The notes under the pieces were generated by a model that searched no databases, was not told the DNA's origin, and saw only the letters and a list, made by a program, of their open reading frames with translations. A DNA stretch of 64,000 nucleotides from Candidatus Woesebacteria bacterium (lineage in GTDB: Bacteria > Patescibacteriota > Microgenomatia > UBA8517): assembly GCA_013374835.1 (NCBI GenBank), contig CP055307.1, forward strand, positions 813,304 to 877,303, written 5' to 3'. A program made the position numbers and the translations under genes. Below are positions 1-64,000 of the stretch, piece after piece (positions within the stretch are counted from its first letter, which is position 1; the number at the start of each line of letters is the position of its first letter).

Positions 1-96
1 AGTTATTTTATTGACATGTACCCCTTATTATTGACTCAGGGAAAAACAGATACAATAAAAAAGAATATAAACCACCCTAAAGATTACACAAAGTAT

Positions 97-125
97 TTTC
101 AAACAAAAAGACTTGGTATTATAAT
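97..125 (+). promoter_or_regulatory. putative sigma70-type promoter (TTTCAA-N17-TATAAT) upstream of the 178 CDS
   Basis: TTTCAA at 97-102 and TATAAT at 120-125 with 17-nt spacing, about 50 nt upstream of the 178 start. Context is AT-rich, so this could be chance. Confidence 0.25.
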
Positions 126-177
126 TCGTCTCTATCAAAAGGATTACAATTTAGATTAGAGTAAAATTTTAGAAAGA

Positions 178-894
178 ATGGGATTATCAAAAACATTTCA
201 TGAAACTATCGGTGTTGGTATTGCAAAAGCAAGAGAAGCTGCTGCAAAAAGAAGATTAAAGGAATTAGAGCCAGGAGAACACTTAGTAGAACCAATGCCT
301 GTATATATAAGTCAATTTGCAAATGCAGATAGAAATCTAATTGAAGGGTTTTATAGACGAATTAAGGATAAAGTTGCAGCAGAAAGATTCGGAGCCGAAG
401 ATCTAAACCAATTTAGCTATTGGGCGTGGAGATCTTGTGGCATCGCTTGTATCCAGGCAGTACTTCAGACAGTCTATGAATACCGTGGTGATAAATTTGA
501 ACTAACTACAATGGATTTGATTCGAGAGGGGTTAGAGTTGGGTAGATATGATATTGAAAAAGATGTCGGTTGGTATCACAAAGCCTTAGTCGATCTTTCC
601 CGTAAACACGGATTGGAGAGTTGTATGCAAAAATTTATTCCCGCGCCCGAGATAGCTTTAATTATATCAAATAATAATTATGTCATTTCTTCAGTAAAAA
701 GTAATAGCGGTGGTCATTTGTTGCTTTTATATGGTTTTAAATTAAAGAGAAAAGACGAACTTGTGGGTTTTTGGTATCACGATCCTAATAATTTTAAAAC
801 CGATGGCATGAACAGATTTATATCCAAAGAAGAATTCAACAAATTGTCGACACGCAGAATTATAAGGATATCTTTAAAGAATCAATTGGTTTAA
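178..894 (+). CDS. papain-like cysteine peptidase domain protein (peptidase C39-like)
   Basis: Cys in [12 protein letters not shown] and a downstream His ([10 protein letters not shown]) in the spacing expected for the C39-like fold. No signal peptide. No adjacent ABC transporter. Confidence 0.45.
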
Positions 895-2864
895 AGCTTG
901 GTTTTATTTAGAGAGAGAGCATTGAGAACGACTATTATTGAGCTAGCGCTCATGAAAAGAGCCCCCCATTCGGGTCTTAGTAATATCTCCCACGGGTAGA
1001 AAACTCCCGCTGCAGCTGGAATTGCAAGAACATTATAACCTGCTGCCCAGAAAAGATTTTGCTTTATCTTTGTGTTTACTATTCTTGCAAGCTTAATAGC
1101 TTTTACAACATCCATGATGTTACTTTTTACAAGAATTATTTCTGCCGACTCTATGGCCACTTGAGTTCCTGCTCCTATTGCAATTCCCACATGAGCTTGA
1201 GTTAGGCTTGGTGCGTCGTTTACTCCATCCCCTACCATAGCGACCACGTTATTCTTTTTCTGCTTCTGAAGTGCCTTAATTTTTTCAACTTTTTCGTCGG
1301 GCAAAACCTCTGAATAAACCGTATCTATTGAAAGCTCTTTTGCCACTTTTTCGGCAACTTCCTTTTTATCGCCAGTAAGCATTGCTACTTTTATCCCCAT
1401 TTCGTGAAGCATTCTAACGGCTCTTTTTGACTCCGGACGTATACTATCCTCAAGAGAAATTTCGCCAATGAACTTTTTGTCTCTAGCTACTAGGACTTCA
1501 GTTTGAGAGAGTTTTTCTTCAAGTTTAGGAATTTTTATGCCGTATTTTGCCATCATTTTCTTGTTTCCCATCAATACTCTTGATCCACTCACAATTCCTT
1601 CTGCGCCTTTGCCGGGGATGGATTTGAAAGATTTAACAGGATTTATTCTAAGACCCCTTTTTTTTGCTTCTTTTACTATTGCCTTAGCTATTGCGTGCTG
1701 AGAGTGGGATTCTAGAGAAGCTGCAAGTGCAAGTGTAGTGTTGTTGGCTACTTTTGATACTTGGAATTCGCCTTGAGTCAGAGTTCCTGTTTTATCGAAA
1801 ACAATGTAATCTATTTTTTTTAAAGCTTCAAGGCCTTTCATGTCTCTTACTAATATTCCGTTCTTCGCTGCAATAGCGGACGAAATTGTTGTAACAGTGG
1901 GAATGGCAAGACCTAATGCGTGCGGGCAGGCTATTACTATCACAGCAATTGCGAGCGTAACTGCAAATACCGCGCTTTGTCCTGACACCGCGTACCAAAA
2001 AATAAATGTGCCAACGGCTATTGTTATTGCGGTGAAGGTTAAATATCTTGCTGCTTTATCTGCAAGAGCTTGAACAGCAGGTTTTGAATTCTGAGCAACA
2101 CTTACTAAATCCATTATTTGAGAAAGGGCTGACTCTTTACCTGTTTTGGTTATTTTAACCGTCAGGCTCCCATTTTGGTTGATGGTGCCACCAATTACAC
2201 TACTCCCCTTTCTTTTTTCAACAGGCACAGATTCACCTGTAAGCATTGATTCGTTTACCAAAGATTCTCCGCTTATGACCACTCCGTCTGCCGGTATGCT
2301 TTCGCCCGGCTTAACTAAGACAAGGTCGCCTTTTGAAAGAGACGAAGTATCTATATCAATAATTTCTTTGCCCATAATTTTGTGCGCCTTGGAAGGAATG
2401 AGCTTTGCAAGCTCTTTTAAGGCTCCACCTGTTTTGGATACTGCTCTCATTTCCATCCAATGTCCGAGCAGAAATGCCGAAACCAATGTTGATATCTCCC
2501 ACCAGAGTGACTCTGCCGGAAAAAGAAAAGTGCTTGAAGCCGAAAATAAATATCCCGAAATAACAGCCAAACTGACAAGAGTCATCATTCCGAAGTTTTT
2601 TGTTTTAATTTCTTCTTTTGCCGCTTCAAAAAAGGGCGTGCCGCCATAAAGCGATACCGCCGTACCAAGAAGAAAAAGCGCTAAATTTTTATATGGAAAG
2701 TTTATTGCAAAATTAAACCACTCGCCTATTTTTGGCGAAAGAAAGAGTATGGTAACGGTAAGAGGAAGAGTTATTAAAAAGCGCCTTCGGAAACCTTCTG
2801 CCATCGATCGATGGTGATCTCCATGATTTACGTGCGTATGGCTATGGTCTTTCATGCTTGGCAT
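891..2864 (-). CDS. copB: heavy-metal (copper) translocating P1B-type ATPase, CopB-like subtype
   Basis: DKTGTLT phosphorylation motif, GDGVNDAP hinge, TM6 CPH motif (CPHALGLA), TM8 MSASS, and a His-rich N-terminus ([12 protein letters not shown]). The start overlaps the upstream rhodanese gene by 13 nt. Confidence 0.9.
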
Positions 2865-4048
2865 GCACCTCTCCCTTGGTTACTTTGATAGGGTAAATCC
2901 CCTACTTCTTTGTATATTCTCGCAGCTCCTTGCGCCGATGAGTAATCATTCCCCAGAGCGGTTTTTGCATCTACCGTATCCCATTTTATACCCTGCCTTT
3001 CGAAAAAAGTTGCCAAATATAAATATGTGTCAGGAAACCACATTGAATTCAGAGATAGAATGTATTTGTAAATTTCTCCCTCGCTTTTCCCTTCTGATAC
3101 AAGGAGTTCTATCACTGCAAGCGCCGCCATGCCGTGATTGCAATCCGGGAAGGCTGTGTGATTGCCACAGCATGGTCTATAAATATTTGAGGCTATTTCA
3201 TAGACTCTTTGCTGCTCGTCTTGGGTAAAATTTATCAAGTTAAGCTTGCCTAGATAATTTGTTGCATTTCCTTTGGATAGCGTCCAGCCTCCGGTTGATG
3301 CGAAGTTGCCTTTGGTGTCTTTGTAGGTAGTTCCCATAGGGCCTACTTCATATACTAAGCTTCTCTGAGCAAGTCCCAATGCCCAAAGGGTATTGAGAAT
3401 AAAGCGACTATTTTGATTATCAATCTTAATCAAGCTGTCTGAGCCTTTTGTCAGTATAAGCCTTTGTTCGTCAGTAAGGCTCATGAGTTCTCCATATTTT
3501 TGGTAATCTATCACGCCTGTTTCGACCAACTTCTTGGCTGTATTTTTCCAACCAACCGGAAGTGTTACCCCGTCTTGCGGAGCTATTTTATTTACTAACT
3601 TTGACAGGTCAAGCGTTTGGTATCCCGCTTTTTTCCATCCTTCCATACCACCTGATAAGTAGCTTACGTTTTTGTAACCTAAGCCCTTTAGTGTCTGAGC
3701 GGCTTTTTTACTCATGGATCCGGTTTTGCAATAAAGAATAATTCTAGCTTCTTTATCTTTAGGAAGCTTTTCCTTACTTGCAATTAAAAAATCATATTCT
3801 ATAAATAAATCTGTCTTTTCGATTTCACCCTCATAAGGAGTGTGGACGTTTATAAAAATAAAATCTTTGTTTTGGAGATTATCGCTAAGCTCTCGTATTG
3901 AAATATCTGAGACTCGATTTTTGTCTTTGTTAATCAAAACTCCCGATCGCGTTGCTAATAGCATAATACCCGGAAATACGGTGCCTAAAAGGATAATCTT
4001 TCGAAAACTAAACTTATGAAGTTTTTTTGTAAATTTATTAGATAACAT
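2852..4048 (-). CDS. membrane-anchored rhodanese-domain protein with a Cys-rich C-terminal domain of unknown function
   Basis: N-terminal TM helix. Rhodanese active-site region is [15 protein letters not shown]...GGMEGW. A roughly 250-aa C-terminal domain carries [14 protein letters not shown]. Translationally coupled to copB. Confidence 0.6.
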
Positions 4049-4571
4049 AATTTATTAGATAAAAAACAACAAAACTTAATAAAAGCATCGCACCAAGACT
4101 AAAAATTATCGGCTGATACGGGAAAAGAACCTTTCCTTTTGATTTTTTAATCGCTTGGTTTATAAGATCCGTAGAATAAAAGATGGCTCCGCCAAAAACA
4201 ACACCGAATACCAGCTTTGGGAGATTTAAGATTAAGCCGTTGTGTTCATTTACCAGTCCGAACTTATAAAAAGAGAGAACGGTGAGTATAAAAGTCGCAA
4301 GATATATTACAAACGATTGCATAGGGATAAAGCGTTTCTTTAGTGTATTTGCAAACCAGAGGCTCATTGCCCCAAGAAATGCCGCAAACCATATGCCCGT
4401 TATGGAGTCGTCTATTCCCAATATTCTTGAGAAAGAAAGGCCGGCTCCGGCACCGGCTACGCAGAGAGGACAATGGGCATGTGCCAAAGGCGGATTTAAA
4501 AGTGAAAGGTTAAAAATAAAAAAAAGCTGAAAAAAAAGAACAAAAATATACTTGAGCATTGAATTTTTCAT
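4038..4571 (-). CDS. polytopic membrane protein with HAHCPLC motif
   Basis: Several hydrophobic helices and HCPLC near the first helix. Overlaps neighbours by 11 nt and 7 nt gaps, so operon context supports it. Confidence 0.5.
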   Translation of the reverse strand: MKNSMLKYIFVLFFQLFFIFNLSLLNPPLAHAHCPLCVAGAGAGLSFSRILGIDDSITGIWFAAFLGAMSLWFANTLKKRFIPMQSFVIYLATFILTVLSFYKFGLVNEHNGLILNLPKLVFGVVFGGAIFYSTDLINQAIKKSKGKVLFPYQPIIFSLGAMLLLSFVVFYLINYVI

Positions 4572-4577
4572 TTATTC

Positions 4578-5072
4578 TCAATTTACTACTGTGCCCTCAA
4601 ACTTTAATTCCTTTATGCCTTCAGGATCTGAAAAGAAAAGCCAAACAATTCTTTCAAAATATCCCATGCCCTCAGATCCATGCGCCGCCGGGTCGAATTC
4701 TACTTTAACCGTCGCCACTTCATCGGCTGGAATATCTATATTGATTGGAGGATTTTTGTCAGTCGCGTGCTCCATTCCGAATAATTTTGACTCCTTACCA
4801 TTTATCGAAATAGAAGCATTAGTGCACATGCATGAAGTTGCTATTTTTTTTAGCTTTATAGATTTTCCCGATTTGTTTATTACCTTGTATTCTTTTTTTA
4901 CAAGTCCACCGTTTATTGGGACATTGCCTAAATCATAAGACGCGGGGTCTACGCTAACTGCGCCCACTTCGCCCAAAACTTTATTTTTGCCATCATTAAA
5001 TGTAGAAATACCTACGATTGAAAGAAATGAAATAATAATAAGAAATAAAAATGTTTTAATGTCTTTTCCCAT
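4578..5072 (-). CDS. secreted protein, DUF1573-like (TSCxCT motif)
   Basis: N-terminal signal/anchor followed by a beta-rich domain with TSCMCTNASI, resembling the conserved SCGCT of DUF1573 family proteins. Confidence 0.45.
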   Translation of the reverse strand: MGKDIKTFLFLIIISFLSIVGISTFNDGKNKVLGEVGAVSVDPASYDLGNVPINGGLVKKEYKVINKSGKSIKLKKIATSCMCTNASISINGKESKLFGMEHATDKNPPINIDIPADEVATVKVEFDPAAHGSEGMGYFERIVWLFFSDPEGIKELKFEGTVVN

Positions 5073-5343
5073 TTTTTTCCGACTTTCTAAAAACGGATAC
5101 TATTTCTTCAATTAATTTCTTCTTTTTTGCAGGAGGCGAGCTGATTTTATCCAATACGCATGTCTCAAGGTGTCCTCTTAAAATTATTTCATCTACTTTT
5201 TTAAGTGCTGCCTGGACTGCTTGAGATTGATGGATGATATCGGGACAGTACGCCTCTTCTTCAACCATGCGAATTACTTTTTTTAGGTGTCCGTCAATTA
5301 TCAAAAGCCTTTTAGATGTTTGTTTTTTGATTTTATTATTCAT
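5056..5343 (-). CDS. csoR: copper-sensing transcriptional repressor, CsoR/RcnR family
   Basis: YCPDIIHQSQAVQAALKKVDEIILRGHLETC gives C-x24-H-x3-C ligand spacing, as in Cu(I)-CsoR. I moved the start to the ATG at 5343, which is preceded by the G-rich SD GGGGGGGGTAGGG. The ORF track began at an upstream TTG at 5364. Confidence 0.8.
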   Translation of the reverse strand: MNNKIKKQTSKRLLIIDGHLKKVIRMVEEEAYCPDIIHQSQAVQAALKKVDEIILRGHLETCVLDKISSPPAKKKKLIEEIVSVFRKSEKNGKRH

Positions 5344-5346
5344 CTT

Positions 5347-5404
5347 ATTCCCTACCCCCCCCAAAGGGATATTAAATATTAAAAATAAATCTTTAGTTTG
5401 TCAA
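5347..5404 (-). promoter_or_regulatory. consensus sigma70 promoter (TTGACA-N17-TAATAT) with GC-rich pseudo-palindrome/G8 tract in the 5'UTR of csoR; putative CsoR operator
   Basis: Minus strand reads TTGACA (5404-5399), a 17-nt spacer, TAATAT (5381-5376), then ATCCCTTTGGGGGGGGTAGGGAAT (5370-5347) directly before the csoR ATG. Inverted TCCCT/AGGGA arms flank a G8 run. Confidence 0.55.
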
Positions 5405-5410
5405 TGCTGA

Positions 5411-5836
5411 TTATTCAACTACCAGCGTTCCTTCCATTCCAAGCTGTCTGTGATTGCCTATATCGCAGTAGAATGTGTAAATTCCAGGCTCCGCTTCGAA
5501 ACTAAATTCCATACCACTTTTAAGGTTTTCTTTAACTCCCAGCTCGTCTATCACAAAAGTGTGAATACCGCTGTTTTCCGCTACTTTGATAGTAATTTTC
5601 GGACCTTTTACCGTAATCTCGTTTGGTTCAAAGAAATAATTGCCTGATCTTATTTCAACCATTTCTATTTCAGCTTGATCGCTTTCCGCAGACTCTTTAT
5701 CAACATTTTCCCCTACCTCTTGATTGCTAGTAGTCATAAAAACATTTTGATTTCCTTTACCTTTAAAAACATAAATTCCTACTAATAGCAGCACTATTAC
5801 ACCAAGTGCTACTATAATGCCAGTATTTTTAATCAT
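5411..5836 (-). CDS. membrane-anchored cupredoxin (azurin/plastocyanin-like type-1 copper protein)
   Basis: N-terminal TM anchor. His in SGIHTF. C-terminal FYCDIGNHRQLGM gives C-x4-H-x4-M, the azurin-like ligand spacing. Confidence 0.75.
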   Translation of the reverse strand: MIKNTGIIVALGVIVLLLVGIYVFKGKGNQNVFMTTSNQEVGENVDKESAESDQAEIEMVEIRSGNYFFEPNEITVKGPKITIKVAENSGIHTFVIDELGVKENLKSGMEFSFEAEPGIYTFYCDIGNHRQLGMEGTLVVE

Positions 5837-5852
5837 CAGCTATCACCCCCTT

Positions 5853-6335
5853 TTAATCTAGATATTTATCCGGGTTTTTTTTGAACATATCTAAACAAGT
5901 TTTTTTACAAAAGTAGAATTGACGTTTTTTATACTTATAAGAAAACGGTGCTGTTTTGGGACACAATCTTGTTTTACAGACAGGATCGTGCGCCAAAGGG
6001 ACAAGATCACTCATTTTTTTATTTAAGATTTTTTCGAAATCTGTATTTTTGTATTTTTTGATCAAAAACTCACGTATAAGGCTTGTTGATTTAATAAAAT
6101 TAGGATCTGAAATTTTATAGAAAACATTTTTGCCTTTTTTATTTGTTTCAACAACGCCCGCGTCGCGAAGGATGCCAAGATGCTGACTTAGATTGGCTTG
6201 TGGAATATCGAGCATTTCTTCGATTTCTGCAACACATAGTTTTTTGCTTCCAAGAAGGCTTATTATTTCCAATCTTTTAGGGTGGCTTATGGCTTTAAGA
6301 AGATCAGCGTGGAGTTTGAATACTTGATGATACAT
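5853..6335 (-). CDS. ArsR/SmtB-family HTH regulator fused to a C-terminal Cys-rich YHS/TRASH-like metal-binding domain
   Basis: wHTH region LCVAEIEEMLDIPQANLSQHLGILRDAGVV. C-terminal tail CKTRLCPKTAPFSYKYKKRQFYFCKKTCLDMFKKNPDKY. Confidence 0.75.
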   Translation of the reverse strand: MYHQVFKLHADLLKAISHPKRLEIISLLGSKKLCVAEIEEMLDIPQANLSQHLGILRDAGVVETNKKGKNVFYKISDPNFIKSTSLIREFLIKKYKNTDFEKILNKKMSDLVPLAHDPVCKTRLCPKTAPFSYKYKKRQFYFCKKTCLDMFKKNPDKYLD

Positions 6336-6377
6336 ATTCGATATTTCGAATATATTACTTTCTAAGTTTTAAGTCAA
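6334..6377 (-). promoter_or_regulatory. promoter-operator cassette copy 1: TTGACT-N17-TATATT overlapping perfect palindrome ATATTCGA-TATT-TCGAATAT at the ArsR-like start codon
   Basis: Minus strand: TTGACT (6377-6372), 17-nt spacer, TATATT (6354-6349). The palindrome at 6334-6353 runs into the ATG at 6335-6333. The cassette lies in the last codons of ccdA. Confidence 0.5.
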
Positions 6378-7086
6378 TAAGCGCTTCTGAATTTTTTAAA
6401 ACAAAAGCCGAGAGAGTTCCGTATATACCAGTTAACATTAAAACGCCGAAAATTATTAATAATATACCGGATATTTTTTTTATATTTGGCCCGTATTTAT
6501 TTAGTATTTTTAACTTGGGGTAAAAAAAATCAAACGACAATCCGATTAATAAAAAGGGTAAAGAAAGACCCAGCGAAAATAAAAAAAGAAGAATTAGCGC
6601 AGAAGAAAAGGCTTGGGAAAAACTTATCCAAAGAAGTATTGTTGCCAAGACAGGTCCCACACACGGGGTCCATGAAAAAGCAAAAAACGCGCCAAGAATA
6701 AACCCTCCTGCTAAAGAGAATTTTGTCGGCCTCCGGTTTATAGAATAAGTTTTGTAGAATAAATCTATCTTTATAAATTCACCTAATAAAAGCCCCAGAA
6801 ATATAATTAGTACTGCCGAAACTAATCTAATGAATTCGCTATACATCGCTACGGATCTGGCTAGCGAATTTATTGTTGCTCCCATTATAAAAAATACCGA
6901 AATAAAACCCAGAGTAAAAAGTACTGCGTTTTTTAAAAATATTATTTTTGATTTTTTGTTTCCAATACCCGACGCTGAAAGATAGCTAACATAAATGGGG
7001 GCTATGGGGACTAAACAACCCGCAAAAAAAGTTAAAAAACCGGCAATAAATGAGGTCAAAAAATTAACGATCGAAATCGGAGGCAT
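6355..7086 (-). CDS. ccdA: cytochrome c-type biogenesis / thiol-disulfide transporter CcdA (DsbD-beta family)
   Basis: Six-plus TM helices with the conserved Cys-containing motifs FLAGCLVPIAPI and SWTPCVGP. Confidence 0.8.
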   Translation of the reverse strand: MPPISIVNFLTSFIAGFLTFFAGCLVPIAPIYVSYLSASGIGNKKSKIIFLKNAVLFTLGFISVFFIMGATINSLARSVAMYSEFIRLVSAVLIIFLGLLLGEFIKIDLFYKTYSINRRPTKFSLAGGFILGAFFAFSWTPCVGPVLATILLWISFSQAFSSALILLFLFSLGLSLPFLLIGLSFDFFYPKLKILNKYGPNIKKISGILLIIFGVLMLTGIYGTLSAFVLKNSEALIDLKLRK

Positions 7087-7091
7087 TAAAT

Positions 7092-7829
7092 TTAATTAAG
7101 CATTGCGTCAACCGCGCTTTTTAGCTGATCAAGCGGTATAGCTCCGGGAATTAGTTTTGTTTCTCCTGTTTCAGTATTTAGGAGTATATTTCCAGGCGTG
7201 CCGGTAACACCAGCACGGACACCCGAGTCGTAGTCAGCACTTACCAGATCTGCCGTTTCGCCCGAATCAAGACATGTTTGGAATCCTGCTTGATTTAATC
7301 CAATTTCTACAGCAAAATCAGGAAGAAGTGCTAGATCCAGACCATTATTCGCCGGGGTTACTTCGAATATTTTATCTATATATTGCCAAAAAGCTTCTTC
7401 TCCACCAAGCTTTCCTGCGCATTCTGCCGCCTCTGCCTCTTTAGGCGCTTTTGAATGTAGCTGCTCCAAAGGAAAATGCCTATAAACCCACATAACTTGA
7501 CCATTATACTCCTCCATTAACCTTTGTACAGTTTCATGAAAGTTCTTACAAAAAGGACACTCAAGATCCGAGTATTCTATAAGCGCTAACTTAGCACCTC
7601 TATCGCCTCTTACCCAATCTTTATCTGTGACTGGATCGACATCTTTTGCTATAGGCTCGACGGGAGCTGTTGGATTATTTTTTAGCGCATTCGAAGCTTC
7701 ATTTTTGGAAAGCACTTGCCCCTTTTCCATCATTTTTACTTTTGTCCAGAGGCTACCGATTATAAACGACCCAACAACAAGAGCGATAACCAGTAAGTAA
7801 ATGAAGGCATTGTTTTTGTTAATATTCAT
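7092..7829 (-). CDS. membrane-anchored thioredoxin-fold thiol:disulfide oxidoreductase (DsbA/TlpA-like, CPFC active site)
   Basis: DLECPFCKNFHE CxxC motif in a thioredoxin-like domain. N-terminal TM anchor. I placed the start at the ATG at 7829; the track used an upstream TTG at 7871. Confidence 0.75.
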   Translation of the reverse strand: MNINKNNAFIYLLVIALVVGSFIIGSLWTKVKMMEKGQVLSKNEASNALKNNPTAPVEPIAKDVDPVTDKDWVRGDRGAKLALIEYSDLECPFCKNFHETVQRLMEEYNGQVMWVYRHFPLEQLHSKAPKEAEAAECAGKLGGEEAFWQYIDKIFEVTPANNGLDLALLPDFAVEIGLNQAGFQTCLDSGETADLVSADYDSGVRAGVTGTPGNILLNTETGETKLIPGAIPLDQLKSAVDAMLN

Positions 7830-7871
7830 ATTCAATATTTCGAATATATAAACTCTTTTAACCCATGTCAA
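7828..7871 (-). promoter_or_regulatory. promoter-operator cassette copy 2: TTGACA-N17-TATATT overlapping palindrome ATATTCAATATTTCGAATAT at the thioredoxin-like gene start
   Basis: Minus strand: TTGACA (7871-7866), 17 nt, TATATT (7848-7843). The 20-bp palindrome at 7828-7847 differs from copy 1 by one base and again overlaps the ATG at 7829-7827. Confidence 0.5.
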
Positions 7872-7878
7872 CTACCAA

Positions 7879-8610
7879 TTACTCAATATGCGCAAGGACA
7901 TACATAAGAGAAATGCCGAGAATAAAAATGGCGAAATAGATAAGAGATTTTTTGAGACTTGTTTCATTTCTTATTTCTGGCATTAAGTCTGATGAAGCAA
8001 TATATATAAATCCTCCTGCTGCAAAGGGTGTCAGAAATTCTATAAATATATATCTATAAGAGGAGATATAGTAGCCCATCAAACCACCTAAAACAACCAT
8101 AAGAGCGACACAAAAATTGAGGATAAGAGCCTTGGATTTTCCCCACCCTGCATAGAGAAGTACACCGAAATCACCGATTTCTTGAGGTATTTCATGTAGC
8201 GCGACTGCTACGACCGTAACCCAGCCGAGTCTTACATCAACCAAAAAACTTGAAGAGATAATAAGCCCGTCGATAAAATTATGAACAGAATCTCCTATCA
8301 AATTCATTATACCCATCGCATGGCGATCGCATTGTCCTTTATGGCAGTGGCGCCAATGAAAAATTTTCTCAACCAGAAAAAAAACGATAAATGAAAACAA
8401 AACTAATAAAAATGCCTTTTCTGCTTCGAAATTTTCAAGAGATGCTGGAAGAAGATGAAGAAATGCGCCACCCATAAGAGATCCTGCTGATAAAGATATC
8501 ATATAGAATATAGCTCGCTCAAGCGTTTTTGTGGCAATTCCAAGAGTGAAAATCCCAATCAAAGCCCCGGACGATATTAGAAATGTGGAAAAAACTATAT
8601 ATAAAATCAC
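7879..8610 (-). CDS. zupT: ZIP-family divalent metal (zinc/iron) transporter, ZupT-like
   Basis: HNFIDGLII and HEIPQEIGDFGVLL signature helices of ZIP transporters. Confidence 0.8.
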   Translation of the reverse strand: MILYIVFSTFLISSGALIGIFTLGIATKTLERAIFYMISLSAGSLMGGAFLHLLPASLENFEAEKAFLLVLFSFIVFFLVEKIFHWRHCHKGQCDRHAMGIMNLIGDSVHNFIDGLIISSSFLVDVRLGWVTVVAVALHEIPQEIGDFGVLLYAGWGKSKALILNFCVALMVVLGGLMGYYISSYRYIFIEFLTPFAAGGFIYIASSDLMPEIRNETSLKKSLIYFAIFILGISLMYVLAHIE

Positions 8611-8784
8611 TTACAAGCATTCTAGCACAATTTTTAATTGCTGTAAGTTTAAATTATTGTATCACCTTTTCTTATGACCTTCCGATTAACACATTGACTA
8701 CCCCGCCTCTGTTCTGTAGGATTTAATAACCTTTTTAAGAGTAATTAAGTCGTTTCTCATAAGCATGATGGTGGATTATGCAGT

Positions 8785-9093
8785 ATGGAGTTACCTTTGT
8801 TAAAATTAATTATGGATGAAACAAAAAAGCTTCTGGTTTTGAAAAAAGATGGATCAAGTGAAGTTTTTAACCCCGATAAAATTGCTAAAGTTGCACATGC
8901 GGCTGGATTAAGCGAAGATGAAGCCCTTGATATCTCCGAAAAGATAACCAATAAATTGATGAAAGAAAACGCAAATAAAATAACAAGCCTCAGAATTAGA
9001 AACATGGTGGCTTTCGAGCTTAAAAAAAGAGATAAATACGCCCATGACCTTTATATTTGGTACGAAAAGACAAAAGACAAAAATGGCCGCTAA
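8785..9093 (+). CDS. stand-alone ATP-cone domain protein
   Basis: KKDGSSEVFNPDKIAKVAHAAGLSEDEALDISEKITNKL...ITSLRIRNMVAFEL matches the ATP-cone fold. There is no NrdR zinc ribbon and no RNR catalytic domain. Confidence 0.5.
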   Translation: MELPLLKLIMDETKKLLVLKKDGSSEVFNPDKIAKVAHAAGLSEDEALDISEKITNKLMKENANKITSLRIRNMVAFELKKRDKYAHDLYIWYEKTKDKNGR

Positions 9094-9400
9094 ATACAAG
9101 GAATACTTCCAGTTGATGCTTAAAAACCACAAAGAAGACTTTGAAAAATTTCGTGATATTCATGACAGATACTCTTTAAACCAGCACGAGCTCCAAAAAG
9201 AGTTTAACGAAGTGGGATCAAAAATTGTTCGTATCGTAAGAAACTGGGAAGACAAGCTTTGTAATAGATCCGAAGGGAGCGGATATGGAAAGTTTAGCAG
9301 CGCTTTATCCGAAAAATTCAATGAGGAGGTAAGGCGCGAGTTTCCGATGTTTGATTCAATAGGCTTGGCTATTTTTGAGATTAAAAAAATTAATCTTTAA
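9044..9400 (+). CDS. hypothetical protein (likely real start at the internal Met near 9083)
   Basis: Long ORF with no same-strand alternative. Overlaps the 3' end of the ATP-cone gene in another frame. Confidence 0.35.
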   Translation: MTFIFGTKRQKTKMAAKYKEYFQLMLKNHKEDFEKFRDIHDRYSLNQHELQKEFNEVGSKIVRIVRNWEDKLCNRSEGSGYGKFSSALSEKFNEEVRREFPMFDSIGLAIFEIKKINL

Positions 9401-9869
9401 GGGATGATTCGTATTTTCTTAGCGCTTCGAGCTGTTCTTTTTCCAAGTGGATTTCAGGTCGTGCCTTTTTTACTCTTTCTACCGCTCTTTTAACGCTACT
9501 GCCTTTTGAAATAAGATAAGCCGATACTAAAGTAGGAGATCTGCCATGGCCGTAAAGACAGTGAACAAAAACTTTGATATTGCTTTTGACTAACGAGTCT
9601 AAAAATGCCACACCCGCTGATAGCTGACTTTGGCTTGGAGCTTTTCTGTCCGGTACTTTAAGCCAAAGAAAGTGTAAAAGATCGGGAACGCCCATCCGAC
9701 GCTTGTCGTCAAGATCAATTTCTGCTTCTACTCCAAGCTTTTTGAGAAAATCATTATAGCTGTGCTCCTCACAGCAGAGGTTTGAACCTAAAAAAATTTG
9801 GTCTGTGATTTGACTAAAATCGTATTCTTGTTTGTGATCTTGAGGCATAATTAAAACTTTATTTCCCAA
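9390..9869 (-). CDS. dual-specificity/tyrosine protein phosphatase (CX5R)
   Basis: VHCLYGHGRSPT is the HCxxGxxR(S/T) P-loop of the PTP/DSP superfamily. Confidence 0.7.
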   Translation of the reverse strand: MGNKVLIMPQDHKQEYDFSQITDQIFLGSNLCCEEHSYNDFLKKLGVEAEIDLDDKRRMGVPDLLHFLWLKVPDRKAPSQSQLSAGVAFLDSLVKSNIKVFVHCLYGHGRSPTLVSAYLISKGSSVKRAVERVKKARPEIHLEKEQLEALRKYESSLKD

Positions 9870-10270
9870 TCAAGACTCGGGATTCTTAAGGTTTCTTCGC
9901 GGAAGTTGACAATATCGAGTTCTTTTTCCATTTTTTGTATACGCTCTTTTATCTTTAGAATTTCTTCGTCTTTAGAGTATGGTGATAGGTTTTTGATCTC
10001 GGGCTGAATTGGCACCGTAGGAAGCGGAGATGGAGTTTGCTCTAGGTTATTGCTTTTAATCATTCTGAAAGCAAAGGCTGCTATAAATACTATAAAAATT
10101 AGAAGTACCAAAAAAGCTGCAAGTTTTATCAATTTATTTTTAAAATCTAAATTTGTAATTTCTTGTAAAATTAAATTAATTTTTTGTTTAATAGAATTTT
10201 TTTTATCCACCTTGCTCACGTCGATAGGAGTATCTATCTCATTATTTATTTCACTATTATTGTTATCCAT
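9851..10270 (-). CDS. hypothetical single-pass membrane protein
   Basis: Central TM helix (LAAFLVLLIFIVFIAAFAF). Overlaps neighbours as in an operon. Confidence 0.45.
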   Translation of the reverse strand: MDNNNSEINNEIDTPIDVSKVDKKNSIKQKINLILQEITNLDFKNKLIKLAAFLVLLIFIVFIAAFAFRMIKSNNLEQTPSPLPTVPIQPEIKNLSPYSKDEEILKIKERIQKMEKELDIVNFREETLRIPSLDWEIKF

Positions 10271-10273
10271 AAT

Positions 10274-11089
10274 TTAGGTCTCTTCAAATTCTTTGACAAT
10301 TTCTTTCATAAACTGGTTTGCTTCCCTTAAAAATTGGTTTGATTCTTGAAGAAGGCTGATTGTATTATTGTAAACTTTTTCTAAATCCTTGTCTTTGATA
10401 CTACCGGACTGTATCGACGCAATATTGGTCTGAGCGGCTACTTCTTTGTCTATACTTCTTGTTAGCTTGTTTTCTGTTTCTATGATCCATCTTTCTATTT
10501 TTGTGGTATCGTGATCACCTTTTTGACGAACTTTTTCGGTTTTATTTTTGATATCCTCCAGGATGGAGCTTGTTTCGGTCTTAAATATTTCCACCTTTCC
10601 GACGGGTACAACAAGAAGGACTTCGTAAATTAAAGGTTTAGTTAAAAAAAAATGCTCTGCAGCCTCAAGCGAATCTTCTGAAAGATCAGTAAGTGTTCCA
10701 GCAGAGGGAATCTGGCTTTTGTGATTTTTAAACCAGGCCACTTCGCTATCTATTCGTGTAAAAAGCCCTTGTTTTTCGGCATCCGTAATCCCATCCGATT
10801 CGGAAAGAAGCATTCTTAATGTAGTAAGATATGTTATTACCACGTCGTCTCTTTTTTCAAGCATTATTGCCGTTGCGTCTCTGGCTTTTGTTTGAGATGC
10901 AAGAGTTTTTGCCTGATTATACTGAGTTTTGGCAAGAAGATAATCAGAGTGTGCCTTTTTATAAAGCTCGAAGGTATAAACATAATCTTTGTAGGCTTTT
11001 TGATAATCAAAATCTTCTTGGGAAAAAGTGACGTGGACCGAGAAGAAAAATAGTATAAAAAATAAAAGAATCCCCAAGAGTCTTTTCAT
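10274..11089 (-). CDS. hypothetical secreted protein
   Basis: N-terminal signal peptide (LLGILLFFILFFFSVHVTFS). Helical, charged remainder. Confidence 0.5.
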   Translation of the reverse strand: MKRLLGILLFFILFFFSVHVTFSQEDFDYQKAYKDYVYTFELYKKAHSDYLLAKTQYNQAKTLASQTKARDATAIMLEKRDDVVITYLTTLRMLLSESDGITDAEKQGLFTRIDSEVAWFKNHKSQIPSAGTLTDLSEDSLEAAEHFFLTKPLIYEVLLVVPVGKVEIFKTETSSILEDIKNKTEKVRQKGDHDTTKIERWIIETENKLTRSIDKEVAAQTNIASIQSGSIKDKDLEKVYNNTISLLQESNQFLREANQFMKEIVKEFEET

Positions 11090-11113
11090 AGAATTTATTG
11101 TAGCAAAAAATGC

Positions 11114-12460
11114 TTAACAGATTCTATATAAAGGATCACTAAGAATAATCCTTATTCTGTTTAATTGTTTCCTCATTTTTTTAAACCCGGTAGATTCATT
11201 TTGTCTTATTCTTTCTCTTGTTACTCCAAAAATTTTTGCAATTTCTTCGAGTGTAAGACCTTCTCTTTCATAAATTTTCCTGAATAAATTTATATCTACC
11301 TCATCCAATTCGTTTGGATTGCTTGGTAACGGGATATCAAGATTAAGGTCTGAAATATACTGAAGGTATTCTTTATCGTTACTAAAAGATACATCTTCCC
11401 CAATTAAAGAGCCACTTCGCAGCAAAAGTACTGCAATTTCTCTTTTGCTAAAATCGTATTTTGTTTTTCTAGCTTGATTTTCATTTTTTGCAAGAGTCAG
11501 TAAATATTCTCTTATACTGCGACGGAAATCTTTATGTGATATTTCATAGTCTATATTAGAGTTCGTATCCCTTACGGTCTCGCCAAGAGTTATGTCATTA
11601 TTATCTTTGCCATTTATTTCTAATGGCTTATCAAGAGATGTCGGTTTTTGAACAGATTCGCGTATAAATCTAATTGTATTTACACTAATACCTAAATCTT
11701 CGGCTATTTCTTCATCGGTTATGTTTGTGCTTCCTAAATGCTGGAATAGCTTTTCCTCAGAACGTCTAATGCGAAAATAAAGATGAGTTATATCTTCAGG
11801 GAATTTTATTAGCCGACCGTTGCTTTTGATATAGCGAAGTATTGCTTGCCTCACCCAAATAGAAGCATATGTAGAAAATCTTTTACCAAGAGTGTGGTCA
11901 TACTTTTGTACGGCTTTTATTAAACCAATTGTTCCTTCCTGAACAAGATCTTCGAGCGGTATATTTAATCTGTTGTTTTCGTATTTGCGTGCAACAAAGA
12001 GCACAAGCCCCAAATTGGCTTCAATCATAATTTGTGCAGCTTTTTCGGATGTTTCGGGATCGAACGCAGTGGAATTTATCATCTTTGAAAGAAATATTTC
12101 TTCAGGATGTGTAAGAAGGCGTACGTTCCTGTGTTTTTTTGAATACCGGCTTATAATAAATTCTTCAAAATATTCGTCCGTTAATATGGAATCTTTTGAA
12201 CCTGTTGCTATCTTGTGATTTTCAGACGACCAATAATTTTCATCAAAAACTGCTATCGCTGCAAGTATTGCCAATACCCTTTGGTGCGTATTTTCATCGG
12301 TTATTCCCAATTCCGAAAGGTGCACTTGAGATATGGCAACAGGCTCTTTACCGAATTCGTGAAGCAAAGGGGCATAACCATAGAGTTCACGAATTCTGAT
12401 TGATACTTTGAAATATTTATCCTGTTCTAAATTTTTGGGTATATTAAATTCTACAGTCAT
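11114..12460 (-). CDS. rpoD: RNA polymerase sigma-70 family factor (RpoD-like)
   Basis: Region 2 DLVQEGTIGLIKAVQKYD...FSTYASIWVRQAI and region 4 LTLEEIAKIFGVTRERIRQ. Confidence 0.85.
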   Translation of the reverse strand: MTVEFNIPKNLEQDKYFKVSIRIRELYGYAPLLHEFGKEPVAISQVHLSELGITDENTHQRVLAILAAIAVFDENYWSSENHKIATGSKDSILTDEYFEEFIISRYSKKHRNVRLLTHPEEIFLSKMINSTAFDPETSEKAAQIMIEANLGLVLFVARKYENNRLNIPLEDLVQEGTIGLIKAVQKYDHTLGKRFSTYASIWVRQAILRYIKSNGRLIKFPEDITHLYFRIRRSEEKLFQHLGSTNITDEEIAEDLGISVNTIRFIRESVQKPTSLDKPLEINGKDNNDITLGETVRDTNSNIDYEISHKDFRRSIREYLLTLAKNENQARKTKYDFSKREIAVLLLRSGSLIGEDVSFSNDKEYLQYISDLNLDIPLPSNPNELDEVDINLFRKIYEREGLTLEEIAKIFGVTRERIRQNESTGFKKMRKQLNRIRIILSDPLYRIC

Positions 12461-12515
12461 ATTGAGGCGGAATATAACAGCTTTTCAGAGTGTTTGTCAA
12501 TTTTTAACCCGTAGT

Positions 12516-13166
12516 TCAGCCAAGAGCTGTTAGTGTTTCTATCGAAATATCTGTAAAATCGTCAACAACAAAATCTGCTCCCTCAAGGCTTTCGAACCCC
12601 TCGTGATTCGCGATCCCAATTGCTTTCATACCCGCTCTCTTTGCCGCCATTATCCCGGCGTTTGCATCTTCAAAAACCACGCATTCTTCAGGGATAACTT
12701 CGAGTTTTTTTGCTGTTAACAAAAATATATCCGGCGCCGGTTTTGAATTCTCAACTTCTTCGATTGTGGTAAAAATGTTGAAGAATTTTCTGAGTTTAAA
12801 TCTCCTGTTAACGATTTCTAAAACGTGTTTATCGTTTGATGTAGCAAGCGCTTTTTTTAAATTGTGCCTTGCCAGCTCCACAGCGAATTTTTCAAAACCT
12901 TTTTTAAATGTTACTCTATCTATAAGGCTTAAATACTTTGACTGTGTTTTATTTATCAAATCTTTGATTGAAAGGTCTGTTTTTATATCGTATTTTTTAA
13001 TAAATTTGAGCCAATTTGCCTGAAGTCCCACTCCTGATGTTTGAGGATGGGGATCTTTTGTCTCTATCCCCAATTCGGACAAGACTTGATTAAACGCCTC
13101 TGCGTAAACCGACTCGTTTGACAGGATTGTGCCATCCAAATCAAAAATTGCAGCCTTTATTTTCAT
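12516..13166 (-). CDS. HAD-superfamily hydrolase (beta-phosphoglucomutase-like)
   Basis: N-terminal DxD motif AAIFDLDGTI. C-terminal GDxxxD-like motif (FEDANAGIMAAKRAG). Confidence 0.8.
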   Translation of the reverse strand: MKIKAAIFDLDGTILSNESVYAEAFNQVLSELGIETKDPHPQTSGVGLQANWLKFIKKYDIKTDLSIKDLINKTQSKYLSLIDRVTFKKGFEKFAVELARHNLKKALATSNDKHVLEIVNRRFKLRKFFNIFTTIEEVENSKPAPDIFLLTAKKLEVIPEECVVFEDANAGIMAAKRAGMKAIGIANHEGFESLEGADFVVDDFTDISIETLTALG

Positions 13167-13170
13167 AAAC

Positions 13171-14616
13171 TTATGCTTTTAATATACGCGAGCCCTCTCT
13201 TGTGTCGATAATTTTATAACCTTTAAGCTCTATTTCTTTTCTTAGTTTATCTGCATTTAGATAGTCACCTTTTTTTCTAAATTCATCTCTTTGTGCATTA
13301 AGACTTAATATTTTTTGAGGAATTTCAGCCCCGGCGCTACTTATTTCAGCTATTTTAAGACCCAAAACTTCGTCAAAAAGATACATCAAATCCAGCTTAT
13401 CCGAGCTTGGAATATTGCTTTTTACAACCGCCCAGAGGACAGCCAACGCCTTTGGTGCATTGAGGTTGTCATTTATGCTACTTATAAAATCTTGCCTGAA
13501 AGAATCTATTTTTTGCATTTTTTCTTCGGAAAGAGTTTTTCTTTCACTTTCGTTTTCATTTTTTATTTCTCTTGCAATAGAGTATAAATTAGAAAGTGTG
13601 TTTTGTGCTGATTCGAGTGCTTCCCAAGTGAAATTTAGCGGATCTTGATAGTGTGCGTTTAAGTATAAATATCTAAGAGCAATCGGGTTTATTTTTTTCT
13701 TTTCAACATCCGAAACCGTATAAAAATTACCAAGACTTTTGCTCATTTTTTTACCTTCGACCAGAAGAAAGCGCACGTGAAGCCAATATTTTACAAACAG
13801 CTTCCCTGTCGCACCTTCCGATTGAGCAATTTCATTCGGATGATGAATTTGTTTTAGATCTTCTCCGCCTGCGTGAATATCAAAGGATTCTCCCAAGTAT
13901 TTCATGCTCATGGCCGAGCACTCGAGATGCCAACCAGGAAAACCTATTCCCCAAGGACTTTCCCATTCCATATGCCGCTCGCCGGGATTATTGCTAAGTT
14001 TCCACAAGGCAAAATCTCTGGGGTCTTTTTTCTGGAGATTTTTTGAAACGCGCGCGCCTTCTTTTATTTCGTCAAGATCGCTTAACTGTCCGTATTTTTT
14101 GCCTGTTGCTTCTTCAAATTTTTTTATATCGAAATAGATCCCGTCGTCGATTCTGTAGGTTAAGCCTTTTGATTCGAGATTTTTAATCAGTTCAACCTGC
14201 TCTTTAATATGATCAGTGGCCCTTGCAAAAAGCGTTGGCTGCGAAAGATTTAATTTTTTAAAATCGCTTAAAAATGCCTTGGAATAAAAATCAGCAATTT
14301 GCCACGCTGTTTTACCTTCTCTTTTTGCTCCTTTTTCCATTCTATCCTCACCAGTATCCGCATCTCCCTGATTATCGCCAGTAAGATGGCCTACATCAGT
14401 AAGGTTCATAACGTATTTAACCTTGTAGCCATTGAATCTAAGTGTCCTATAAAGAACATCTGCAACTGTATATGTTCTAAAGTTGCCGATTGAGGCATAA
14501 TCATAAACCGTCGGGCCGCAAGTGTACATTTTTACTTCGTCAGAATTAAGAGGCGTGAACTCTTCAACTTTTCTGGTAAGCGAATTGTAAATTTTAAGCA
14601 TATTAAGATTATACAA
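13171..14616 (-). CDS. cysS: cysteinyl-tRNA synthetase
   Basis: MYTCGPTVYDYASIGNFR with HIGH-region equivalent, and KMSKSLGN. Confidence 0.9.
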   Translation of the reverse strand: MYNLNMLKIYNSLTRKVEEFTPLNSDEVKMYTCGPTVYDYASIGNFRTYTVADVLYRTLRFNGYKVKYVMNLTDVGHLTGDNQGDADTGEDRMEKGAKREGKTAWQIADFYSKAFLSDFKKLNLSQPTLFARATDHIKEQVELIKNLESKGLTYRIDDGIYFDIKKFEEATGKKYGQLSDLDEIKEGARVSKNLQKKDPRDFALWKLSNNPGERHMEWESPWGIGFPGWHLECSAMSMKYLGESFDIHAGGEDLKQIHHPNEIAQSEGATGKLFVKYWLHVRFLLVEGKKMSKSLGNFYTVSDVEKKKINPIALRYLYLNAHYQDPLNFTWEALESAQNTLSNLYSIAREIKNENESERKTLSEEKMQKIDSFRQDFISSINDNLNAPKALAVLWAVVKSNIPSSDKLDLMYLFDEVLGLKIAEISSAGAEIPQKILSLNAQRDEFRKKGDYLNADKLRKEIELKGYKIIDTREGSRILKA

Positions 14617-14627
14617 CTTATATGTTT

Positions 14628-15062
14628 TTAATTTTTTGCGCCACGGCCGGTTTCGCGAAATGCCATTTTTTGCATTATTTTTGCCTTAATGCCTTTTGCA
14701 GAAGGAAATCCTCTCTTAGGTTTACTTTCAGGTACTATTAATCCTTTCTCTTCCTCATCATCTTTTCCAATTAACTCTTCCTGCTTCTGAGACCATTCCT
14801 TATATTCTTTTTGCCTTTTTTCGAAAAGCAATTTTTCTTCGTCTTGAATTTCTCTCAAGCGCTTTCGCCAGAACGCAAGCAATTCTTCTTCCTTTTTTTT
14901 AAGATCTTCTTTTTTAAGCCTAGCTGTTTCTTGCTTGGCAAATAAGGGCGGATTTATTGCTCTTTCGGATGACAATCCCGCTTGATTTAATGCGGATTTT
15001 AAGAATTCTCTTGATTCGTCTTTTGCAAATTTTAATAGCTTTTGCTTTGGTTTTTGATTCAT
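14628..15062 (-). CDS. hypothetical charged (Lys/Glu-rich) protein
   Basis: Clean ORF filling the gap between recR and cysS with a 3-nt overlap with recR. Confidence 0.45.
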   Translation of the reverse strand: MNQKPKQKLLKFAKDESREFLKSALNQAGLSSERAINPPLFAKQETARLKKEDLKKKEEELLAFWRKRLREIQDEEKLLFEKRQKEYKEWSQKQEELIGKDDEEEKGLIVPESKPKRGFPSAKGIKAKIMQKMAFRETGRGAKN

Positions 15063-15673
15063 AGCGCTTTTCTGCCCTCGAATGATTCTATTAATGTTGA
15101 TTCGTCTGCAAATTCGAGAGAGGCACCTGTCGGAATACCTACTCCAAGGCGGCTTATAATTAATCCCTTACCGTTTGAGGATTTAAGATTTTTTATTCTT
15201 TTGACAAGATACATCGAAGTTGCCTCGCCTTCCATTGTGGGATTTGTGGCGATTATTACTTCTTTTACCCTTGGGCTTTTGACTCGTGATATTAGGTCTT
15301 CAATATAAAGCTCATCAGGCCCTATATTTTCAAGAGGATTTATTGATCCGTGGAGCACGTGATATACGCCTTTATATTTTCCTGTCTTTTCAAAAGCCAA
15401 GATATCAAGCGGCTGTTCAACTATAAGAATTTGTGATTTATCTCTTGATTGATCTTTACACACAGGGCACGGATCTACCTCCGAAACGTTTTTACAAATA
15501 CTGCAAAGCACTGTGTGCCTTTTAAGGTTTGCGAGAGCTTCCGAGAAACTATCAAGCTCTTCTTGGGGTACATGCAGAAGATAAAAGCTTAAGCGCTGTG
15601 CGGTCTTGGGGCCAATACCAGGAAGCTTTTCAAAAGACTCTATTAAATTTTTTAATGGTTTTGCTATTTTCAT
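15059..15673 (-). CDS. recR: recombination protein RecR
   Basis: HhH, then C4 zinc finger CSICKNVSEVDPCPVC, then Toprim domain. Confidence 0.9.
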   Translation of the reverse strand: MKIAKPLKNLIESFEKLPGIGPKTAQRLSFYLLHVPQEELDSFSEALANLKRHTVLCSICKNVSEVDPCPVCKDQSRDKSQILIVEQPLDILAFEKTGKYKGVYHVLHGSINPLENIGPDELYIEDLISRVKSPRVKEVIIATNPTMEGEATSMYLVKRIKNLKSSNGKGLIISRLGVGIPTGASLEFADESTLIESFEGRKAL

Positions 15674-15712
15674 GTCTATGGTAATTTTAGCAAAGAAGTT
15701 AAGAAGTAGATA

Positions 15713-15997
15713 TTATTTTAATCCACCAAGAAGACCACTTAGGCCGCCGCCCATTTCCATCATTTTTTGGGCTGCTTTTTTTTGTACTTTTTTGAAAGCT
15801 TCGTTTACAACCTTTTCGATGTCTTCGCGTCTTTCTTCGCCGTCTTTGATATAAATTACTTTTTGATCAGCCGACACTTTGACGACGATATTATCTTTTT
15901 CAACCGTTTCGGTCACTTCAGCAAGCTCGCTTTGAAGCTTTTTAGCTTGCTTTCGCATTTCCAAAAGTTCTTTTCCTTTTTGAATTTTGTCAAACAT
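15713..15997 (-). CDS. ybaB: nucleoid-associated protein YbaB/EbfC
   Basis: Size, coiled-coil character and C-terminal GLLGGL, in the conserved dnaX-ybaB-recR order. Confidence 0.85.
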   Translation of the reverse strand: MFDKIQKGKELLEMRKQAKKLQSELAEVTETVEKDNIVVKVSADQKVIYIKDGEERREDIEKVVNEAFKKVQKKAAQKMMEMGGGLSGLLGGLK

Positions 15998-15999
15998 AT

Positions 16000-17451
16000 T
16001 TAATTTCCGAAAATTTCCTTAGCTGCTTGAATTATATCTTCATCCTGTCCTTGAGTCAAAGGTATTTCTTTTTTGACAGGTAATGGCTTTTTTCTCTCTG
16101 TAAGCTTAAGACTTACTTTTATTTTTTCACCTGTCACTTCTTCAAGGATTTTTTCAAGCATCGATTTATTTTTTTGCTCCTCAAGCTGCTCTTTATGAAA
16201 TCTATAGTAAACACCTATTGTCAGATTTGAACCGTTATAACTCAAGGGCTCTGTTGCGCGAAGAAGGGCTTCTATTGTCGTATTTTTTCCTCTGATCTCA
16301 GAAAGAAAGCGAAACCAGAGCTTTTCGTCAAACGCGTTAAAAACAAGCGGTTCAGGTGTGATCTTTTTTGTTTTTTTTAATTTTTTTTTAACAATAACTG
16401 GCTCTTTTTTCTTTAAACACCATTTGCAGGCTGCGATCTCAAGAGGCAAATAAGGAATCGGAGAGAAAGAAAAATCTTTAGATGAAGAAATCAAAAGTTT
16501 AATAAGGCTTATTATTTCTTTTTTGGAAAAGCCATAATCCGTGTAATTAACAACGCCTTCTTTTGAAAGAAGTGCTTTTCTGAGCTCTTCAACAAGAGCT
16601 TCGATGAACCGATTGGGGTTAACGTTCTCATCCGACATTTTTTGAAGCAGATTTAAGATTTTTAGATTATCTTTTTGATAAAGCAGCTTTATAAAAATTT
16701 CTACATTTACCTCTTCCACCTCCAAAAGATATTTTTTTGCTTCTTTGAACTTAATTGAGTTTTTAACAATCAGGCTTTCAAGAATCTTTGCGGCATCCCG
16801 GAAGGAGCCGTCCGAAACTTTGGCTATCAAAGAAACCACGCCGTCTTCAACATCTAGCTTTTCACCTTTAATTATTCTTGTAAGCTGCCTATTAATCTCC
16901 GCTTCGTTTGCTTTTTTAAAGGGAACCAGTATTAAACGAGATCTTACTGTAGCAGGAAGCTTTTCCGGCTCAGTAGTGGCTAGGATAAATACTACGTGAC
17001 TTGGCGGCTCTTCAAGAGTTTTGAGAAATGCGTTTGCGGCTTCTATTGTAAGCATGTGCGCTTCATCTATGATGTAAATTTTTTTCCTTGAATTTACTGG
17101 CGAAAGGGCTATGCTTTCTTTGAGGGATCTAATATCATCTATGCCGCGATTACTTGCCGCATCAAGCTCGATAACATCCATACTTTGACCTTTTTCTATG
17201 GCTTTACATTGAGCGCATTTGTTGCAAGGTTCAGAAAGCTTGTCTTTGTTTTTCTCGCAGTTAATTGCCTTTGCCAGAATCCTTGCTGCTGAAGTTTTGC
17301 CGGTACCTTTAGGACCTGCAAACAAAAAGCCATGTGGCAGAGATTTTGCTTCGATTATCTTTTTGAGTGAAACCCTTACACTTTCTAGGTCCAGTTCATC
17401 TATTTTCTGAGGCCTGTATTTAAGATAAAGCGTCATAGGATCAATAAACAA
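16000..17451 (-). CDS. dnaX: DNA polymerase III subunit gamma/tau
   Basis: Walker A GPKGTGKTS and Zn module CNKCAQCKAI of the AAA+ clamp loader. Confidence 0.85.
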   Translation of the reverse strand: MFIDPMTLYLKYRPQKIDELDLESVRVSLKKIIEAKSLPHGFLFAGPKGTGKTSAARILAKAINCEKNKDKLSEPCNKCAQCKAIEKGQSMDVIELDAASNRGIDDIRSLKESIALSPVNSRKKIYIIDEAHMLTIEAANAFLKTLEEPPSHVVFILATTEPEKLPATVRSRLILVPFKKANEAEINRQLTRIIKGEKLDVEDGVVSLIAKVSDGSFRDAAKILESLIVKNSIKFKEAKKYLLEVEEVNVEIFIKLLYQKDNLKILNLLQKMSDENVNPNRFIEALVEELRKALLSKEGVVNYTDYGFSKKEIISLIKLLISSSKDFSFSPIPYLPLEIAACKWCLKKKEPVIVKKKLKKTKKITPEPLVFNAFDEKLWFRFLSEIRGKNTTIEALLRATEPLSYNGSNLTIGVYYRFHKEQLEEQKNKSMLEKILEEVTGEKIKVSLKLTERKKPLPVKKEIPLTQGQDEDIIQAAKEIFGN

Positions 17452-17486
17452 TTTACTAGTTTTGAATGATTATTAAAAGAGGTATT

Positions 17487-17885
17487 TTAATCGTGGTGAA
17501 TGCCAATGAGGTGAAGTGAGCCGTGTTCTACGAGTGATAAAACAGAATCTTCAATTAACATTTTTTCTTTTTCGGCAATTTCAACCGCTTTCTCAAAAGA
17601 AACAACAATTTCTCCCAAGTAAATTTTTTTTTCAGGCGGAAAAACAAAATGCTTTTTTATCTCAGCATTCGGGAACGAAAGCACAGGATGGCTGTCGGCC
17701 AAAGAATCCTTTTCTTTAAGATATTGTTTTGCCATTTTTACTACTTTGGTGTGAGAAAGTAACGCTACGGAAGCTTCCGAATCCGAGACTATTCCGTTTT
17801 CAACCAGCGTTTTTTTGACTGCATCTTTAATCTTTTTGGCGCTAACAGGATATTGTTTATCTTTGAATACTGTAATTTTAATCAT
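17487..17885 (-). CDS. ybeY: rRNA maturation endoribonuclease YbeY
   Basis: C-terminal HGSLHLIGIHHD, the H3xH5xH metal-binding motif. Confidence 0.8.
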   Translation of the reverse strand: MIKITVFKDKQYPVSAKKIKDAVKKTLVENGIVSDSEASVALLSHTKVVKMAKQYLKEKDSLADSHPVLSFPNAEIKKHFVFPPEKKIYLGEIVVSFEKAVEIAEKEKMLIEDSVLSLVEHGSLHLIGIHHD

Positions 17886-18325
17886 TTCTGAAGCAATTTT
17901 TTAAGACGCTCGGCAATTCTTTCTGGTCTTGCTCTGCTTTTAAGTTTTGGCACTAAAACACCCATAATTTGTCCCATTTGAGACATATCTGCCTTTGGAA
18001 AATTAACAAGTTCTTTTTGAATTTGTCTATCGAGATCTTCATCCGAAATTTCAGGAGGAAAAAATTCTTTTAATACAGAGAGTTCTTTCTGTTCTTTTTC
18101 GAAAAGATCTATGCGTGAGGCTTTCTTATATGCATCCATTGCTTCAACTCTCTTTTTGGCTTCTTTTCTCACGACAGCAATCTCTTCTTCCTCGCTTAGA
18201 CTTCTACCTTTTTCAATTCTTTCGTAATTAAGAGCAGAAGAAAGCATTCTTAGTGTTGACAGGCGCACTTGATCCTTGGATTTCAGGGCGTTGGCAATTT
18301 TTTCTACTAGAGAATCAGTAATCAT
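17882..18325 (-). CDS. GatB/YqeY domain protein
   Basis: Full-length similarity to the YqeY family (LSTLRMLSSALNYERIEKG...). Confidence 0.7.
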   Translation of the reverse strand: MITDSLVEKIANALKSKDQVRLSTLRMLSSALNYERIEKGRSLSEEEEIAVVRKEAKKRVEAMDAYKKASRIDLFEKEQKELSVLKEFFPPEISDEDLDRQIQKELVNFPKADMSQMGQIMGVLVPKLKSRARPERIAERLKKLLQK

Positions 18326-18645
18326 ACTTTCCTTTCTTTTGTAATCCCTGCCAAAAAATGTATATGCATATGCTTAACCAAAGCCGCATTACCGATATTT
18401 GTAGCTAGACGAAAACCATCTAAACCCATTTTTTTGTAAAACGATATGGCAATTTGCCTTGCTTTTTCCCACGTCAAGCCATCTGTATCCGATATGTCTT
18501 TTATATGTTTTTTGGGCACTATCAAAAAATGTATGGGTGCGCTTGGATTGATATCTTTAAAAACAACAAAATCATCGTCCTCGTATTCAAAATCTACAGG
18601 GATTTTCTTATTTACAATCTTACAAAAGATACAATCCTCTTTCAT
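18322..18645 (-). CDS. HIT-family nucleotide hydrolase
   Basis: Histidine triad HMHIHFLAG. Confidence 0.8.
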   Translation of the reverse strand: MKEDCIFCKIVNKKIPVDFEYEDDDFVVFKDINPSAPIHFLIVPKKHIKDISDTDGLTWEKARQIAISFYKKMGLDGFRLATNIGNAALVKHMHIHFLAGITKERKV

Positions 18646-18689
18646 TCTGAAAGCAGTATACTTTTTCGGGGCTAAATAGGCAAGACGCT

Positions 18690-19700
18690 CTAGATTAATT
18701 TCACTATTTCTTTTGCCAGCTTATCTGAGTCATGCCTTATAAGAGACCTTCTTAATTTATCTCCTTTTTGCGACCTATATATATTTTTTGAAACCAAATC
18801 TTTTAATACAACTTTTAATTTACTGTTTGATTTCAAGTCGTTTACTACGTATTCCGAGTGGGCTTTTTTGTATTTTTTCAATACTTCTTTGGGAAAAGTT
18901 TTGTTTCTGTTAACCAGACAAACATCGACAACTTCTCCCCCCAAATATTTATTGATCTCATTAAGATAATCAGAACTTCTAAAACCCATTGTCTGTCCAA
19001 ATTTATTCATCAGATTTACAATAAAAATTTTTTTAGCGGCTGAAGAACGAATTGATTTTGCCACCCCACCCACCACAAAATTGCATATTATGCTTGTATA
19101 TAGATCGCCGGGACCAATTATTATACAATCGGCCTTTCTTATAGCGTTTATTGCTTCCGGATTTGCTTTGGCAGGAGGAAAAACTTCTATTTTTACAATT
19201 TTTTGATTTCCGTTTTTTTTAACAGGTTCATCAATTAGATGTTCTCCTAAAATTTTTTCTCCATTTTCGTAATGAGCGACGAGATGAGTATTATCAAAAG
19301 TTACAGGTATTACTTCACCGCCAACCCCCAAAAGCCTGCATGTTGCTTTAATTGCTTTTTTCTGGGATCCATAAATATCACTAAGAGCGGCCATGAAGAG
19401 ATTACCAAAAGTCATTCCAGAAATTCCTGTCCCCTGCGAATACCTATATGTAAAAAGTTCTCTTATTATGCCGTTTGCGTCTTCTGATGCAAGCGCTACT
19501 ATGCACTGCCTAATGTCCGATGTAGGAAGGATGCCAAACTCATCCCTTAATACCCTATTGCTACCACCAGAGTCAGTCATTGATACGATAGCAGATATAT
19601 GAACAGGATATTTTTTTAGCCCCTTAAGGACAGTATATGTGCCGGTACCACCACCTATTACGGCAACCCTTGCGGCTTTAGTCGTCCCTTGCTTGATCAT
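18690..19700 (-). CDS. YvcK/CofD-like gluconeogenesis-factor family protein (UPF0052)
   Basis: N-terminal VIGGGTGTYTVLKGLK glycine-rich loop and the overall family pattern. Confidence 0.8.
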   Translation of the reverse strand: MIKQGTTKAARVAVIGGGTGTYTVLKGLKKYPVHISAIVSMTDSGGSNRVLRDEFGILPTSDIRQCIVALASEDANGIIRELFTYRYSQGTGISGMTFGNLFMAALSDIYGSQKKAIKATCRLLGVGGEVIPVTFDNTHLVAHYENGEKILGEHLIDEPVKKNGNQKIVKIEVFPPAKANPEAINAIRKADCIIIGPGDLYTSIICNFVVGGVAKSIRSSAAKKIFIVNLMNKFGQTMGFRSSDYLNEINKYLGGEVVDVCLVNRNKTFPKEVLKKYKKAHSEYVVNDLKSNSKLKVVLKDLVSKNIYRSQKGDKLRRSLIRHDSDKLAKEIVKLI

Positions 19701-20926
19701 TTTTGGGAAGCAAAATAATCAGATAAATATTCTTTGTCTATAAGTTGAACTTGTTCGGAAGATCTTTCTTTTATTTCAACTTTGGAGTCCGTCTTTTTTG
19801 ATACAACTATTCTAATTGGAATGCCTATAAGATCTGCATCTTTAAGTTTTTCTCCAGCTCCTATTTCTCTATCATCCCAAAGGACTTCAATACCTTGATC
19901 TATTAATGATTTGTATAGCTTTTCCGTTTCCTTTGCTCCGGGAAGCTCGAGCAAATGAACATCAAAAGGAGCTATCTGGGGTGACCAGATTATTCCGGAA
20001 TCATCATGGGACACCTCGACCCAAGCTCCAATGGCGCGCGATGTTCCTATACCGTAGCTTCCAAAATAAACAGGTTTTCTTTTCCCGTTTTTATCGGTAA
20101 AGTGAACATTCATTCTTTCAGAATAGTAAGTGCCGAAAGAAAATATATTTCCAACTTCTATTGATTTTGCTTTTGAAATACTGTCCTTTTTGCATAAGGG
20201 ACATTTATTCCCTCCTTTGAAAATCTCTTTATTTTGCGCCCAGCCACAGGATTTACAATAGTAGATTGTGTCCTCGCCAGAATCTGCAATGACCTGAAAT
20301 TCGTGGGTTATATTGTCTGTAAAAACACCTCCGCCCGCTTCCGTAACTATTGTTTCAAAGCCTATTCTAGAAAAAATATTTAAATAAGCTTTTTTGACTT
20401 TTTCATAAAATCCATTTAGATCTTCTTCGTTTTCGTGAATACTGTAAAGATCCTTCATCAAAAACTCTCTTCCACGCAATATTCCAGAACGGGCGCGTAG
20501 TTCGTTTCTAAATTTTGTTGAAAAATGGTAAAGCGCTAGAGGTAAGTCTTGATAGCTTGAGATATGTTTTCTGACGAGATCCAGAAAAATTTCTTCATGT
20601 GTAAAAGAGAGAGCAAAATCTTTCTTTCTTGTATCTTTAAGCTTATACATTACTTCATCAGCCTTGTCCCATCTCCCTGTTTCATTCCAAATCGTTTTTG
20701 GATGCAAAAGAGGCATGAGAATTTCTTGACAGCCGATTTTATTTAATTCTTCTCGGATTATGTTTTCAATTTTATAGACAACTCTTTTTCCCAAGGGAAG
20801 AAGCGTCCAAGAGCCCGTCATAAGCTGATCAATAAAACCCGCTTGAACAAGAAGGCGATGGTTTATACTTTCTGCTTTTTGGGGGGACTCTTTTTTGGTT
20901 CTAGGAAAAAGCTCACTTTGCCTCAT
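19697..20926 (-). CDS. proS: prolyl-tRNA synthetase (minimal form without INS editing domain)
   Basis: SINHRLLVQAGFI; class II motifs HEEIFLDLV...FRNELRARSGILRGREFLMKDLYSIH; Cys4 insertion CKSCG...CPLCKK. Confidence 0.85.
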   Translation of the reverse strand: MRQSELFPRTKKESPQKAESINHRLLVQAGFIDQLMTGSWTLLPLGKRVVYKIENIIREELNKIGCQEILMPLLHPKTIWNETGRWDKADEVMYKLKDTRKKDFALSFTHEEIFLDLVRKHISSYQDLPLALYHFSTKFRNELRARSGILRGREFLMKDLYSIHENEEDLNGFYEKVKKAYLNIFSRIGFETIVTEAGGGVFTDNITHEFQVIADSGEDTIYYCKSCGWAQNKEIFKGGNKCPLCKKDSISKAKSIEVGNIFSFGTYYSERMNVHFTDKNGKRKPVYFGSYGIGTSRAIGAWVEVSHDDSGIIWSPQIAPFDVHLLELPGAKETEKLYKSLIDQGIEVLWDDREIGAGEKLKDADLIGIPIRIVVSKKTDSKVEIKERSSEQVQLIDKEYLSDYFASQK

Positions 20927-20942
20927 TTAAGATAGTATATAT

Positions 20943-22046
20943 TTACTCTATTAGGCTGTCTACAAATTCCGAAAGCGAATTTGCGGATAAAAGTTTTGGA
21001 ATTTCGCCCGCTGTAACTAAAAGCATTAGGAAAAGAAGAACCACCATGCCGGCTATATGAATTGATGATTCAATTTTGGGGAGTATTTTTTTGCCAAGAG
21101 CCGCTTCGATTGATATCAAAAGTACCCGCCCGCCGTCCAACGGAGGAAATGGAATTAAATTCACAAGCGCTAAATTTATTGATATTATTCCGACAAATTC
21201 GATAAGGGGCAGTAATCCTATACTTGCTACTTCTGCTATAAATACCGTCACACCAAGAGGGCCCGCTATTCCCTTTGGCTTTTGTCCTTTGAAAAGTTCG
21301 GAAAAAATAAACTCAAAGCCGGCTATTGTTTTTTCGGAAACATATGCTGCTTTTTGTGCTCCATATTTTGTATAAACGAAAGGTCTTTCAATAACTGGGG
21401 GGTAGTAAATCTCATGTGGTATAAATTGAATACCAAGAAGCCCTTCACCTTCTGGTGATTCTAATCTTATAACTAATTCCACATCTTTGGTCTTTGTAAT
21501 ACCATCCGCTTGGGATTCTACTTTTAGCATTACTGCTTTTCCTTTGTTTTTTGCTATCAGATCCGGAAAATATTCATAGTCCAGATTTTTTTTGCCGTTA
21601 AATTCTACTATCACGTCACCTTTTTTGAGACCTGCGACTTCGGCGGGTGAAGTAACTGAAACATCGGTAATTTGTACTCCGCGCGGAATACCTGTGTACC
21701 AGTATATTATCGAAAAACAAATTATTGCGAAAAGAAAATTCATTAAAATTCCTGCTATTGATATAAAAACTCTTATAAGCTTTGATTTATTAACAAAGGC
21801 TTTTTTCGGTTTAGTTACTCTATCTTCGCCGGACTCACCGTGAAGCCTTACAAAACCTCCAATCGGGAGTGCGTTTAGAGAATAAATAGTACTTCCTATC
21901 TTGACTCCCCAAATCCTTGGAGGAAGACCTATACCAAATTCTTCAACCCACACTCCAAAGAGCTTTGCGACCAAATAATGGCCAAGTTCATGGATGAGTA
22001 TGAGTACAGAAAGAGAAATGACTGCGATTATTATTAAAGAAATCAT
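20943..22046 (-). CDS. rseP: RIP zinc metalloprotease RseP (site-2 protease, M50 with PDZ)
   Basis: HELGHYLVAKLFG HExxH in TM1, a PDZ-like middle region, and a C-terminal LDGG motif. Confidence 0.85.
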   Translation of the reverse strand: MISLIIIAVISLSVLILIHELGHYLVAKLFGVWVEEFGIGLPPRIWGVKIGSTIYSLNALPIGGFVRLHGESGEDRVTKPKKAFVNKSKLIRVFISIAGILMNFLFAIICFSIIYWYTGIPRGVQITDVSVTSPAEVAGLKKGDVIVEFNGKKNLDYEYFPDLIAKNKGKAVMLKVESQADGITKTKDVELVIRLESPEGEGLLGIQFIPHEIYYPPVIERPFVYTKYGAQKAAYVSEKTIAGFEFIFSELFKGQKPKGIAGPLGVTVFIAEVASIGLLPLIEFVGIISINLALVNLIPFPPLDGGRVLLISIEAALGKKILPKIESSIHIAGMVVLLFLMLLVTAGEIPKLLSANSLSEFVDSLIE

Positions 22047-22047
22047 A

Positions 22048-22599
22048 TTAACCTAGAAGTTCTTTTTCTTTTGCCTCCCCCAGTTCGTCTAATAATTTAT
22101 TGTATTTATCGACCAAATTTTGGATACTTTTTTCATGCTGGAATCTTTCGTCTTCTGAGATTTGTTTTTTTTCAAAGCTATCTCGAACTGCGTTTATTGC
22201 ATCAACTCTTATTCTTCTTATCATTATTTTACCCTGTTCGAGCTTTGAGTTTAGCAGTTTAACAAATTTTTGTCTGTCCTCTGTTGTAAGAGGCGGAATT
22301 GAAATTCTAATAATATCACCGTCTATTGAGGGGTTAAAGCCTAAGTTTGCAGCAATAATTCCTTTTCTAATATCGCCGATTATTGATTTATCCCATGGGT
22401 CGATAACTATTGTCTGGGGATCGGGCGATGTAATTGAGGAAAGCTCGATTAATTTTAGTTTTTGTGTGCCGCCATAAGCGTCTATTATGATATTTTCTAC
22501 AAGTGAAGGAGTTGCGCGACCTGTTCTTATGCCCGCAATATCGGACTTAATAAGATTAACAACCTCATCCATCTCATGCTTAATCTTGGCTTCATCCAT
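22048..22599 (-). CDS. frr: ribosome recycling factor
   Basis: Full-length RRF pattern (DAYGGTQKLKLIELSSITSPDPQTIVIDPWD). Confidence 0.9.
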   Translation of the reverse strand: MDEAKIKHEMDEVVNLIKSDIAGIRTGRATPSLVENIIIDAYGGTQKLKLIELSSITSPDPQTIVIDPWDKSIIGDIRKGIIAANLGFNPSIDGDIIRISIPPLTTEDRQKFVKLLNSKLEQGKIMIRRIRVDAINAVRDSFEKKQISEDERFQHEKSIQNLVDKYNKLLDELGEAKEKELLG

Positions 22600-22634
22600 C
22601 TTTGGTTATTATAGCACGAAATAATTTCAAAAAA

Positions 22635-23093
22635 TTATTTACCTATCTCAATTCTCTTAAAACGCCCGAGGCGGATATTCTCTCCGGTTTTTGTAATTGT
22701 TTCTTTTATTAGATCTTCGACCTTTTTTGCAGGGTCTTTAATAAAATCCTGGCTTAGGAGCTCTTTTTCATTTTTGGGGTCCATAGATGCGACCTGCATT
22801 GCAAGGTCCTCACCTAAATTTTGAAAAAGCTCGTTTTTGGCGACAAAATCAGTTTCAACAAGAAGCTCAAGCATACTTGCCACTTTGCCCGTGTGGTGTC
22901 TGTAAACAAAAACAGAGCCTTGGGTAGTATCTCTGTCAGCTCTTTTTAAAACCTTTTCAAATCCTTCTTTTTTGAGAATTTCTATGGCTTTTTTTTCGCT
23001 TCCACCAACTTCTTCCAAAACCTGTTTTACCCTCATTACGGGAGCACCTGTTTCGTCTCTTAATTTTCGTATCTGATCACTATTTATCGCCAT
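22635..23093 (-). CDS. tsf: elongation factor Ts (short form)
   Basis: N-terminal UBA-like QIRKLRDETGAPVMRVKQVLEE. I chose the start at the internal Met to reduce overlap with rpsB. Confidence 0.8.
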   Translation of the reverse strand: MAINSDQIRKLRDETGAPVMRVKQVLEEVGGSEKKAIEILKKEGFEKVLKRADRDTTQGSVFVYRHHTGKVASMLELLVETDFVAKNELFQNLGEDLAMQVASMDPKNEKELLSQDFIKDPAKKVEDLIKETITKTGENIRLGRFKRIEIGK

Positions 23094-23796
23094 TTTTTTT
23101 GAGTTTCTTGTCTTTTCCTTTTCCATCTAAAACCGCTTGACAGAAAAGATCGAGTACATATTCAATCGCTTTTGTCGCGTCGTCATTCATTGGAACAGGC
23201 CAGTTAACGCCTTCCGGGTCCGCGTTTGAATCTACAACTCCGACGATCGGTATTCCAAGCTTATTTGCCTCTTTAACTGCCATAGATTCTTTGTGCGTAT
23301 CCAAAATTACAAGAAGATCAGGCAAGTCTTTCAGGCCGACTATTCCACCAAAATTTTTTTCAAGCTTTTCGATTTGACGAGTCATTAAGAGTCTCTCTTT
23401 TTTTGTGTAGCCTTCTTTTTTGGCAACCTTTATTTTTTCCTTAAGGTCGTTTAGATTTTTGATAGATTTGACGATTTGATCAAAATTCGTAAGTGTACCC
23501 CCAAGCCATCTTTCATTTATATAAGGACAAGAAGTTTTCTCGGCTATTTCTTTTATTTTATCTTTAGCTTGCTTTTTGGTTCCAACAAGAAGGATTGTTT
23601 TGCCGCGTGAGGAAAAGTCTTTAATTGCTTCCAAAGCCTCTTTGAGCAGCTCGTGAGTTTTGATTAAATCAAATACGTAAACTCCGTCTTTAACTGTGTA
23701 CATAAAAGGCTTCATTTTAGGATTCCAACGCTTATATTGGTGTCCAAAATGAGCACCTACTTCAAGCAGCTTATCTAGTGACAATTCGGTTGACAT
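23080..23796 (-). CDS. rpsB: 30S ribosomal protein S2
   Basis: LLEVGAHFGHQYKRWNPKM. The ATG at 23796 is preceded by the SD AAGGAGGT; the track start was an upstream GTG. Confidence 0.9.
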   Translation of the reverse strand: MSTELSLDKLLEVGAHFGHQYKRWNPKMKPFMYTVKDGVYVFDLIKTHELLKEALEAIKDFSSRGKTILLVGTKKQAKDKIKEIAEKTSCPYINERWLGGTLTNFDQIVKSIKNLNDLKEKIKVAKKEGYTKKERLLMTRQIEKLEKNFGGIVGLKDLPDLLVILDTHKESMAVKEANKLGIPIVGVVDSNADPEGVNWPVPMNDDATKAIEYVLDLFCQAVLDGKGKDKKLKKNGDK

Positions 23797-24026
23797 ATAT
23801 TTACCTCCTTGGTCCTCCACTTGCCAGAAGTAATTCAGGAGGTTTCCGGCAAGTGTGTGTTTTTGACTTTTATGATTATAGCAGTTTTAAAAACAAAATC
23901 AAAGAGATAATTATTTTCTATCTAATTGGTATTCTTTTTTGCTTTTTCATAGCAGTAAGTGGCTTCGATTAGTTTTTCCAAGAAAACTTGCGTTTACTTT
24001 TTATTATTAGAAACAAGTAAATAATT

Positions 24027-25280
24027 TTATTTGTAGAATAACTTCACTATACACTCAAGTGTATCAATATCTGTTGGATTCAAATAATAACCTTTATGTC
24101 TCATTTCTTCAGCATACCTTCTGCCTTGGGCCTTGAAAAATTTCCCTAGTTTTTCTTGGCCTGCTCGTATTCTGTATTCAACAAAGTCTTTAGTAATTTC
24201 TGCAAGTATCTGACGATCTTCTGAGGTTAAATTTACGAATTGTTCTTTCTCCGACTGAAGTGAGGATATTATGGTATCAATTTTCCAAGTAATACGAGAG
24301 TACTCTTTTCGGATGATTTCGAGTTGATCTGGCGCAATGTCATTGTTGTATGTCATTATAACAAACGGTAAGTATCTAGCTACAAAACCTAAGCCAATGC
24401 TTTTAGCCTTTTCAAGAGAAATAATTGGTATTTTGGGCAGCAATAGATAAGTATGGTGGAAACCACTTGTTAATAAAGATGTATAGGGAATATTATGTGT
24501 TGCCACTACGGCGCCTTGAGCTAGCGTCAATTCAGATAATTCATACTTTTCTACAATCAGTTCGGGCATGAGCGCAACACCTATTTTTGGATCTAAGACA
24601 TATCCTTCTAGGCCAATTGAATCTAGGGGCAAACCATATTCTCTTACCCTTGAAATCATAACTCTTGGTGGCAATTGATAAAAAAAGCTACGCACATGTT
24701 TAGTATTTTTAGGGTAAATAATTTTGTCTTTTATTAAAGCTTCTCTGTCCTTTGGAATATCTACCATTAAGACGTTTCTTTTTTCTGAATGAAAACGACG
24801 ATTTCCACATACAGTGCAAGAGTTTAAACTAATACTATCAACCGATTGCATGTAACCACAGGCGTTACAAATGTTTACACTCACAGAATCTATATAGATA
24901 ACGCCAGAAGTAAAAAGCAGTCCAATTTTTTTCTCAAGCCAGGTTTTTGTGGTGTCATCATCATCTCTAATTATATCTCTCCCTTCTTTCGGGATTCCTA
25001 ATTCTTTTAAAATATTGTATTTATCAATTAGAAGTGAGGTAGAAAAATCTCTTCTAGATTTATATCGATCTTGCTGGGCTGAAAATGCCTTGTCCATTCT
25101 CACGCCTACACAATTCCATAAATCTACTCTAGGTATTTTCCTTCCAGATTCATATTCGACTACTCTAGTTATATTTTCGGCCACAAGCATAGGAATGAAA
25201 CGATGAACAACTCTCTCGTTTCTCGTGTCAAGGTTCTCAGCCGCTGATGCAGTAATTATTTTCTGCTCAGACTCTATCAT
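24027..25280 (-). CDS. hypothetical protein with internal Cys4 zinc ribbon
   Basis: CNACG-x13-CTVCG ribbon. No other motif recognised. AT-rich flanks on both sides. Confidence 0.5.
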   Translation of the reverse strand: MIESEQKIITASAAENLDTRNERVVHRFIPMLVAENITRVVEYESGRKIPRVDLWNCVGVRMDKAFSAQQDRYKSRRDFSTSLLIDKYNILKELGIPKEGRDIIRDDDDTTKTWLEKKIGLLFTSGVIYIDSVSVNICNACGYMQSVDSISLNSCTVCGNRRFHSEKRNVLMVDIPKDREALIKDKIIYPKNTKHVRSFFYQLPPRVMISRVREYGLPLDSIGLEGYVLDPKIGVALMPELIVEKYELSELTLAQGAVVATHNIPYTSLLTSGFHHTYLLLPKIPIISLEKAKSIGLGFVARYLPFVIMTYNNDIAPDQLEIIRKEYSRITWKIDTIISSLQSEKEQFVNLTSEDRQILAEITKDFVEYRIRAGQEKLGKFFKAQGRRYAEEMRHKGYYLNPTDIDTLECIVKLFYK

Positions 25281-25401
25281 ATTATTAAAAAAATAACTTT
25301 AAAGCCTATAATAGTCTAAGTTTATTTGTATCTTTACAAAATTAGTTATTATATTTTAAGTATAATTTAATATTCAATTTAACATTAATTAACGGATTTT
25401 T

Positions 25402-26913
25402 ATGAAAAAAGAAGAAAAAATTTGTATATACCAAAATGAAGACGGAAAACTTTATATGCCCGATTCTAGGGTTAATATCCAGAAAAGATACCAGGCCCCA
25501 ATCAATGACGTCTTAAGCTTTTTTAAAAAATTAAACAATAAAAATATATATAGTATTTATTTAAGGGGATCTGTTGTTTTCGGATTGGGAATAAAAAATA
25601 TTTCTGATATTGATTTTTTTATAGTAACTTTAAAGCCATTAACTGATTTTGACATACTAGCAATTAAAAAATATGTTGGTAAGTTAAACAGAAAATATTC
25701 TTTTATAACTAGATTTGACATTGGATATTTTACTTTAGATCAAATATTGTCAATGAAAGAGAATGTTCTGATTAAATTAACTTCGGTATGTTTATATGGT
25801 AAGGATATTAAAGAAGAAATTAAGAACCCCAAGCCTGGTAGAGATGTTGCCATTTCCTTACCACACTTAGAAGAAAAGATGCTAAAAACCAAGAATGAAA
25901 TTAGGGCTGGTCTATACGATAAAACGAACACGAAAGCTATGTGTGTATGGATAATGAAGCACATCGTTAGGTCTGGTTTTGAACTCGTGTCTGAGCGAGA
26001 AAAATGTTTTACCAGGGATTTAGGTTTGTGTTTTGAGAAATTTTCAAAGTATTACTTAGACAAAAAGGGGGATATGCATAAAGCATTAACTCTAGCCTTA
26101 GAACCAACAAATAATACTAAAGTAATAGAAAAAATATTTAGTGGCCTGGGTGATTGGTTAGTGTTTGAAGGGAAAAATTTAGGGCTAATTTCTGTTAATT
26201 GTGATGATATAAATAGAATTGTCACCGAGAAGGTTGAATCTCTTTTTGGCAGAGACAGAATTATTTGCTTGCTGCGTTATGGTCCAAAAATCCAATTTGA
26301 CGGTATATCCCCTGCGGATTTTGATTTTTTATTATTGCTTGATAAATATCAAGACAAAGATTACTTGTTGTTATCATTTTTTAAAAAACTAAATCTTCCG
26401 GTAGAAATATTTATCGACTATAGGGATCAAATTCTTTTAAGGGGAATTAAAAATTATCAAAGAGGTCGACATGGATCATACTTCTTTAAAATTCTTGCTT
26501 CGGCAGACACTTTGTTGGGTAAGAATTTTTATAAAGAAAACGAAAGCGAGTTGGATAGAAACAAAATTAATTCAGATTTGTTATATAGAGTTGAAGAATA
26601 TTTTTATAGAATACAAAAATCTGTAATCGATGAACAGAATTCTAGCAAAAAAGAAATAGAAAAATATTTGGGTAGAATTATAACCGATTTACTTTTAGTG
26701 GCTGGTGATATTCAATTCTCAGACATGCATAGATATCACTACACAAGAGTGATGTCTGACATACTAGAACAGACTAATGTCATAAGCGCTGAAACAAAAA
26801 AATTAATAGCCAAACTTCAATCTAAACCACACGTTGATATCAACCTTTTGAGTAGACTTATCGGTGTATTATATAAACAGTATATAGAAATAAGACAGAA
26901 TACTCGATTATGA
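25402..26913 (+). CDS. tandem Pol-beta-superfamily nucleotidyltransferase domain protein
   Basis: Two hG[GS]-x9-13-DxD cores: LRGSVVFGLGIKNISDIDFFIV near residue 50, and LRYGPKIQFDGISPADFDFLLLL near residue 290. Each is followed by a helical region. Confidence 0.6.
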   Translation: MKKEEKICIYQNEDGKLYMPDSRVNIQKRYQAPINDVLSFFKKLNNKNIYSIYLRGSVVFGLGIKNISDIDFFIVTLKPLTDFDILAIKKYVGKLNRKYSFITRFDIGYFTLDQILSMKENVLIKLTSVCLYGKDIKEEIKNPKPGRDVAISLPHLEEKMLKTKNEIRAGLYDKTNTKAMCVWIMKHIVRSGFELVSEREKCFTRDLGLCFEKFSKYYLDKKGDMHKALTLALEPTNNTKVIEKIFSGLGDWLVFEGKNLGLISVNCDDINRIVTEKVESLFGRDRIICLLRYGPKIQFDGISPADFDFLLLLDKYQDKDYLLLSFFKKLNLPVEIFIDYRDQILLRGIKNYQRGRHGSYFFKILASADTLLGKNFYKENESELDRNKINSDLLYRVEEYFYRIQKSVIDEQNSSKKEIEKYLGRIITDLLLVAGDIQFSDMHRYHYTRVMSDILEQTNVISAETKKLIAKLQSKPHVDINLLSRLIGVLYKQYIEIRQNTRL

Positions 26914-27626
26914 CGACGGTAAAATCATCTCAATATAAAAATTTATATTTTACCTATGCTTTATCAAAGCCAAGGCCTTCTTACAATACGATAATAATTC
27001 TTGACGGCTTGCCAAGCAATCCATCTGTTAAGGATCAGCTAATACAAAAACTATCACAACATGGGCTTGATGTCTTTTTCCCAAGGTATGAGGGAACTTG
27101 GGAATCGAGGGGAGAATTCTTAAAAAAGGCCCCAAGCAAAGCTATTATTGAATTTATCAAAGCGTTGCGAAGCGGCATCATCTTAAATGACAAAAAATAT
27201 ATTGCTCAAAAGATATTTATTTTGGGAGCAAGTTTTGGCGGTGGGGTTGCCTTAGATATTGCCGGTCAAAATATTGCCGATAAGATTTGTACCATCTCGC
27301 CGGTAATAAGTTTTAAAAAGGTTGTCGGAATAGATACTTTAGAAAACTATTTAAGAGTGGTATTCCCTAGGGATTATCGCTTTAATCCAAAAAATTGGCA
27401 TAGACTTTTAGAAGATGATCTGTGGAGCCTAGATGATAACAAAATAAAAAATTCTTCTGATATTTTAATCATAGCCGGAGATGCTGATGATCAGATTAAA
27501 AAGGCTGATATTCTCAAATTTGGGAAAAAGAACAAAATCAGAATTAGTATTTATAATCTTGGCCACATAACCCTGAGTAAGATTACAAAACCTATGTTGG
27601 GAGAAATTTTAGGATTCTTTTCTTAA
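26910..27626 (+). CDS. alpha/beta-hydrolase (Ser-Asp-His) coupled to the upstream NTase gene
   Basis: Nucleophile elbow GASFG, later IIAGDADD and LGHITL. The ATGA start overlaps the upstream stop codon. Confidence 0.7.
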   Translation: MTTVKSSQYKNLYFTYALSKPRPSYNTIIILDGLPSNPSVKDQLIQKLSQHGLDVFFPRYEGTWESRGEFLKKAPSKAIIEFIKALRSGIILNDKKYIAQKIFILGASFGGGVALDIAGQNIADKICTISPVISFKKVVGIDTLENYLRVVFPRDYRFNPKNWHRLLEDDLWSLDDNKIKNSSDILIIAGDADDQIKKADILKFGKKNKIRISIYNLGHITLSKITKPMLGEILGFFS

Positions 27627-27656
27627 TAAAAATATTAGAAAATTTTGTTACTGGAG

Positions 27657-28553
27657 TTAACTACTATCTGCTATTAATAACAGATTTGAAAACAGATTAT
27701 AAATAGTAACAGGCCCAACTCCTCCCGGTACGGGGGTGACAAACGATGCCTTTTTTTTAACAGATTCAAAATCAATATCACCCTTTGGGGATCCTACGTC
27801 TATTAAGACGCTACCTTCTTTAATCATATCTTTGCTGATTAGATTCGGAGTCCCTGTTGCGCTTATAACTACATCTGCCGATTTTGTAATTTCGGCAAGA
27901 TTTTTTGTTTTTGAGTTACATTTAAAAACAATTGTAAATTTTTCTTTTTCAAGCAATTTAACCAAAGCGCTCCCTACCATCCCTCTCGCTCCAACGATCG
28001 CTATAGATGAATTTTTACCAATGTTTGAAGCTTGAGTAAGAATATCAAAGACGGCCTTTGCAGTGGGATGAATATATGAATCGCCCCTTAAACCGTCCAC
28101 ATCTTTTTTTCTTGGAATTGTTTTGATTATTCTGGATTTGTATTTTTTAAGCCTTGCCGGCAACGGAAGCTGAACTAAAATACCATGGACTTTTTTGTCT
28201 TTTCTTACCTTTTTAATGTACTTAATTATTTCTGAAGCTTTTGTTTCCTCTTCGAAAAATTTGGCCGTAAATTTAATACCAACTCTTGCCGCCGCTTTCA
28301 TTTTAAGAGAAACATAAAGAGCACTCGCAGGATCGTTTCCGACCATAACCACAACAAGATGGGGGAAAATTCCGTAATTTCTTTTTAATTCCTCGACTTT
28401 ATTTTTTATTATTGATTCTTCCAGTTCAGCCCATCGACGTCCGTTAAAAATTACTGTCATATTCGTTATTTTAGCAAATGATTGGCGACTAATTCTAAAA
28501 AACACAAGTATTGTAACAAAAATAGAGAAAAAAAATAGAAAGCGATATTCCAA
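27657..28553 (-). CDS. folD: bifunctional methylene-THF dehydrogenase/methenyl-THF cyclohydrolase
   Basis: NADP Rossmann motif IVGARGMVG and the FolD family pattern. Carries an extra N-terminal hydrophobic segment. Confidence 0.85.
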   Translation of the reverse strand: MEYRFLFFFSIFVTILVFFRISRQSFAKITNMTVIFNGRRWAELEESIIKNKVEELKRNYGIFPHLVVVMVGNDPASALYVSLKMKAAARVGIKFTAKFFEEETKASEIIKYIKKVRKDKKVHGILVQLPLPARLKKYKSRIIKTIPRKKDVDGLRGDSYIHPTAKAVFDILTQASNIGKNSSIAIVGARGMVGSALVKLLEKEKFTIVFKCNSKTKNLAEITKSADVVISATGTPNLISKDMIKEGSVLIDVGSPKGDIDFESVKKKASFVTPVPGGVGPVTIYNLFSNLLLIADSS

Positions 28554-28566
28554 GAAATAAGATCTG

Positions 28567-29787
28567 CTATAAGGTGGGGAATTTTCTGCAAAGAGATTTC
28601 ACTTCTTTGTTTATTTTATCTACCGAATCTCCTAAGTAGACTCTATTTATAAAATCCGCTATAAGCATCATTTCTTTCACCCCCATACCCCGCGTTGTAA
28701 CGGCGGGCGTACCAAGTCGAATACCAGAAGGATTGTTCGGTGGATTGGGGTCACCGGGAATAGAATTATAGTTAACTATAATTCCTGCTTTTTCTAATTT
28801 TATCGAAAATTCCTTTCCCAAAACGCCTTTTTGCCTAAGATCTATAAGAATAATATGATTATCTGTCCCCCCCGAAACAAGATCAAAACCTTTAGATTTA
28901 AGCTCTTTTGCTAGGGTTTTCGAATTTATGATAATTTGTTTGACATATTTTTTGAAGCTCTCTGACTGTGCAGCTTTTAAGGCAATAGCAATAGCTGCTG
29001 TTTGGGCGTTGTGCGGACCGCCTTGAAGTCCGGGGAATACTGCCCTATCAATCTTCTTTGCCATATCAGGATCCCGTCGTAAACCCTTTTTTGTCACCAT
29101 TATAAGTGCCCCGCGCGGACCTCTTAAAGTCTTATGAGTCGTTGTGGTAACAACATCTGCATCTCTTACAGGCGACGGATGGACACCGGCTGCCACAAGG
29201 CCAGCAATATGGGAAATATCAGCAAGAAGAATTGCACCCACCTTATCTGCAACTTGCGAAAAAAGTGTCCATTCAAGTTTTCTCGGATATGAGGTAGTAC
29301 CTGCGATAATTATTTTTGGTTTAACTTTTTTGGCGAGTTTTTCAAGCGCTTCGTAATCAATAAAACCATCTGCGCCAACTTCATACTGAAAACTCTGAAA
29401 AAATTTACCTGAAAAAGTAATTTTTGGGTGACCGTGGGTAAGATGGCCCCCTGAGGATAATGCAAGACCTAGGATTTTATCACCCGGATTAAGAAGCGCC
29501 ATATAAACTGCCGAGTTTGCCGGTGAGCCTGAATAGCTTTGTACGTTTGCATAAGGAACACAAAACAACTTTTTAGCTGTTTCAATTGCAATGCTTTCTA
29601 TCTGATCAATGTATTTATTTCCTTGATAGTAGCGCTTTCCTGGATATCCTTCTGAGTACTTATTATTAAGCATACTACAAAGAGCCTGCCTTACTTCCTT
29701 CGGCGCATAATTTTCAGAGGGAATTAGCATTAAGGTTTCTTTCTGCCGCTTTTCTTCTTTTCTGATTAAATTTTTAATTTTCGTCAT
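28567..29787 (-). CDS. glyA: serine hydroxymethyltransferase
   Basis: PLP-lysine region TTTTHKTLRGPRG and an SHMT-typical N-terminus. Confidence 0.9.
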   Translation of the reverse strand: MTKIKNLIRKEEKRQKETLMLIPSENYAPKEVRQALCSMLNNKYSEGYPGKRYYQGNKYIDQIESIAIETAKKLFCVPYANVQSYSGSPANSAVYMALLNPGDKILGLALSSGGHLTHGHPKITFSGKFFQSFQYEVGADGFIDYEALEKLAKKVKPKIIIAGTTSYPRKLEWTLFSQVADKVGAILLADISHIAGLVAAGVHPSPVRDADVVTTTTHKTLRGPRGALIMVTKKGLRRDPDMAKKIDRAVFPGLQGGPHNAQTAAIAIALKAAQSESFKKYVKQIIINSKTLAKELKSKGFDLVSGGTDNHIILIDLRQKGVLGKEFSIKLEKAGIIVNYNSIPGDPNPPNNPSGIRLGTPAVTTRGMGVKEMMLIADFINRVYLGDSVDKINKEVKSLCRKFPTL

Positions 29788-30422
29788 TTTTCAAATATTT
29801 TATCGAGTATTCTTGAGATTTCTTGTGATACTTGTTTAACAGATACTTCTCCATCTACGACAAACCAATCAAGGCCTCCCCAGTTGTCTCTTGCCATTTC
29901 TCTATAGGCATTAACCAGTTTTTGCATATATTCAATCCCTTCTTTGTCAAATGGGTCATTATCTTTTTGTTCTTTGCTTTTTCTTTGAATTGCACACTGT
30001 GCGTTTACATCGAGAAGAATAACCGCGTCTGGAAGATGTTCATCCATTACTACCTTAGATATTTCTATTATCTGATTCATATCCCCACCTTCAGCATAAC
30101 CTTGATAGGCGGCTGTTGAGGTGTGGCTTCTGTCTGTTAGTATAGATACTCCTTCACTTATATTTGGGGTAACCACTTCATCGAGCCAAAGCTTTCTGGC
30201 GGCAAAAAAAAGAGCCACTTGCCCCTCCGGACCGATAAGATTTTTTTCTTTAAGATTGAATATCAGTTCTCGAATTTTTTCAGCGCTTTCTACACCTCCC
30301 GGCTCTCTTGTTACCAACAACCTTATGCCTTTTTCCTGAAGATATTCTTTTGCATGTTTTATTTGTGTTGTTTTTCCGCTTCCTCCTACTCCCTCAAATA
30401 CGATAAATTTTCCTCTTTCCAT
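29784..30422 (-). CDS. tmk: thymidylate kinase
   Basis: P-loop FIVFEGVGGSGKTTQ and a DRS-like lid. Confidence 0.9.
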   Translation of the reverse strand: MERGKFIVFEGVGGSGKTTQIKHAKEYLQEKGIRLLVTREPGGVESAEKIRELIFNLKEKNLIGPEGQVALFFAARKLWLDEVVTPNISEGVSILTDRSHTSTAAYQGYAEGGDMNQIIEISKVVMDEHLPDAVILLDVNAQCAIQRKSKEQKDNDPFDKEGIEYMQKLVNAYREMARDNWGGLDWFVVDGEVSVKQVSQEISRILDKIFEK

Positions 30423-30451
30423 CCTCCCACTATTAATCTAAAATTGGGCTG

Positions 30452-31384
30452 ATGTCAACTTTTAAAAACGGGGTTGATGAGCAATATTTGGCACTTCTTG
30501 ATGATATTTTACAAAACGGCGTCGAAAGCGATGATAGAACGGGAACCGGGACTAAAAAAGTTTTTGGGAGAATGCTTAAATTTGATTTGACACTTGGCTT
30601 TCCTCTTCTAACCACAAAAAAAGTGTGGTTTAAGGGTGTAAAAGAAGAGCTTCTTTGGTTTATAAAGGGAGAGCGAAATATTAGAAATCTTGTAATTAGT
30701 GGTGTAAATATCTGGAACGAATGGCCTTTTCAGAAATATCTTGAATCAAAAGGTCTGTCCAAGCGCTATCCGAAATATTCTCCCTCATGGAAAAAGAAGA
30801 TGGATGAGTTTGTTGGAAAAATTAAGTCAGATGCTAACTTTGCAGAAAAATACGGAGATCTTGGACCTATATATGGATACGTCTGGCGTCACTGGAAAGG
30901 AAGGGACGGACAGGTTGATCAGTTAAAAAAAGCCATTGACTTGATAAAAAATAGTCCCCACTCAAGGAGGATAATCGTCACTGCTTGGGATCCTTCTACG
31001 CTGGAACAAGTAGCGCTTCCACCTTGTCATCTTTATTACCAATTTCAGGTGGTTGGCAATAGTTTAAATTGCTTTATGCTTCAGAGATCTGTCGATACAT
31101 TTCTCGGGCTTCCGTTTAATATTGCTTCGTATGCTCTTTTAACGCATATAGTTGCAAAGGTTGCAGGCAAAGTTCCCGGAGAATTAACAATGGCTTTGGG
31201 AGATACCCACCTTTATTTAAATCATATAAAACAAGCTAAAGAACAATTATCCCGCACGCCCAAAGCTTTACCAAAACTTATCTTAAATCCAAAGCTTTGC
31301 GATATTGACAATATTAATTCTGATTGGATTGAAATTGAAGGTTATAATCCACATCCACCCATAGCAGCACCTATTTCAGTATGA
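30452..31384 (+). CDS. thyA: thymidylate synthase (ThyA type)
   Basis: Active-site PPCH (ALPPCHLYYQF) and DRTGTGT. Confidence 0.9.
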   Translation: MSTFKNGVDEQYLALLDDILQNGVESDDRTGTGTKKVFGRMLKFDLTLGFPLLTTKKVWFKGVKEELLWFIKGERNIRNLVISGVNIWNEWPFQKYLESKGLSKRYPKYSPSWKKKMDEFVGKIKSDANFAEKYGDLGPIYGYVWRHWKGRDGQVDQLKKAIDLIKNSPHSRRIIVTAWDPSTLEQVALPPCHLYYQFQVVGNSLNCFMLQRSVDTFLGLPFNIASYALLTHIVAKVAGKVPGELTMALGDTHLYLNHIKQAKEQLSRTPKALPKLILNPKLCDIDNINSDWIEIEGYNPHPPIAAPISV

Positions 31385-31902
31385 AAATATCAATTGTTGC
31401 CGCAGTAAGTTTAAATAACACAATAGGGAAAAACGGAAAGCTTCCTTGGAATATAAAAGAGGATCTAGCAAGATTTAAAAAAATTACCACGGGACATCAT
31501 GTCCTAATGGGAAGAGCCACTTTTGAATCTATAGGAAAAGCTCTACCAAAAAGACAAAACATCGTAATCACTTCGGACAAAAAATTTAAAGCACCTGGGA
31601 TTTTTGTATTTGACAATCCGGAAAAGGCAATTGTTTTTGCTAAAAAACGCAAGGAGAACGAACTTATGATTATCGGTGGTGAATCGATTTATAAATATTT
31701 TTTGGAAAAATCTGATAGTATTTATCTTACGAGAATTCTTAAGAAATATAGTGGAAATCGGCATTTTCCCAAGATTGATTTTAATAAATGGATTGAGATT
31801 AAAAAAGAAACTCACAAAGAAAAAATGCCGCCTTTTGAATTTGTGGTTTTGGAAAGAAAGAAACGCCCGGTGTGCGATGCTTCTTATCAGCTGTGGAATT
31901 AA
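31381..31902 (+). CDS. folA: dihydrofolate reductase
   Basis: ISIVAAVSLNNTIGKNGKLPW and GRATFESIG DHFR motifs. Overlaps the thyA stop. Confidence 0.85.
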   Translation: MKISIVAAVSLNNTIGKNGKLPWNIKEDLARFKKITTGHHVLMGRATFESIGKALPKRQNIVITSDKKFKAPGIFVFDNPEKAIVFAKKRKENELMIIGGESIYKYFLEKSDSIYLTRILKKYSGNRHFPKIDFNKWIEIKKETHKEKMPPFEFVVLERKKRPVCDASYQLWN

Positions 31903-31908
31903 AAGAGT

Positions 31909-32484
31909 TTACTGTGAGAGATAATCGAATACTGCTTGTGACCACCAAGTCATCTTTTTTCTAAACGGCTTTAACTCGTTAATAGTAAGAAATTTTGCCT
32001 CAGTTATTCCCTTGTCTCCTGTGTACTTAAATTCTTCAGAATCTCCTTTGAAAATCCAGACCAAGCCGGTGTGGACTAAGTTTACCGGCTTTTTATTATT
32101 TACTTTTATTAAACCCAAAAAAACTTTTGAGACTATTTTGCCTTGATAGTCTATTTCTTCATTAAATTCACGTTCAGCTGCTTTTTCCAGAGAATCGTCG
32201 TATTCTTCTACATGTCCGCCAAGAAGTATTGGCCACATGTCATGCAGACGGGATTCGGAACCTGAAGTCGGTATTTTATGGATAAAAAACTTATTTTTAA
32301 AAGATAATGCTATTTGAACAATAATCTGTTGATATGAAGGATCCTCTTCGAGCAAATCTCTTTCGATAAATTCAGCGTGCTTATTAATAATTGAAACAAC
32401 ATCTTTCCATTTGGCCGTTTGAAATCCATTTGGAATTTCTTTTGGGAAAAGAGTATTTGTTTTTATAGCCAATATTTTTGCCAT
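31909..32484 (-). CDS. NUDIX hydrolase
   Basis: Nudix box GGHVEEYDDSLEKAAEREFNEEIDY. Confidence 0.7.
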   Translation of the reverse strand: MAKILAIKTNTLFPKEIPNGFQTAKWKDVVSIINKHAEFIERDLLEEDPSYQQIIVQIALSFKNKFFIHKIPTSGSESRLHDMWPILLGGHVEEYDDSLEKAAEREFNEEIDYQGKIVSKVFLGLIKVNNKKPVNLVHTGLVWIFKGDSEEFKYTGDKGITEAKFLTINELKPFRKKMTWWSQAVFDYLSQ

Positions 32485-32489
32485 CTAAT

Positions 32490-34448
32490 TTATTTTTTGC
32501 TTTCTATTTTTCTTGGATCTGTCCAACTTGCCCAGGTGCAATCTGGGTAGCGGGAGCAGCCGAAAAATTTTCTACCCTTTTTGGTCCTTTTAATCACAAC
32601 TTCTCCTTTTTTGCATTCGGGACATTTCATTTTTAGCTTTTGTTCGTATTTTTGAGTATATTTACAATCGGGAAAACGCGAGCAGGAAATAAATCTCCCA
32701 AATCTTCCCATTCGTATTACCAGCTCACCGGCTTTGCATTCAGGACACTTTTCCCCAAGCTTTTCAGTTTCTATTTTAACCCTTTCTGCTTTTTGTTCAA
32801 TTGTATTCAGTTTATTTACAAAAGGGTACCAAAAATCTTTAATTATTTTTTTCCACTGCAAATCTCCTTCGGCTATTTTGTCCAGATTCTCCTCCATTTC
32901 TGCCGTAAATCCATAATCAAATACTTCTGGAAAATTTTGGACTAAAAAATCATTAACTGCCGTCCCAATTGCAGTAGGTACAAATTTCCCTTCATCCTTT
33001 TCTACATAATTTCTAATAAGAATTGTTGAAATAGTCGGTGCATAAGTTGAAGGGCGGCCGATTCCTAGCTGTTCAAGCGTTTTTATTAAAGAAGCCTCGT
33101 TAAATCTTGACGGCGGCTGTGTAAAACACTGTTCTTTGTGGATCTTAATAAAATCCAGGTTTTCCCCCTTTTTGACTTCTGGGAGATAGATTACAGTTTC
33201 AGAGGTATCCTTTGTACTTGCATAAAGCGTAGTCCAACCGTCAAATTTCATCGTCTGACCGGATGCTTTAAGGGTGTATTTAGATAGAGCTGAAACAATA
33301 ATTGTCTTTCTATCATAGAGTGCTTCGGACATCTGGCATGCTATAAATCTTTTCCAGATAAGCTTGTAAAGCTTTTGGGAATCGTTTGCAAAGCGCCCTT
33401 TTGTAGCCGGTTCTTTAAGAAAAGGGTTTACTACCCTTATTGCCTCGTGTGCTTCTTGAGCGCTTTTGCTTTTGGTTTTATAGACTCTTTCTTTTTGAGG
33501 CAAATATTTAGCTCCAAACTCTTTTTGAATAAGTGAGCGTACCTTTTGAACAGCAGATTGTGATAAATTTGTAGAATCTGTTCTATGATATGTTATTAAA
33601 CCTTCTTCATACAGTTTCTGAGCAACGCTCATCGTTTTTTTTGAAGACCAGCCGAAAACCCTTGATGCGCTTTGTGTCATTGTAGAAGTGGTAAACGGAG
33701 GATAGGGATTATTTCTGATTTCACGCGTAGAAACGTCTTCTACTTTATAATCCGCACCGGAAAGATCTTTGACTATATCATCCGCCTCATTTTTGTTTCT
33801 AACCACGGCTTTTTTGTTATTAATTTTTGTCAAAAAGGCGATAAATGTTTTTTTGTCGCCGGATTTTGCCAGCTCTGCGCCTATTTCCCAATATTCCTCT
33901 GGGGTAAAATTTTCTATTTCCCTTTCCCTTTCGACAATAAGCCTTACTGCTACGGACTGAACTCTTCCGGCTGAAAGTCCACGGCGAACTTTTTTCCAAA
34001 GAAGCGGAGAAAGCTTATATCCTACAAGCCTGTCTAGTACTCTTCTTGCTATCTGGGCGTTGACGAGATCAAAATTTATATCCCTTGGATTTTTGATCGC
34101 TTCGAAGACTGCTTCCTTTGAAATTTCGTGAAATACTATTCTTCTTGTTTTTCCGTTTCCAATTTCTTCTTTTACATGTGCTGCTATTGCTTCACCTTCA
34201 CGATCCGGATCCGATGCTAGAAAAATTAGGCTTGCTTTTTTGGAAACCGACTTAATTTTTTGAATTTCTTTTTTTCTTTTTTCGATCAACAAGTAATCCG
34301 GCTCAAAGTCTTTCTCTATATCCACACCAAGCTTGGATTTCGGTAGATCCTTAATGTGGCCCATAGTTGCCTCAACAGAATAGTTTTTATCAAGAAACCG
34401 GCTTAGCGTACGTGCTTTGGTCGGCGATTCGACGATAATAAGATTCAT
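32490..34448 (-). CDS. topA: DNA topoisomerase I
   Basis: Toprim N-terminus, active-site Tyr region (ITYHRTDS) and C-terminal Zn ribbons (CPECK repeated). Confidence 0.9.
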   Translation of the reverse strand: MNLIIVESPTKARTLSRFLDKNYSVEATMGHIKDLPKSKLGVDIEKDFEPDYLLIEKRKKEIQKIKSVSKKASLIFLASDPDREGEAIAAHVKEEIGNGKTRRIVFHEISKEAVFEAIKNPRDINFDLVNAQIARRVLDRLVGYKLSPLLWKKVRRGLSAGRVQSVAVRLIVEREREIENFTPEEYWEIGAELAKSGDKKTFIAFLTKINNKKAVVRNKNEADDIVKDLSGADYKVEDVSTREIRNNPYPPFTTSTMTQSASRVFGWSSKKTMSVAQKLYEEGLITYHRTDSTNLSQSAVQKVRSLIQKEFGAKYLPQKERVYKTKSKSAQEAHEAIRVVNPFLKEPATKGRFANDSQKLYKLIWKRFIACQMSEALYDRKTIIVSALSKYTLKASGQTMKFDGWTTLYASTKDTSETVIYLPEVKKGENLDFIKIHKEQCFTQPPSRFNEASLIKTLEQLGIGRPSTYAPTISTILIRNYVEKDEGKFVPTAIGTAVNDFLVQNFPEVFDYGFTAEMEENLDKIAEGDLQWKKIIKDFWYPFVNKLNTIEQKAERVKIETEKLGEKCPECKAGELVIRMGRFGRFISCSRFPDCKYTQKYEQKLKMKCPECKKGEVVIKRTKKGRKFFGCSRYPDCTWASWTDPRKIESKK

Positions 34449-34474
34449 AAGAAATTAAAAATATTTAAAAATTT

Positions 34475-35134
34475 TCATTTTGTCAAATTTATGCTCTTAA
34501 CGTACTCTAATACTTCTTTTGGAGATTTCGCAATCCTTGCGCCGTTTTCAAGCAAAAAATTAGGCGCTTCTGCAAGTGGAGACGTAATTGGCCCCGGGAC
34601 TGCAAAAACCTCTCTACCCAACTCTGCTGCATAGGAAGCGGTTGAGATGGTTCCACTTTTTTTCTTTCCCTCGACAACAATAACCGCAAGCGAAAGTGCC
34701 GCTATTGTACGATTTCTTGCTAGAAAGTTGTTGCCATACGGCTTTGTCCCAAGAGGAAACTGGCTTATTACCGCCCCACTTTTTATAATTCTTTTAAATA
34801 ATTTCGCATTTTCCGGCGGATAGACAATATCAAGCCCGGAACCTAAAACTGCTATTGTTCTTCCTTTGGCTTTGAGAGCGCTTTCGTGCACCACCGTATC
34901 TATACCCCTTGCTAGTCCTGAAATAATTGTTATTCCGTTTGAAGATAAATAAAATGAGAAGTCCGACGCTATTTTTTTACCATAAGAACTCATCAATCTT
35001 GATCCAACTATAGCTACGGCCCGACGATCTTCTGGTTTTATTTCCCCCGCATAGAATATTTTTGGGGGTAAATCCGTGTTGACTAGATTAAGAAGCTTAA
35101 TTTTCATTACTCTTTCTTCGAAACCAATACTCAA
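34475..35134 (-). CDS. dprA: DNA-processing protein DprA (Rossmann-like core only)
   Basis: VAIVGSRLMSSYGK...GLARGIDTVVHESAL core. Short form without SAM/DML1 extensions. Confidence 0.75.
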   Translation of the reverse strand: MSIGFEERVMKIKLLNLVNTDLPPKIFYAGEIKPEDRRAVAIVGSRLMSSYGKKIASDFSFYLSSNGITIISGLARGIDTVVHESALKAKGRTIAVLGSGLDIVYPPENAKLFKRIIKSGAVISQFPLGTKPYGNNFLARNRTIAALSLAVIVVEGKKKSGTISTASYAAELGREVFAVPGPITSPLAEAPNFLLENGARIAKSPKEVLEYVKSINLTK

Positions 35135-36719
35135 GAATGTCGCGTGCTATGGGTGCTGCTTCGCTTGAGCCTTCTCCCCCTTCCTCGACGAGGATAGTCA
35201 ATACAATTTCTGGATTATCAATTGGAGCATAAACCGTAAACCAAGCATGAGTTGTGTCCTCTTTTGAAGTTTCCGCAGTACCTGTTTTACATGCGACTTC
35301 GGGGGTAAAATCAAAAAATGGATATGCAGTACCTCCTTGGGAGCAAGCTCCCTTCATGCCTTCTTTTATGATTTCAAGATTTTCTTTTGAAATAGCTAGA
35401 CTTTTACACGACTTTTCTATATCGGCATTTATATGGGGTACGCAAAGCTCGCCCTTAATAAGTGCCGCGACAGCCATGTTTGCGGCAAGTGGAGTAACTA
35501 AGAGATCACCCTGACCTATAGCTACATGAAAAGTGTTTCCTAGAAACCAGCGCTCTCCAATTACCGCTTTTTTCCATTCGGGTGAGGGCACCAAGCCTTT
35601 TGATTCCGAAACTAAATCTATTCCTGTTTTCTCATTAAGACCGAAATTTTTAGCCCATTCTACTATAGTGTCAATACCTGTTAGCTCTCCCAAATTATAA
35701 AAAAAAGTATCTGTTGAGCGGGCAATAGCCCGGGGAAGATTGATTATTCCTTCTGTACGCCCATATTGGGTAAAATACCAGTTTGTGTAGCTAAAGTCAT
35801 TTACAATAATTATCCCTTTGTCCTCGTATGTAAAATCCTTGTCTATTACTTTTGATTCCAAAGCCGCAGTTGCCGTCACCATTTTAAAAATTGAGCCGGG
35901 ATGATAAAGACCGGATATCGCCCTATTAAAAAGTGGCATTGACTTATCATCCAGTATTGATTGGAGCTTATTTTTATTTTGGTTTTCGCTACTTGCAAAT
36001 AAGTTTGGATCGTAGCTTGGAGAAGAATAGATTGCCAAAATTTCGCCGTTCGGATCAGATGCCACTATTGCTCCGCGTTTTCCGGTAAGTCTTAGGGAAA
36101 CTGCGTTCTGAAGACCTATATCTATGGTTGTTGTTAGGTCTTGGCCATTTTTGGGGTTTTTTCGCGCGAAGGTTCTTATTTTTTTACCGAAAGTATCAAC
36201 CTCCAAGAGTTCTTCACCGTCTATTCCTCTTAGAAGGCAGTCGTAGTATTCTTCCAGTCCACCTCTTCCTACCATTGAGCCTAATTTTCTAACCCCCTTT
36301 TCTTTACACTGGGGATTTACTTTACCGACTTCCTTGCTGTTTACTTCTCCCAAATATCCGCTAACATGGGCAAATTTTTCACCCAGAGGGTAATGCCTTG
36401 TCCAAATAGCTATTGACTCTTCATTTGGCGAGTCTGCCTTTTTGGCCTCCATGCTAAGCTTCGGCGTAAGGGTGAAATTAAAATAATCCATTTTGTTATC
36501 CACGAGAACCTTGCCATTTCTATCGAGTATTTGCCCTCTGGGTGCAGGAATAACTATTGTACGAAGACGATTTCCTTCGGCCAAATCTCTATAATAAGAG
36601 CCTTTTATTATTTGAAGCTCTATTGCCCTTGCCAAAAGAATAAAAAAACCAAGAAACAATATCCCTTTTAAAAACCAAGAAAGCCAGCTTTCTTTTTGGG
36701 CACTTGAAAAAGTCTCCAT
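35097..36719 (-). CDS. mrdA: penicillin-binding protein 2 (peptidoglycan D,D-transpeptidase)
   Basis: SIFK (SxxK), a later SxN and a KTGT triad. N-terminal TM anchor. Adjacent to mreB. Confidence 0.85.
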   Translation of the reverse strand: METFSSAQKESWLSWFLKGILFLGFFILLARAIELQIIKGSYYRDLAEGNRLRTIVIPAPRGQILDRNGKVLVDNKMDYFNFTLTPKLSMEAKKADSPNEESIAIWTRHYPLGEKFAHVSGYLGEVNSKEVGKVNPQCKEKGVRKLGSMVGRGGLEEYYDCLLRGIDGEELLEVDTFGKKIRTFARKNPKNGQDLTTTIDIGLQNAVSLRLTGKRGAIVASDPNGEILAIYSSPSYDPNLFASSENQNKNKLQSILDDKSMPLFNRAISGLYHPGSIFKMVTATAALESKVIDKDFTYEDKGIIIVNDFSYTNWYFTQYGRTEGIINLPRAIARSTDTFFYNLGELTGIDTIVEWAKNFGLNEKTGIDLVSESKGLVPSPEWKKAVIGERWFLGNTFHVAIGQGDLLVTPLAANMAVAALIKGELCVPHINADIEKSCKSLAISKENLEIIKEGMKGACSQGGTAYPFFDFTPEVACKTGTAETSKEDTTHAWFTVYAPIDNPEIVLTILVEEGGEGSSEAAPIARDILEYWFRRKSNEN

Positions 36720-36720
36720 A

Positions 36721-37755
36721 CTAACTTGTAATTTTTATTTTTTTGAGCAGCGAGTTGTCGTGAAGCAGTTTTCCACATCCCCGAGCAACACAGGAGATTG
36801 GATCATTTGCAACTTCTACTTTTGTTTTTGTGGCTTCTGAAATAACTTTGTCGATACCCTCAATCAGCGATCCACCTCCGGCAAGAACTATTCCTGACTT
36901 TAAGACGTCCGATAAAAGCTCGGGAGGGGCTTCTTCAAGCGAATCTTTTACGTGTCCTACTATTTCTTGGATTATAGGTGCAAGGGCTTCGCGAACTTCA
37001 TCGCTTGAAAGTTTTTGCGATCTTGGAAGGCCTGTTTCCAAATCTCTGCCTCTTACTACTAAAAATTTTTCTTTTGTAGCAGTTGCAGATCCGATACCTA
37101 TTTTGATTTCTTCAGCTGTAGGCTGACCCAAAAGCAAAGAATACTTTAGCCTAAAATAGTTTATAATTGCCTCATCCATTTCGTCTCCCGCTACTCTTAT
37201 TGATCTGCCCAGCACTATGCCGCCAAGTGAAATTAACGCAATTTCAGTAGTACCGCCTCCGATATCCACGATAAAAACACCGTTTGGATCCTCTATGGAA
37301 ATATCCGCGCCAATTGCAGCGGCAACAGGCTCTTCCACAAGACAGGCGTACCTAGCTCCTGCTGAAAGTGCCGCATCAACTACGGCTCTTCGCTCTACTT
37401 CGGTTACACCGGAGGGAATACCAACAACCACTCTTGGTCGGGGTATTTTGGGTATTGTTGAACCGGATTCGTGGACTTTTTTAATATAGTAAGATAGCAT
37501 TGCCGAAGTCGCATCAAAATCCGCTATGACTCCGTCTTTTAACGGTCTTATTGCTTCTATTGAAGCAGGAGTTCTACCCACCATTTTTTTTGCGGAAGCA
37601 CCAATACTAAGAATTTCTTTTGTTTTTTTATGTCGAGCAACTACCGAGGGCTCTCGTATTACAATGCCTTTTCCTGCAACGAACACAAGAGTGTTTGCTG
37701 TGCCAAGATCTATTCCTATATCATGACTGAACAATCCAAAGAGTCTATTGATCAT
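36721..37755 (-). CDS. mreB: rod shape-determining actin homologue MreB
   Basis: DIGIDLGTANTLV phosphate-1 motif and the full-length MreB pattern. Confidence 0.9.
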   Translation of the reverse strand: MINRLFGLFSHDIGIDLGTANTLVFVAGKGIVIREPSVVARHKKTKEILSIGASAKKMVGRTPASIEAIRPLKDGVIADFDATSAMLSYYIKKVHESGSTIPKIPRPRVVVGIPSGVTEVERRAVVDAALSAGARYACLVEEPVAAAIGADISIEDPNGVFIVDIGGGTTEIALISLGGIVLGRSIRVAGDEMDEAIINYFRLKYSLLLGQPTAEEIKIGIGSATATKEKFLVVRGRDLETGLPRSQKLSSDEVREALAPIIQEIVGHVKDSLEEAPPELLSDVLKSGIVLAGGGSLIEGIDKVISEATKTKVEVANDPISCVARGCGKLLHDNSLLKKIKITS

Positions 37756-37808
37756 AACAGATTGAATTATACTATGTATAATGTTTTACGCATTATAACA
37801 CTTGTAAA

Positions 37809-39773
37809 ATGCCTAGAACTTATAAAAAAACAATATCTTTTTTTTACAAATTACTTTTTTTCTTAACGCCATTTATTTTTTTACCTTTTACAAGCGAGAT
37901 TTTTGAGTTTAATAAATTAGTTTTTATCTATTTTTTGGCTTTGACAATTTTATTTTTGTGGATTTTAAGGTCTTTAACTGAAAGAAAAATTATTTTTAGT
38001 CGCACAATATTAGACTTGCCTTTACTTTTTTTTATTTTATCCCAAGCCGTTTCCACTTATTTTTCAATAGATACAAGAACTTCTGTTTTCGGGTATTATT
38101 CACGGTTCAACGGCGGTTTTTTATCCAGTATCGCCTACTCAGTTTTGTACTGGGGGTATGTTTCTAATGTCGCGAGTAAAGAAAGCCGTGTAATGTTAAG
38201 AAATTCCATATTTTCAGGTTCAATTCTATCAATTTGGGCCGGATTTGAACATTTCGGCAAAAGCCCGAGCTGTTTTATTTTAAAGGGAGAATTGGGTGCT
38301 GACTGCTGGGTACAAGACGTTACTCACAGAGCTTTTGCAAGTTTTGGGCAGCCTAATTGGCTTGCTGCTTGGCTTGTAACAATTACTCCTCTAAGTTTTT
38401 TGATGTTTAAGGGAAAGATTAGTATCTTAATCTTTGGGTTAATTTACAGTGCGATTTTATTCACTAAATCAAGATCCGGGCTTTTGGGGTTTTTGTTCAC
38501 CTATCTAGTTTATCTTTTTCTTACAAGAAAACGGATAGCTTTTCTTGGAATATTTATAATTGCAATAATTTCAGCGATTTTTGGGACACCTTGGTCAAAC
38601 TCTGTGATAACCAAAGGCCGTGCCTATGAAGAGCCGGGTGCAGACGTTTTAATAACAGAAAGTAGCGACATAAGAAAAATAATTTGGAAAGGGGCTTTTG
38701 ATATTTTTAAAAACTATCCCTTATTCGGCTCGGGGGTTGAGACTTTTGCGTTTTCATATTACAAATATAGGCCTGTTGAACATAACTTAACCAGCGAGTG
38801 GAATTACATTTATAACAAAGCGCACAATGAATACCTAAATTATCTTGCCACAACCGGTATTTTCGGCTTTTTGGCCTATATGTTAATCATTGCCGCTTCG
38901 ATCAAAATGATTGTTATTTCCAAGTACGATTATAAAAATGCACTTTTGGCCGGATATCTAGGGCTTTTAATAACAAACTTTTTCGGATTCAGCGTGGTTT
39001 CCACTTCGATAACCTTTTTTCTTTATCCGGCATTATGCAAAAAAGACGAAAAACCAATAAAAAGTAGCTTAAAAATTAAAAGTTCTTCAGTGGCATTGAG
39101 TATAGTTTTTTTGTTAATCGCTTATGTTTTTGGGCTAGTTTTGATTGCGCGATATTATGCTTCTGATTACTATTATGCAAAGGCTATAAAGAGCTTATCG
39201 CGTAAAGATTACGCTGAATCGGAATATTTTTTTAATAAGGCTTTAGGTTTAAACAACGAGCCTCTTTACTGGGCGCATTTTTCTTCAGCTTTATCGGCAA
39301 AAGCTCTAGATGAATTTTTTAGCGGTATTGATTATCAAGAAACGGTAGCTAACGCAGAATACGCCTCCGAAAAGGCATATTCACACTCACCCAGAAACAT
39401 AAAAATTCTTCAGATAATATCAAATTCTTATGTCGACATGTCCCAGATTGACGGCAAATATTTATTTAAATCTATTGAGATACTCAAAAGAATCATTGAT
39501 TTGTCCCCTACTGACCCAAGAAATTACTATGTTTTAGCGCTTAGCTACGCTAAAGCTGGGAATTCTGAAAAAGCAATAGAGCACCTTAAAAAAGTTTACT
39601 TTATTAAACCTGACTATGAAAAGGCTTTTATCTTTCTATCAGTTTTGTACGCCCAGCGGGGTGATTATAAGTCTGCCGTTTCGACGCTTGAGTATATAAA
39701 AGAGCATATTACTCAAAACAACAAATTTGTGAATGAAAAATATTCAGAATATTCGCGCTTAATTGAACAGTGA
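37809..39773 (+). CDS. O-antigen ligase/Wzy_C-like polytopic membrane protein with C-terminal TPR repeats
   Basis: At least ten TM helices with a large loop containing ...NEYLNYLATTGIFG.... The C-terminal roughly 200 aa are TPR-like (ALSYAKAGNSEKAIEHLKKVYFIKPDYEKAF). Confidence 0.7.
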   Translation: MPRTYKKTISFFYKLLFFLTPFIFLPFTSEIFEFNKLVFIYFLALTILFLWILRSLTERKIIFSRTILDLPLLFFILSQAVSTYFSIDTRTSVFGYYSRFNGGFLSSIAYSVLYWGYVSNVASKESRVMLRNSIFSGSILSIWAGFEHFGKSPSCFILKGELGADCWVQDVTHRAFASFGQPNWLAAWLVTITPLSFLMFKGKISILIFGLIYSAILFTKSRSGLLGFLFTYLVYLFLTRKRIAFLGIFIIAIISAIFGTPWSNSVITKGRAYEEPGADVLITESSDIRKIIWKGAFDIFKNYPLFGSGVETFAFSYYKYRPVEHNLTSEWNYIYNKAHNEYLNYLATTGIFGFLAYMLIIAASIKMIVISKYDYKNALLAGYLGLLITNFFGFSVVSTSITFFLYPALCKKDEKPIKSSLKIKSSSVALSIVFLLIAYVFGLVLIARYYASDYYYAKAIKSLSRKDYAESEYFFNKALGLNNEPLYWAHFSSALSAKALDEFFSGIDYQETVANAEYASEKAYSHSPRNIKILQIISNSYVDMSQIDGKYLFKSIEILKRIIDLSPTDPRNYYVLALSYAKAGNSEKAIEHLKKVYFIKPDYEKAFIFLSVLYAQRGDYKSAVSTLEYIKEHITQNNKFVNEKYSEYSRLIEQ

Positions 39774-40329
39774 TATAATTTATACTTATATGATACTTAA
39801 AATTGTTGATATAAAACATCCTGCTCTTCGAAAAAAATCCAAAGAGGTGGTAAAAATCGATAAAAAGATAAAATCTCTTGTTTCGGACATGAAAGAAACT
39901 CTGCTTTCTCAAAAAGACCCTGAGGGGGTTGGGCTTGCAGCACCCCAAGTGGGGAAAAATTTGAAAATATTTATCATGCACTATCCAGAAGCGGGGATAA
40001 TTACAAAAGAGGTTATAAACCCAAAAGTTATTAGTATATCTAAAAAAAAGATAAAACCTAAAAACAAAAGGAACGAAAATATACTTGAGGGCTGTTTATC
40101 AATCCCCCATTTTTATGGACCTATCAAGCGCGCATCTAAAATCACTATTGAATATCAAAATATTGAGGGGGAAAAAATTAAAGAACAGTTTAGCGGTTTT
40201 CCCGCACAAATAGTGCAACATGAGATGGATCACCTTATCGGCGTGATATTTGTTGACCACATACTTAAAAACAAATCTCCGCTTTATCATATTAAAGGCA
40301 ATGAGTGGGAAGAGGTAGAGCTAACATGA
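39763..40329 (+). CDS. def: peptide deformylase
   Basis: GVGLAAPQVG, EGCLSIP and QHEMDHL motifs. Confidence 0.85.
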   Translation: MNSDIIYTYMILKIVDIKHPALRKKSKEVVKIDKKIKSLVSDMKETLLSQKDPEGVGLAAPQVGKNLKIFIMHYPEAGIITKEVINPKVISISKKKIKPKNKRNENILEGCLSIPHFYGPIKRASKITIEYQNIEGEKIKEQFSGFPAQIVQHEMDHLIGVIFVDHILKNKSPLYHIKGNEWEEVELT

Positions 40330-41249
40330 AAATCGTATTTTTCGGCACACCTTACTATTCGGCAAATATTTTGAAGCTTCTTTATAAAAATTATAATAGG
40401 AACGGTGGAATTATCGGAGTTGTTACACAGCCTCCTAAACCGGTAGGCAGAAAACAGTTTCTTGAATACAGCCCTGTTGACAATTTCGCCCATAAAAGAA
40501 AAATACCAATATTTAGAGATTTTACCGATATACCAAAAGCAGACTTAGGTATTTTAGCTGCTTATGGAAACATTGTTCCCAAGATGGTTTTGGAAAAATT
40601 TAAGTATGGGATACTAAATATCCATCCCTCGCTTTTGCCAAAATATAGAGGTGCTTCTCCTGTCCAAGCAGCAATCGCCGCCGGGGAGCGCTTTAGTGGA
40701 GTTAGCGTAATCAAGATGGATGAGAAGCTTGACCATGGACCAATTGTTTCCAGCTTTAAAGAGGAGATAAGACCGGATGATACACAGGGTTCTTTAACGG
40801 AAAGATTGTTTGAAAGATCCGGAGAATTTATCTTGCGACTTATCCCGAGCTATATCAGCGGAAAAATTAAGCTTAAAGCGCAGGACGAATCCTCTGCAAG
40901 CTTTACTACTCCAATAAAAAGGGAACACGGATTTATTTTACCGGAATTTATTAAGAATGCTCTAGAGGGAAAAGAGTCGTCCAAGGATTGGGATATAGCT
41001 TTTTTGAAAAATTTTACTCAAAAAGCAAACGCAATAACTATCGAAAGATTTATCAGGGCGACAAATCCCTGGCCAGTTGCTTTTAGCGAAATTACTTTAG
41101 CTGGGAGGATAAAAAAAAGGCTTAAAATATTTTCAGCGAGAATTGAGGACAAAAAGTTAATTTTGGAGCGTGTTCAGCTGGAGGGTAAAAACACAGTTAG
41201 CTACAAACAGTTTATGGAAGGGTATCCTGAAGCTAGATTTGAAAAATAG
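40326..41249 (+). CDS. fmt: methionyl-tRNA formyltransferase
   Basis: MKIVFFGTP N-terminus and the HPSLLPKYRGASP formyltransferase motif. Start placed at the ATG at 40326. Confidence 0.85.
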   Translation: MKIVFFGTPYYSANILKLLYKNYNRNGGIIGVVTQPPKPVGRKQFLEYSPVDNFAHKRKIPIFRDFTDIPKADLGILAAYGNIVPKMVLEKFKYGILNIHPSLLPKYRGASPVQAAIAAGERFSGVSVIKMDEKLDHGPIVSSFKEEIRPDDTQGSLTERLFERSGEFILRLIPSYISGKIKLKAQDESSASFTTPIKREHGFILPEFIKNALEGKESSKDWDIAFLKNFTQKANAITIERFIRATNPWPVAFSEITLAGRIKKRLKIFSARIEDKKLILERVQLEGKNTVSYKQFMEGYPEARFEK

Positions 41250-41472
41250 CTTCCTTTTTATCTTTTTTTAACCTTTTAATGCATCTTGTGCATATGTAAA
41301 CTTTTTTGTTTATTCCGTTTACCTTTAGCGTAATAGGTTGAAGATTTGGTTTGAAAACACGTTTTGTGGGGGTAACTTTATTTTTCCAACGCTTACCCGC
41401 CACACCTCTTCGGTGCTTTCGGCTTTTTCCTACGACCGAACTTTTGTGACAAATAAAACAAACGCTTGCCAT
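41233..41472 (-). CDS. rpmB: 50S ribosomal protein L28
   Basis: Pattern CxICxK...GxxxSH...PNLQ...VCTRC, typical of zinc-ribbon L28. Confidence 0.75.
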   Translation of the reverse strand: MASVCFICHKSSVVGKSRKHRRGVAGKRWKNKVTPTKRVFKPNLQPITLKVNGINKKVYICTRCIKRLKKDKKEAIFQI

Positions 41473-41532
41473 ATAAACTCCTTTAGATAATAGACAAGTT
41501 CATATTATAATAGTAAAGTTATAGATTCACAA

Positions 41533-42171
41533 ATGCTTGATACACTCTTTTCAAACCCAGCCTCATTTTTTATATGGATAGCCGCTCTTGTTTCGGCTAT
41601 TACGGTTCATGAGTTTGCCCATGCTTGGACTGCCGTTAAGCTTGGAGACCCTACTCCGAAGATTCAGGGAAGACTTACATTAAATCCACTGGCACACCTT
41701 GATCCCTTAGGGACATTAATGCTTCTTGTTGTGCGTTTCGGCTGGGGAAAGCCTGTACAATTTGACCCATATAATTTGGCCAATCCCAGGCGCGATGCGG
41801 CTATTATTTCTCTGGCCGGGCCATTTAGCAATCTCTTTTTTGCCGCAATTTTATCTATAATAATTCATTTTGTTGTTACGCCTTTTTCGCTACTTGCTAC
41901 AATACTTACACCTTTTATTTTTTTGAATATTATCCTTGCCGTTTTTAATCTACTGCCCATTCATCCTCTTGACGGCGGGAAAATACTTGTCGGATTTTTA
42001 CCAGAAAAGGACGCGCATACTGTAGATATTTTTTTAAAACAGTATGGAATTTTTATACTAATTTTGCTTATTTTCCCTATCTGGAGCGGAGTTTCTCCCG
42101 TTTTTACGATTCTATCTCCAATAATTAATTTCCTTCTTTCCATATACATACCCGGTGTAATGGCACTTTGA
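41533..42171 (+). CDS. site-2 protease family (peptidase M50) membrane metalloprotease
   Basis: HEFAHAW HExxH in a TM helix and a later LLPIHPLDGG motif. Confidence 0.75.
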   Translation: MLDTLFSNPASFFIWIAALVSAITVHEFAHAWTAVKLGDPTPKIQGRLTLNPLAHLDPLGTLMLLVVRFGWGKPVQFDPYNLANPRRDAAIISLAGPFSNLFFAAILSIIIHFVVTPFSLLATILTPFIFLNIILAVFNLLPIHPLDGGKILVGFLPEKDAHTVDIFLKQYGIFILILLIFPIWSGVSPVFTILSPIINFLLSIYIPGVMAL

Positions 42172-42209
42172 TTTTTCGTGTTATAATAATAATGACCCTG
42201 CTAAAGGGA

Positions 42210-42372
42210 GGATAGCTAGGCACATTTCCTGACTAAAAATCACTCCGGGAGCCCCGCTCAGGGCGGAGCGCTTCGAAGAAATTCGAAGCAGACGGGTGTC
42301 CGATTTCCCGAGGGAGACGGACCAGTCTAGCCCACCTGGTCTAGTACCAGGAAATCGCCTAGTTCCCGCGGC
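42210..42372 (+). ncRNA. ffs: structured GC-rich RNA, most consistent with signal recognition particle RNA (ffs)
   Basis: A GC island in AT-rich DNA. A long-range helix pairs CTAGGCACATTTCCTG (42218-42233) with CAGGAAATCGCCTAG (42349-42363). An internal hairpin CTTCGAA-GAAA-TTCGAAG carries a GNRA tetraloop and is followed by AAGCAGAC, resembling the GGAA/GAAGCAGCC domain IV motif. Ends are approximate. Confidence 0.4.
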
Positions 42373-42453
42373 GGGGTCGTACCGTTAAGTTTAAAAATCA
42401 AAATTAAAAATTATCTTCTTTGCTGATATAATATTCACATATGCTTTTGTTGT

Positions 42454-42526
42454 GCCTGGGTAGCTCAGTGGTTAGAGCACATGTTTTGTAAACATGGGGT
42501 CGTGGGTTCAAATCCCACCCTAGGCT
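42454..42526 (+). tRNA. tRNA-Thr (anticodon TGT)
   Basis: Manual cloverleaf: acceptor GCCTGGG/CCTAGGC, anticodon stem CATGT/ACATG with loop TTTGTAA, T-arm GGGTTCAAATCCC. Confidence 0.9.
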
Positions 42527-42546
42527 CAAGATAAAAATAAAGATTT

Positions 42547-42630
42547 GCCAAGGTGACGGAGTGGACAAACGTAGCAGTCTGTAAAACTGCCGGTCGAAAG
42601 GCCTACCCAGGTTCGAATCCTGGCCTTGGC
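42547..42630 (+). tRNA. tRNA-Tyr (anticodon GTA), long variable arm
   Basis: Acceptor GCCAAGG/CCTTGGC, anticodon loop CTGTAAA, long variable arm, T-arm CAGGTTCGAATCCTG. Confidence 0.9.
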
Positions 42631-42641
42631 ACAACTTCCTC

Positions 42642-43814
42642 TTACCAACAGATAAACCAAAGACAGCGTTTATTTTCTTCCTGAGGTTCTGGGGTAGATT
42701 TTGGGGATAATTTTGCCGTAGGACTTGGAGTGAATGTTGGGAATGGACTTCTCTCCTCTTGTTTTGTGATTGAAACTCCCTGTATTTCTTCACTGACTGG
42801 CTGTGACAACTTTAGATTGAAACTAGGAAGTGAATTAAAAAATTCGTCTTTAGAAACAGAAATAGATATCATTGAATCAGGAAAAAGATGAGGAACCATT
42901 ATCCAGGTTGAATCAGAATTTACAGTTGTTGTGAATGTTTTTGTTTGGCTGGGATCAGAATTGTTTACAACCTTTAGATTTACTTCTGCTCCTGAAAAGG
43001 CAATTCCTGTTATTGTTGGTTTAAGTGTTGTTAGTTGGTATAATGGTTTGATAAAAAGAGGATTAAAGCTGGATATTATTCCTGTATTTGATCCTGTTAT
43101 TTTGTTAATCTGGAGGGGAAACCAAGTGGAGGCAGACAATCCCCTGTTTCCTGCCGAATAAATCCCTTCTTTGGTTTGGAAATCAATGGTGTTACTTTCA
43201 AATGAATAACCCCATTTATCAAAAACCTTTACTTTGGCCTGATAAGTTCCTGGGGATAGGTTTATTGGTTCTGATTCAACAGTATTTGTTGTTTCAGAGA
43301 TAATAACATTTCCATCTGTTCCAATAAGATCCTTGGACACCTTTGAGATGTATTTATTCCAATTTCCATCTTTTCCAAGATATATTTCAAAATGGGAGAT
43401 ATTATCCTTAATATAATCAAGATTTTTAGATGGGATCTTAAATGAAATAATTGGTCTTTCTCCCGTTGTTTCAACAGAAAAAAGTGTAAAAGGCCAGAAG
43501 ATAAAAGCCTGCTCTTCCTCAACAGCTGATTGATATGATGTTGCCCTGATGTGGGCAGAAAAACCATAAGATTCACTCCACTGATCTTTTGGGGTAACAC
43601 CTGACCATGGTTCAAATTCATGGTGGAATTCATATATAGTTTGGGAATCAGAATTATCCCTTGATGTCAAATAAGTTGGAGTAACAAATCCTTGGTTATT
43701 GATATTAATCTCAATCTTTCTGATATTAAACTTTCCCCTCTCACCTAAAAGAGCATTACCAGAAAGCTTCATTCTTCCCCCATCAAGATTCTCAGGTGGA
43801 TAGTTGATATTCAA
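42642..43814 (-). CDS. hypothetical beta-rich (Ig-like) protein with C-terminal Pro/Ser/Thr linker
   Basis: Long ORF with Ig-like repetitive beta segments. C-terminus is SPFPTFTPSPTAKLSPKSTPEPQEE followed by only about 10 residues, ending 12 nt from tRNA-Tyr. Confidence 0.5.
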   Translation of the reverse strand: MNINYPPENLDGGRMKLSGNALLGERGKFNIRKIEININNQGFVTPTYLTSRDNSDSQTIYEFHHEFEPWSGVTPKDQWSESYGFSAHIRATSYQSAVEEEQAFIFWPFTLFSVETTGERPIISFKIPSKNLDYIKDNISHFEIYLGKDGNWNKYISKVSKDLIGTDGNVIISETTNTVESEPINLSPGTYQAKVKVFDKWGYSFESNTIDFQTKEGIYSAGNRGLSASTWFPLQINKITGSNTGIISSFNPLFIKPLYQLTTLKPTITGIAFSGAEVNLKVVNNSDPSQTKTFTTTVNSDSTWIMVPHLFPDSMISISVSKDEFFNSLPSFNLKLSQPVSEEIQGVSITKQEERSPFPTFTPSPTAKLSPKSTPEPQEENKRCLWFICW

Positions 43815-43844
43815 AGAAGGCGTTGTAATAGATTGATAGTCATT

Positions 43845-45044
43845 TTAAATAAGCACTCTTCGATTAACTTCATCGCCAATATAAAGTTTATTACCATCTA
43901 CAAAAGAAAAACACGGCTGACCCATCGTTCTACTGGTACGCCCCTCATAATTTACCATTCGAGTGTCGATATCAGGTTGGCCCAATACAGCATCTGCACT
44001 AGAATTATGGGAATTTGGCAAAGAATTAAATATTAAAACTCGATGATTACCCAAATCTGAAATAAAAATATTGTTTCCTTTTAAATAAACGTAAACGGGA
44101 GTTTTGAGAGTGTTTGCTCCACTTAAAGAACTTCCTTGATTAGCAGAATTAGAAAAAAAATTTTCTTGTCCTATAACAATGTCTGCAGGCTGATTATTAT
44201 AAGTAGGAAAGCTATTCCAAACAATAACCCTGTGATTATTTGTATCTGCCACCAATAAAATTTTCTGGTTGCTAAATACACTAGAAGGGTAAGACATTGA
44301 AGAAGGGCCAATACCCCCATGATTAATGTCCTTTGTATTAAAATCTGGCTGGCCAAGAACCATGTCAGCAGCTGCATTATTTTCAGTTGGGATATCATTA
44401 AATACCAAAACCCTGTTATTACCCGAATCGGCAATAAAAAGTTTATCTCCATCATAAAAAACGCCTTCAGGCTGCCAAAGAGTTCTGTTAGTTGGTGCTG
44501 ATAAACCTTGATTTGCTTTATTGCTCGAGAAATCCGGTTGTCCAATTACAATATCTGCATCCGCTTGATTATTCGAGGGAACACTATTGAAAACAAGGAC
44601 TCTGTTGTTATTTCTATCAGCAATTATAAGTTTCTCACTATCTGTAGTTAAACCAACAGGATGGCATAGGGTATGTGCACTTTTTCCTCCGTTATTGCAA
44701 GTGGAGGAAACAAAATCAGGTTGACCAAGAACTATGCTTGCAGGGGAACCATTCACCTGCGGAATTTCATTGAATATTAACACACGATGGTCTAATTGGT
44801 CAGAAACTATCAGTTTACTTCCAACAATAACTCCCCCTTGAACACCTTGTGACAATTTATCTTGTGCAGGGAAACTTACAGGATCAGAAACAAAATCCGG
44901 TTGCCCCACAACCACACTTGCTGACATATTGGTGTAGTAGGCCAATAATTGATGGTTAATGATTAATGGACAAAAAAATAAGAAGGTTAAACTTAAAAAT
45001 ATACTTATAAAATTTATTAAAGTTTGTGTGTAAAGCTGAAACAA
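43845..45044 (-). CDS. secreted NHL-repeat (six-bladed beta-propeller) protein
   Basis: N-terminal signal/anchor. Six roughly 48-aa repeats with [IV]V[LIV]GQPDF...NRVL[IV]FN. Confidence 0.7.
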   Translation of the reverse strand: MFQLYTQTLINFISIFLSLTFLFFCPLIINHQLLAYYTNMSASVVVGQPDFVSDPVSFPAQDKLSQGVQGGVIVGSKLIVSDQLDHRVLIFNEIPQVNGSPASIVLGQPDFVSSTCNNGGKSAHTLCHPVGLTTDSEKLIIADRNNNRVLVFNSVPSNNQADADIVIGQPDFSSNKANQGLSAPTNRTLWQPEGVFYDGDKLFIADSGNNRVLVFNDIPTENNAAADMVLGQPDFNTKDINHGGIGPSSMSYPSSVFSNQKILLVADTNNHRVIVWNSFPTYNNQPADIVIGQENFFSNSANQGSSLSGANTLKTPVYVYLKGNNIFISDLGNHRVLIFNSLPNSHNSSADAVLGQPDIDTRMVNYEGRTSRTMGQPCFSFVDGNKLYIGDEVNRRVLI

Positions 45045-45132
45045 AACCTACTTAGCCGATTTTTTATTTATAAATATACATACCTTGTGATTCATTCTAA
45101 GTAAATTTTGAAATAAAGATCAAGGCATCTTT

Positions 45133-46053
45133 TTAATGTGTATCTCGCACCAGTTCCGGTTGAACAAAAGCGTTCATATAGGTTTCTATGAATTCTTCGT
45201 TTATAATTTTACCTTTTTTGTTTACTGTTAATTTTACTAACAATCCTTTTTTTGTTTCTTCGCTCCACATTTGATCAAAAACCAAATTACCAAGCGAGTA
45301 ATAAATTGGTTTTCCTTCTAGATACTCTATCTTTTGTACCCAGTGCGGGTGATGACCAGCAATTACGTCTGCCCCGCTCTCAACTATTTTTTTAGCCAAA
45401 TCTTTTTGATAAATTTCAGGCTCAGATTTATACTCCACTCCCCAGTGGATACCGACAACAAGAAAATCAACTTCTTTTTTTGATTCTGAAATCAGCTTAA
45501 AATCTAAATCTTTAGGAGTGTTTGTTAAAAAATCGAATCCGAGAAAACCTATTTTTATATCCCCTACTTTTATTGTTTCAAGATTATCAAAGCCAACAAA
45601 TTTTATCCCAGATTGGTCCAAAATTTTTTTTGTTTCTTCTATCCCTTCTTGTCCGTAATTACTCGCATGGTTGTTGGAAAGAGTTACAACGTCAACTCCA
45701 GCGAATAACAAACCTTCAATCATTTTTGGATCTGTGCAAAATTTAAATCCACTATCTGTTTTTGGACAACCGGATACGATAGGGTTTTCAAGATTAACAA
45801 AAAAAATATCGGCACTTTTTGTTAAATTTGCAATTTTTCTAAACGGATAAGCATAATCTCCTGTCTTAATACTTTCTATCATTACAGATCTAGCGAGCAT
45901 TACGTCCCCTCCGAGAAGGATTGTGGCCGTTAATTCCTGTTGAAGTTTAGACTTGGACAAAGGGGTTGTTTTAGGTACATTTTTATTAAGAAACAAGGAT
46001 GAAATTGCCAATACAAAAATAAAAATTACTAAAATTGAAGCTGCTATTTTCAT
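45133..46053 (-). CDS. capA: CapA/PgsA-family metallophosphatase (poly-gamma-glutamate capsule biosynthesis-like)
   Basis: N-terminal anchor and the CapA pattern ILLGGDVML...FVNLENP...GHHPHW. Confidence 0.75.
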   Translation of the reverse strand: MKIAASILVIFIFVLAISSLFLNKNVPKTTPLSKSKLQQELTATILLGGDVMLARSVMIESIKTGDYAYPFRKIANLTKSADIFFVNLENPIVSGCPKTDSGFKFCTDPKMIEGLLFAGVDVVTLSNNHASNYGQEGIEETKKILDQSGIKFVGFDNLETIKVGDIKIGFLGFDFLTNTPKDLDFKLISESKKEVDFLVVGIHWGVEYKSEPEIYQKDLAKKIVESGADVIAGHHPHWVQKIEYLEGKPIYYSLGNLVFDQMWSEETKKGLLVKLTVNKKGKIINEEFIETYMNAFVQPELVRDTH

Positions 46054-46105
46054 TTTCTTATTATAAAATATGACTTGTAATAACAGTTATTATTTGTAAA
46101 ACCTT

Positions 46106-46177
46106 GCCTGGGTAGCTCAGGGGTAGAGCACTTTCTTGGTAAGAAAGGGGTCGCGGGTTCAAATCCCGCCTCAGGCT
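46106..46177 (+). tRNA. tRNA-Thr (anticodon GGT)
   Basis: Acceptor GCCTGGG/CTCAGGC, anticodon stem CTTTC/GAAAG with loop TTGGTAA, T-arm GGGTTCAAATCCCGC. Confidence 0.9.
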
Positions 46178-46300
46178 CAGATGGCTAATTATCAAGAGGC
46201 TTCAATTTACAAAAAATATATGTTAAAATCTGAACTCATGGCAAAAAGGCTGTATAAAAAAAAGCCTTGAGCATTAAGCTTTTTGCTTTTAGATAACCAA

Positions 46301-46474
46301 AATGGCACAAAATAGGACAGATAAAATAGTTGCGCTTGTTTGTAGCGAGTGCAAGAGACAAAACTATATCACCACCCGAAATAAGAGGAATATGGAGGGG
46401 AAGCTTGTGCTTAAAAAGTACTGTAAATTCTGTAAAAAGACTACTGAGCATAAAGAATCTTCAAAGCTTAAGTA
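46301..46474 (+). CDS. rpmG: 50S ribosomal protein L33 (zinc-ribbon type)
   Basis: 57-aa ORF MAQNRTDKIVALVCSECKRQNYITTRNKRNMEGKLVLKKYCKFCKKTTEHKES, absent from the ORF track. It has the L33 CxxC...CxxC and TxKNKR pattern. Confidence 0.85.
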
Positions 46475-46477
46475 GAA

Positions 46478-46906
46478 ATGGTAGAATACAATCCCGATCA
46501 CCCGAATGCTAATATCCACGGAATGGTGGGAGAGGGCGGTGAACCAACCTGTGAAACCAAAAATGGTAATTTATGCACCGGCTGCTGCCACGCTCTTGAG
46601 GTAAGAGATACAAACTCTGGTTTTAAAAAGAATGCAGGAAAGCCGTGTGAGCATCAATTGTATGGACAGGGTTGTAGGTTTATATTGGAAAATACAAGTG
46701 GTAGACCTTCTATTTGCGAAGCGTATCACTGCTCTTCGGATATCTATAAACTAGCTACAAGCCCCGATCCCAAAATAAAATATGCCGCATTTCAAAGAAT
46801 TGCAATGTCTTTAACAGCTGCAAATTATAATGGAGAGATAACAGATAAGGAATATAATGATTTACTTAATCGGTTTAGTCCTCAACTATTTGTTCGGCAA
46901 GAATAG
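46478..46906 (+). CDS. hypothetical Cys-rich protein
   Basis: Starts 4 nt after rpmG. Has nine Cys in the first 90 residues (CETKNGNLCTGCCH...CEHQLYGQGC...CEAYHC). Confidence 0.5.
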   Translation: MVEYNPDHPNANIHGMVGEGGEPTCETKNGNLCTGCCHALEVRDTNSGFKKNAGKPCEHQLYGQGCRFILENTSGRPSICEAYHCSSDIYKLATSPDPKIKYAAFQRIAMSLTAANYNGEITDKEYNDLLNRFSPQLFVRQE

Positions 46907-47174
46907 TTATTAAAAAATTGTGCCTTTCTCTTGCGATTTCTTTTAATCTTTTGCTAAGTTCTTCTCTATCCACTTCAAATGGTGACACATCTAAATCTGC
47001 TATCTTGACAGCCAAGGCTACTGCATTAAACCTTTGACTCGGGTTAAGCTCTATTCCGTTGACGGTTAATTGCACTTGACTATTTATTCTATCTCCTAAA
47101 CTTTCTATACTCAATATCACGCACCTCCTTTTAATTAAAATTAGAAAAAATTTTTTACTTTTTACAAGCGGCAT
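46875..47174 (-). CDS. hypothetical small protein
   Basis: Only ORF covering 46907-47174. Overlaps the convergent gene by 32 nt. No motif. Confidence 0.3.
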   Translation of the reverse strand: MPLVKSKKFFLILIKRRCVILSIESLGDRINSQVQLTVNGIELNPSQRFNAVALAVKIADLDVSPFEVDREELSKRLKEIARERHNFLITILAEQIVED

Positions 47175-47318
47175 TTAATTGCTATAATGATTTTTGGGGT
47201 AATCACCCCCTTTGCTCCAGCCAAAAAATTTTGCATTAGTACTAAAGCAGCGCTTAATCAAAGGGCATGGTGAAAAACTAGACTGTCTGAAAGATTCGGG
47301 ATAAAATATATATTGTTT

Positions 47319-47389
47319 AGGTCTGTCGTTCAGTGGTAGGACCCGGGTCTCCAAAACCCGTGACGGGGGTTCGATTCCCTCCAGACCTG
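47319..47389 (+). tRNA. tRNA-Trp (anticodon CCA)
   Basis: Acceptor AGGTCTG/CAGACCT, anticodon stem CGGGT/ACCCG with loop CTCCAAA, T-arm GGGGGTTCGATTCCCTC, discriminator G. Found in the classic position upstream of secE-nusG. Confidence 0.9.
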
Positions 47390-47416
47390 CACCATGGAAT
47401 TGACTCGACATTAGTC

Positions 47417-47860
47417 ATGGCATCAGAAAATAATTTTCTACTAAATAATGAAAGAATAAATGCGTTTCCATTTAGCGCTCTTAGTCTGAGGCTCCAAGAG
47501 CTCGGTTTTCGTGAATTTGTGAAACCTAATCATAAAATAATAACAATACCCAAGGATATAAGTTGTGAATTACCTAAACCTGCTGATTTAGAAATAAACG
47601 GTATTTCAGTTTGTACCACAACAGAAGAGGAACTATCATCGCGTGTTATCACCCTTCCTTTAGATGCATGGAACCTTGATAATTTTGAGCCCAATGTATT
47701 TAGAAAAAATGGAATATATCAATTTAATTTTATAATAGAAGCCGAAAATTACTATCTTAAATTAATTTCTCATGATCCTTCTTTCCCAAGAGATTCACTT
47801 TGTTTTTCTATTAACAAACAGCAAATAATTCTTTTACCCATTGTGATATCCAACTATTAA
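47417..47860 (+). CDS. hypothetical protein
   Basis: The track ORF began with GTG inside the tRNA. The first ATG, at 47417 and downstream of the tRNA, was taken as the start. A 1-nt gap separates it from the next gene. Confidence 0.5.
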   Translation: MASENNFLLNNERINAFPFSALSLRLQELGFREFVKPNHKIITIPKDISCELPKPADLEINGISVCTTTEEELSSRVITLPLDAWNLDNFEPNVFRKNGIYQFNFIIEAENYYLKLISHDPSFPRDSLCFSINKQQIILLPIVISNY

Positions 47861-47861
47861 A

Positions 47862-48560
47862 ATGAGCATTTCCATAGAAAGAGCTGAAAATAATAAATTC
47901 GATTCTATTGATCGCGAAGAGGCAAGATGTATATTAGGAACCACCTCTTCAACCAATAGAATCGAATTTACTACATACGAAAATAAGGTAGTAATTAAAA
48001 AGGTATTTGCCCGAAAGGATGGAGAAAAATATGCATCAAATGAAGCATGCATACTAAGGCACCTTGCAGAAAAAACTTATAGAACTAATGTTGTTTTTCC
48101 TAGACTCGCTAAAGATGATATCATCTGGGACGAGGAAGGTAACCCCTGTTTGTATATAGCACCCGAACCTAAATATACTCCATTTTCAGCCGATAAGTCT
48201 ATCAAGCTTGAACTAGATGGCAAGACTGCACCCATAAAATTACAGAATTGTTTTAAAGCTATTTGTGTCATGCATACTAAGTATAGTGTACTTCATAATG
48301 ATCTTCATCTTGATAATATTGGTTTTTTACCACCTTATACTGGATCTTCCTTAATAAGAAACATGATTATTGACTTTGATCAATCAGAAAAATGCAATTA
48401 TTTGACCCCAAGAGAAATTACAAAAGATTTATTTATATTCACCAAAAACCTTTTAGCTATTTGCGAAGAAGAAAAAAGTGCAAAACAACGGATACGCGAA
48501 ATAGTTTTAATAACCTACCACGATTTAATTGATGTTGATACACTCTTTAATCAATTATAA
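47862..48560 (+). CDS. small protein-kinase-like fold protein (APH/ChoK/Kdo-kinase-like)
   Basis: VVIKKVF with a beta3-Lys candidate; catalytic-loop-like VLHNDLHLDNIGF (HxDLHxxN); metal-binding-like IIDFDQS. Confidence 0.55.
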   Translation: MSISIERAENNKFDSIDREEARCILGTTSSTNRIEFTTYENKVVIKKVFARKDGEKYASNEACILRHLAEKTYRTNVVFPRLAKDDIIWDEEGNPCLYIAPEPKYTPFSADKSIKLELDGKTAPIKLQNCFKAICVMHTKYSVLHNDLHLDNIGFLPPYTGSSLIRNMIIDFDQSEKCNYLTPREITKDLFIFTKNLLAICEEEKSAKQRIREIVLITYHDLIDVDTLFNQL

Positions 48561-48635
48561 ACAATACCACTATTTGACAGAGATCTTGAGATAATTCTAT
48601 TCTGAATGTAGAAAAATGTTTCTTAAAGCAAGGGG

Positions 48636-49034
48636 GTGAGGAAAGTGGATAAAAAATTTTGTATAAAGTTTATCGGATACTGGACGCTTAATGCCCTTGT
48701 CTTGTCGCTTGCCGACTCGCTCTTCCCCGATATGTTTGAGCTGGGTAATGAATACATTACTACCCCATCTGCTGCAGTGTTTTCGGGATTTTTTTTAACT
48801 GTGCTTCTATTTATGGCAAAGGGGTTGGCAAAGACTTTTAATTTAAATAAAAAAGGCAGATACGCAATGTTTCTTTATTATTGGTTGGCGGCCAGTGCCG
48901 GGATTTGGCTTACCGCAAGAGCGGCTGATGTAAGCGGGTTCGGAGTTTCTCGTTTTACTTGGGCTTTGGCTTGCGGTTTTGCAATATCTTTTTCAAACTG
49001 GCTTGCCCGACAGGCGTTTAAGGGAATTAACTAG
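48636..49034 (+). CDS. hypothetical 4-TM membrane protein
   Basis: Four predicted hydrophobic helices. Same strand as the kinase-like gene. Confidence 0.5.
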   Translation: MRKVDKKFCIKFIGYWTLNALVLSLADSLFPDMFELGNEYITTPSAAVFSGFFLTVLLFMAKGLAKTFNLNKKGRYAMFLYYWLAASAGIWLTARAADVSGFGVSRFTWALACGFAISFSNWLARQAFKGIN

Positions 49035-49082
49035 GCAAGAATTGTAGAATTGTAAGGTATTCATTAGTGATGCTTTTTGATA

Positions 49083-49613
49083 TTACTGTTTTATCTTTAG
49101 GATAGCTGGTTTTAGATTTATCCAAAGGTAATCGCGTTCGCCCATGCGCGCCGCGCTTTTTGCAAGTGGAATTATCTCAACTTCACTCTTATCACCTATT
49201 ACTTTAAATTTAAACGAAGCGAGCGTTTTTGCACCCTCAACAATCTCTCCATTAAAAGCCATTCCATAGCTTACTTTGATTAATCCGAGAGAATTATCTA
49301 TTTTTTCTTCGAGTTTGTTTGTTTTACTCCAGATTGTGCCTTCGCGAACAGACACCAGCTCGAGTGTTTTTGGATCAAAACTTATAGTAAATGCTACTGC
49401 GTGGAGAAAAGAGTTTTTTCCGACTCCCTTTTTAAGGGATATTGTAAGCGAATTGGTCTCCCCTTTTTGCCAGGCTTTTTCGTGCCCGCTAAAAACCGCA
49501 TCAAAGTCATTTTCTGAATCATTGTTTTTTGAAGAAAAAGTAAAATAAACGAAAATAGAAAATGCGATAATCGCTATTCCAATCAAAAAAATTTTTATCC
49601 GAATTTTTGGCAT
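49083..49613 (-). CDS. signal-anchored protein with cohesin-like beta-sandwich domain
   Basis: N-terminal anchor, then ...HAVAFTISFDPKTLELVSV...GLIKVSYGMAF...ASFKFKVIG, a cohesin-like sequence pattern. Confidence 0.45.
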   Translation of the reverse strand: MPKIRIKIFLIGIAIIAFSIFVYFTFSSKNNDSENDFDAVFSGHEKAWQKGETNSLTISLKKGVGKNSFLHAVAFTISFDPKTLELVSVREGTIWSKTNKLEEKIDNSLGLIKVSYGMAFNGEIVEGAKTLASFKFKVIGDKSEVEIIPLAKSAARMGERDYLWINLKPAILKIKQ

Positions 49614-50792
49614 TTATAAAGAAGTGCCGAAATTTTCAAAAAGTATTATATAATCCAGAAGGTTGATCTTGCCATCTGTATTCAGATCCGCATTGGGATA
49701 GGCTGACGATTCTTTACTAAAATATTCAAGAAGAAGTGTGTAGTCAAGAATATCAACTTTGCCGTCTCTATTTATATCGCCCGGAATAATTCCGCCCGGA
49801 GTCGGGCTCGGGCTTAATGAAGGACTGGGCGAGCCTGTAGCACCCGATACGAAAACTTCAGCCGGCAAGGCTTCTTTCAGCACGTTTTGTTGCCCTTGAC
49901 CGTAGGCTACTGCGATTGTCTGCTGATTTATAAACGATAAGCTGGACTGACCACTTTTTATCGCCGTGAAGGTGAAGGCTGCAATGTTCCCTTGCTCTTT
50001 GATATTGTGATTTTCAGGAGGAAGAATTTGAGTATAGTGGATTGTGCCCGCTTCGGTATTAACATTGGGGCCTACAATATCCGGATTTTGGAAGTAATCA
50101 AGCGCATCTATTTTTTCAAAGCGAAGTATATTGGGATCGTACTTTATAAACATTTCGACTCCTACCAAATCTACTCCCCCACTATTTACCCAGGCATAAA
50201 TTCTAACTTCGTCGCCCACATTGTATCTGGATTTATCAGGGCTTAAACGCAAAGATACAAACGTGTTATAAATATTTAGGCTTAAAAATGAATATTTTGT
50301 AATTACATTGACACTTCCTTCCCCTACTGCTACTGCCAATGTTTTTCCTTCGTTTAGACTAATATTTGTGTTTCCGGTTTTTAGGGTCTTAAAAGTAATT
50401 TGGGCTATAGTTCCACTTCCAGTAACAGGCGTATCGTTTGGCTTTACTATAAGCGTATAAAAAATCTCCCCCGATTCAATTCTTGGACCTATTACATCCG
50501 CCGACTGCATAAAAGCACCCTTTGAAACTACCGTAGGCTCAAGAAATTCCGGATCGAAATCAATATACAGCTCTGCTCCTACAACATTGTTTTCGCCTGT
50601 TTCCATGTTCACAGAGAGAGTGTATTCCTCGTTGAGCCTAACTGCTTTGTCACCTACCAAAGAAAGCTGTGTTGCCGGGGCCGTTTTTTTGGTGGTTATT
50701 TGAGTTTTTTGACTTAAGAAAACCGCTGAAACAATTCCTAAAATGATAAATAAGATAAAAATTATGAAAAGAGCCTTATTTCCAATCTTCAT
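49614..50792 (-). CDS. signal-anchored protein with two cohesin-like domains and a C-terminal type-I dockerin-like module
   Basis: Two roughly 140-aa repeats (AELYIDFDPEFLEP...; VEMFIKYDPNILRF...). C-terminal GDINRDGKVDILDYTLLLEYF and ADLNTDGKINLLDYIILFENFG match the DxNxDGxxxxxD calcium-loop repeats. Confidence 0.6.
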   Translation of the reverse strand: MKIGNKALFIIFILFIILGIVSAVFLSQKTQITTKKTAPATQLSLVGDKAVRLNEEYTLSVNMETGENNVVGAELYIDFDPEFLEPTVVSKGAFMQSADVIGPRIESGEIFYTLIVKPNDTPVTGSGTIAQITFKTLKTGNTNISLNEGKTLAVAVGEGSVNVITKYSFLSLNIYNTFVSLRLSPDKSRYNVGDEVRIYAWVNSGGVDLVGVEMFIKYDPNILRFEKIDALDYFQNPDIVGPNVNTEAGTIHYTQILPPENHNIKEQGNIAAFTFTAIKSGQSSLSFINQQTIAVAYGQGQQNVLKEALPAEVFVSGATGSPSPSLSPSPTPGGIIPGDINRDGKVDILDYTLLLEYFSKESSAYPNADLNTDGKINLLDYIILFENFGTSL

Positions 50793-50794
50793 AT

Positions 50795-51505
50795 TTAATT
50801 AAAACGTTTCCCAAAATTTTCTAAAAGGATTATATAATCGAGCAAATTCACTATGCCATCGCTATTAATATCCGCTCTGACATCGGGTGAGGGGCTAATC
50901 AAGACTCCTGAAACCACAGTCACCGAAGCGTTTTGAGGCGAGATGATAAGATTTCTTTGGCTTGGATCGGTATTAAGGCTTACTACCTGCATAGAATTTG
51001 TGACGAAAGAGAGACTGCTTGAATTAATGGAAGCAATGCCTCTAAGTGTAAAACTTGCCACTTCAAAATTTCCCGATGGAGCGCTTGAGAATTTATCGGA
51101 AGGGACAACAAAGACGGCGTAAAACTTGCCACTTGAGTTAGCTTCTGCCGGAGTACTAACCAGGCTTTCTCCACTGGTTTTTTGAGGAATTACAAAATTC
51201 TCCGAAGGAGTTATACTAACTAAATTGAGTGCGTTTTTATCAAATTCGACATCAACACGCACAAAAAATATTTTTTCGTTTTGAACTGAGGAATTAAGCA
51301 TTATTTTGTATTGCTGGTTTTGATTTTGAGAAAGCACAGATGTTTGTGGAGTGATGCTTAGAGTTGCTGTTGCAGCTGCTTCTGACTGTCTTGTTTCTTT
51401 TGATTTTTGTACTGAAACTAAGGCTACAACCAGTGACACGATAAAAAAGAAGATAAGAAGCACACCCAGAAGATAATGCGGCTTAATCTTTTTAAAATTT
51501 GCCAT
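50795..51505 (-). CDS. signal-anchored protein with C-terminal dockerin-like repeat
   Basis: N-terminal TM anchor, a beta-rich middle, and C-terminal ADINSDGIVNLLDYIILLENFG. Confidence 0.5.
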   Translation of the reverse strand: MANFKKIKPHYLLGVLLIFFFIVSLVVALVSVQKSKETRQSEAAATATLSITPQTSVLSQNQNQQYKIMLNSSVQNEKIFFVRVDVEFDKNALNLVSITPSENFVIPQKTSGESLVSTPAEANSSGKFYAVFVVPSDKFSSAPSGNFEVASFTLRGIASINSSSLSFVTNSMQVVSLNTDPSQRNLIISPQNASVTVVSGVLISPSPDVRADINSDGIVNLLDYIILLENFGKRFN

Positions 51506-51661
51506 ATAGAACTAGATTAATCATATACCAAAATAATTTTGGGAAGCAAAAAAGCCAATTTAGGGAATGATTTTTAAAGCATAATTTGCTAAAATTGGCT
51601 TTAGGTGATGACTCTATGAAAAACATCTTTGTTGCTTTGATGAAAGGAGGCGAAATTATAA

Positions 51662-51853
51662 ATGGTCGTCGTCAAGAAGAAAAAAGGAGAATCAGACGAA
51701 AAATTAATTGCGAGGTTTCGAAAAAAAGTAATTTCTTCCGGGATTATCCCAGAATTTAGGGACCGGGAAAGATACAAAAAAAAATCTGAAGAGCGTGCCG
51801 AGAGAAAAAAAAGAGTCAGATTTCAGATTGAGCTTGAGAAAAGAAAGAACTGA
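51662..51853 (+). CDS. rpsU: 30S ribosomal protein S21
   Basis: 63-aa basic protein with the S21-like pattern (KLIARFRKKV...IPEFRDRERYKKKSEERAERKKR). Confidence 0.8.
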   Translation: MVVVKKKKGESDEKLIARFRKKVISSGIIPEFRDRERYKKKSEERAERKKRVRFQIELEKRKN

Positions 51854-52520
51854 TAAACTGCTTTCTATGTTCTTTTGATGCGCCAAAGCGAATGATTGCT
51901 TCTTTATGGGATTTGGTACCGTATCCTTTGTTTTTATCCCATTCATAAATTTTTAGTGTTTTTTGTTTTGAAAGAAATGTCATTGTTGCGTCCCTTTCCA
52001 CTTTGGCAATTATTGATGCGGCAGCGATTGAGATTGATTTTTGATCTCCCTTGATAATGGGAGTTTGATTTTTTTTGCCTATTCCATTGATATAAGGAAC
52101 GTAAAAGGCATCAAGAAGTAAATGGATAATGGTTGATGACTGATGATTAATAGCGCGGCGGAAAGCTTTTTGGGTTGCTTTTACAATGCCTTTTTGGTTT
52201 ATTGTCTTAACGTCGGACTCTCCTATTGCCCACAAAAGAGCATTTTGCTTTATCCAGAGGCTTGCTTCTTCCCTTTTTCGCGGGGAAAGAAGCTTTGAAT
52301 CATTAATTTCCACTTCGAGCTTTGTTTTAGGCTTAAATACTACAAATCCTGCCATTACGGGACCTGCGAGAGCACCTCTACCTACCTCATCCGCCCCCCC
52401 AACTAAGAGCCCTTTTTCCCAAAATTTTGATTCGTAGCTAAAGTCGGGCAGACTTTTTCCTTTTCTTTTCCCATTCATCCTTGTAATTTTGAGGATAATA
52501 CTCAAAAATTGCGTTAGCAA
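51816..52520 (-). CDS. rnhB: ribonuclease HII
   Basis: GADEVGRGALAGPV catalytic DEVGRG motif. Confidence 0.85.
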   Translation of the reverse strand: MLTQFLSIILKITRMNGKRKGKSLPDFSYESKFWEKGLLVGGADEVGRGALAGPVMAGFVVFKPKTKLEVEINDSKLLSPRKREEASLWIKQNALLWAIGESDVKTINQKGIVKATQKAFRRAINHQSSTIIHLLLDAFYVPYINGIGKKNQTPIIKGDQKSISIAAASIIAKVERDATMTFLSKQKTLKIYEWDKNKGYGTKSHKEAIIRFGASKEHRKQFISSFFSQAQSEI

Positions 52521-52875
52521 GAGTTTCTATTATGCTTTTTACTTGAGCATCTTTCAAACTAGCTAAAGCTAAAGCTGCCATTATCTTTGGGTTTGTCAAA
52601 ACCATGTGTCTTGCTAAATCTTCGTGTGTTACTCCATTAATCTTCATTCGCAAACAGGCCGTTTGAAGCGTCACTGGGTTATCAGGCGCAAGATTAGTCC
52701 AATAATCTGCCTGATCCGCTGAGCTTACGTCTAAATTAAAAGCAATAGGAATAAAATGAGTATATATTTTTTTATACTCATCGCTGTTTATATCGATTGG
52801 ATTTATTTTTCTTTTTTTTTCTACCCGCCTAACAGCAGTACTTGCTCGATGCAGCCTCTCTGTTTTACTAGACAT
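52438..52875 (-). CDS. hypothetical protein
   Basis: ORF overlapping the rnhB start by about 80 nt. No motif. The real start may be internal. Confidence 0.35.
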   Translation of the reverse strand: MSSKTERLHRASTAVRRVEKKRKINPIDINSDEYKKIYTHFIPIAFNLDVSSADQADYWTNLAPDNPVTLQTACLRMKINGVTHEDLARHMVLTNPKIMAALALASLKDAQVKSIIETLANAIFEYYPQNYKDEWEKKRKKSARL

Positions 52876-52953
52876 ATTTTGATATATTATACCTTATTTG
52901 TTCTACCCTCTTTTTGTTGTGATTTTTACTTAAATGTTATAAAATAGCTAACT

Positions 52954-53139
52954 GTGAAAGCAGTGATTGGCTATTTAAAGGAAGTTAAGGGTGAGCTTGA
53001 CAGAGTTGATTGGCCAAAAAAGGATGAGGTTGTTAGGCTTACTGCCATAGTTTTTCTGGTTTCAGCTATTGTAGGCGCATATCTTGGTGGACTTGATATA
53101 GCCTTTACAAAATTGATTGAGCTAATAATTGCAAAATAA
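52954..53139 (+). CDS. secE: preprotein translocase subunit SecE
   Basis: 61-aa single-TM protein with ELxxVxWP ([11 protein letters not shown]) directly upstream of nusG. Confidence 0.85.
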
Positions 53140-53144
53140 GATAT

Positions 53145-53768
53145 ATGGATACAGATCAGAATAAAAAAGAAGAAAGCGTTTACGAAAAAGGCACGGGAAA
53201 GAAAAAAATTCCCGGACATATTGTAGTTAGCAAAACTTCGGATGAAAATGCCAAGTGGTATGTTGTGCACACTGCAAGCGGACATGAAGTAAGAGTTGCC
53301 GAAACTTTAAGGCAGAGAGTTGAATCTATGAATTTAAAAGAGCGGATTTTTGAACTTCTTGTGCCTACTCAGGATAGGGTGATAGTAAGGGGAGGCAAAA
53401 AGGCAAATATAAAGGAAAAAATTTTCCCGGGGTATTTACTTGTAAAAATGATATTGGATGATAATAGCTGGCTTGCTGTAAGGACAACTCCGGGGATAAC
53501 GGGATTTGTGGGAATTGGAAATCAGCCCACACCCCTTTCCGAAAGCGAGGTTTCAAATATCCAAAAGTTTATTTCCTCTCCCGCTCCGAGATTCAAAACG
53601 AGGCTTTCTGTGGGTGAAGCTGTCAAAATTACGGACGGGCCTTTTAGTGATTTTCTCGGGACAATAAACGAAGTTGATGAGGAAAAAGGAAAGGTAAAAG
53701 TGCTTATTTCTATTTTTGGAAGAGAGACCCCCGTTGAACTTGACTTTCTTCAGGTAACGAAGGTCTGA
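53145..53768 (+). CDS. nusG: transcription termination/antitermination factor NusG
   Basis: NGN domain [12 protein letters not shown] and C-terminal KOW ([18 protein letters not shown]). Confidence 0.9.
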
Positions 53769-53780
53769 ACTGTTAAAAAA

Positions 53781-54920
53781 TTATTTTTTAGTTAGAATTA
53801 ATACGTAGCTTCTTCTATCAAAAGTGTTTTTAATATTAATTCCAGGATGTAATATTTTATCAATTTCTGAATAATCCAATTTTTTGATCTCGAATCCTAG
53901 AAGTTTTGATATTTGTTCAATCGCTTCAGGATTGGAATTTTCTGGTGTTACTGTTTCTAGAATAATCAATCTACCCCCTGTTTTAAGAAGTATATAAGCT
54001 TTTTCTAGAATTGCCTCAGGATCAATTGTGTCTTTGTCTGTTAATCCGCGTTTTATAATATATCTTTGACCTGTTGAGCCAAAAACGTCCTTTGCCAGTA
54101 AAAGATCAACTGAGCCTGGTGATATTGTAGAATCATCAATATTCCTAAAATCAGCAGTTATTGGTATTTCGTTTTCATGGTAAGTTAATCTTGAAAGATC
54201 TTCTGCTCTTTCCGGATTTCTTTCTATAAGATACATGGTATCTCTATTCACATCGATAAATTCTGGATTCAAAAAAATAAGCGAATTATTTGTACCAGCG
54301 CCGATATCAACCGCTATTCTTCTTTGCCCGGACTCATCTTCTTTGCTTTTATCAACATCTGCTCTTTTTTTGAAAACAAATGCTATGTTATCTTCTCCCG
54401 TAGCCGCTTCTAAGCCTTCATCAAATATTTTGTTGACTTCGTAACCTTTATACTTTTCTTCAAGTTCAAAACCTGCAGCTATGTAACTTTTTTCAATTTC
54501 ATCGGCCAGTTTGTTTGAATCTTGATTGATGGGAATTGCTGTTTCAAGCACAACGACTTTGCCTCCCTGAGATGCAACCCGATAACTTTCAGATGCAATA
54601 GAACTAATATTAATATCAAAAAATTGTCCGCTAAAACTGCCATCAGGCCTTAGAGTGTTTAGTTCTCTTGAACTAAACAAGTCTTTTGAAAAAATTAGTT
54701 TTGTAGATTCATCACGTAAAGGCATTCTAGATCCGTCGGCTATAACTGGTATTAAGTTGGTATCTTTATAGTGTTTTGATAAACCTTCTAGCCAGATCGG
54801 GTCTTTTTCAAGAAGAACTGCTCTATCTGTTTTCCAATTGAATAAATCTAGCCGCAGGCTCTCGATATTTGACGTAACTCTGGGACCAATTTCTACAGCG
54901 AGAGTATCGGGGCTATCCAT
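53781..54920 (-). CDS. protein with two tandem class-I SAM-methyltransferase-like halves
   Basis: Half 1: LAVEIGPR, IADGSRMPL, GKVVVLE. Half 2: IAVDIGAGT, ITADFRNI, GGRLIILE. Confidence 0.5.
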   Translation of the reverse strand: MDSPDTLAVEIGPRVTSNIESLRLDLFNWKTDRAVLLEKDPIWLEGLSKHYKDTNLIPVIADGSRMPLRDESTKLIFSKDLFSSRELNTLRPDGSFSGQFFDINISSIASESYRVASQGGKVVVLETAIPINQDSNKLADEIEKSYIAAGFELEEKYKGYEVNKIFDEGLEAATGEDNIAFVFKKRADVDKSKEDESGQRRIAVDIGAGTNNSLIFLNPEFIDVNRDTMYLIERNPERAEDLSRLTYHENEIPITADFRNIDDSTISPGSVDLLLAKDVFGSTGQRYIIKRGLTDKDTIDPEAILEKAYILLKTGGRLIILETVTPENSNPEAIEQISKLLGFEIKKLDYSEIDKILHPGINIKNTFDRRSYVLILTKK

Positions 54921-54955
54921 TGTTAAATTATAATAAAATTCTTATATTACAAAAA

Positions 54956-55216
54956 TTAGGAGTTATCGATATTGGTATTTTCGTCATCAAATGATAGGTA
55001 ATATGCTTCAATTTGTGCTTCTATGTGTCTCATTCCCCTGCTTTGTACTCTTTCCTTGCCACAAGACATCGCTAGATCAGGTCTTTCAGAATCTTCCAAA
55101 CTACGAAGCTTTAGACCACAATCTTGTGGAAGATGTTTTTTTGATCTATCAGTTTCAATTTCTGCCGCAATTTGGCTTAACTCACTAGCAAGGGATCTAT
55201 ATGGTCTATCTATCAT
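54956..55216 (-). CDS. hypothetical small protein
   Basis: ORF only. Confidence 0.3.
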   Translation of the reverse strand: MIDRPYRSLASELSQIAAEIETDRSKKHLPQDCGLKLRSLEDSERPDLAMSCGKERVQSRGMRHIEAQIEAYYLSFDDENTNIDNS

Positions 55217-55249
55217 AAGAACGAGATTATAGTAGCATGTTTACTTAAA

Positions 55250-55492
55250 TTATCCAATAAATATTTCCGGTGGAGTGAAGCCATTTAGATACTCAAGCCT
55301 CCTTTTGATATCCAAACGAAGCTCGTCAATTTCTTCACAGCCTCGCGCATAGTTATCCAAAACAGATAGTATATAGGCAAGTTGGTCTTCGGGATAGTCC
55401 TGTATCAACTTCCTTAGATTACATCCACGACCTTCTGCTTGTTTGCACTCACCTTTTGCAACACAAGCATGAATACATCCTCGTTCGAGCAT
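55250..55492 (-). CDS. hypothetical small Cys-rich protein
   Basis: CIHACVAKGECKQAEGRGCNL...ARGCEE. Diverges from rplK. Confidence 0.4.
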   Translation of the reverse strand: MLERGCIHACVAKGECKQAEGRGCNLRKLIQDYPEDQLAYILSVLDNYARGCEEIDELRLDIKRRLEYLNGFTPPEIFIG

Positions 55493-55570
55493 AGCTCTAT
55501 TATATATCTTATAATACTAATCTTTACTTTTGACAAATAAATAGTAGAATATGAATACCTCTGGTTAAAT

Positions 55571-56005
55571 ATGGCCACAAAGAAAGTTTTAACTACAGTT
55601 AAGGTAAATCTAAAAGCTGGTGAAGCAACACCCGCTGCTCCACTAGGGCCTATTTTGGGACAACACGGCGTAGCCATTATGGACTTTGTCAAGGCTTATA
55701 ATGACAAAACAGCAGAAAAAAAGGGCCAGGTTATCCCGGCTGTTATTACTATTTATGAGGATAGAAGTTTTGATTTCGAGCTTAGGCTTGCTCCTGTTTC
55801 CGAGATGATTAAAAAGACATTAAAAATTGAAAAGGGGTCCGGGGCAACGCCAAGGGATATTGTAGGTACCTTAAGTGATTCGCAAGTTAATGAAATAGCA
55901 AGGGAAAAAATGGCGGATCTGAATACTGATAATATTGAAGCAGCGAAGCGAATTGTCGCCGGAACTGCACGGAGCATGGGGGTAAAAATCAATGGGAAAA
56001 ACTAA
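55571..56005 (+). CDS. rplK: 50S ribosomal protein L11
   Basis: KAGEATPAAPLGPILGQHGV and a KOW-like N-terminus. Confidence 0.9.
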   Translation: MATKKVLTTVKVNLKAGEATPAAPLGPILGQHGVAIMDFVKAYNDKTAEKKGQVIPAVITIYEDRSFDFELRLAPVSEMIKKTLKIEKGSGATPRDIVGTLSDSQVNEIAREKMADLNTDNIEAAKRIVAGTARSMGVKINGKN

Positions 56006-56702
56006 AACAGCAATAGTCGGAGAAACAGGAAAAGATTCAGATCTTAAAAATGCAGAACCTGTCCTTGAAAAACCAGAGGCAGAAGAAACCCAAAAATCTT
56101 ACAAAAGAGCCAAAAAGGAGCGAGGAAAAAGATATAAGGAAATGAAATCCAAAATAGATAAAAACAAGCTTTATTCAATTAAAGACGCTTTAAAGCTTAT
56201 TAAGGAAACACACCTTGCAAAGTTTGACGGTACAGTAGAGCTTCATATAAAAACAAAAAAAGAGGATATCCAGATCAATCTTGAATTACCGCATTCCACA
56301 GGAAAAGAAAAACGCATTGAATTAGCAAATGAATCAACAATAAAAAAACTTGAATCGGGAAAAATAGATTTTGATATACTTCTAGCAACGGCCGAATTTA
56401 TGCCTAAATTGGTGCCTTTTGCAAAAATTTTGGGTCCACGTGGACTTATGCCAAATCCCAAAAATAAAACCCTAATAAAAACCGAAAAAGAAGCAGAATC
56501 TTTTTCCGCAAAAAGCGTGACAATAAAGACGGAAAAGAAGCAGCCTGTTATCCACACCACAGTCGGCAAGCTTTCAATGGACCCAACTAAAATTGCTGAA
56601 AATATAAAGGCAATATTTGACGCTATCGGCGTTAAAAACATAGATCGCGCGCATGTTTGCGCCAGCATGTCTCCTTCTGTGAAGATTGATCTGAATAGTT
56701 GA
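55992..56702 (+). CDS. rplA: 50S ribosomal protein L1
   Basis: KFDGTVELHIK and ILGPRGLMPNPK motifs. Confidence 0.9.
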   Translation: MGKTKTAIVGETGKDSDLKNAEPVLEKPEAEETQKSYKRAKKERGKRYKEMKSKIDKNKLYSIKDALKLIKETHLAKFDGTVELHIKTKKEDIQINLELPHSTGKEKRIELANESTIKKLESGKIDFDILLATAEFMPKLVPFAKILGPRGLMPNPKNKTLIKTEKEAESFSAKSVTIKTEKKQPVIHTTVGKLSMDPTKIAENIKAIFDAIGVKNIDRAHVCASMSPSVKIDLNS

Positions 56703-56707
56703 GAAAT

Positions 56708-57241
56708 TCAACTGCTTCTTGCTCTTATTAGTTTCCTGATTAGCTGTCTGCAAAATAGCTCGGGAACATTAATACCCTTATCATTAAAATCTTTGGAAAG
56801 CAATTCTGCGGCTCTCATGTGAGATTCTCTTTGACTATTATCTAAAAAAACTACTTCCCCGCTCAATGATTCCCTTTCGCTACCCCGCTCATCAATGAAA
56901 TTTTTATGCCTGTCTCTAAGTATAGCCTCGTACTCTATGATTGCGGATATTGTTTCTTTAGAATAAAAATCGCTTTGGATATCAAAAACGAGTCGAAGTT
57001 TCTGAGAAAAAAAATCATCTAAAGTGGCCCTTGCTCTTTTGCTATTTAAAAATTGAGTTCTTTTCTGGTCTTTATCTAAATTCGGTTGAGGATTTCTGTC
57101 ATAATAAGTAAGTATGTCTTCTTTAAAGTATTCGCTTTCTTCAAATTTTTGCATAAACAAAACAGGGTCATTTGTAGTCTCTGGACCTCTTTCTTTTCCT
57201 TTATCAATTTCTAATTCTGTAGCATCGTCATTCATTTTCAA
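56708..57241 (-). CDS. hypothetical protein (paralogue of the next gene)
   Basis: N-terminus TNDPVLFMQKFEESEYFK resembles TDDPLLFVNKAVSNPEYKY of the upstream ORF. Sits between rplA and rplJ on the opposite strand. Confidence 0.45.
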   Translation of the reverse strand: MKMNDDATELEIDKGKERGPETTNDPVLFMQKFEESEYFKEDILTYYDRNPQPNLDKDQKRTQFLNSKRARATLDDFFSQKLRLVFDIQSDFYSKETISAIIEYEAILRDRHKNFIDERGSERESLSGEVVFLDNSQRESHMRAAELLSKDFNDKGINVPELFCRQLIRKLIRARSS

Positions 57242-57635
57242 ATCTTCTATTATTATATAAAATGCTCACCATCCCGCGTGCAAAATGTATATTAGGAGCA
57301 ATCTTAGCATCAACGAGCGCTCTTGCTGCTTTATTGTGGAGGCCCTTTTTGATGAAATTCATAAGATCCTTTTCTTGATCAATGGTGCCTTTTTTAGCAA
57401 AATCATCTGAGAACTCTGAATATGATCGAAATTTGTCCTTAAAATCATCAGGATATTTATTTTTATTATATAAAAGTCTTAAAACTGAGGCATTAAAATC
57501 TGTTACAAAAATCTCACTTGCCAAGCCAGACTCTGCATATTTATATTCTGGATTAGAAACAGCTTTATTTACAAATAACAATGGGTCATCTGTTTGCGAA
57601 ATATTACTTTTTATTTCACCGTTCTCTTTATTCAT
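57228..57635 (-). CDS. hypothetical protein (paralogue of 56708-57241)
   Basis: Overlaps its neighbours by 14 nt and 4 nt. Shares an N-terminal motif with the downstream ORF. Confidence 0.45.
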   Translation of the reverse strand: MNKENGEIKSNISQTDDPLLFVNKAVSNPEYKYAESGLASEIFVTDFNASVLRLLYNKNKYPDDFKDKFRSYSEFSDDFAKKGTIDQEKDLMNFIKKGLHNKAARALVDAKIAPNIHFARGMVSILYNNRRFENE

Positions 57636-58186
57636 GATCGCTTAGCTGTTATTATTTTAGATGTTACAAGCCCGAGAAAGATTTCTTTATTGAAAGGTGC
57701 CGGTAATACAAGTTGTTGCATTTCAATATTTGCAATTGTGGAAAGCCCTTCAAAAACAACATAAGGAATGTTTCTATCGGAAAAATAACTGTTGGGTTTT
57801 AGTATAAATCTTTGTTCTGGAAGTCCTTTTTTGTTCCCCGTGACCTGACTATGAAGTAAGAACTCTCCGCTACGAATTCTGGTTTGGAGAATCTTAAGAA
57901 CCTCAAAAAAATCACAGTGTTCCCTGATTCCATGTTCACAGTAAGCAGGTTCTCCTTTCTTTGCCTTGCGACATCTCAAAATTGCATAGTCAAGAAATTT
58001 TTTTCCAAAAGAATAATAGACATCCTCTACTCTTATGCAACAGCCGTCGATTTCTCCATTGCGATAATCTTCTAATAACGTAAGACTATTTTCCAATGTT
58101 AGTAAAGGATATCTGCTATCTATAATCTCAGTTAGTGTTGCAGGGATAGATTCGCGCTTACCTACCGAATTTTCAATCTGAGTCAT
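57632..58186 (-). CDS. hypothetical Cys/His-containing protein
   Basis: First gene of a three-gene minus-strand set. Contains GCCIRVED...CRKAKKGEPAYCEHGIREHC. Confidence 0.45.
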   Translation of the reverse strand: MTQIENSVGKRESIPATLTEIIDSRYPLLTLENSLTLLEDYRNGEIDGCCIRVEDVYYSFGKKFLDYAILRCRKAKKGEPAYCEHGIREHCDFFEVLKILQTRIRSGEFLLHSQVTGNKKGLPEQRFILKPNSYFSDRNIPYVVFEGLSTIANIEMQQLVLPAPFNKEIFLGLVTSKIITAKRS

Positions 58187-58264
58187 TTTTTCCTATAGTA
58201 GCTTAAATTTATAAATTGGTCAACTAAAAATAAACTTGTCTTTTGACTTTTTCGGGTTAGAAGT

Positions 58265-58350
58265 TTTATAATAAATTTATCCGAAGACAGGGTGCAGATA
58301 AATAAGTCACCCCGAGGAGCAAACTCGCGCTTCGGGCGCGTTTTTTTATT
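58265..58350 (+). promoter_or_regulatory. rplJ (L10) leader with terminator-like hairpin plus U-tract immediately before the start codon
   Basis: CGCGC-TTCG-GGCGCG at 58326-58340 followed by T7 at 58341-58347, 6 nt before the rplJ ATG. Upstream CAGGGTG/CACCCCG helix. Position matches L10-leader autoregulatory elements. Confidence 0.45.
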
Positions 58351-58353
58351 GAT

Positions 58354-58884
58354 ATGAAATCAGATACTAAAATTAAACCTGAAAAAAAGAAAAGGGTAGA
58401 AGAGCTTTCTGCTATCATGAAATCTGCTAAAGGCTTCGCATTGATAGACTACAGCTCTCTTGATGTAAAGTCTCAGCAGGAGCTCAAAAAAAGGCTCAAG
58501 AAAGCTGGGGCAAATATGCTTGTAGCTAAAAATACGCTCCTTAAAATTGCCGCAATAAATGCCGGATTTAAGGAAATCTCAGATAATGAAAATGCTTTAA
58601 CCAACCAAACTGCCTTGGTTTTTTCAAATAGCGATCCTGTTTCCCCTATTCAAATCGTAGGAAGATTTCAAACTGAAACCGAAATCACAGATTTTAAAGC
58701 TGGCATTATTGAGGGTATTTTTCAAGATAAAGAAAGCTTAATAAGAATATCAAAACTTCCGAGTAGAGATGAACTTTTGGCAAGAGTTGTCGGAGCAGTG
58801 TCTTCACCTTTGTATGGAATAACAGGAATTTTAAATGCAAACATGCAAAAGCTTGTTTGGATTTTAACCGAGGCAAGGGGGTGA
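58354..58884 (+). CDS. rplJ: 50S ribosomal protein L10
   Basis: Full-length L10 pattern (GANMLVAKNTLLK...). Confidence 0.9.
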   Translation: MKSDTKIKPEKKKRVEELSAIMKSAKGFALIDYSSLDVKSQQELKKRLKKAGANMLVAKNTLLKIAAINAGFKEISDNENALTNQTALVFSNSDPVSPIQIVGRFQTETEITDFKAGIIEGIFQDKESLIRISKLPSRDELLARVVGAVSSPLYGITGILNANMQKLVWILTEARG

Positions 58885-58889
58885 AAATT

Positions 58890-59315
58890 ATGGCAGCAGA
58901 AGATAAAGAGAATAAAAAAGTAAGCGAGAAGGTTGGAAAAATTGTCGATGAAATTAGCAAGCTTTCCGTGCTTGAGCTATCCGATCTTGTAAATGAATTG
59001 CAGGATAAACTCGGAGTTTCACCTGTTGCTATGACTGCTCCAGCTGTAACCTCTACGACAAACACAGGAGAGCCTGCCAGTGAATCGTCTTCTGACGAAG
59101 GCGGCAACAAAACCGTTGTTCTTACTAACGCAGGTGCAAACAAAATAGCTGTCATAAAGGCTATACGCGAGATCAATCAGAATCTTGGTCTTAAGGAAGC
59201 AAAAGATATGACAGAAGCGGTTCCAGCTGAGATATTGAAAGATGTTAAGGCAGAAGAGGCAAAAGAAGCAGCCGAAAAATTAAAAGCAGCTGGAGCAACA
59301 GTTGAATTGAAATAA
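58890..59315 (+). CDS. rplL: 50S ribosomal protein L7/L12
   Basis: Ala/Glu-rich hinge and C-terminal KAIREINQNLGLKEAKDMTEAVPAEILKDV...AGATVELK. The ATG at 58890 is preceded by AGGGGG. Confidence 0.9.
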   Translation: MAAEDKENKKVSEKVGKIVDEISKLSVLELSDLVNELQDKLGVSPVAMTAPAVTSTTNTGEPASESSSDEGGNKTVVLTNAGANKIAVIKAIREINQNLGLKEAKDMTEAVPAEILKDVKAEEAKEAAEKLKAAGATVELK

Positions 59316-59326
59316 AATAATTAAGA

Positions 59327-59360
59327 CAAAAAACCCCGCGACTATGTCGGGGTTTTTTGT
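59327..59360. terminator. bidirectional Rho-independent terminator between rplL and the convergent gene
   Basis: AAAAA-CCCCG-cgactatgt-CGGGG-TTTTTTG. The A-tract upstream and T-tract downstream allow use on both strands. Confidence 0.65.
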
Positions 59361-59404
59361 TGGAAAAAGATCTATTTAAATAATAAGGGATTCAGTTGCT
59401 AGGT

Positions 59405-60139
59405 CTATTGACTTGTCAAAAATTTAATAAGATCAAGAAGTTTGTCTGGAGGAAAACTTGCCAAGGTCGCCTCAGGAAGTTCTTCAAGCAGTAAAGCTGA
59501 GAAACTCTTGTCTATCTCAGCTAATCTTTCATTTTCTTTGACTGTCTTTTGATATCCTTTCCACAACCTTTCGTTAAATCGCATAATCACTTTATTTAAG
59601 TGCTCATCAGAAATATTAGGCAATGCTATTGTAAGTAAGTCAGCGGCAGCTTGTTCTAAACCCCTACCTCGCGTTTCCTCTTTTGGCTCACCACCAACAA
59701 CAATTGCACCCGGGTATTCAGACTCTTTTGCAGATTCATAGCACCATTTGATTAAAGCTTCAAATTTCTCTCTGCCAAGCGCTGCAAAAACTCCTGCTGC
59801 CCTATCTGTTTTGTCAGTCAATTCTGAGTCCCCAATCTGTTCAAGGTCTGCCCATCTTTCACCTTTTGGTCTTTGACGATCATAAACCCAAACCCCGACT
59901 ACTTGCCCATCTTGGTTCAATTTAACTCTTGCTCGAAATTGTGTGTGGGTAGTGAGCTTCTCTCTTTCTTTGTCACCAATCTCTAAATTAATACCAGCTT
60001 GGCGCAGAGCTTCTCTTAAAAATTCTCTTGTATCACCATCAAAAAAAACAGGCCCTAAATTATCTAAAGATTCTTCAATTCGTGAAATAATTTTTTCTCT
60101 AGGGTTATTGATTTGTTTTTGCTCTAGCTCATTGGTCAT
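59405..60139 (-). CDS. hypothetical acidic protein
   Basis: Clean 244-aa ORF with no motif. Locally GC-richer than its surroundings by eye. Confidence 0.5.
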   Translation of the reverse strand: MTNELEQKQINNPREKIISRIEESLDNLGPVFFDGDTREFLREALRQAGINLEIGDKEREKLTTHTQFRARVKLNQDGQVVGVWVYDRQRPKGERWADLEQIGDSELTDKTDRAAGVFAALGREKFEALIKWCYESAKESEYPGAIVVGGEPKEETRGRGLEQAAADLLTIALPNISDEHLNKVIMRFNERLWKGYQKTVKENERLAEIDKSFSALLLEELPEATLASFPPDKLLDLIKFLTSQ

Positions 60140-60294
60140 GTTGTTACATATTGTATCATATCGGCGCTATCTTATTATGTAATAACCATATGTATTACCT
60201 ACTAAGGTTTATTGTCTTTTGTTACAACGTTCTACAACAGTAAAACAGAAGAGTGATATGGTTGCAATAAATTATAGGATTTTCTCGATGAAGT

Positions 60295-61188
60295 TTAGCC
60301 TTTTACTATCTTTTCGAAATACTTAATAATCTCTAAAGCTACATTAACACCCGTGTATCTTTCAAAACCCGTAAACTGGGGTCCGGGGTTGATTTCTAAA
60401 ATATAGGGTTTGCCTGTCTCTTTATTAATCATAATGTCAACTCCGGCGATTTCTGTCTTCATTACTTCACTTGTTCTTTCGGCTATATTTCTGATTTCTG
60501 GGTATAAATTTAAATCAAATAATTCTCCCCTACCTCCTTGACTAATATTGCTTCTAAACTCTCCTTCACGAGTTGGTATGCGTTTCATTGCTCCAATTGC
60601 TTTATATCCAACTGTAAATACTCGAATATCTCCGTCGTTGGGAATAAATTCACGAATCACAAAAGAAGGTGAAACTCCTTCTAAATCTTTGGCAATTGTT
60701 TTAAGTTCCTCAAGATTATCTGCCTTAAAGACACCTTTTCCTTGTCTGCCTTCACTGACTTTGATAATTAAAGGGAAGCTAAAACTATTAATCACATAGT
60801 TAATGGATTTCGAATCAAAAAGTACTGCAGAATACGGAAATGGTAGAGAATTTTCAGTTTGCTTGAGATAATCAATTGCGGGAGTAAGATAAAAATTGTA
60901 ACTAGGATCTATAGCTTTATAATTAACTATTTTGGTCTTTCTGGTTTTATTTAAAAAAAGACAAGCTGTGTACCATTCCCATCTGCGTTTTCCTGCTGAC
61001 CAGAGGTAAATTAAATCATAATTCTTAAGGGTTTTTCCTCTAAGCGTCGGGTTAAAAAAATCTGACCCAGTTTCTATTATAAGCTCGTTTGTGTAGCAGC
61101 CTTCTACTTTGTGTCCTCGTTTTTCTCCTTCTTCCTGGAGGCGAATCAACTGATTGTTTTTAACTAAACCAACTATTAAAATCTTCAT
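60295..61188 (-). CDS. RimK-family ATP-grasp ligase (alpha-L-glutamate ligase-like) 3 of 3
   Basis: ATP-grasp core FPLIIKVSEGRQGKGVF, EFRSNISQGGRGELFDL, IAGVDIMINKETGKPYILEINPGPQF. Confidence 0.75.
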   Translation of the reverse strand: MKILIVGLVKNNQLIRLQEEGEKRGHKVEGCYTNELIIETGSDFFNPTLRGKTLKNYDLIYLWSAGKRRWEWYTACLFLNKTRKTKIVNYKAIDPSYNFYLTPAIDYLKQTENSLPFPYSAVLFDSKSINYVINSFSFPLIIKVSEGRQGKGVFKADNLEELKTIAKDLEGVSPSFVIREFIPNDGDIRVFTVGYKAIGAMKRIPTREGEFRSNISQGGRGELFDLNLYPEIRNIAERTSEVMKTEIAGVDIMINKETGKPYILEINPGPQFTGFERYTGVNVALEIIKYFEKIVKG

Positions 61189-62057
61189 CTTGCGTTTGCT
61201 ATGGCATATTCAACGAATACTTTTCCGATATTTTCATTATATGCTTTTTCCATACCTACAAAACCTGCAGTATGGTTTACTTCGAGAACATATTTTTTGT
61301 TGTCTTTAGTTATGAGCAAATCTACTCCGCCAATTTCGAGACCAACTGCCTTAAGGGCAGATTTTGCCAAATTTAGACCGTCTTCATCTAGATCAAATTT
61401 TTCGACACGCCCGCCTAAAGAAAAATTTGCTCTGAACTCACCTTTTGCTGGTATCCTTCTCATTGTAAAAACCCTGTCTCCAATAATTAAAACACGAAGG
61501 TCGTATTTATAGGGAATAAATTCTTGAAGGATAAAATTTTTAGCTTCATGGGAATGTTTTTCTGCATCTTCGATAAATCTATAAAGACCATTTAAATTAG
61601 AAATTTTGAACACATTTGCTCCTTTTCCCATGCGTGTAGATTTAATCACCAACGGGAAGCCTAAATAGCTTGATAAATTTTTGTAGTCTGAAAAATTTCT
61701 TGATTGAGCAGTGTTTGGAACCGGGATTTTGTTTAAAGCCATCTTTGTCAAATCAGATGTTTTATTTATAAGATATTGATCGGAAAGAAAATTGTTGTCA
61801 AATATTTTAATTCCCTTTTTTCTTAATCCTAGAAGAACGACTATAATTGGTTTTATTGAACTAAATATTCCTCTTGTAATTATTATATTGAATTCTTGAT
61901 CCGTAAGACCTTTTACGCTCAAACTTCCTCCAAATATATTGAAGGAAAAATTGCTTAAATCTATTAGAGTAAAGCCGTGATTTAGTGCTTTTATTTCTTC
62001 TTTAATGCGTCTATTTTCAATAAGTGAAGGAAGTGTTGTAACTAAAGCTACCTTCAT
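61185..62057 (-). CDS. RimK-family ATP-grasp ligase 2 of 3
   Basis: FPLVIKSTRMGKGANVF, GEFRANFSLGGRVEKFDL, IGGVDLLITKDNKKYVLEVNHTAGF. Has 4-nt overlaps with both neighbours. Confidence 0.75.
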   Translation of the reverse strand: MKVALVTTLPSLIENRRIKEEIKALNHGFTLIDLSNFSFNIFGGSLSVKGLTDQEFNIIITRGIFSSIKPIIVVLLGLRKKGIKIFDNNFLSDQYLINKTSDLTKMALNKIPVPNTAQSRNFSDYKNLSSYLGFPLVIKSTRMGKGANVFKISNLNGLYRFIEDAEKHSHEAKNFILQEFIPYKYDLRVLIIGDRVFTMRRIPAKGEFRANFSLGGRVEKFDLDEDGLNLAKSALKAVGLEIGGVDLLITKDNKKYVLEVNHTAGFVGMEKAYNENIGKVFVEYAIANAR

Positions 62058-63379
62058 TTTTTTCCTCTTGCCTCCTTTACTTTTTCAATTGGAATATGCG
62101 GATCAACTAAAAACCCTTTGAGATTTTTCCTGCCGATTATTACCGGATATTTGAGAGCCATCCTTTTTGCAACTGATGCAGGAGTTACTATTTTTCTTCC
62201 TGCAAGCCAAAAGGTGAGACTGATAACAGGTCTTTCTTCTTTCCCCAATGAGCTTTTGAAAGATTTCGTCCATAAAATATTGTTCTTATCAAGTAGTCCT
62301 AGTTCTTTGGCTAAATCTTTACTTATCGATGTTCTCCACGCTCCTGTGTCAATTTTGGCAAAAATTTTTTTTCTCTCCCCCTTCTTCATACCTTTTATTT
62401 TTATTTCTTCAAGAGATGATATTGTTTTAATTCCTTCATCTGCTTTGACTCTATCTGAAAAATCGGACATGAAGAGCGCTTTTGCAATCTTAACCCCATG
62501 CTCTGCATCTCTTACTTTAAGATCTTCTACCCTTTCAAGCCTTTTTCTAAGTCCTGCCATGTTAGCAAGCTGTATCTGGGTACCGGGCTGATAGTTTAAC
62601 TCAAGAACCATCGGCCCTTTAGTAGGATGAAGAACAATATCGACCCCTAAAAGTCCAAGCCCAGATGCTTCTTGGCTCAAAACCGCAATTTTTAGCATAT
62701 CTGTCCAATGAGGAATTTTAATACCGTGAAGCTTTCTTTTTGTGCCAGGTTTATAGCGAATTTGATTACCATACCAAATAGCCTTTGTAGTTATACCTGT
62801 CGCTATATCAACTCCCACTCCTATTGCACCCTGGTGCAAATTTGCTCGGCCGCCGGAGTCTTTTGTGGGAAGACGCAACATGGCCATTACCGGCACTTTG
62901 TTAAAGACAATAATTCTTATATCGGGCGTACCGCGATAGGCATATTTTCTGAAAGCTTTATGACGAGGTACATATTCCTGAATAAAGGCTGCGTCCGGTG
63001 AGTTGTGCATGCTGAAAGCTCCTTCTAAAATATCTAAAACATGGAGTTTTAAATCCTCTTCGAGTATTTTTTTTCTACTGGTTGTGATCCAACCTGTTTT
63101 GTCTTTGGACTTCTTTTTAATTACTATAATCCCATTTCCTCCCAGTCCTCTGCTTGGTTTAACTACAAAAGCTTCAGGCAGGCTGTTCCAATCAAAATCA
63201 AGAATATCTTTCGGCTTTATAAATTTTTTATATATTAACGGAGTCGGGATATTGGCCTTTTTAAGCACTTTTTCAGTCAACAGCTTTGATGAAGCAATTC
63301 GCTTTGACTTTGGTTTATTGTATTGATATGAAAAAAGTTGAGTTCTTGCGTTAAGACCCAAGATGTTTTGAACTTTCAT
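62054..63379 (-). CDS. ATP-grasp ligase fused to a C-terminal retropepsin-like aspartic peptidase domain (DTGA; DUF785/putative ATP-dependent zinc protease family)
   Basis: N-terminal ATP-grasp (VVKPSRGLGGNGIIVIKK, HQGAIGVGVD, LLGVDIVLHPTKGPMVLELNYQPG). The C-terminal roughly 130 aa carry IFAKIDTGAWRTSIS with the retropepsin D-T-G-A signature. Confidence 0.65.
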   Translation of the reverse strand: MKVQNILGLNARTQLFSYQYNKPKSKRIASSKLLTEKVLKKANIPTPLIYKKFIKPKDILDFDWNSLPEAFVVKPSRGLGGNGIIVIKKKSKDKTGWITTSRKKILEEDLKLHVLDILEGAFSMHNSPDAAFIQEYVPRHKAFRKYAYRGTPDIRIIVFNKVPVMAMLRLPTKDSGGRANLHQGAIGVGVDIATGITTKAIWYGNQIRYKPGTKRKLHGIKIPHWTDMLKIAVLSQEASGLGLLGVDIVLHPTKGPMVLELNYQPGTQIQLANMAGLRKRLERVEDLKVRDAEHGVKIAKALFMSDFSDRVKADEGIKTISSLEEIKIKGMKKGERKKIFAKIDTGAWRTSISKDLAKELGLLDKNNILWTKSFKSSLGKEERPVISLTFWLAGRKIVTPASVAKRMALKYPVIIGRKNLKGFLVDPHIPIEKVKEARGKK

Positions 63380-63383
63380 AGAT

Positions 63384-64000
63384 TTAGCCTTTAATTAGTT
63401 TTCTGAATCTCCAGTATTCCAATACGCGAAGACCTGTATATTTTCCTAATATGAGATCGAAAATCGCAACAGATAAAAGAGTAATTTCCGGATTGAGCAA
63501 AGCATAACGCTGAAGCGACTGTGTTGTAAGAAACATAAATGATATCAAAGACAAAATAATTGTTTCCGTTATAAAAGTTACCGCTGTACGTGCACTTTTT
63601 CCAAGCTGAAGTTTGGTAAAATCTTCCGCAAGAAGAACCAAAAGCAGCACAGGAAAAATCGAAACATCGGTAAGTCCTGGAATTTTGACCAAGGGTGCAA
63701 GAAACAATACTAAAAGAACTCCACAGACAACAAACCAGAGAATCAAAGACATCCTCGGTAGGTATTGCAGCTTAATTTTTATTTTCCTTAAAAGAATTCT
63801 GAAAAATGTTGAGGCAGAAACTATAACTAAAAACAGTAAAAGACCAACGACAGGACCAATTGCGACAAATACTATTGATAAAGCGGCCGGCAGAAAAATA
63901 CCAAATCCTCTTAAACCTATTATATGGCGCGTTGCTGCTATAACAGCGGTTATTAAGGGCAAAAGAATTAAAAGGACTATTGTATTAGGCGGCACTCCCG
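63384..64000 (-). CDS. polytopic membrane protein, 5' end beyond window (possible 7TM module of the RimK-associated membrane protein family)
   Basis: Six or more hydrophobic helices. The ORF is still open at the window edge, so the N-terminus is missing. It lies 5 nt upstream of the ATP-grasp genes. Confidence 0.45.
   Translation of the reverse strand, partial: GVPPNTIVLLILLPLITAVIAATRHIIGLRGFGIFLPAALSIVFVAIGPVVGLLLFLVIVSASTFFRILLRKIKIKLQYLPRMSLILWFVVCGVLLVLFLAPLVKIPGLTDVSIFPVLLLVLLAEDFTKLQLGKSARTAVTFITETIILSLISFMFLTTQSLQRYALLNPEITLLSVAIFDLILGKYTGLRVLEYWRFRKLIKG

Follow-up and report, generated by a model that had tools for sequence, protein, structure and literature searches.

What kind of system is formed by a fused nucleotidyltransferase (NTase) gene and an overlapping alpha/beta-hydrolase gene in the genome of a Candidatus Woesebacteria bacterium? 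The genomes of CPR bacteria and DPANN archaea are tiny, and a large part of their coding content is unexplained. We analysed a 64,000-nucleotide stretch of contig CP055307.1 (the window), in which a first-pass annotation had described a 503-aa protein with two NTase cores and a 238-aa hydrolase as a two-gene cassette with a possible toxin, defence or small-molecule-modifying role. Both open reading frames are present as described. Comparison with homologous loci revealed that the cassette consists of three genes, since a divergent upstream gene that had been overlooked is always linked to the pair. Its product, X417, is predicted to have a MetRS fold, and this obligatory third gene points to a different likely target of the module. 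All parts of the three-gene combination come from recognisable superfamilies, and no published description of the module was found in literature searches.

Extent and distribution of the three-gene unit

Comparison of window positions 22001–30000 with all fetched loci by blastn revealed one homologous block, which corresponds to the whole unit in Table 1, with nucleotide identities of 84% to loci L001 and L005 and 70% to the archaeal locus L002. No homology extends into either flank in any of the fetched loci, and the flanks differ at each locus. The unit consists of four conserved domains: an N-type NTase, a paralogous C-type NTase, an alpha/beta hydrolase, and a MetRS-fold protein. The dN/dS values of all three genes range from 0.09 to 0.23 against four relatives, and all three are real genes under purifying selection. 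Their protein identities vary together across relatives (e.g. 81/84/77% and 67/70/63%). Among the loci long enough to show neighbours, the C-type NTase adjoins the hydrolase and a MetRS-like gene, either X417 or its relative F4, in every case (approximately 25 non-redundant loci).

Table 1. Features of the conserved unit in window coordinates
Feature	Position	Strand	Basis or assignment
Whole conserved unit	24013..27630	.	three genes (X417, fused NTase, hydrolase) plus the divergent spacer; ~3.6 kb
X417, 417-aa MetRS-fold protein	24027..25280	-	AlphaFold2 and Foldseek
Divergent intergenic spacer, 14% GC	25281..25401	.	presumably both promoters
Fused NTase ORF	25402-26913	+	503 aa, two Pol-beta NTase cores
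N-type NTase half, residues 1-263	25402..26190	+	Pfam NTP_transf_2 and invariant catalytic set
N-half G56-S57	25567-25572	+	NTase motif
N-half D69/D71	25606-25614	+	catalytic acids
N-half D106	25717-25719	+	third acid
C-type NTase half, residues 264-503	26191..26913	+	profile match to 9xbd and stand-alone homologues
C-half G294-P295	26281-26286	+	NTase motif
C-half D306/D308	26317-26325	+	catalytic acids
C-half D339	26416-26418	+	third acid
Alpha/beta hydrolase, 238 aa	26910..27626	+	catalytic triad and Pfam Hydrolase_4
S108 (GASFG nucleophile elbow)	27231-27233	+	triad Ser
D193	27486-27488	+	triad Asp
H219	27564-27566	+	triad His

The NTase and hydrolase genes lie on the plus strand, opposite to all other ORFs between positions 20943 and 30422, and the pair is bounded by AT-rich spacers (14% GC upstream and 20% GC at 27627–27656, vs 36.7% for the window), as the first-pass annotation had observed. 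A search for direct or inverted repeats at the ends of the 3.6-kb block gave only AT-rich noise. The divergent spacer presumably holds the promoters of both directions. Its mean column identity over eight loci is 73%, with an invariant CTATAA core and with CCTATAAT in six of the eight. Promoter-like hexamers occur at 25285–25312 (plus strand) and 25377–25348 (minus strand), in a region where the promoter and terminator scan gave counts not above chance. An Rfam scan of positions 23800–27900 detected no riboswitch and no T-box, and its only match, a sub-threshold one to the t44/rpsB leader, lies outside the module.

The unit occurs sporadically in Patescibacteria, and further copies with protein identities of 63–70% are found on archaeal contigs that bear L35Ae and L10e, or Rpb7/Rpo7. 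Relatives are scarce (17 to 23 protein clusters among 5.8 billion), and none was found in phage and viral collections. The single homology block inside unrelated flanks marks the unit as an enzyme module that is self-contained and moves horizontally among ultra-small symbionts, both Patescibacteria/CPR bacteria and DPANN archaea. Given the level of protein identity, the module has crossed the boundary between bacteria and archaea recently, which implies a function of use to both kinds of episymbiont. The earlier proposal of an acquired accessory module is thus borne out by a sporadic, transferable unit, in place of a housekeeping pair broadly conserved at one locus.

Analysis of the neighbouring genes indicated that no recurrent family is annotated or recognisable as a cupin. 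Defence-type neighbours (MazE and DNA methyltransferases) are present at locus L003 only, and the neighbours at the other loci are not defence genes. In three loci with split-type modules, an inositol-monophosphatase-family gene follows the hydrolase. An additional 312-aa protein, F3, is linked in seven loci and is absent from the window. By eye, its GG..DxD and R-D-x-T-x-N-E-L motifs recall those of class-II CCA/poly(A) polymerases; its assignment to this NTase class was rejected (hhalign 0.2%, no Pfam or PDB match). In one lineage, a frameshift lies beside a C8 tract.

Two distinct NTases coupled to a hydrolase

The 503-aa protein was modelled with AlphaFold2 (pLDDT 80, pTM 0.54). Each half forms an NTase-like strand/helix core followed by a helical bundle, in agreement with the helical regions that had been predicted after each core, while the inter-domain geometry of the model is uncertain at this pTM. 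The N-half belongs to the Pol-beta nucleotidyltransferase superfamily and has a complete catalytic set, with which the secondary structure of the model agrees; it matches Pfam NTP_transf_2 with 25.5 bits (cut-off 21, E 1.8e-5). Its first core had been read as GS-x12-DID. The motif is present with a spacing of x11 instead, comprising G56-S57, 11 residues, and D69-I-D71. G56, S57, D69, D71, and D106 are invariant in 16 full-length homologues. Across 24 family members, G56, S57, D69, D71, and the helical-domain residues K186, R190, and R205 are invariant, and position 106 is Asp or Glu. Stand-alone N-type homologues of approximately 265 aa are abundant. In cultivated bacteria they are single genes amid GNAT, VOC, HD, and MFS-type accessory genes, and elsewhere N-type domains are fused to Ser/Thr kinases and HxlR regulators. 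In Pantoea, a distant N-type homologue shares an NRPS-like cluster with genes for an AMP-binding enzyme and an alpha/beta hydrolase.

The C-half also belongs to the Pol-beta superfamily, and its modelled core matches this assignment. Its profile alone matches 9xbd, an NTase domain of solved structure, at E 1.5e-5, and the motifs align. The second core is as first described (G-x11-DFD), with G294 followed by P295, 11 residues to the acids, and D306-F-D308; G294, D306, and D308, like D69 and D71, are invariant in the 16 full-length homologues, and the catalytic Asp residues are conserved in both halves. The motif is GP in the clade of the window and the canonical GS in many stand-alone homologues (approximately 240 aa), while D339 is invariant in the fused proteins and the position varies (D/E/N/Q) in stand-alone C-type relatives. 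Judged from the replacement of GS by GP in this clade and the variable third acid elsewhere, the C-half may not be catalytic. NYQRGRHGSYF and EEYFYRIQK are its signature motifs.

The first-pass annotation regarded the protein as an internally duplicated NTase like GlnE or GlnD. BLASTP of the two halves gave only a 17-residue match (E 0.035), hhalign of the N-type and C-type family profiles gave 44% (E 2e-4), and the two NTases, fused in the clade of the window, are separate genes in eight loci (L012, L013, L014, L016, L024, L029, L031, and L033). A recent internal duplication is therefore rejected. The halves are only distant paralogues, and the protein is a fusion of members of two distinct ANT/KNTase-type families. 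Nor was GlnE/GlnD similarity detected, either as a Pfam family at E ≤ 1 or among the best 50 Foldseek PDB matches. GlnE likewise has two NTase-plus-helical units per chain. It is a protein of about 950 aa whose target is a protein tyrosine, and the halves of the 503-aa protein originated as separate genes rather than by duplication within a chain.

Foldseek searches with the model indicated the two-domain fold of NTase core and helical bundle found in ANT(3'')/ANT(9) enzymes. The top matches were AadA (5lpa; E 1.7e-4, target TM 0.59), ANT(9) (6xxq; target TM 0.57), ANT(4')/KNTase, and LinB, and profile and sequence matches likewise point to ANT(9) and ANT(4'), with weak matches of the N-half to ANT(9)/AadA. 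These structures agree with the proposed small-molecule-modifying role at an identity of only 13–16%. The protein scored 23.8 bits against the ANT_9 NCBIfam model (cut-off 340) and 12–14 bits against the other ANT models (cut-offs 193–560). AadA/ANT(3'')(9) and ANT(9) (5lpa, 6sxj) share with the NTase units a Pol-beta core with a helical bundle in about 260 aa, the GS...DxD...D/E set, and basic helical-domain residues. AadA is a monomeric single enzyme, whereas two different units are fused here and have a hydrolase and a MetRS-like protein as partners. KNTase ANT(4') (1kny) has the fold in common and functions as a dimer, in which both subunits jointly form the substrate cleft. It provides a model for an N–C pseudo-dimer, although KNTase is a homodimer of identical chains whereas the partners here are distant paralogues, one with a degenerate GS motif. 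The Pol-beta core is also shared with MNT-HEPN systems (MntA-HepT), and the C- and N-half profiles match the MNT-type domains 9xbd and 1ylq. Those systems have a HEPN partner, whereas each half here is twice the size of an MNT protein, with its own ANT-type helical domain and different partners.

The hydrolase gene overlaps the NTase gene at ATGA (26910–26913). The Ser-Asp-His triad with the GASFG elbow is as described before, with S108, D193, and H219 in this order, all invariant in 15 orthologues. The protein matches Pfam Hydrolase_4 (E 1.1e-5) with 25.3 bits, slightly below the cut-off of 27, and six other alpha/beta-hydrolase families weakly; its signature motif is PRYEGTWESxGxFL. In all 24 loci of sufficient length the hydrolase is next to the C-type NTase, and in protein P0061 the two are fused. 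Gene overlap, constant adjacency, and this fusion confirm the tight coupling of NTase and hydrolase.

A MetRS-like protein lacking HIGH and KMSKS

The AlphaFold2 model of X417 (pLDDT 88.6, pTM 0.88) comprises a Rossmann catalytic domain, which carries a zinc-knuckle insertion, and a C-terminal domain made of helices. The best 50 Foldseek PDB matches are all MetRS structures, led by 2d54 (TM 0.76, E about 1e-12). The four-Cys zinc knuckle is formed by C138, C141, C155, and C158, all four of which are invariant. Based on the secondary structure of the model, not on residue-level superposition, the HIGH position is occupied by H26-R-F-I (H/Q26-R-F/L-I/L/M in the family) at the start of helix 1, and the KMSKS position by a P-K283-I-P loop after the last Rossmann strand. 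Neither HIGH nor KMSKS is present in X417 or in the F4 subfamily. X417 is thus predicted to have a MetRS fold without the ATP-binding signatures. The similarity is one of fold: X417 has no Pfam or NCBIfam match, and a sequence-level link to MetRS was rejected, with no MetRS in the PDB profile search and only 0.8% in hhalign against E. coli MetRS (sequence checked against 1f4l). A canonical MetRS was not found within the window.

We found 22 homologues of X417, and the gene lies beside the NTase at each locus whose length allows its position to be seen. Homology between X417 and F4, a 370–400-aa protein found in split-type modules, is supported by hhalign (95%, E 3.8e-8); the match covers only residues 20–304, and the two subfamilies do not share a conserved helical domain at the C-terminus. 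The cupin-associated MetRS paralogues (PMC2922099, PMC12376268) are a MetRS fold likewise recruited from translation into an accessory cluster; their adenylation residues are intact and a cupin is always fused to them or encoded next to them, whereas X417 lacks HIGH and KMSKS and is linked to NTases and a hydrolase. The X417 lineage represents a second, very divergent MetRS-like lineage outside translation that, unlike the known one, lacks the ATP-binding motifs.

Possible functions of the module

Gene fusions in both directions, together with the gene overlap, suggest that the N-type NTase, the C-type NTase, and the hydrolase form one complex, in which the two NTase halves may pair around a common substrate cleft like the KNTase dimer. 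A small molecule resembling an amino acid, an aminoacyl-adenylate or a nucleoside might be bound by the MetRS-like subunit and receive a nucleotidyl (AMP) group from the NTase pair on one of its hydroxyls. The hydrolase might cut this compound at an ester or amide bond, and the module would then inactivate, detoxify or process it. This could be an accessory trait for epibionts facing host- or community-made antibiotics. We assign a probability of about 0.3 to this reading, namely O-nucleotidylylation of an amino-acid- or nucleoside-like small molecule held by the MetRS-like subunit, together with hydrolysis of an ester or amide bond in it. Known ANT resistance enzymes act singly; a conserved four-domain complex suggests something more elaborate. 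Against the small-molecule reading, the assignment draws on fold similarity at 13–16% identity, and the MetRS-like protein retains the whole synthetase architecture, with zinc knuckle and C-terminal helical domain, which fits tRNA binding equally well. A precedent is offered by the cupin-linked MetRS paralogues (hydrazine synthetases), which make O-aminoacyl esters (PMC2922099, PMC12376268). In a rather unlikely alternative, X417 would dock a tRNA, perhaps aminoacylated, whose 3' end the NTases would extend or AMPylate and from which the esterase would remove the aminoacyl group. Such a module would control the quality of tRNA, repair it, or halt growth during conflicts. MenT/AbiEii toxins and CCA-type repair enzymes provide models for such nucleotide addition or AMPylation. 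The superposition of X417 on MetRS extends over the full length, zinc knuckle and C-terminal helices included, the aminoacyl-tRNA bond is an ester suited to a serine hydrolase, and F3, with motifs that by eye recall CCA/poly(A) polymerases, is linked in seven loci; a fold kept after the loss of HIGH and KMSKS is also seen in the cyclodipeptide synthases, whose substrate is aminoacyl-tRNA in place of ATP (PMC2922099). However, the F3 resemblance has no statistical support and F3 is absent from the window, the C-terminal helical domain differs between X417 and F4, the fold neighbours of the NTase are small-molecule ANTs and not tRNA NTases, and no tRNA gene is consistently linked to the module.

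MetRS- and CysRS-like paralogues also act as amino-acid ligases in secondary metabolism (PMC2922099), and the module could make an aminoacylated and/or nucleotidylylated metabolite, with the NTase adenylating for a motif-less MetRS-like ligase and the hydrolase acting as a transacylase or release enzyme. The Pantoea homologue, the linked inositol-monophosphatase-family gene, and the many invariant charged residues in the catalytic domain of X417 are consistent with this scheme. We consider it unlikely, as CPR and DPANN genomes are minimal and rarely hold secondary metabolism, no conserved transporter or tailoring genes surround the module, and known ANT-type NTases adenylylate hydroxyls, not carboxylates. 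The two different conserved NTase domains in one chain, the fusions of N-type domains to kinases and HxlR regulators, and weak matches of the N-half profile to the AMPylator DrrA (E 0.0035) and MNT-type proteins could instead reflect a switch in which the halves add and remove AMP on a protein such as the MetRS-like one (cf. GlnE), or in which the NTase neutralises a toxic partner (cf. MntA-HepT). This appears quite improbable: a regular-expression search found no HEPN Rx4-6H motif in the 503-aa protein and Pfam no HEPN family, GlnE/GlnD matches are lacking in Pfam and Foldseek, each half is a full 240–265-aa ANT-type unit and not a minimal MNT, the scheme leaves no part for the serine esterase, and divergent transcription is atypical of toxin-antitoxin pairs. 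Least probable, and very doubtful, is the earlier proposal of anti-phage signalling by a nucleotide second messenger, in which a CD-NTase-like synthase would act with the hydrolase as effector. In its favour, the unit is mobile, occurs sporadically, and belongs to small symbionts, in which compact defence systems are favoured (PMC12988326), the frameshift by the C8 tract might be an on/off switch, and the N-half profile matches CD-NTases weakly (E 0.05–0.09) over the common core only. None of the three proteins has a PADLOC match, the NTase has ANTs and not cGAS/DncV as its neighbours in fold, no sensor or nuclease domain is present, and defence-type neighbours are confined to one locus. With no HEPN motif, no PADLOC match, core-level CD-NTase similarity, and no viral copies, positive evidence for a defence or toxin module is lacking.

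The unit might also represent a new type of system, a suggestion that we put forward with low confidence. In it, a re-purposed MetRS-fold protein would present a tRNA or an aminoacyl-adenylate-like ligand to hetero-fused ANT-type NTases and an esterase, as a new route to tRNA 3'-end modification or repair or to neutralisation of aminoacyl-nucleotide toxins, in a 3.6-kb cassette exchanged between CPR bacteria and DPANN archaea. The divergent MetRS-like lineage raises the question of what role an aminoacyl-tRNA synthetase scaffold plays when paired with separate nucleotidyltransferases. Should the substrate prove to be an antibiotic, the module would add a new mechanism of resistance to an environmental reservoir; with tRNA as substrate, it would be a new RNA-modifying system.

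Gene layout and the hydrolase

The first-pass annotation had described a duplicated NTase gene coupled to a hydrolase gene, on the strand opposite to its neighbours and bounded by AT-rich DNA. Analysis of the window confirmed the two ORFs, with the NTase stop overlapping the hydrolase start in an ATGA (26910-26913). The remaining ORFs in 20943-30422 (rseP, frr, tsf, rpsB, the 417-aa gene, folD, glyA, and tmk) are all on the minus strand, and the bounding DNA has 14% (25281-25401) and 20% GC (27627-27656), compared with 36.7% in the window and 30.2% in the NTase gene. The divergent third gene of the module encodes a MetRS-like protein (X417).

Coordinates of the module genes, associated genes, and archaeal markers
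Feature	Locus	Position	Strand	Size
Fused NTase	Window	25402-26913	+	503 aa
Alpha/beta hydrolase	Window	26910-27626	+	238 aa
X417, divergent, upstream of NTase	Window	24027-25280	-	417 aa
F3	L001	10223-11161	-	
F3	L004	8780-9718	-	
F3	L005	3846-4784	-	
F3	L007	5582-6520	-	
F3	L020	6383-7324	-	
F3	L025	2657-3595	-	
F3	L031	2488-3373	+	
Inositol-monophosphatase family	L013	4157-4888		
Inositol-monophosphatase family	L014	7436-8191		
Inositol-monophosphatase family	L029			243 aa
Archaeal marker	L002	7644-8471		
Archaeal marker	L009	5209-5823		

Among the minus-strand neighbours, an EF-Ts-like ORF (22635-23126) of only 163 aa is directly downstream of rpsB (23080-23820), with its listed start overlapping the rpsB end by 47 nt. 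A sub-threshold match to the Rfam t44 RNA (31.7 bits, gathering score 44, E = 5e-4; 23808-23877, minus strand) is located just upstream of rpsB, where a ribosomal protein S2 leader is expected. The folD ORF (27657-28553) has a TTG start as listed and a hydrophobic 31-residue extension (MEYRFLFFFSIFVTILVFF...); the internal Met at residue 32 is probably the genuine start, because the Pfam domain begins at residue 38.

The hydrolase falls among the alpha/beta hydrolases in Pfam, with Hydrolase_4 scoring 25.3 bits, just below the cut-off of 27. The proposed Ser-Asp-His triad with a GASFG elbow is supported by S108 (in GASFG), D193, and H219, which are unvaried in 15 orthologues, and the distinctive loop PRYEGTWESxGxFL is equally invariant. 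The hydrolase gene adjoins a C-type NTase in 24/24 loci of sufficient length, most often sharing its strand and either overlapping it or lying a few bases away; in L017 it lies on the opposite strand, convergent with the C-type gene.

The NTase units and the MetRS-like protein

In the fused NTase, the first core consists of G56-S57, 11 residues, and D69-I-D71, which retains the GS and DID motifs of the earlier description but with a spacing of 11 rather than 12. The second core is as described, with G294, 11 residues, and D306-F-D308. Among 5.8 billion proteins searched, no more than 17 close homologues (55-100% identity) turned up, plus a single distant one. G56, S57, and G294 are invariant in the 16 full-length sequences, as are the catalytic Asp residues D69, D71, D106, D306, D308, and D339. 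The N-half passed Pfam NTP_transf_2 and showed weak matches to ANT(9)/AadA. The C-half had no match in Pfam, and the C-type profile matched an NTase domain of solved structure, 9xbd (E = 1.5e-5), in an alignment that pairs the G-S and DxD motifs. The AlphaFold2 model (pLDDT 80, pTM 0.54) contains an NTase-like strand/helix core and a helical bundle in each half, consistent with the helical regions first noticed. Its best Foldseek matches in the PDB were AadA, ANT(9), ANT(3'')(9), ANT(4')/KNTase, and LinB, with MNT-type antitoxins further down the ranking. Together, the invariant residues, profile matches, and structural comparisons indicate that both cores are real and that the halves are each complete two-domain units of the type that adenylylates antibiotic hydroxyls.

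When 1.84 billion representative proteins were searched exhaustively by profile, 1,245 matches were returned, nearly all of them single-unit: the commoner N-type (about 265 aa, aligning to residues 7-262) and the rarer C-type (about 240 aa, aligning to residues 265-500). The profiles of the two families show no more than a distant relationship (hhalign 44%, E = 2.3e-4), and both types occur as separate genes of the same cluster in L012, L013, L014, L016, L024, L029, L031, and L033. The 503-aa protein is therefore a fusion of distant families and not the internal duplication initially supposed. Many stand-alone C-type units carry the canonical G-S where the window's clade has G-P, and the third-acid position in them is occupied by D, E, N, or Q. 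One C-type unit is fused to the hydrolase (P0061), so that fusions between module parts run in both directions. Other organisms carry N-type units joined to an HxlR helix-turn-helix domain or to Ser/Thr protein kinases (P0082, P0157, and P0163). On plasmids of Bacillus, Vibrio, Pantoea, and Streptomyces, N-type homologues that stand alone are solitary amid miscellaneous accessory genes, and an NRPS-like cluster contains one such homologue.

In a single lineage, represented by three contigs of separate samples (L010, about 6100; L025, about 1336; L028, about 7100; window equivalent about 26305), the fused gene is broken into two overlapping ORFs by one inserted base next to a C8 tract, between G-P and DxD of the C-half. 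The same C8 tract is in frame in L006. The frameshift may mark a pseudogene or a phase-variable switch, or it may be an assembly error.

X417 had no match in Pfam, NCBIfam, or PADLOC, and its 22 homologues are distributed roughly like those of the NTase. Its AlphaFold2 model is confident (pLDDT 88.6, pTM 0.88), and when Foldseek compared it with the PDB, the 50 best matches were without exception methionyl-tRNA synthetases (TM up to 0.76, E about 1e-12, 12-15% identity). The protein has a zinc knuckle whose four cysteines do not vary. At the sequence level, the relationship escaped detection: the X417 profile did not find MetRS among PDB sequences, and hhalign against E. coli MetRS (identical to 1f4l) gave 0.8%. 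Judged from the secondary structure of the model, the family appears to carry H/Q-R-F-I at the HIGH position at the start of helix 1 and a short P-K-I-P at the KMSKS loop position past the last Rossmann strand. In split-type clusters, a 370-400-aa protein (F4) sits between the N-type and C-type genes. Since F4 is homologous to X417 (hhalign 95%, E = 3.8e-8) and likewise lacks both HIGH and KMSKS, the motif-less MetRS-fold protein is a constant member of the module.

Mobility, hosts, and linked genes

The module is a mobile unit. Comparison of the window with relatives by blastn revealed a single homology block (24013-27630; 84% identity to L001 and L005), which ends within 14 nt and 4 nt of the outer stop codons. 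The genes on either side (rpsB, tsf, folD, glyA, etc.) do not recur in close relatives, the divergent spacer is kept along with the genes (73% conservation), and no terminal repeats of the block were found. The identities of the three proteins co-vary across loci, with module dN/dS of 0.09-0.23. The hosts are mostly Patescibacteria (Shapirobacteria, Saccharibacteria, Paceibacterota, and Taylorbacteria). Copies also lie on archaeal contigs, two (L002 and L022) with ribosomal protein L35Ae (6.8e-21) and a 179-aa L10e, and two (L009 and L023) with Rpb7/Rpo7 (SHS2_Rpb7-N, 3.9e-13). These two independent contexts argue against chimeric assembly, and the 63-70% identity of the L002 proteins to those of the window points to a putative recent transfer between bacteria and archaea. 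Two more NTP_transf_2 proteins (535 and 307 aa) are encoded near the L002 module (5617-7224 and 10818-11741).

A conserved 312-aa protein, F3, adjoins the module in seven loci, one of them split-type, and is absent from the window. In six of these, its gene is convergent and just 3' of the hydrolase; in L031, it precedes the N-type gene. F3 had no match in Pfam or the PDB. By eye, its KGGFAR...DLD and RTRDVTMNEL motifs resemble class-II CCA/poly(A) polymerases; this assignment was rejected, with hhalign against E. coli Cca giving only 0.2%. In three split-type loci, the gene immediately after the hydrolase, on the strand of the latter, belongs to the inositol-monophosphatase family (Pfam Inositol_P, 1.4e-39). 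At L012, where the NTase genes are split, a Peptidase_S66 (LD-carboxypeptidase) gene (5855-6898, minus strand; Pfam 1.3e-25 and 6.1e-27) is convergent with the hydrolase, a single occurrence; MccF, an enzyme cleaving aminoacyl-adenylate antibiotics, is a member of this family. The module lies beside a thymidylate/folate cluster both in the window (27657-31902; folD, glyA, tmk, thyA, and folA) and in the distantly related Saccharibacteria locus L013 (4973-9418; dut, dCMP deaminase, folA, thyA, glyA, and tmk). The other loci have unrelated flanks, and the adjacency may be coincidental or may hint at a connection with nucleotide metabolism.

Possible function and novelty

The catalytic set is intact in the N-half and near-intact in the C-half, and the hydrolase triad is intact. 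We infer that the N-type NTase, C-type NTase, and hydrolase form one complex, with the NTase halves paired like the KNTase dimer. Our leading proposal, held tentatively (probability about 0.3), is a device for small-molecule inactivation or processing. The ligand of the MetRS-like subunit would be a small molecule resembling an amino acid, an aminoacyl-adenylate, or a nucleoside; the NTases would O-nucleotidylylate this molecule, and the hydrolase would cleave it. This proposal draws on the ANT-type fold, the genomic habits of the N-type relatives, and the precedent for MetRS-like domains acting on small molecules (PMC2922099 and PMC12376268).

The synthetase architecture retained in the MetRS-like protein would also suit a module directed at tRNA, which we consider somewhat less probable than the small-molecule device. 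A biosynthetic role is doubtful, and protein AMPylation or a toxin-antitoxin pair slightly more so. The nucleotide-signal defence role entertained at first is very improbable: nothing positive speaks for it, and phage and viral collections yielded no copy of the module.

The module parts belong to known superfamilies but did not qualify for membership in the specific families that were considered. The NTase falls outside ANT(9)/AadA and also outside GlnE/GlnD, and GlnE, to which the first-pass annotation had likened it, was absent among its Foldseek PDB matches. Assignments to MNT-HEPN and CD-NTase systems failed likewise, as did those of X417 to canonical MetRS and to the cupin-linked MetRS paralogues. 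The module is striking in its anatomy and its spread across domains, and clear experiments on it are possible. Our literature search found no paper on the combination of NTase, hydrolase, and MetRS-like protein, and we see a genuine possibility that the module as a whole represents a new kind of system.

Follow-up and report, generated by a model that had tools for sequence, protein, structure and literature searches.

Here we show that in a Candidatus Woesebacteria genome the secE-nusG-rplKAJL gene string forms three plus-strand units (secE-nusG, rplK-rplA and rplJ-rplL) set apart by two groups of three minus-strand genes, that hypervariability among related genomes is limited to the junctions between such units, that inserted genes have been replaced with exact boundaries in the closest relative, and that an L10-leader-like element is conserved before rplJ. 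The data make it probable that the three units are autonomous and that the two junctions, together with a slot after rplL, are hot spots of accessory-gene turnover (flexible islets) throughout the Microgenomates, the yardstick for “hot spot” being solely the adjacent junctions inside units.

The divided gene string and its inserts

The window, the whole stretch of 64,000 nt that was analysed, derives from a very small, uncultured Candidatus Woesebacteria bacterium (Patescibacteria, Microgenomates; GCA_013374835.1, CP055307.1, 813,304-877,303). The original prediction described the array as split twice by opposite-strand gene sets, with three minus-strand genes between nusG and rplK (one of 379 aa and two small, one of these Cys-rich) and a three-gene minus-strand set between rplA and rplJ. 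All of these genes were found at their coordinates, Pfam confirms the housekeeping genes, and start and stop codons overlap in the second set (B177, B135, B184). The third slot, downstream of rplL, holds a seventh orphan.

52438-52875, minus: u145, a 145-aa orphan divergent from secE; no Pfam match
52954-53139, plus: secE (Pfam SecE, E = 2e-17), unit 1
53145-53768, plus: nusG (Pfam NusG, 2.5e-26, and KOW), unit 1
53781-54920, minus: A379, a fused tandem of two ~190-aa class-I SAM-methyltransferase-like units
54956-55216, minus: A86, an 86-aa acidic orphan; no family match
55250-55492, minus: A80, an 80-aa Cys-rich protein (5 Cys) divergent from rplK; no family match
55571-56005, plus: rplK (Pfam L11 N-terminal and C-terminal domains), unit 2
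55992-56702, plus: rplA (Pfam L1), unit 2
56708-57241, minus: B177, a helical orphan, 175 aa ending at 57235 according to the gene caller; no family match
57228-57635, minus: B135, a helical orphan; no family match
57632-58186, minus: B184, a 184-aa orphan divergent from rplJ
58354-58884, plus: rplJ (Pfam L10; gene-caller coordinates), unit 3
58881-59315, plus: rplL (Pfam L12 N-terminal and C-terminal domains; gene-caller coordinates), unit 3
59405-60139, minus: C244, a 244-aa orphan between rplL and a RimK-like cluster, in the third variable slot

Other than A379, the inserted proteins appear from sequence searches to be essentially without relatives anywhere. B177 retrieved itself alone among 5.8e9 proteins, B184, with conserved residues C49...C83-x-H85...H90, has a single remote relative (32% identity) among 1.84e9 representatives, and A86 had no tblastn match in 165 loci. 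Outside the two main junctions, two loci (L011 and L101) have a weak homologue of u145 at the corresponding site, and C244 has one homologue (36% identity), located beside RimK-like genes in another (L018). A codon model trained on the housekeeping genes of the window scores the annotated frame best for all six inserted ORFs, and their codon usage is host-like. A86 is the least supported of the six, by its codon-frame score alone.

The description of the 379-aa protein as tandem-MTase-like proved apt, as each half of A379 aligns to the same ~190-aa single-unit homologues, which were the only proteins besides itself recovered in the search of 5.8e9 proteins. SAM motif I reads EIGPRVT (degenerate) in the N-terminal unit and DIGAGTN in the C-terminal unit. 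Pfam gave weak, near-threshold matches to generic Methyltransf_11/31 over residues 204-339, with no match to PrmA or MTS (RsmC-type), and PADLOC matched mad2, a MADS defence protein, at 1.2e-9, with the MTase domain alone covered. Structure prediction of the inserted proteins, proposed earlier as a check, was run for A379 and B184; it returned tandem-MTase proteins as the best Foldseek matches of A379 (PMT, RlmG and RsmC; TM 0.22-0.28), but both AF2 models are of low confidence (pLDDT 59 and 38, respectively), that of B184 being unusable. A379 resembles RsmC, RlmG and phosphoethanolamine N-methyltransferases in having two class-I MTase(-like) units per chain, the N-terminal SAM motif being degenerate; unlike them, it lacks sequence-level membership, with Pfam MTS unmatched.

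Known members of the MTase-like family number fewer than ten and come exclusively from Woesebacteria. Such a unit occurs at the nusG-rplK gap in 6 of 45 Woesebacteria-level loci and was found at no other site, with the gene on the minus strand in every case and 5-19 nt from the nusG stop codon in four loci. Its recurrence fits both residence with repeated loss and turnover; the A379-type gene may have occupied this gap for a long time and been kept in some lineages only, in which case not every insert would be recent.

Junction content among relatives

Junction sizes were counted in 80 species representatives, with metagenome loci added for counts of gaps >300 bp. The nusG-rplK gap exceeds this length in 68 of 137 related loci, and the rplA-rplJ gap in 54 of 78. 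Among the species representatives the two gaps are longer than 1 kb in 26/74 and 26/47, respectively, and none of the intra-unit junctions is longer than that (secE-nusG 0/78, rplK-rplA 0/74, rplJ-rplL 0/46). The splits, originally considered unusual, are so by comparison with model bacteria but not within the Microgenomates, where both inter-unit junctions are compact in only 3 of 46 species representatives; a split gene string is the rule throughout the group, a real but conceptually ordinary feature. Likewise, antisense orientation holds for all six inserted genes in the window but not for relatives, whose gap ORFs lie on either strand (35 minus and 24 plus at the first junction, 33 minus and 47 plus at the second).

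Singletons account for 131 of the 219 gap ORFs. The majority of 121 gap proteins had no Pfam match, and the families matched included IS200-type transposases (4), PIN (2), Gp49 and 23S_rRNA_IVP (4), as well as beta-lactamase, LPG synthase, Wzy_C, dockerin and Ig-like surface domains. The proposal of hot-spot insertion of accessory genes is supported, in that the genes at either junction differ among relatives and are for the most part orphans, and that the substitutes in the closest relative are non-homologous. In the synteny comparison the insertions seen in the window were not universal and showed no recognisable housekeeping function, so the interpretation of the junctions as insertion hot spots stands.

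Replacement events are visible in one sole genome near enough to the window (L003), with flanks of ~91% DNA identity and dS of 0.2-0.4. There, unrelated genes take the place of segment 53765-55250 (A379 and A86), two unrelated plus-strand genes that of 56708-57634 (B177 and B135), and an unrelated 159-aa gene that of 59319-60289 (C244). Each replacement runs exactly from stop codon to stop codon of its neighbours, and some substitutes lie on the opposite strand. Three orphans are kept in this genome, namely A80 (80% aa identity, identical position), B184 (83%) and u145 (81%), with dN/dS of 0.27, 0.32 and 0.39; purifying selection acts on these retained genes, so a portion of every insert is not open to free exchange. 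Divergence is mosaic beside the swapped C244 slot, where rimK1 is 61-77% identical to its counterpart, as against 89-95% for rimK2.

Unit boundaries, proposed gene exchange and alternative explanations

Candidate control elements were located around the second and third units:

55523-55550, plus: promoter-like site TTTACT-16-TAGAAT, 21 nt 5' of the rplK start codon; a consensus match only
58243-58272, plus: promoter-like site TTGACT-18-TATAAT in the rplJ control region, from a promoter scan
58263-58355, plus: L10-leader-like RNA before rplJ, ending in the hairpin CGCGCTTCGGGCGCG and a T-run (58326-58347)
59328-59358, either strand: bidirectional intrinsic-terminator-like hairpin A6-CCCCGCGACUAUGUCGGGG-U6 between rplL and C244

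The L10-leader-like RNA matches Rfam RF00557 over the full model length at 34.4 bits (E = 0.0067). Ahead of rplJ, 50 of 79 loci carry the motif GA[CAT]AG-N4...N4'-CCGAGG, whose complementary stem comes in 19 distinct versions; among all 5730 tiles, 52 contain the motif. Like the L10 leader, an autoregulatory RNA, the element precedes rplJ, here after a promoter-like site, and shares with it the internal-loop motif, a covarying stem and a terminator-like hairpin with a T-run; unlike accepted RF00557 members it scores under the gathering score of 44, and binding of L10(L12)4 is putative. Downstream of rplL, region 59305-59410 folds at -25.2 kcal/mol (z = -3.3), and Rfam gave weak matches of terminator type for each strand. 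Scanning and folding detected no terminator-like hairpin at the convergent pairs nusG/A379 and rplA/B177, which are separated by 12 nt (stop codon to stop codon) and 5 nt, respectively. Since rplJ is preceded by a promoter-like site of its own and by an L10-leader-like element with support from covariation, the inserts appear to sit between autonomous units; with both split junctions placed at boundaries of autonomous transcription units, no coupled unit would be broken.

These sites may be permissive in that genes within units are tightly packed or overlapping (by 14 nt in the case of rplK and rplA) and each unit would have its own control region, such that DNA landing between units would spare translational coupling and autoregulation. 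The conserved nusG and ribosomal-protein genes could serve as anchors for homologous recombination, a route of exchange suggested by the exact boundaries and mosaic identity, through which related strains would swap whole-gene cassettes and come to carry non-homologous “alleles” at each site, between flanks that diverge as a mosaic. The six inserted genes are probably lineage-specific, cytoplasmic and host-adapted accessory genes, dispensable at the strain level.

It is unlikely, in our judgement, that the inserts are instead old lineage-specific partners of translation or transcription, with the MTase-like protein modifying L11, NusG or rRNA, like prmA or the rpoBC-embedded rsmC-type gene of Bacilli, with the small divergent proteins as co-regulated ribosome-associated factors, and with position itself being functional. 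The patchy distribution of the MTase-like gene (6/45 loci, missing from the closest relative) speaks against this, even though the gene is confined to one gap, one strand and, in four loci, the immediate vicinity of the nusG stop codon. RsmC and RlmG, both tandem-fold rRNA methyltransferases, are among the best structural matches of A379, and Bacilli have an rsmC gene placed after rplL and before rpoB (PMC8046335), but the matches come with low pLDDT and TM values, and Pfam offers only near-threshold generic families in place of PrmA or MTS. A short divergent promoter region is common to each of A80, B184 and u145 and its neighbouring conserved unit, and the three genes have dN/dS of 0.27-0.39, as would suit co-regulated factors; yet B184 has its one remote relative, and unrelated genes occupy the same sites in relatives.

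Slightly less probable still is an origin as mobile-element remnants (prophage, integrative element, integron-like cassettes, or toxin-antitoxin and defence modules) that integrated site-specifically at ribosomal-protein operon boundaries. Such an origin could draw on the IS200-type transposases, PIN and Gp49-type toxins and MNT-type nucleotidyltransferase in the gaps of relatives, on the mad2 methyltransferase-domain match of A379, and on another variable segment that begins right after tRNA-Trp, a classical integration target. The inserts of the window, however, lacked direct or inverted repeats at their flanks beyond chance expectation, and their proteins matched no family of integrase or recombinase type and gave no significant PHROGs match; A379 and B135 have no relatives in IMG/VR, the sole PADLOC match is to a generic MTase domain, codon usage is that of the host, and the replacement edges fall at stop codons of flanking genes rather than at att-like sites. 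We regard as very improbable an artefact of chimeric metagenome assembly or of spurious ORFs in AT-rich spacer DNA. By our own estimate an 86-aa ORF such as A86 is not improbable by chance at 36% G+C, and five of the six inserted proteins lack a family match; against this, the gene layout is identical on contigs of SRR6186653 and SRR6825875, two runs sequenced separately, A379 is present also on a 901,682-bp contig (NCBI among the sources listed), the coding score of every ORF peaks in the annotated frame, ORF lengths are considerable (135-379 aa), dN/dS is ~0.3 for A80 and B184, and A379 homologues occupy the same site in other genomes.

Comparison with known systems

Operon clusters parted by multigene insertions have precedents (PMC6735719, PMC8046335). 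In Gammaproteobacteria and Bacilli, as here, the insertions lie at operon boundaries and not within coupled units, and once a boundary is opened synteny relaxes further. Those insertions are rare, clade-defining and made up of recognisable genes (tusDCB, bfd-bfr, nrdHEF), whereas in the present case most species of an entire class have genes at both junctions, largely orphans that differ even between ~91% identical genomes. In Mycobacterium tuberculosis, mmaA4-mmaA1 and other genes lie between rplA and rplJ, an insert that begins with minus-strand SAM-dependent methyltransferases, as the nusG-rplK insert here begins with the MTase-like gene. In Bradyrhizobium diazoefficiens and Actinomyces israelii, rplKA is likewise apart from rplJL (bioRxiv 10.1101/2025.04.14.645983). 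All three species have the same rplA|rplJ junction opened by several genes, but their inserts are fixed and of known function, whereas here the content is strain-variable and nusG|rplK is opened too.

Bacterial pangenomes contain integration hot spots, also called flexible genomic islets, which are fixed sites between core genes at which related genomes carry non-homologous gene sets. Like these, the sites described here have mosaic flanks and appear rich in orphans and in genes for toxins, transposases and surface or envelope functions. The two main sites, nusG|rplK and rplA|rplJ, have neither a tRNA nor an integrase associated with them and, unlike typical flexible islets, interrupt a gene string that ranks among the most conserved in bacteria.

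Layout of the interrupted ribosomal-protein array

The conserved plus-strand genes fall into three units (secE-nusG, rplK-rplA and rplJ-rplL), within each of which genes are spaced by 5 nt or overlap. The original prediction that the secE-nusG-rplKAJL array is split twice by opposite-strand genes was borne out: two sets of three minus-strand ORFs occupy the nusG-rplK and rplA-rplJ junctions, at exactly the coordinates claimed. In the names of the ORFs listed here, the number is the length in amino acids.

Features of the split array (window coordinates; the six conserved genes all match Pfam well above threshold)
52438-52875 (-): u145, eighth orphan, divergent from secE
52954-53139 (+): secE
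53145-53768 (+): nusG
53781-55492 (-): A379, A86 and A80, ORFs between nusG and rplK
55571-56005 (+): rplK
55992-56702 (+): rplA
56708-58186 (-): B177, B135 and B184, ORFs between rplA and rplJ, with overlapping stop and start codons
58354-58884 (+): rplJ
58881-59315 (+): rplL
59405-60139 (-): C244, seventh orphan, 3' of rplL

Several observations confirm the genes and their arrangement. The same layout is found on contigs of two sequencing runs, and A379 is also present on a 901,682-bp contig that has NCBI among its listed sources. A codon model trained on the housekeeping genes of the window scores the annotated frame best for every insert ORF, at values similar to those of nusG and the ribosomal-protein genes. 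Furthermore, the locus of the closest relative (L003) contains orthologues of A80, B184 and u145 at dN/dS of 0.27-0.39, with neighbouring genes at 0.01-0.16. The least secure gene is A86, for which the evidence is the codon frame only.

Both L1 and NusG seem to be extended at the N-terminus, the former by a Lys/Glu-rich stretch of ~40 aa (its Pfam match covers residues 116-228 only) and the latter by ~35 aa, as suggested by a domain match that begins at residue 37. Upstream of secE, the genes for S21 (51662-51853, +) and RNase HII (51816-52520, -) converge with a 38-nt overlap of their 3' ends, and two adjacent cohesin-domain genes at 49083-50792 (-), one of them also with a dockerin and both with N-terminal hydrophobic segments, represent cellulosome-type modules in a Patescibacteria genome. 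Further upstream, a tRNA-Thr(UGU)-tRNA-Tyr pair, tRNA-Thr(GGU) and tRNA-Trp (42454-47390) are interspersed with orphan or poorly annotated genes, in an order that resembles the classical tRNA-tuf-secE arrangement; among relatives, tRNA-Trp and secE lie 1.7-9.4 kb apart.

Gene turnover at the two inter-unit junctions

Conserved genes were placed by tblastn in 80 genome and 80 metagenome loci of 20 kb, giving collinear nusG and rplK in 137 loci and collinear rplA and rplJ in 78. Among species representatives, the nusG-rplK gap exceeds 300 bp in 41/74 and 1 kb in 26/74 (maximum 4.7 kb), and the rplA-rplJ gap in 35/47 and 26/47, respectively (maximum 7.8 kb); across all loci, 68/137 and 54/78 gaps are longer than 300 bp. 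Turnover is thus higher than at the neighbouring intra-unit junctions compared within the same 20-kb loci, where no gap above 1 kb was seen between secE and nusG (0/78), rplK and rplA (0/74) or rplJ and rplL (0/46). Because intra-unit gaps never reach this size and both inter-unit junctions are compact in only 3 of 46 species representatives, the split is the norm within the Microgenomates class and is restricted to the two inter-unit junctions. Its antisense orientation is incidental: gap ORFs of at least 100 aa in relatives number 35 on the minus and 24 on the plus strand at the first junction, and 33 and 47 at the second.

The contents of these gaps are varied. In an all-against-all BLASTP comparison, 131 of 219 gap ORFs are singletons, and some families are shared at clade level, one example being the divergent pair (~330 and 293 aa) of Daviesbacteria-level loci. 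Most of the 121 gap proteins searched against Pfam gave no match, and the heterogeneous minority that did included mobile or toxin families (four IS200-type Y1 transposases, two PIN, Gp49), 23S_rRNA_IVP (4), DUF5674 (4), envelope enzymes (beta-lactamase-family, LPG-synthase TM, Wzy_C), surface domains (dockerin, Ig-like, fn3), response regulators and one subtilase. Such a mix is as expected for flexible-genome sites.

A NusG-anchored scan of species representatives assigned the window to Candidatus Woesebacteria (Patescibacteria, Microgenomates) and identified UBA1430, the source of locus L003, as the nearest genome, with 99% identity in NusG and ~91% DNA identity over shared segments. It provides the sole strain-level comparison, since a metagenome scan with NusG returned no locus above 84% identity. 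In BLASTN alignments with L003, identity is unbroken as far as the conserved genes' stop codons, beyond which it is lost; three segments are replaced.

Segments of the array replaced in L003
53765-55250: A379 and A86; in L003, a 257-aa minus-strand gene and a 209-aa plus-strand gene
56708-57634: B177 and B135; in L003, plus-strand genes of 180 and 83 aa
59319-60289: C244; in L003, a 159-aa gene

No similarity was detectable between the replacing and the replaced proteins, and the former have no Pfam match. As dS in the flanks is only 0.2-0.4, these differences represent replacement and not divergence. The genes retained in L003 are the promoter-proximal members of the minus-strand sets (A80 and B184, and also u145), and those swapped are the distal ones, which converge on the preceding unit. 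Near one of the variable segments, identity to L003 becomes mosaic, with 61-77% for rimK1, the RimK-like gene adjoining C244, and 89-95% for rimK2; rplJ and rplL also show raised dS. Mosaic identity of this kind would be the trace left by homologous-recombination import from a more distant donor, a mechanism that we infer.

Other parts of the window also differ between the two strains. In L003, 3.4 kb takes the place of the two orphan genes (175 and 232 aa) that immediately follow tRNA-Trp in the window, and an extra 1.1-kb segment precedes the cohesin genes; the corresponding strain-variable sites are 47391-48572 and 49036-49062 in the window and 909-4292 and 4754-5912 in L003. Beyond C244, the region 60295-63995 (-) encodes three RimK-like ATP-grasp proteins, the third with a RimB-like C-terminus, and a 7TM-transglutaminase-type membrane protein; RimK-like matches occur 3' of rplL in many Woesebacteria loci.

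Predicted autonomous units and the L10-leader-like RNA of rplJ

Upstream of rplJ, a near-consensus promoter-like site (TTGACT-18-TATAAT, 58243-58272) is directly followed by a match to the Rfam L10 leader (RF00557) at 58263-58355 (+), which spans the full model length with E = 0.0067 but, at 34.4 bits, falls below the gathering threshold of 44 bits. The element ends in a GC-rich hairpin and T-run just before the rplJ start codon. In 50 of 79 loci (the 78 fetched and the window), rplJ is preceded at a distance of 26-198 nt by the core of this element, GA[CAT]AG-N4...N4'-CCGAGG, whatever insert lies further upstream; in the fetched DNA as a whole, just 52 of 5730 tiles contain this core. The 4-bp stem occurs as 19 distinct complementary pairs, which amounts to clear covariation. 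Given this number of compensatory stem variants despite a sub-threshold score, RF00557 seems to under-detect a covariation-supported L10-leader homologue in Microgenomates.

A promoter-like site is also present 21 nt upstream of the rplK start codon, and a strong bidirectional terminator-like hairpin (59328-59358) lies 3' of rplL. Judged from such sequence signals, both inter-unit junctions are predicted boundaries of autonomous units. In Escherichia coli, secE-nusG, rplKA and rplJL-rpoBC are promoted separately, the latter two being autoregulated by L1 and L10(L12)4. If the same separate promotion and autoregulation apply here, inserts at nusG-rplK and rplA-rplJ would break no coupling. At the same time, the convergent pairs nusG/A379 (53768-53781, 12 nt apart) and rplA/B177 (56702-56708, 5 nt apart) have no terminator-like hairpin between them, so transcriptional collision or antisense read-through seems likely at both.

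The inserted proteins and their place among split translation operons

The original description of A379 as tandem-methyltransferase-like holds, as its N- and C-terminal halves align to one and the same set of single-unit proteins, and the protein reads as two fused class-I SAM-methyltransferase-like units of ~190 aa each. In this class, motif I is rich in Gly and strand beta-2 closes with an acidic residue, and the C-terminal unit offers plausible candidates for both in the alignment (VDIGAGTN ... YLIERN). The second Gly is lost from the N-terminal unit (VEIGPRVT), which is probably inactive. Profile matches are generic and lie close to the thresholds: A379 reaches 22.1 bits against Methyltransf_11 (cut-off 21.2), yet no single stretch passes, and 21.4 bits against Methyltransf_31, under the cut-off of 27. 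Neither PrmA (PF06325) nor MTS (PF05175) was found in Pfam at E <= 0.1 or among the NCBIfam matches. The best PDB profile match is BH2331, an "unknown conserved protein" (E = 4.7e-4), with named SAM methyltransferases appearing only at E >0.3. The AlphaFold2 model is of low confidence (pLDDT 59) and usable only for the statement that A379 is methyltransferase-like and has two units; Foldseek gave 351 matches to it at E <= 0.001, the top 50 nearly all methyltransferases and the first of them the tandem-methyltransferase proteins PMT, RlmG and RsmC, at TM-scores of only 0.22-0.28.

Searches of 5.8e9 proteins with A379 alone and with a four-sequence unit profile returned only the queries themselves, leaving a family made up of A379 and its Woesebacteria homologues. 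Of the 45 Woesebacteria-level loci for which enough sequence was available, 6 carry the unit, always on the minus strand of the nusG-rplK gap and, in four loci, 5-19 nt from the nusG stop codon. In one of these gaps (locus L113, 2639-4186, -), two adjacent unfused genes of 198 and 186 aa, adjoined by an MNT-type nucleotidyltransferase gene, look like an unfused counterpart of the A379 tandem. Small genes next to the methyltransferase-like gene in relatives are unrelated to A80 and A86. The recurrence of the methyltransferase-like gene in the same gap and on the same strand suggests that it probably settled at this junction long ago and has been kept patchily, rather than having arrived recently.

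The other inserts gave few leads. B184 has a conserved C...CxH...H pattern and a single relative among 1.84e9 representatives, 32% identical, whose 1.3-kb contig gives no informative context; the AlphaFold2 model of B184 (pLDDT 38) was discarded. B177 finds only itself in a deep homology search. The starts that B177 and B135 appear to share, T(N/D)DP(V/L)LF, are not significantly alike (E = 0.03-0.06), and phmmer detected no significant paralogy among the window orphans or between these and the L003 replacement genes. Pfam, NCBIfam, PHROGs and PADLOC returned nothing for the six inserts, C244 and u145 beyond the generic methyltransferase signal of A379.

Several origins and functions of the inserts were weighed. 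A mobile element or integron-type cassette is countered by the finding of no flanking repeats or att sites above chance around the inserts (52800-60400), of no recombinase domain in those of the window and, in IMG/VR scans that also argue against a viral origin, of no relatives of A379 or B135. The one significant PADLOC match to a known defence or toxin-antitoxin system is that of A379 to mad2 (1.2e-9), confined to the methyltransferase domain and lacking any partner component among the inserts. Pairing A80 with the methyltransferase as a RiPP-like system fails on the lack of leader/core architecture and of a modifying-enzyme set, and on the absence of the methyltransferase from L003, which retains A80. 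The main alternative, conceivable though improbable, is that the ~190-aa family represents a hitherto unknown modifier, peculiar to this lineage, of adjacent translation machinery (L11, NusG or the L11-binding rRNA region), and that its place in the gap reflects this function; were this true, the surrounding strain-variable small proteins would, like A80 and B184, be accessory factors of the ribosome and not random cargo.

The best-supported reading is that the six insert proteins would be dispensable, host-adapted accessory genes. The hot-spot insertion originally proposed for them is supported by the non-homologous junction content of relatives and of L003, with four amendments: the split is normal for the clade, its orientation is incidental, the junctions are operon boundaries, and one or more of the insert genes probably resided there for long. 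Since both internal operon boundaries are routinely opened in the Microgenomates loci examined, contiguity of rplKAJL should not be assumed by marker-gene or synteny methods in Patescibacteria. The data also point to where strain-specific genes may be placed in small, dense CPR genomes, namely between autonomous housekeeping units whose conserved flanks serve as anchors, and primers or read-pairs spanning nusG/rplK and rplA/rplJ could offer a way to follow how cassettes differ among strains within Woesebacteria populations.

Split translation operons have precedents. In Mycobacterium tuberculosis, about ten genes presumably lie between rplA and rplJ (rplA-mmaA-rplJ). In Gammaproteobacteria and Bacilli, insertions occur between concatenated translation operons, and synteny later relaxes where a junction has been opened (PMC6735719, PMC8046335); rplKA is set apart from rplJL in Bradyrhizobium and Actinomyces (bioRxiv 10.1101/2025.04.14.645983), and genomic islands are reported to be common in Patescibacteria (PMC12455944). 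The Microgenomates split is therefore not a new kind of arrangement and reveals no new molecular mechanism. What sets it apart from the known cases is how often it occurs across a whole class, that both junctions are occupied, that the content is orphan and that turnover is seen at ~91% genome identity.

Follow-up and report, generated by a model that had tools for sequence, protein, structure and literature searches.

Gene content of the operon

The window, a stretch of 64,000 nucleotides from a member of the Woesebacteria (CPR/Patescibacteria), ends in four tightly packed genes on the minus strand, all of which an ORF check recovered at the coordinates given here. In order of transcription they encode an RloB-like protein with seven transmembrane helices (7-TM; 63384..>64000, with the 3' two-thirds of the gene inside the window), a 441-aa fusion of an ATP-grasp ligase to a retropepsin-like aspartic peptidase (62054..63379), and two RimK-family ATP-grasp ligases, here called ligase A (61185..62057, 290 aa) and ligase B (60295..61188, 297 aa). 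The membrane gene and the fusion gene are separated by 4 nt, with no overlap, and ATGA stop/start overlaps occur at both ligase junctions (fusion gene and ligase A, 62054..62057; ligases A and B, 61185..61188), indicating translational coupling. On balance, the four genes appear to form one translationally coupled operon, and a small HTH gene just beyond the window is probably a further member.

All three ligases, which are consecutive as the initial annotation had described, retain intact ATP-grasp motifs. However, the first is an RloC-like ligase of the ATPgrasp_ST family with 23% identity to the RimK-type enzymes, so the three are not RimK paralogs as had been proposed. Ligases A and B matched the RimK family (PF08443, 6e-27 and 1.6e-32, respectively) and share 34% identity; against TIGR00768 (cut-off 143.4 bits), ligase B was above the cut-off with 153.5 bits and ligase A below it with 136.9 bits. 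The nearest solved structures were Pseudomonas RimK 7qyr/7qys for ligase A, and RimK 7qys, 7qyr, 5zct and 4iwx for ligase B. Orthologs of ligase A were found in only five related loci.

Matches of the ligases to the LysX model (96–110 bits), together with ArgX and LysX as nearest folds, could suggest ordinary amino-acid biosynthesis, in which LysX/ArgX enzymes ligate onto the C-terminal carboxylate of the carrier protein LysW. These scores are far under the LysX cut-off of 275.6 bits, and neither an acid-tailed, LysW-like carrier ORF in the window nor a lysine or arginine pathway gene among the neighbors examined was found. The same ORF scan showed that the window has no small substrate ORF ending in Glu or Asp, for which the initial annotation had suggested looking near the ligases. 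The CapA/PGA_cap gene that the initial annotation had placed at 45133 is real (45133–46053, 3e-56), and could have tied the ligases to a poly-gamma-glutamate capsule, but it lies 14 kb away beside an NHL-repeat protein gene, and CapB and CapC were not seen among the few adjacent ORFs scanned. Synthesis of poly-gamma-glutamate employs a Mur-ligase-type enzyme rather than an ATP-grasp enzyme. Family scores and gene context thus effectively refute both the LysX/ArgX and the capsule reading.

The membrane gene continues 283 nt past the end of the window, to approximately position 64283, and the full sequence (locus L001, 9097–9996) encodes 299 aa. According to the hydropathy profile, a signal peptide is followed by an external linker of about 75 aa rich in Pro, Glu and Thr, seven transmembrane helices and a cytoplasmic tail, in which the motif GLRxxExxRF is conserved across 79 loci. 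This confirmed the polytopic membrane protein that had been noted running off the window. The ORF matched PF14402 7TM_transglut (5e-22) and, below the trusted cut-off, the NCBIfam RloB model (3e-15), with coverage limited to model positions 313–507 of 508. An inactive transglutaminase domain had been expected, but it is absent from the full protein. We regard the protein as a member of the RloB family that has probably lost RloB's external inactive-transglutaminase domain. It resembles no solved transporter; exporter, anchor and acceptor are all candidate roles.

A ligase fused to a retropepsin-like peptidase

The ligase domain of the fusion protein (aa 15–285, 62525..63337) belongs to the ATPgrasp_ST/TIGR02291 family: residues 3–287 matched PF14397 ATPgrasp_ST at 2e-64 (217.9 bits) and TIGR02291 at 4e-78, with a score of 262.5 bits that did not reach the trusted cut-off of 314.2. 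It carries the motifs RANLHQGA and E260-x-N262, and a Foldseek search returned ArgX, RimK and LysX as best matches (AlphaFold model of the 441-aa protein, pLDDT 79.8). More than 5900 relatives of the fusion protein are present in the database; the best 120 were full length, and the named ones among these came from Woesebacteria/Patescibacteria. The protein has neither a signal peptide nor a transmembrane segment, indicating that it is cytoplasmic.

The C-terminal domain (aa 318–427, 62099..62428) is a retropepsin-like domain of the RloA/RimB/DUF785 family, with the catalytic motif D344-T-G-A preceded by K342 (62339..62350). Direct family matches of residues 320–427 were marginal (PF05618 Zn_protease/DUF785, 5e-6, 26.8 bits against a cut-off of 27; NCBIfam RloA3, 1.7e-5), and the domain scored below the NCBIfam trusted cut-off for RloA. 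A profile of the domain nevertheless found the RloA/RloA2 and DUF785 structures (9g59, 2.8e-7; 9g58, 1.4e-6; 2pma, 5e-4), and its AlphaFold model (pLDDT 84.9) had RloA, 2pma, RloA2 and then HIV-1 protease as best PDB matches, bearing out the aspartic-peptidase fusion first recognized from its DTGA signature. DTGA was kept in 27 of 27 homologs, and K342, D344, T345, G346, R383 and R406 were invariant in the 27 sequences. Both the spacing of K-x-D and the 23-residue distance from Arg to Arg agree with the poly-Glu contacts K46/D48/R114/R137 of RloA. The distance from DTG to RPVI is about 27 residues below that of RloA, so that specificity may differ. The domain contains no cysteines, and its net charge ranges from +9 to +17 across homologs; the ligase domain is basic as well, and the high positive charge is therefore not particular to the protease.

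Conserved core and variable accessories in related loci

Among related loci from Woese-, Levyi-, Moran-, Pacei- and Kerfeldbacteria, the 7-TM gene was directly upstream of the ligase-retropepsin fusion in all 79 that included upstream sequence. RimK-like genes were far less constant, numbering from none to three per locus and falling into at least 20 subtypes; at least one was located downstream in 44 of 68 loci, and its absence from the other 24 indicates that the contribution of these genes is dispensable. The conserved core therefore consists of the 7-TM gene and the fusion gene only, and the RimK-type genes are variable accessories. Where three RimK-family ligases, a peptidase and a membrane component had been read as one set, it is the 7-TM and fusion pair that holds together.

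The protease occupies other positions elsewhere. Two-gene modules (P0195, P0202 and P0133; loci L086–L092) combine the same three domains and the same C-terminal GLRxxExxRF motif of the 7-TM part, and their protease domains are 36–46% identical. In contrast to the fusion, these modules carry the protease, as one copy or in tandem, in a retropepsin-7TM protein that has a signal peptide and holds the protease on the outer side of the membrane; the gene for this protein is followed by an overlapping gene for a plain ATPgrasp_ST ligase of 288–304 aa without a protease, and RimK-type accessories are absent. In one protein, a single chain contains the retropepsin, the 7TM part and the ATPgrasp_ST ligase together. 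Each module thus has one protease, in variable position.

No small conserved ORF accompanies the module across 80 loci, and the window itself has no precursor ORF, which argues against a RiPP cluster in which the ATP-grasp enzymes would cyclize a precursor peptide, the retropepsin remove its leader and the 7-TM protein export the product. Clusters of this graspetide type are on record for CPR bacteria (PMC8939145), some related loci contain a methyltransferase and a GNAT gene, and MvdC/MvdD-type maturase models did match the ligases weakly, but the 25–30 bits obtained are far under the cut-offs of 350–475 and weaker than the RimK family matches of 137–153 bits. The CPR graspetide loci also have other partners, including metallopeptidases, TPR proteins and SPASM enzymes (PMC8939145). 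We regard this possibility as very improbable.

Relationship to known systems and proposed function

The closest known system is the rloABC operon of Pseudomonas aeruginosa (Lormand et al. 2025, mBio; PMC12239564), followed by RimK/RimB. The same three families are linked in rloABC, with RloC as the ATPgrasp_ST/TIGR02291 ligase, RloB as the 7TM_transglut protein and RloA as the DUF785 retropepsin with DTGA. RloA cuts runs of at least eight Glu, its residues K46, D48, R114 and R137 touch poly-Glu, R114A and R137A each abolish its function, and the effect of losing the proteases is suppressed when rloB or rloC is lost (PMC12239564). These poly-Glu contact residues have conserved counterparts in the Woesebacteria fusion. 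The systems differ in that RloB has a periplasmic inactive transglutaminase domain, and in that RloA is secreted, whereas the Woesebacteria protease is located on the ligase C-terminus in the cytoplasm, lacks the disulfide cysteines and has a shorter DTG to RPVI region. Two RimK-type ligases have been added, and the host is a monoderm-like CPR bacterium, while 96% of RloB hits were in Proteobacteria (PMC12239564). Because the fused protease lies in the cytoplasm, unlike the external RloA and 7TM-tethered relatives, a model of export followed by trimming outside the cell cannot apply unchanged.

A precedent for a protease with both a trimming and a stimulating role is RimB, which cuts poly-Glu and enhances the production of poly-alpha-Glu by RimK; hybrids of RimB with RimK are also known (Little et al. 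2025, JBC; PMC11957791). The RimBK hybrid likewise joins a cytoplasmic retropepsin physically to an ATP-grasp ligase, in that case a glutamate ligase, and RimK-family ligases are present in our operon. It is conceivable that the RimK-type ligases add poly-glutamate tails to ribosomal protein S6, or to the C-terminus of another protein, and that the cytoplasmic retropepsin trims these tails, with the 7-TM protein acting only as regulator or anchor. The RimK structures nearest to both downstream ligases, and the cytoplasmic, cysteine-free protease, as in RimB, are consistent with this, as is the finding that rplJ-rplL borders the operon in some 20 Woesebacteria loci. However, that adjacency is simple synteny of convergent genes, and scores of 57–82 bits against the RimK equivalog model fall far from its cut-off of 331. 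The protease is joined C-terminally to an RloC-type ligase, in the opposite order to RimBK, where it is N-terminal to true RimK; the Rim systems have no 7-TM partner, and in our loci it is the 7TM-fusion pair, not the RimK-type genes, that is constant. Tail modification therefore seems unlikely.

We propose as the most likely explanation, with moderate confidence in the whole, that the operon is a domain-shuffled, rearranged Rlo module, akin to rloABC and RimK/RimB, which would make and trim an acidic, poly-glutamate-like peptide in association with the membrane. The RloC-type ligase would work at the membrane, where the invariant GLRxxExxRF tail of the 7-TM protein is its probable docking site. 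There it would extend free glutamate or another acceptor with acidic amino acids at the expense of ATP; the residue added is most likely L-glutamate, joined through alpha-peptide bonds as in the reaction of RimK. The retropepsin domains of two fusion chains would pair into a homodimer, which may cut the acidic chain to control its length or release it and, as RimB does for RimK, may also stimulate the ligase. The RimK paralogs could add further residues as lineage-specific tailoring, and the 7-TM protein might pass the product to the cell surface or anchor the machinery there. The cautious suggestion of the initial annotation, that a peptide or poly-amino acid is made or processed step by step, possibly in association with the membrane, fits the profile, structure and neighborhood comparisons.

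An alternative view is that the ligases act on a lipid-linked precursor of the envelope (peptidoglycan stem, teichoic-acid-like polymer or polysaccharide), which they would amidate or decorate with peptides, with the 7-TM protein as carrier, flippase or acceptor. The Pfam name of the ligase family, 'sugar-transfer associated ATP-grasp', points in this direction, as do genes for MreB, a WecG-type glycosyltransferase, a polyprenyl synthase and an UppS-like protein upstream in locus L001, a downstream class A PBP gene in 34 Moranbacteria-type loci, one fusion with an added YdjC-like carbohydrate deacetylase domain, and the cell-shape and beta-lactam phenotypes of Pseudomonas rlo mutants (PMC12239564). 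However, neighbors vary by lineage and include housekeeping genes such as YebC and RuvC, the conserved Lys/Arg contacts of the retropepsin point to a peptide substrate, specifically poly-Glu, and the structural neighbors of the ligase act by lengthening proteins or peptides at the C-terminus. We consider envelope tailoring doubtful, to the same degree as tail modification.

Amino-acid-adding ATP-grasp ligases are also paired with dedicated trimming peptidases in the eukaryotic tubulin tail code (TTL/TTLL with MATCAP/CCP), although this is an analogy only, since the Woesebacteria setting is prokaryotic and membrane-coupled and has no tubulin-like target. MATCAP is absent from the window, but some CPR relatives fuse a MATCAP-family domain to the same protein, and other CPR loci have added MATCAP-type carboxypeptidases and up to three further ATP-grasp ligases. 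In favor of the proposed function, a glutamate dehydrogenase gene is located immediately downstream of the module in one lineage.

Operon structure and genomic setting

Four open reading frames (ORFs) lie on the minus strand at the end of the window: a membrane-protein ORF extending past the window end (63384..>64000), a 441-aa fusion ORF combining an ATPgrasp_ST ligase with a retropepsin domain (62054..63379), and two RimK-family ORFs, ligase A (290 aa, 61185..62057) and ligase B (297 aa, 60295..61188). Because they are long and have strong family matches, these ORFs are no chance features, and the ORF calls and domain matches confirm the initial annotation of a membrane-protein ORF and three ATP-grasp ORFs at 60295–64000. 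The 4-nt overlaps that it described hold for both ligase junctions (fusion/ligase A and ligase A/ligase B), where start and stop overlap as ATGA, but not for the membrane gene, the end of which is separated from the 441-aa gene by 4 nt.

A public contig of 77.9 kb (L001) encodes an identical 441-aa protein; it supplies the flank beyond the window and completes the membrane protein. At 299 aa, the latter opens with a signal peptide, continues with an external linker of about 75 aa rich in Pro, Glu and Thr, and carries a 7TM_transglut domain (PF14402, 8.8e-22 for the whole protein); the NCBIfam RloB model matched at 3e-15, only over model positions 313–507, its last 195. An inactive transglutaminase domain, which the initial annotation had suggested looking for in this flank, is absent: no such family matched, and the region before TM1 consists only of the signal peptide and the low-complexity linker. 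Longer 7-TM relatives carry PKD domains in place of the transglutaminase. Comparison with RloB shows that the transglutaminase-like domain is dispensable. No solved structure is related to the 7-TM protein by sequence. Its C-terminal GLRxxExxRF motif, which is invariant across the loci from Patescibacteria (CPR) and is also present in fusions of the protease to a 7-TM protein, is a plausible docking site for the ligase.

The G+C content of the window is even (~0.34–0.38). Promoter and terminator scans returned no more candidates than shuffled sequence did, no riboswitch or other Rfam element was found near the operon, and the only anti-phage defence match was a generic HTH one. A 75-aa HTH_17/MerR-type gene (L001:8837–9064, at about 64316–64543 in window numbering and outside the window) immediately precedes the 7-TM gene and may encode the operon regulator; about 11 Woesebacteria loci have a similar gene. 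Its match to the PADLOC 'mad1' HTH model (2.3e-11) probably reflects generic HTH similarity. Just downstream of the ligases, a 244-aa Glu-rich minus-strand ORF (59405–60139) was considered as a further member of the system; since no family matched and it is confined to contigs from the same organism, being absent from the loci of other organisms, it is probably not part of the system. Envelope-biogenesis genes encoding MreB, a WecG-type glycosyltransferase, a polyprenyl synthase and a 426-aa UppS-like prenyltransferase (L001:2660–7772) occur up to 7 kb upstream of the operon, and a class A PBP gene lies downstream in Moranbacteria-type loci. Three Pfam-less ORFs of 177, 135 and 184 aa on the opposite (minus) strand (56708–58186) lie between rplK-rplA (55571–56702) and rplJ-rplL (58354–59315), splitting the usually contiguous rplKAJL cluster, and contig L001 has the same arrangement.

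The ligase–retropepsin fusion and its relation to Rlo and Rim systems

The ligase domain of the fusion (aa 15–285) matched PF14397 ATPgrasp_ST at 2e-64 (217.9 bits against a cut-off of 31.4), and the fusion aligned to nearly the full TIGR02291 model ('alpha-L-glutamate ligase-like') at 4e-78. Because the TIGR02291 score of 262.5 bits is below the cut-off of 314.2, we classify the ligase by sequence as a member of the RloC family and not as a certified equivalog. The ATP-grasp residues E260-x-N262 are invariant in an alignment of 27 homologues, and in the AlphaFold model of the full-length fusion (pLDDT 79.8) the nearest folds to the ligase domain are ArgX, RimK and LysX. The fusion has no TM segment or signal peptide.

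The DTGA retropepsin-like domain initially annotated on this first ligase is borne out by profile and fold matches to RloA, RloA2 and 2pma. The C-terminus (aa 320–427) matched PF05618 (Zn_protease/DUF785) at 5e-6, with 26.8 bits against a gathering cut-off of 27.0, and NCBIfam RloA3 at 1.7e-5; most fusion homologues carry a precomputed PF05618 match. A profile of the domain finds RloA2 (9g59, 2.8e-7), RloA (9g58, 1.4e-6) and the Legionella DUF785 protein 2pma (5e-4), and then Ddi1 (about 0.01) and a retroviral protease. The AlphaFold model of the domain (pLDDT 84.9) gave 9g58, 2pma and 9g59 as best PDB matches, followed by HIV-1 protease, Rickettsia retropepsin, foamy-virus protease and Ddi1. 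Both the catalytic D-T-G-A (62339–62350), invariant in homologues, and the retropepsin fold are present, and the domain contains no cysteine.

In RloA, poly-Glu is contacted by K46, two residues before the catalytic D48, and by R114 and R137, which are 23 residues apart (PMC12239564). The 27 aligned homologues of the fusion share invariant K342-x-D344-T-G, R383, R406 and G416-R417; K342/D344 and R383/R406, the latter likewise 23 residues apart, appear to correspond to the RloA contacts by motif and spacing, and the RloA2 alignment agrees. The segment from DTG to RPVI is about 27 residues shorter in the fusion than in RloA. A homodimeric active site and cleavage of poly-glutamate are predicted, with indirect support from the conserved K342, R383 and R406 and from tandem-domain relatives. 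The protease domain carries a net positive charge, which might have argued for an acidic substrate, but we gave this no weight, as the ligase domain is just as basic.

Ligases A and B matched PF08443 at 6e-27 and 1.6e-32, respectively, and TIGR00768 (cut-off 143.4) at 136.9 bits, just below, and 153.5 bits, above. The initial description of three RimK-family ligases therefore applies to these two but not to the first, which is of ATPgrasp_ST type; A and B share 34% identity with one another and 23% with the first ligase. The solved structures nearest to both are those of genuine RimK, with LysX/ArgX more distant. On the S6--glutamate ligase RimK model (PRK10446) they scored 57.5 and 81.8 bits, against a cut-off of 331. 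No S6 gene (rpsF) was found in the window or the fetched loci. RimK-style modification of S6 or another protein is, in our estimation, an unlikely role for the operon.

The closest known system is rloABC of P. aeruginosa, encoding the secreted retropepsin RloA, the inactive-transglutaminase-7TM protein RloB, and the ATP-grasp ligase RloC; RloA cleaves glutamate runs of at least 8, and cells without the proteases show osmotic, antibiotic and shape defects that are suppressed when rloB or rloC is lost (PMC12239564). The role in hypo-osmotic tolerance is a genetic phenotype described in Pseudomonas only, and 96% of RloB matches are proteobacterial (PMC12239564). RimB, a cytoplasmic homologue of RloA, shortens the poly-Glu tails of S6 and also boosts the production of poly-alpha-glutamate by RimK; RimB-RimK hybrids with an N-terminal protease exist (PMC11957791). 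The window operon resembles rloABC in its ATPgrasp_ST/TIGR02291 ligase and its seven-TM 7TM_transglut protein, but RloB has a periplasmic inactive transglutaminase domain that the window protein lacks, and RloA is a stand-alone secreted protein with a signal peptide and a disulfide pair, whereas the window protease is fused to a ligase and has neither signal peptide nor cysteine. It differs from the RimBK hybrids in the order of its domains, ligase then protease, and in its ATPgrasp_ST-type ligase. The operon is a new architectural variant of the Rlo/Rim systems, a kind already known, and we found no description of the CPR form of the 7TM and ligase-protease arrangement in the literature.

Conserved core, variable accessories and placement of the protease

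Databases contain more than 5900 relatives of the fusion. The best 120 all measure 425–463 aa and align over at least 96% of the query, and the named ones among them are Woesebacteria or Patescibacteria. Woesebacteria are part of the Microgenomates group of Patescibacteria, and the best genome match was Ca. Woesebacteria UBA1430 (94% identity). A genome scan with the single fusion protein as query gave no matches; with an alignment as query, it recovered 80 loci with a match spanning the protease domain, from Woese-, Levyi-, Moran-, Pacei- and Kerfeldbacteria. The 7-TM gene was directly upstream of the fusion in all 79 loci with upstream sequence. Among the 68 loci with enough flank, RimK-type genes downstream numbered none in 24, one in 28, two in 13 and three in 3. 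These genes form at least 20 clusters at ~32% identity, and orthologues of ligases A and B occur in only five related loci. Given this constant pair and the variable RimK-type genes, the core consists of the 7-TM protein and the ligase-protease fusion, and ligases A and B are lineage-specific add-ons. Further accessories in related loci include a SAM-dependent methyltransferase, YheC/D- or TTL-like ATP-grasp enzymes, GNAT, MATCAP-type carboxypeptidases and a YdjC-like domain.

One CPR-type locus (L093:1870–10678), with a ligase and peptidase set much larger than that of the window, encodes in order a PKD-7TM protein, an 800-aa ATPgrasp_ST-retropepsin-MATCAP fusion, an ATP-grasp enzyme, a RimK-like enzyme, a second MATCAP (575 aa) and an ATP-grasp enzyme. 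Two others have an extra stand-alone retropepsin of 143 or 157 aa right after the fusion (L030:8283–8714 and L063:4332–4805). Loci from many MAG records titled 'uncultured Gammaproteobacteria', 'Pseudomonadales' or 'Bdellovibrionales' (L006, L009–L011, L019 and others) are 60–73% identical to Woesebacteria proteins, and one such record, OZ246419.1, is described as a 'chromosome' of 0.81 Mb; such records probably represent CPR genomes with wrong labels.

A search with the protease domain alone against 1.84 billion representative proteins gave 526 matches at E<=0.001. Among the best 150 of these, 97 contained the protease only (many of them fragments), about 36 were ATPgrasp_ST-protease fusions, 11 were protease-7TM proteins, four were tandem proteases, one was a tandem protease-7TM protein, and one was a protease-7TM-ATPgrasp_ST fusion. 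This triple fusion, seen on just one 4-kb contig, calls for caution. The protease-7TM proteins begin with a signal peptide, and because this is followed by seven helices and a cytoplasmic C-tail, their protease is predicted to lie outside the cell. The overlapping gene that follows encodes a 288–304-aa ATPgrasp_ST protein without a protease domain. The fusion architectures, together with this plain ligase next to protease-7TM, indicate one protease per module in three placements: free and secreted in Pseudomonas, tethered outside to the 7-TM protein, or fused to the ligase inside, as in the window. The switch of the protease from outside to inside was unexpected.

In one lineage, a glutamate dehydrogenase gene is directly downstream; these loci (L090:6001–9695, L091 and L092) encode a signal peptide with two tandem retropepsin domains and 7TM, then a plain ATPgrasp_ST protein, and then the dehydrogenase on the same strand. 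In a 539-aa protein from the protease-domain search (P0175), a class I lysyl-tRNA synthetase domain is joined to a retropepsin domain of the fusion's family at the C-terminus; this could be a genuine fusion or an artefact of gene calling.

Proposed function and alternatives

The operon probably encodes a membrane-associated machine. The RloC-type ligase would polymerise an acidic amino acid, most likely glutamate; a dimer of the fused retropepsin would cut the chain and may stimulate the ligase; the RimK paralogues would add lineage-specific residues; and the 7-TM protein would pass the product outward or anchor the process. We regard the domain identities and their coupling as near certain, and lean slightly towards membrane-associated synthesis and cutting as the overall mechanism; glutamate chemistry and export each have an even chance at best. 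The hedged initial reading, stepwise synthesis or processing of a peptide or poly-amino acid, possibly membrane-associated, holds and fits the domain, structure and neighbourhood comparisons. Glutamate dehydrogenase and MATCAP carboxypeptidase, as neighbours or fusions in other loci, point to glutamate-peptide chemistry. The natural fusions indicate which partners work together (ligase and protease in the window, protease and 7TM elsewhere, and all three in one protein), and constrain the working of the unsolved Rlo system, which in Pseudomonas influences osmotic tolerance, sensitivity to antibiotics and biofilm formation, and the product of which is sought. The comparisons offer simple constructs and clear predictions for finding that product.

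The three-part module occurs widely across Patescibacteria and is conserved as a core feature in many of these minimal CPR genomes. Since such genomes are very small and have little capacity for biosynthesis, its retention suggests an important function. In a more speculative and rather unlikely extension, the 7-TM protein would serve specifically as translocon or acceptor for a template-free peptide chain, and the conserved ligase-protease core, with rapidly diversifying RimK-type, YheC/D-type, MATCAP, methyltransferase and GNAT accessories, would make lineage-specific acidic hetero-oligopeptides displayed on or released from the CPR surface. If so, the product would be an unrecognised envelope or host-interaction polymer of minimal CPR episymbionts, and the inside and outside proteases would represent two chain-processing points along one export path. 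Tailoring of an envelope precursor by the operon is improbable, on a par with RimK-style modification of S6 or another protein.

A RiPP cluster, in which the ligases would act as graspetide-type maturases, is very improbable: maturase models scored 25–30 bits against cut-offs of 350–475, and there was no precursor-like conserved small ORF, none being conserved across 80 loci. A nearby small substrate ORF ending in Glu or Asp, as the initial annotation had envisaged, was likewise not found in the window. Least probable of all is a role in amino-acid biosynthesis or poly-gamma-glutamate capsule synthesis. For the LysX/ArgX carrier pathway, the ligases scored 96–110 bits against a cut-off of 275.6, so they are not LysX or ArgX paralogues, and no window ORF ends in an acidic tail such as a LysW-like carrier would have. 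The CapA gene noted initially at 45133 is real (PGA_cap, 45133–46053, minus strand, 3e-56), but it lies 14 kb from the operon, and neither CapB nor CapC was among the two ORFs scanned beside it, a Pfam-less ORF and an adjoining minus-strand NHL-repeat protein (43845–45044). This CapA-like region is flanked by tRNA genes at 42454–42631, 46106–46177 and 47319–47389.
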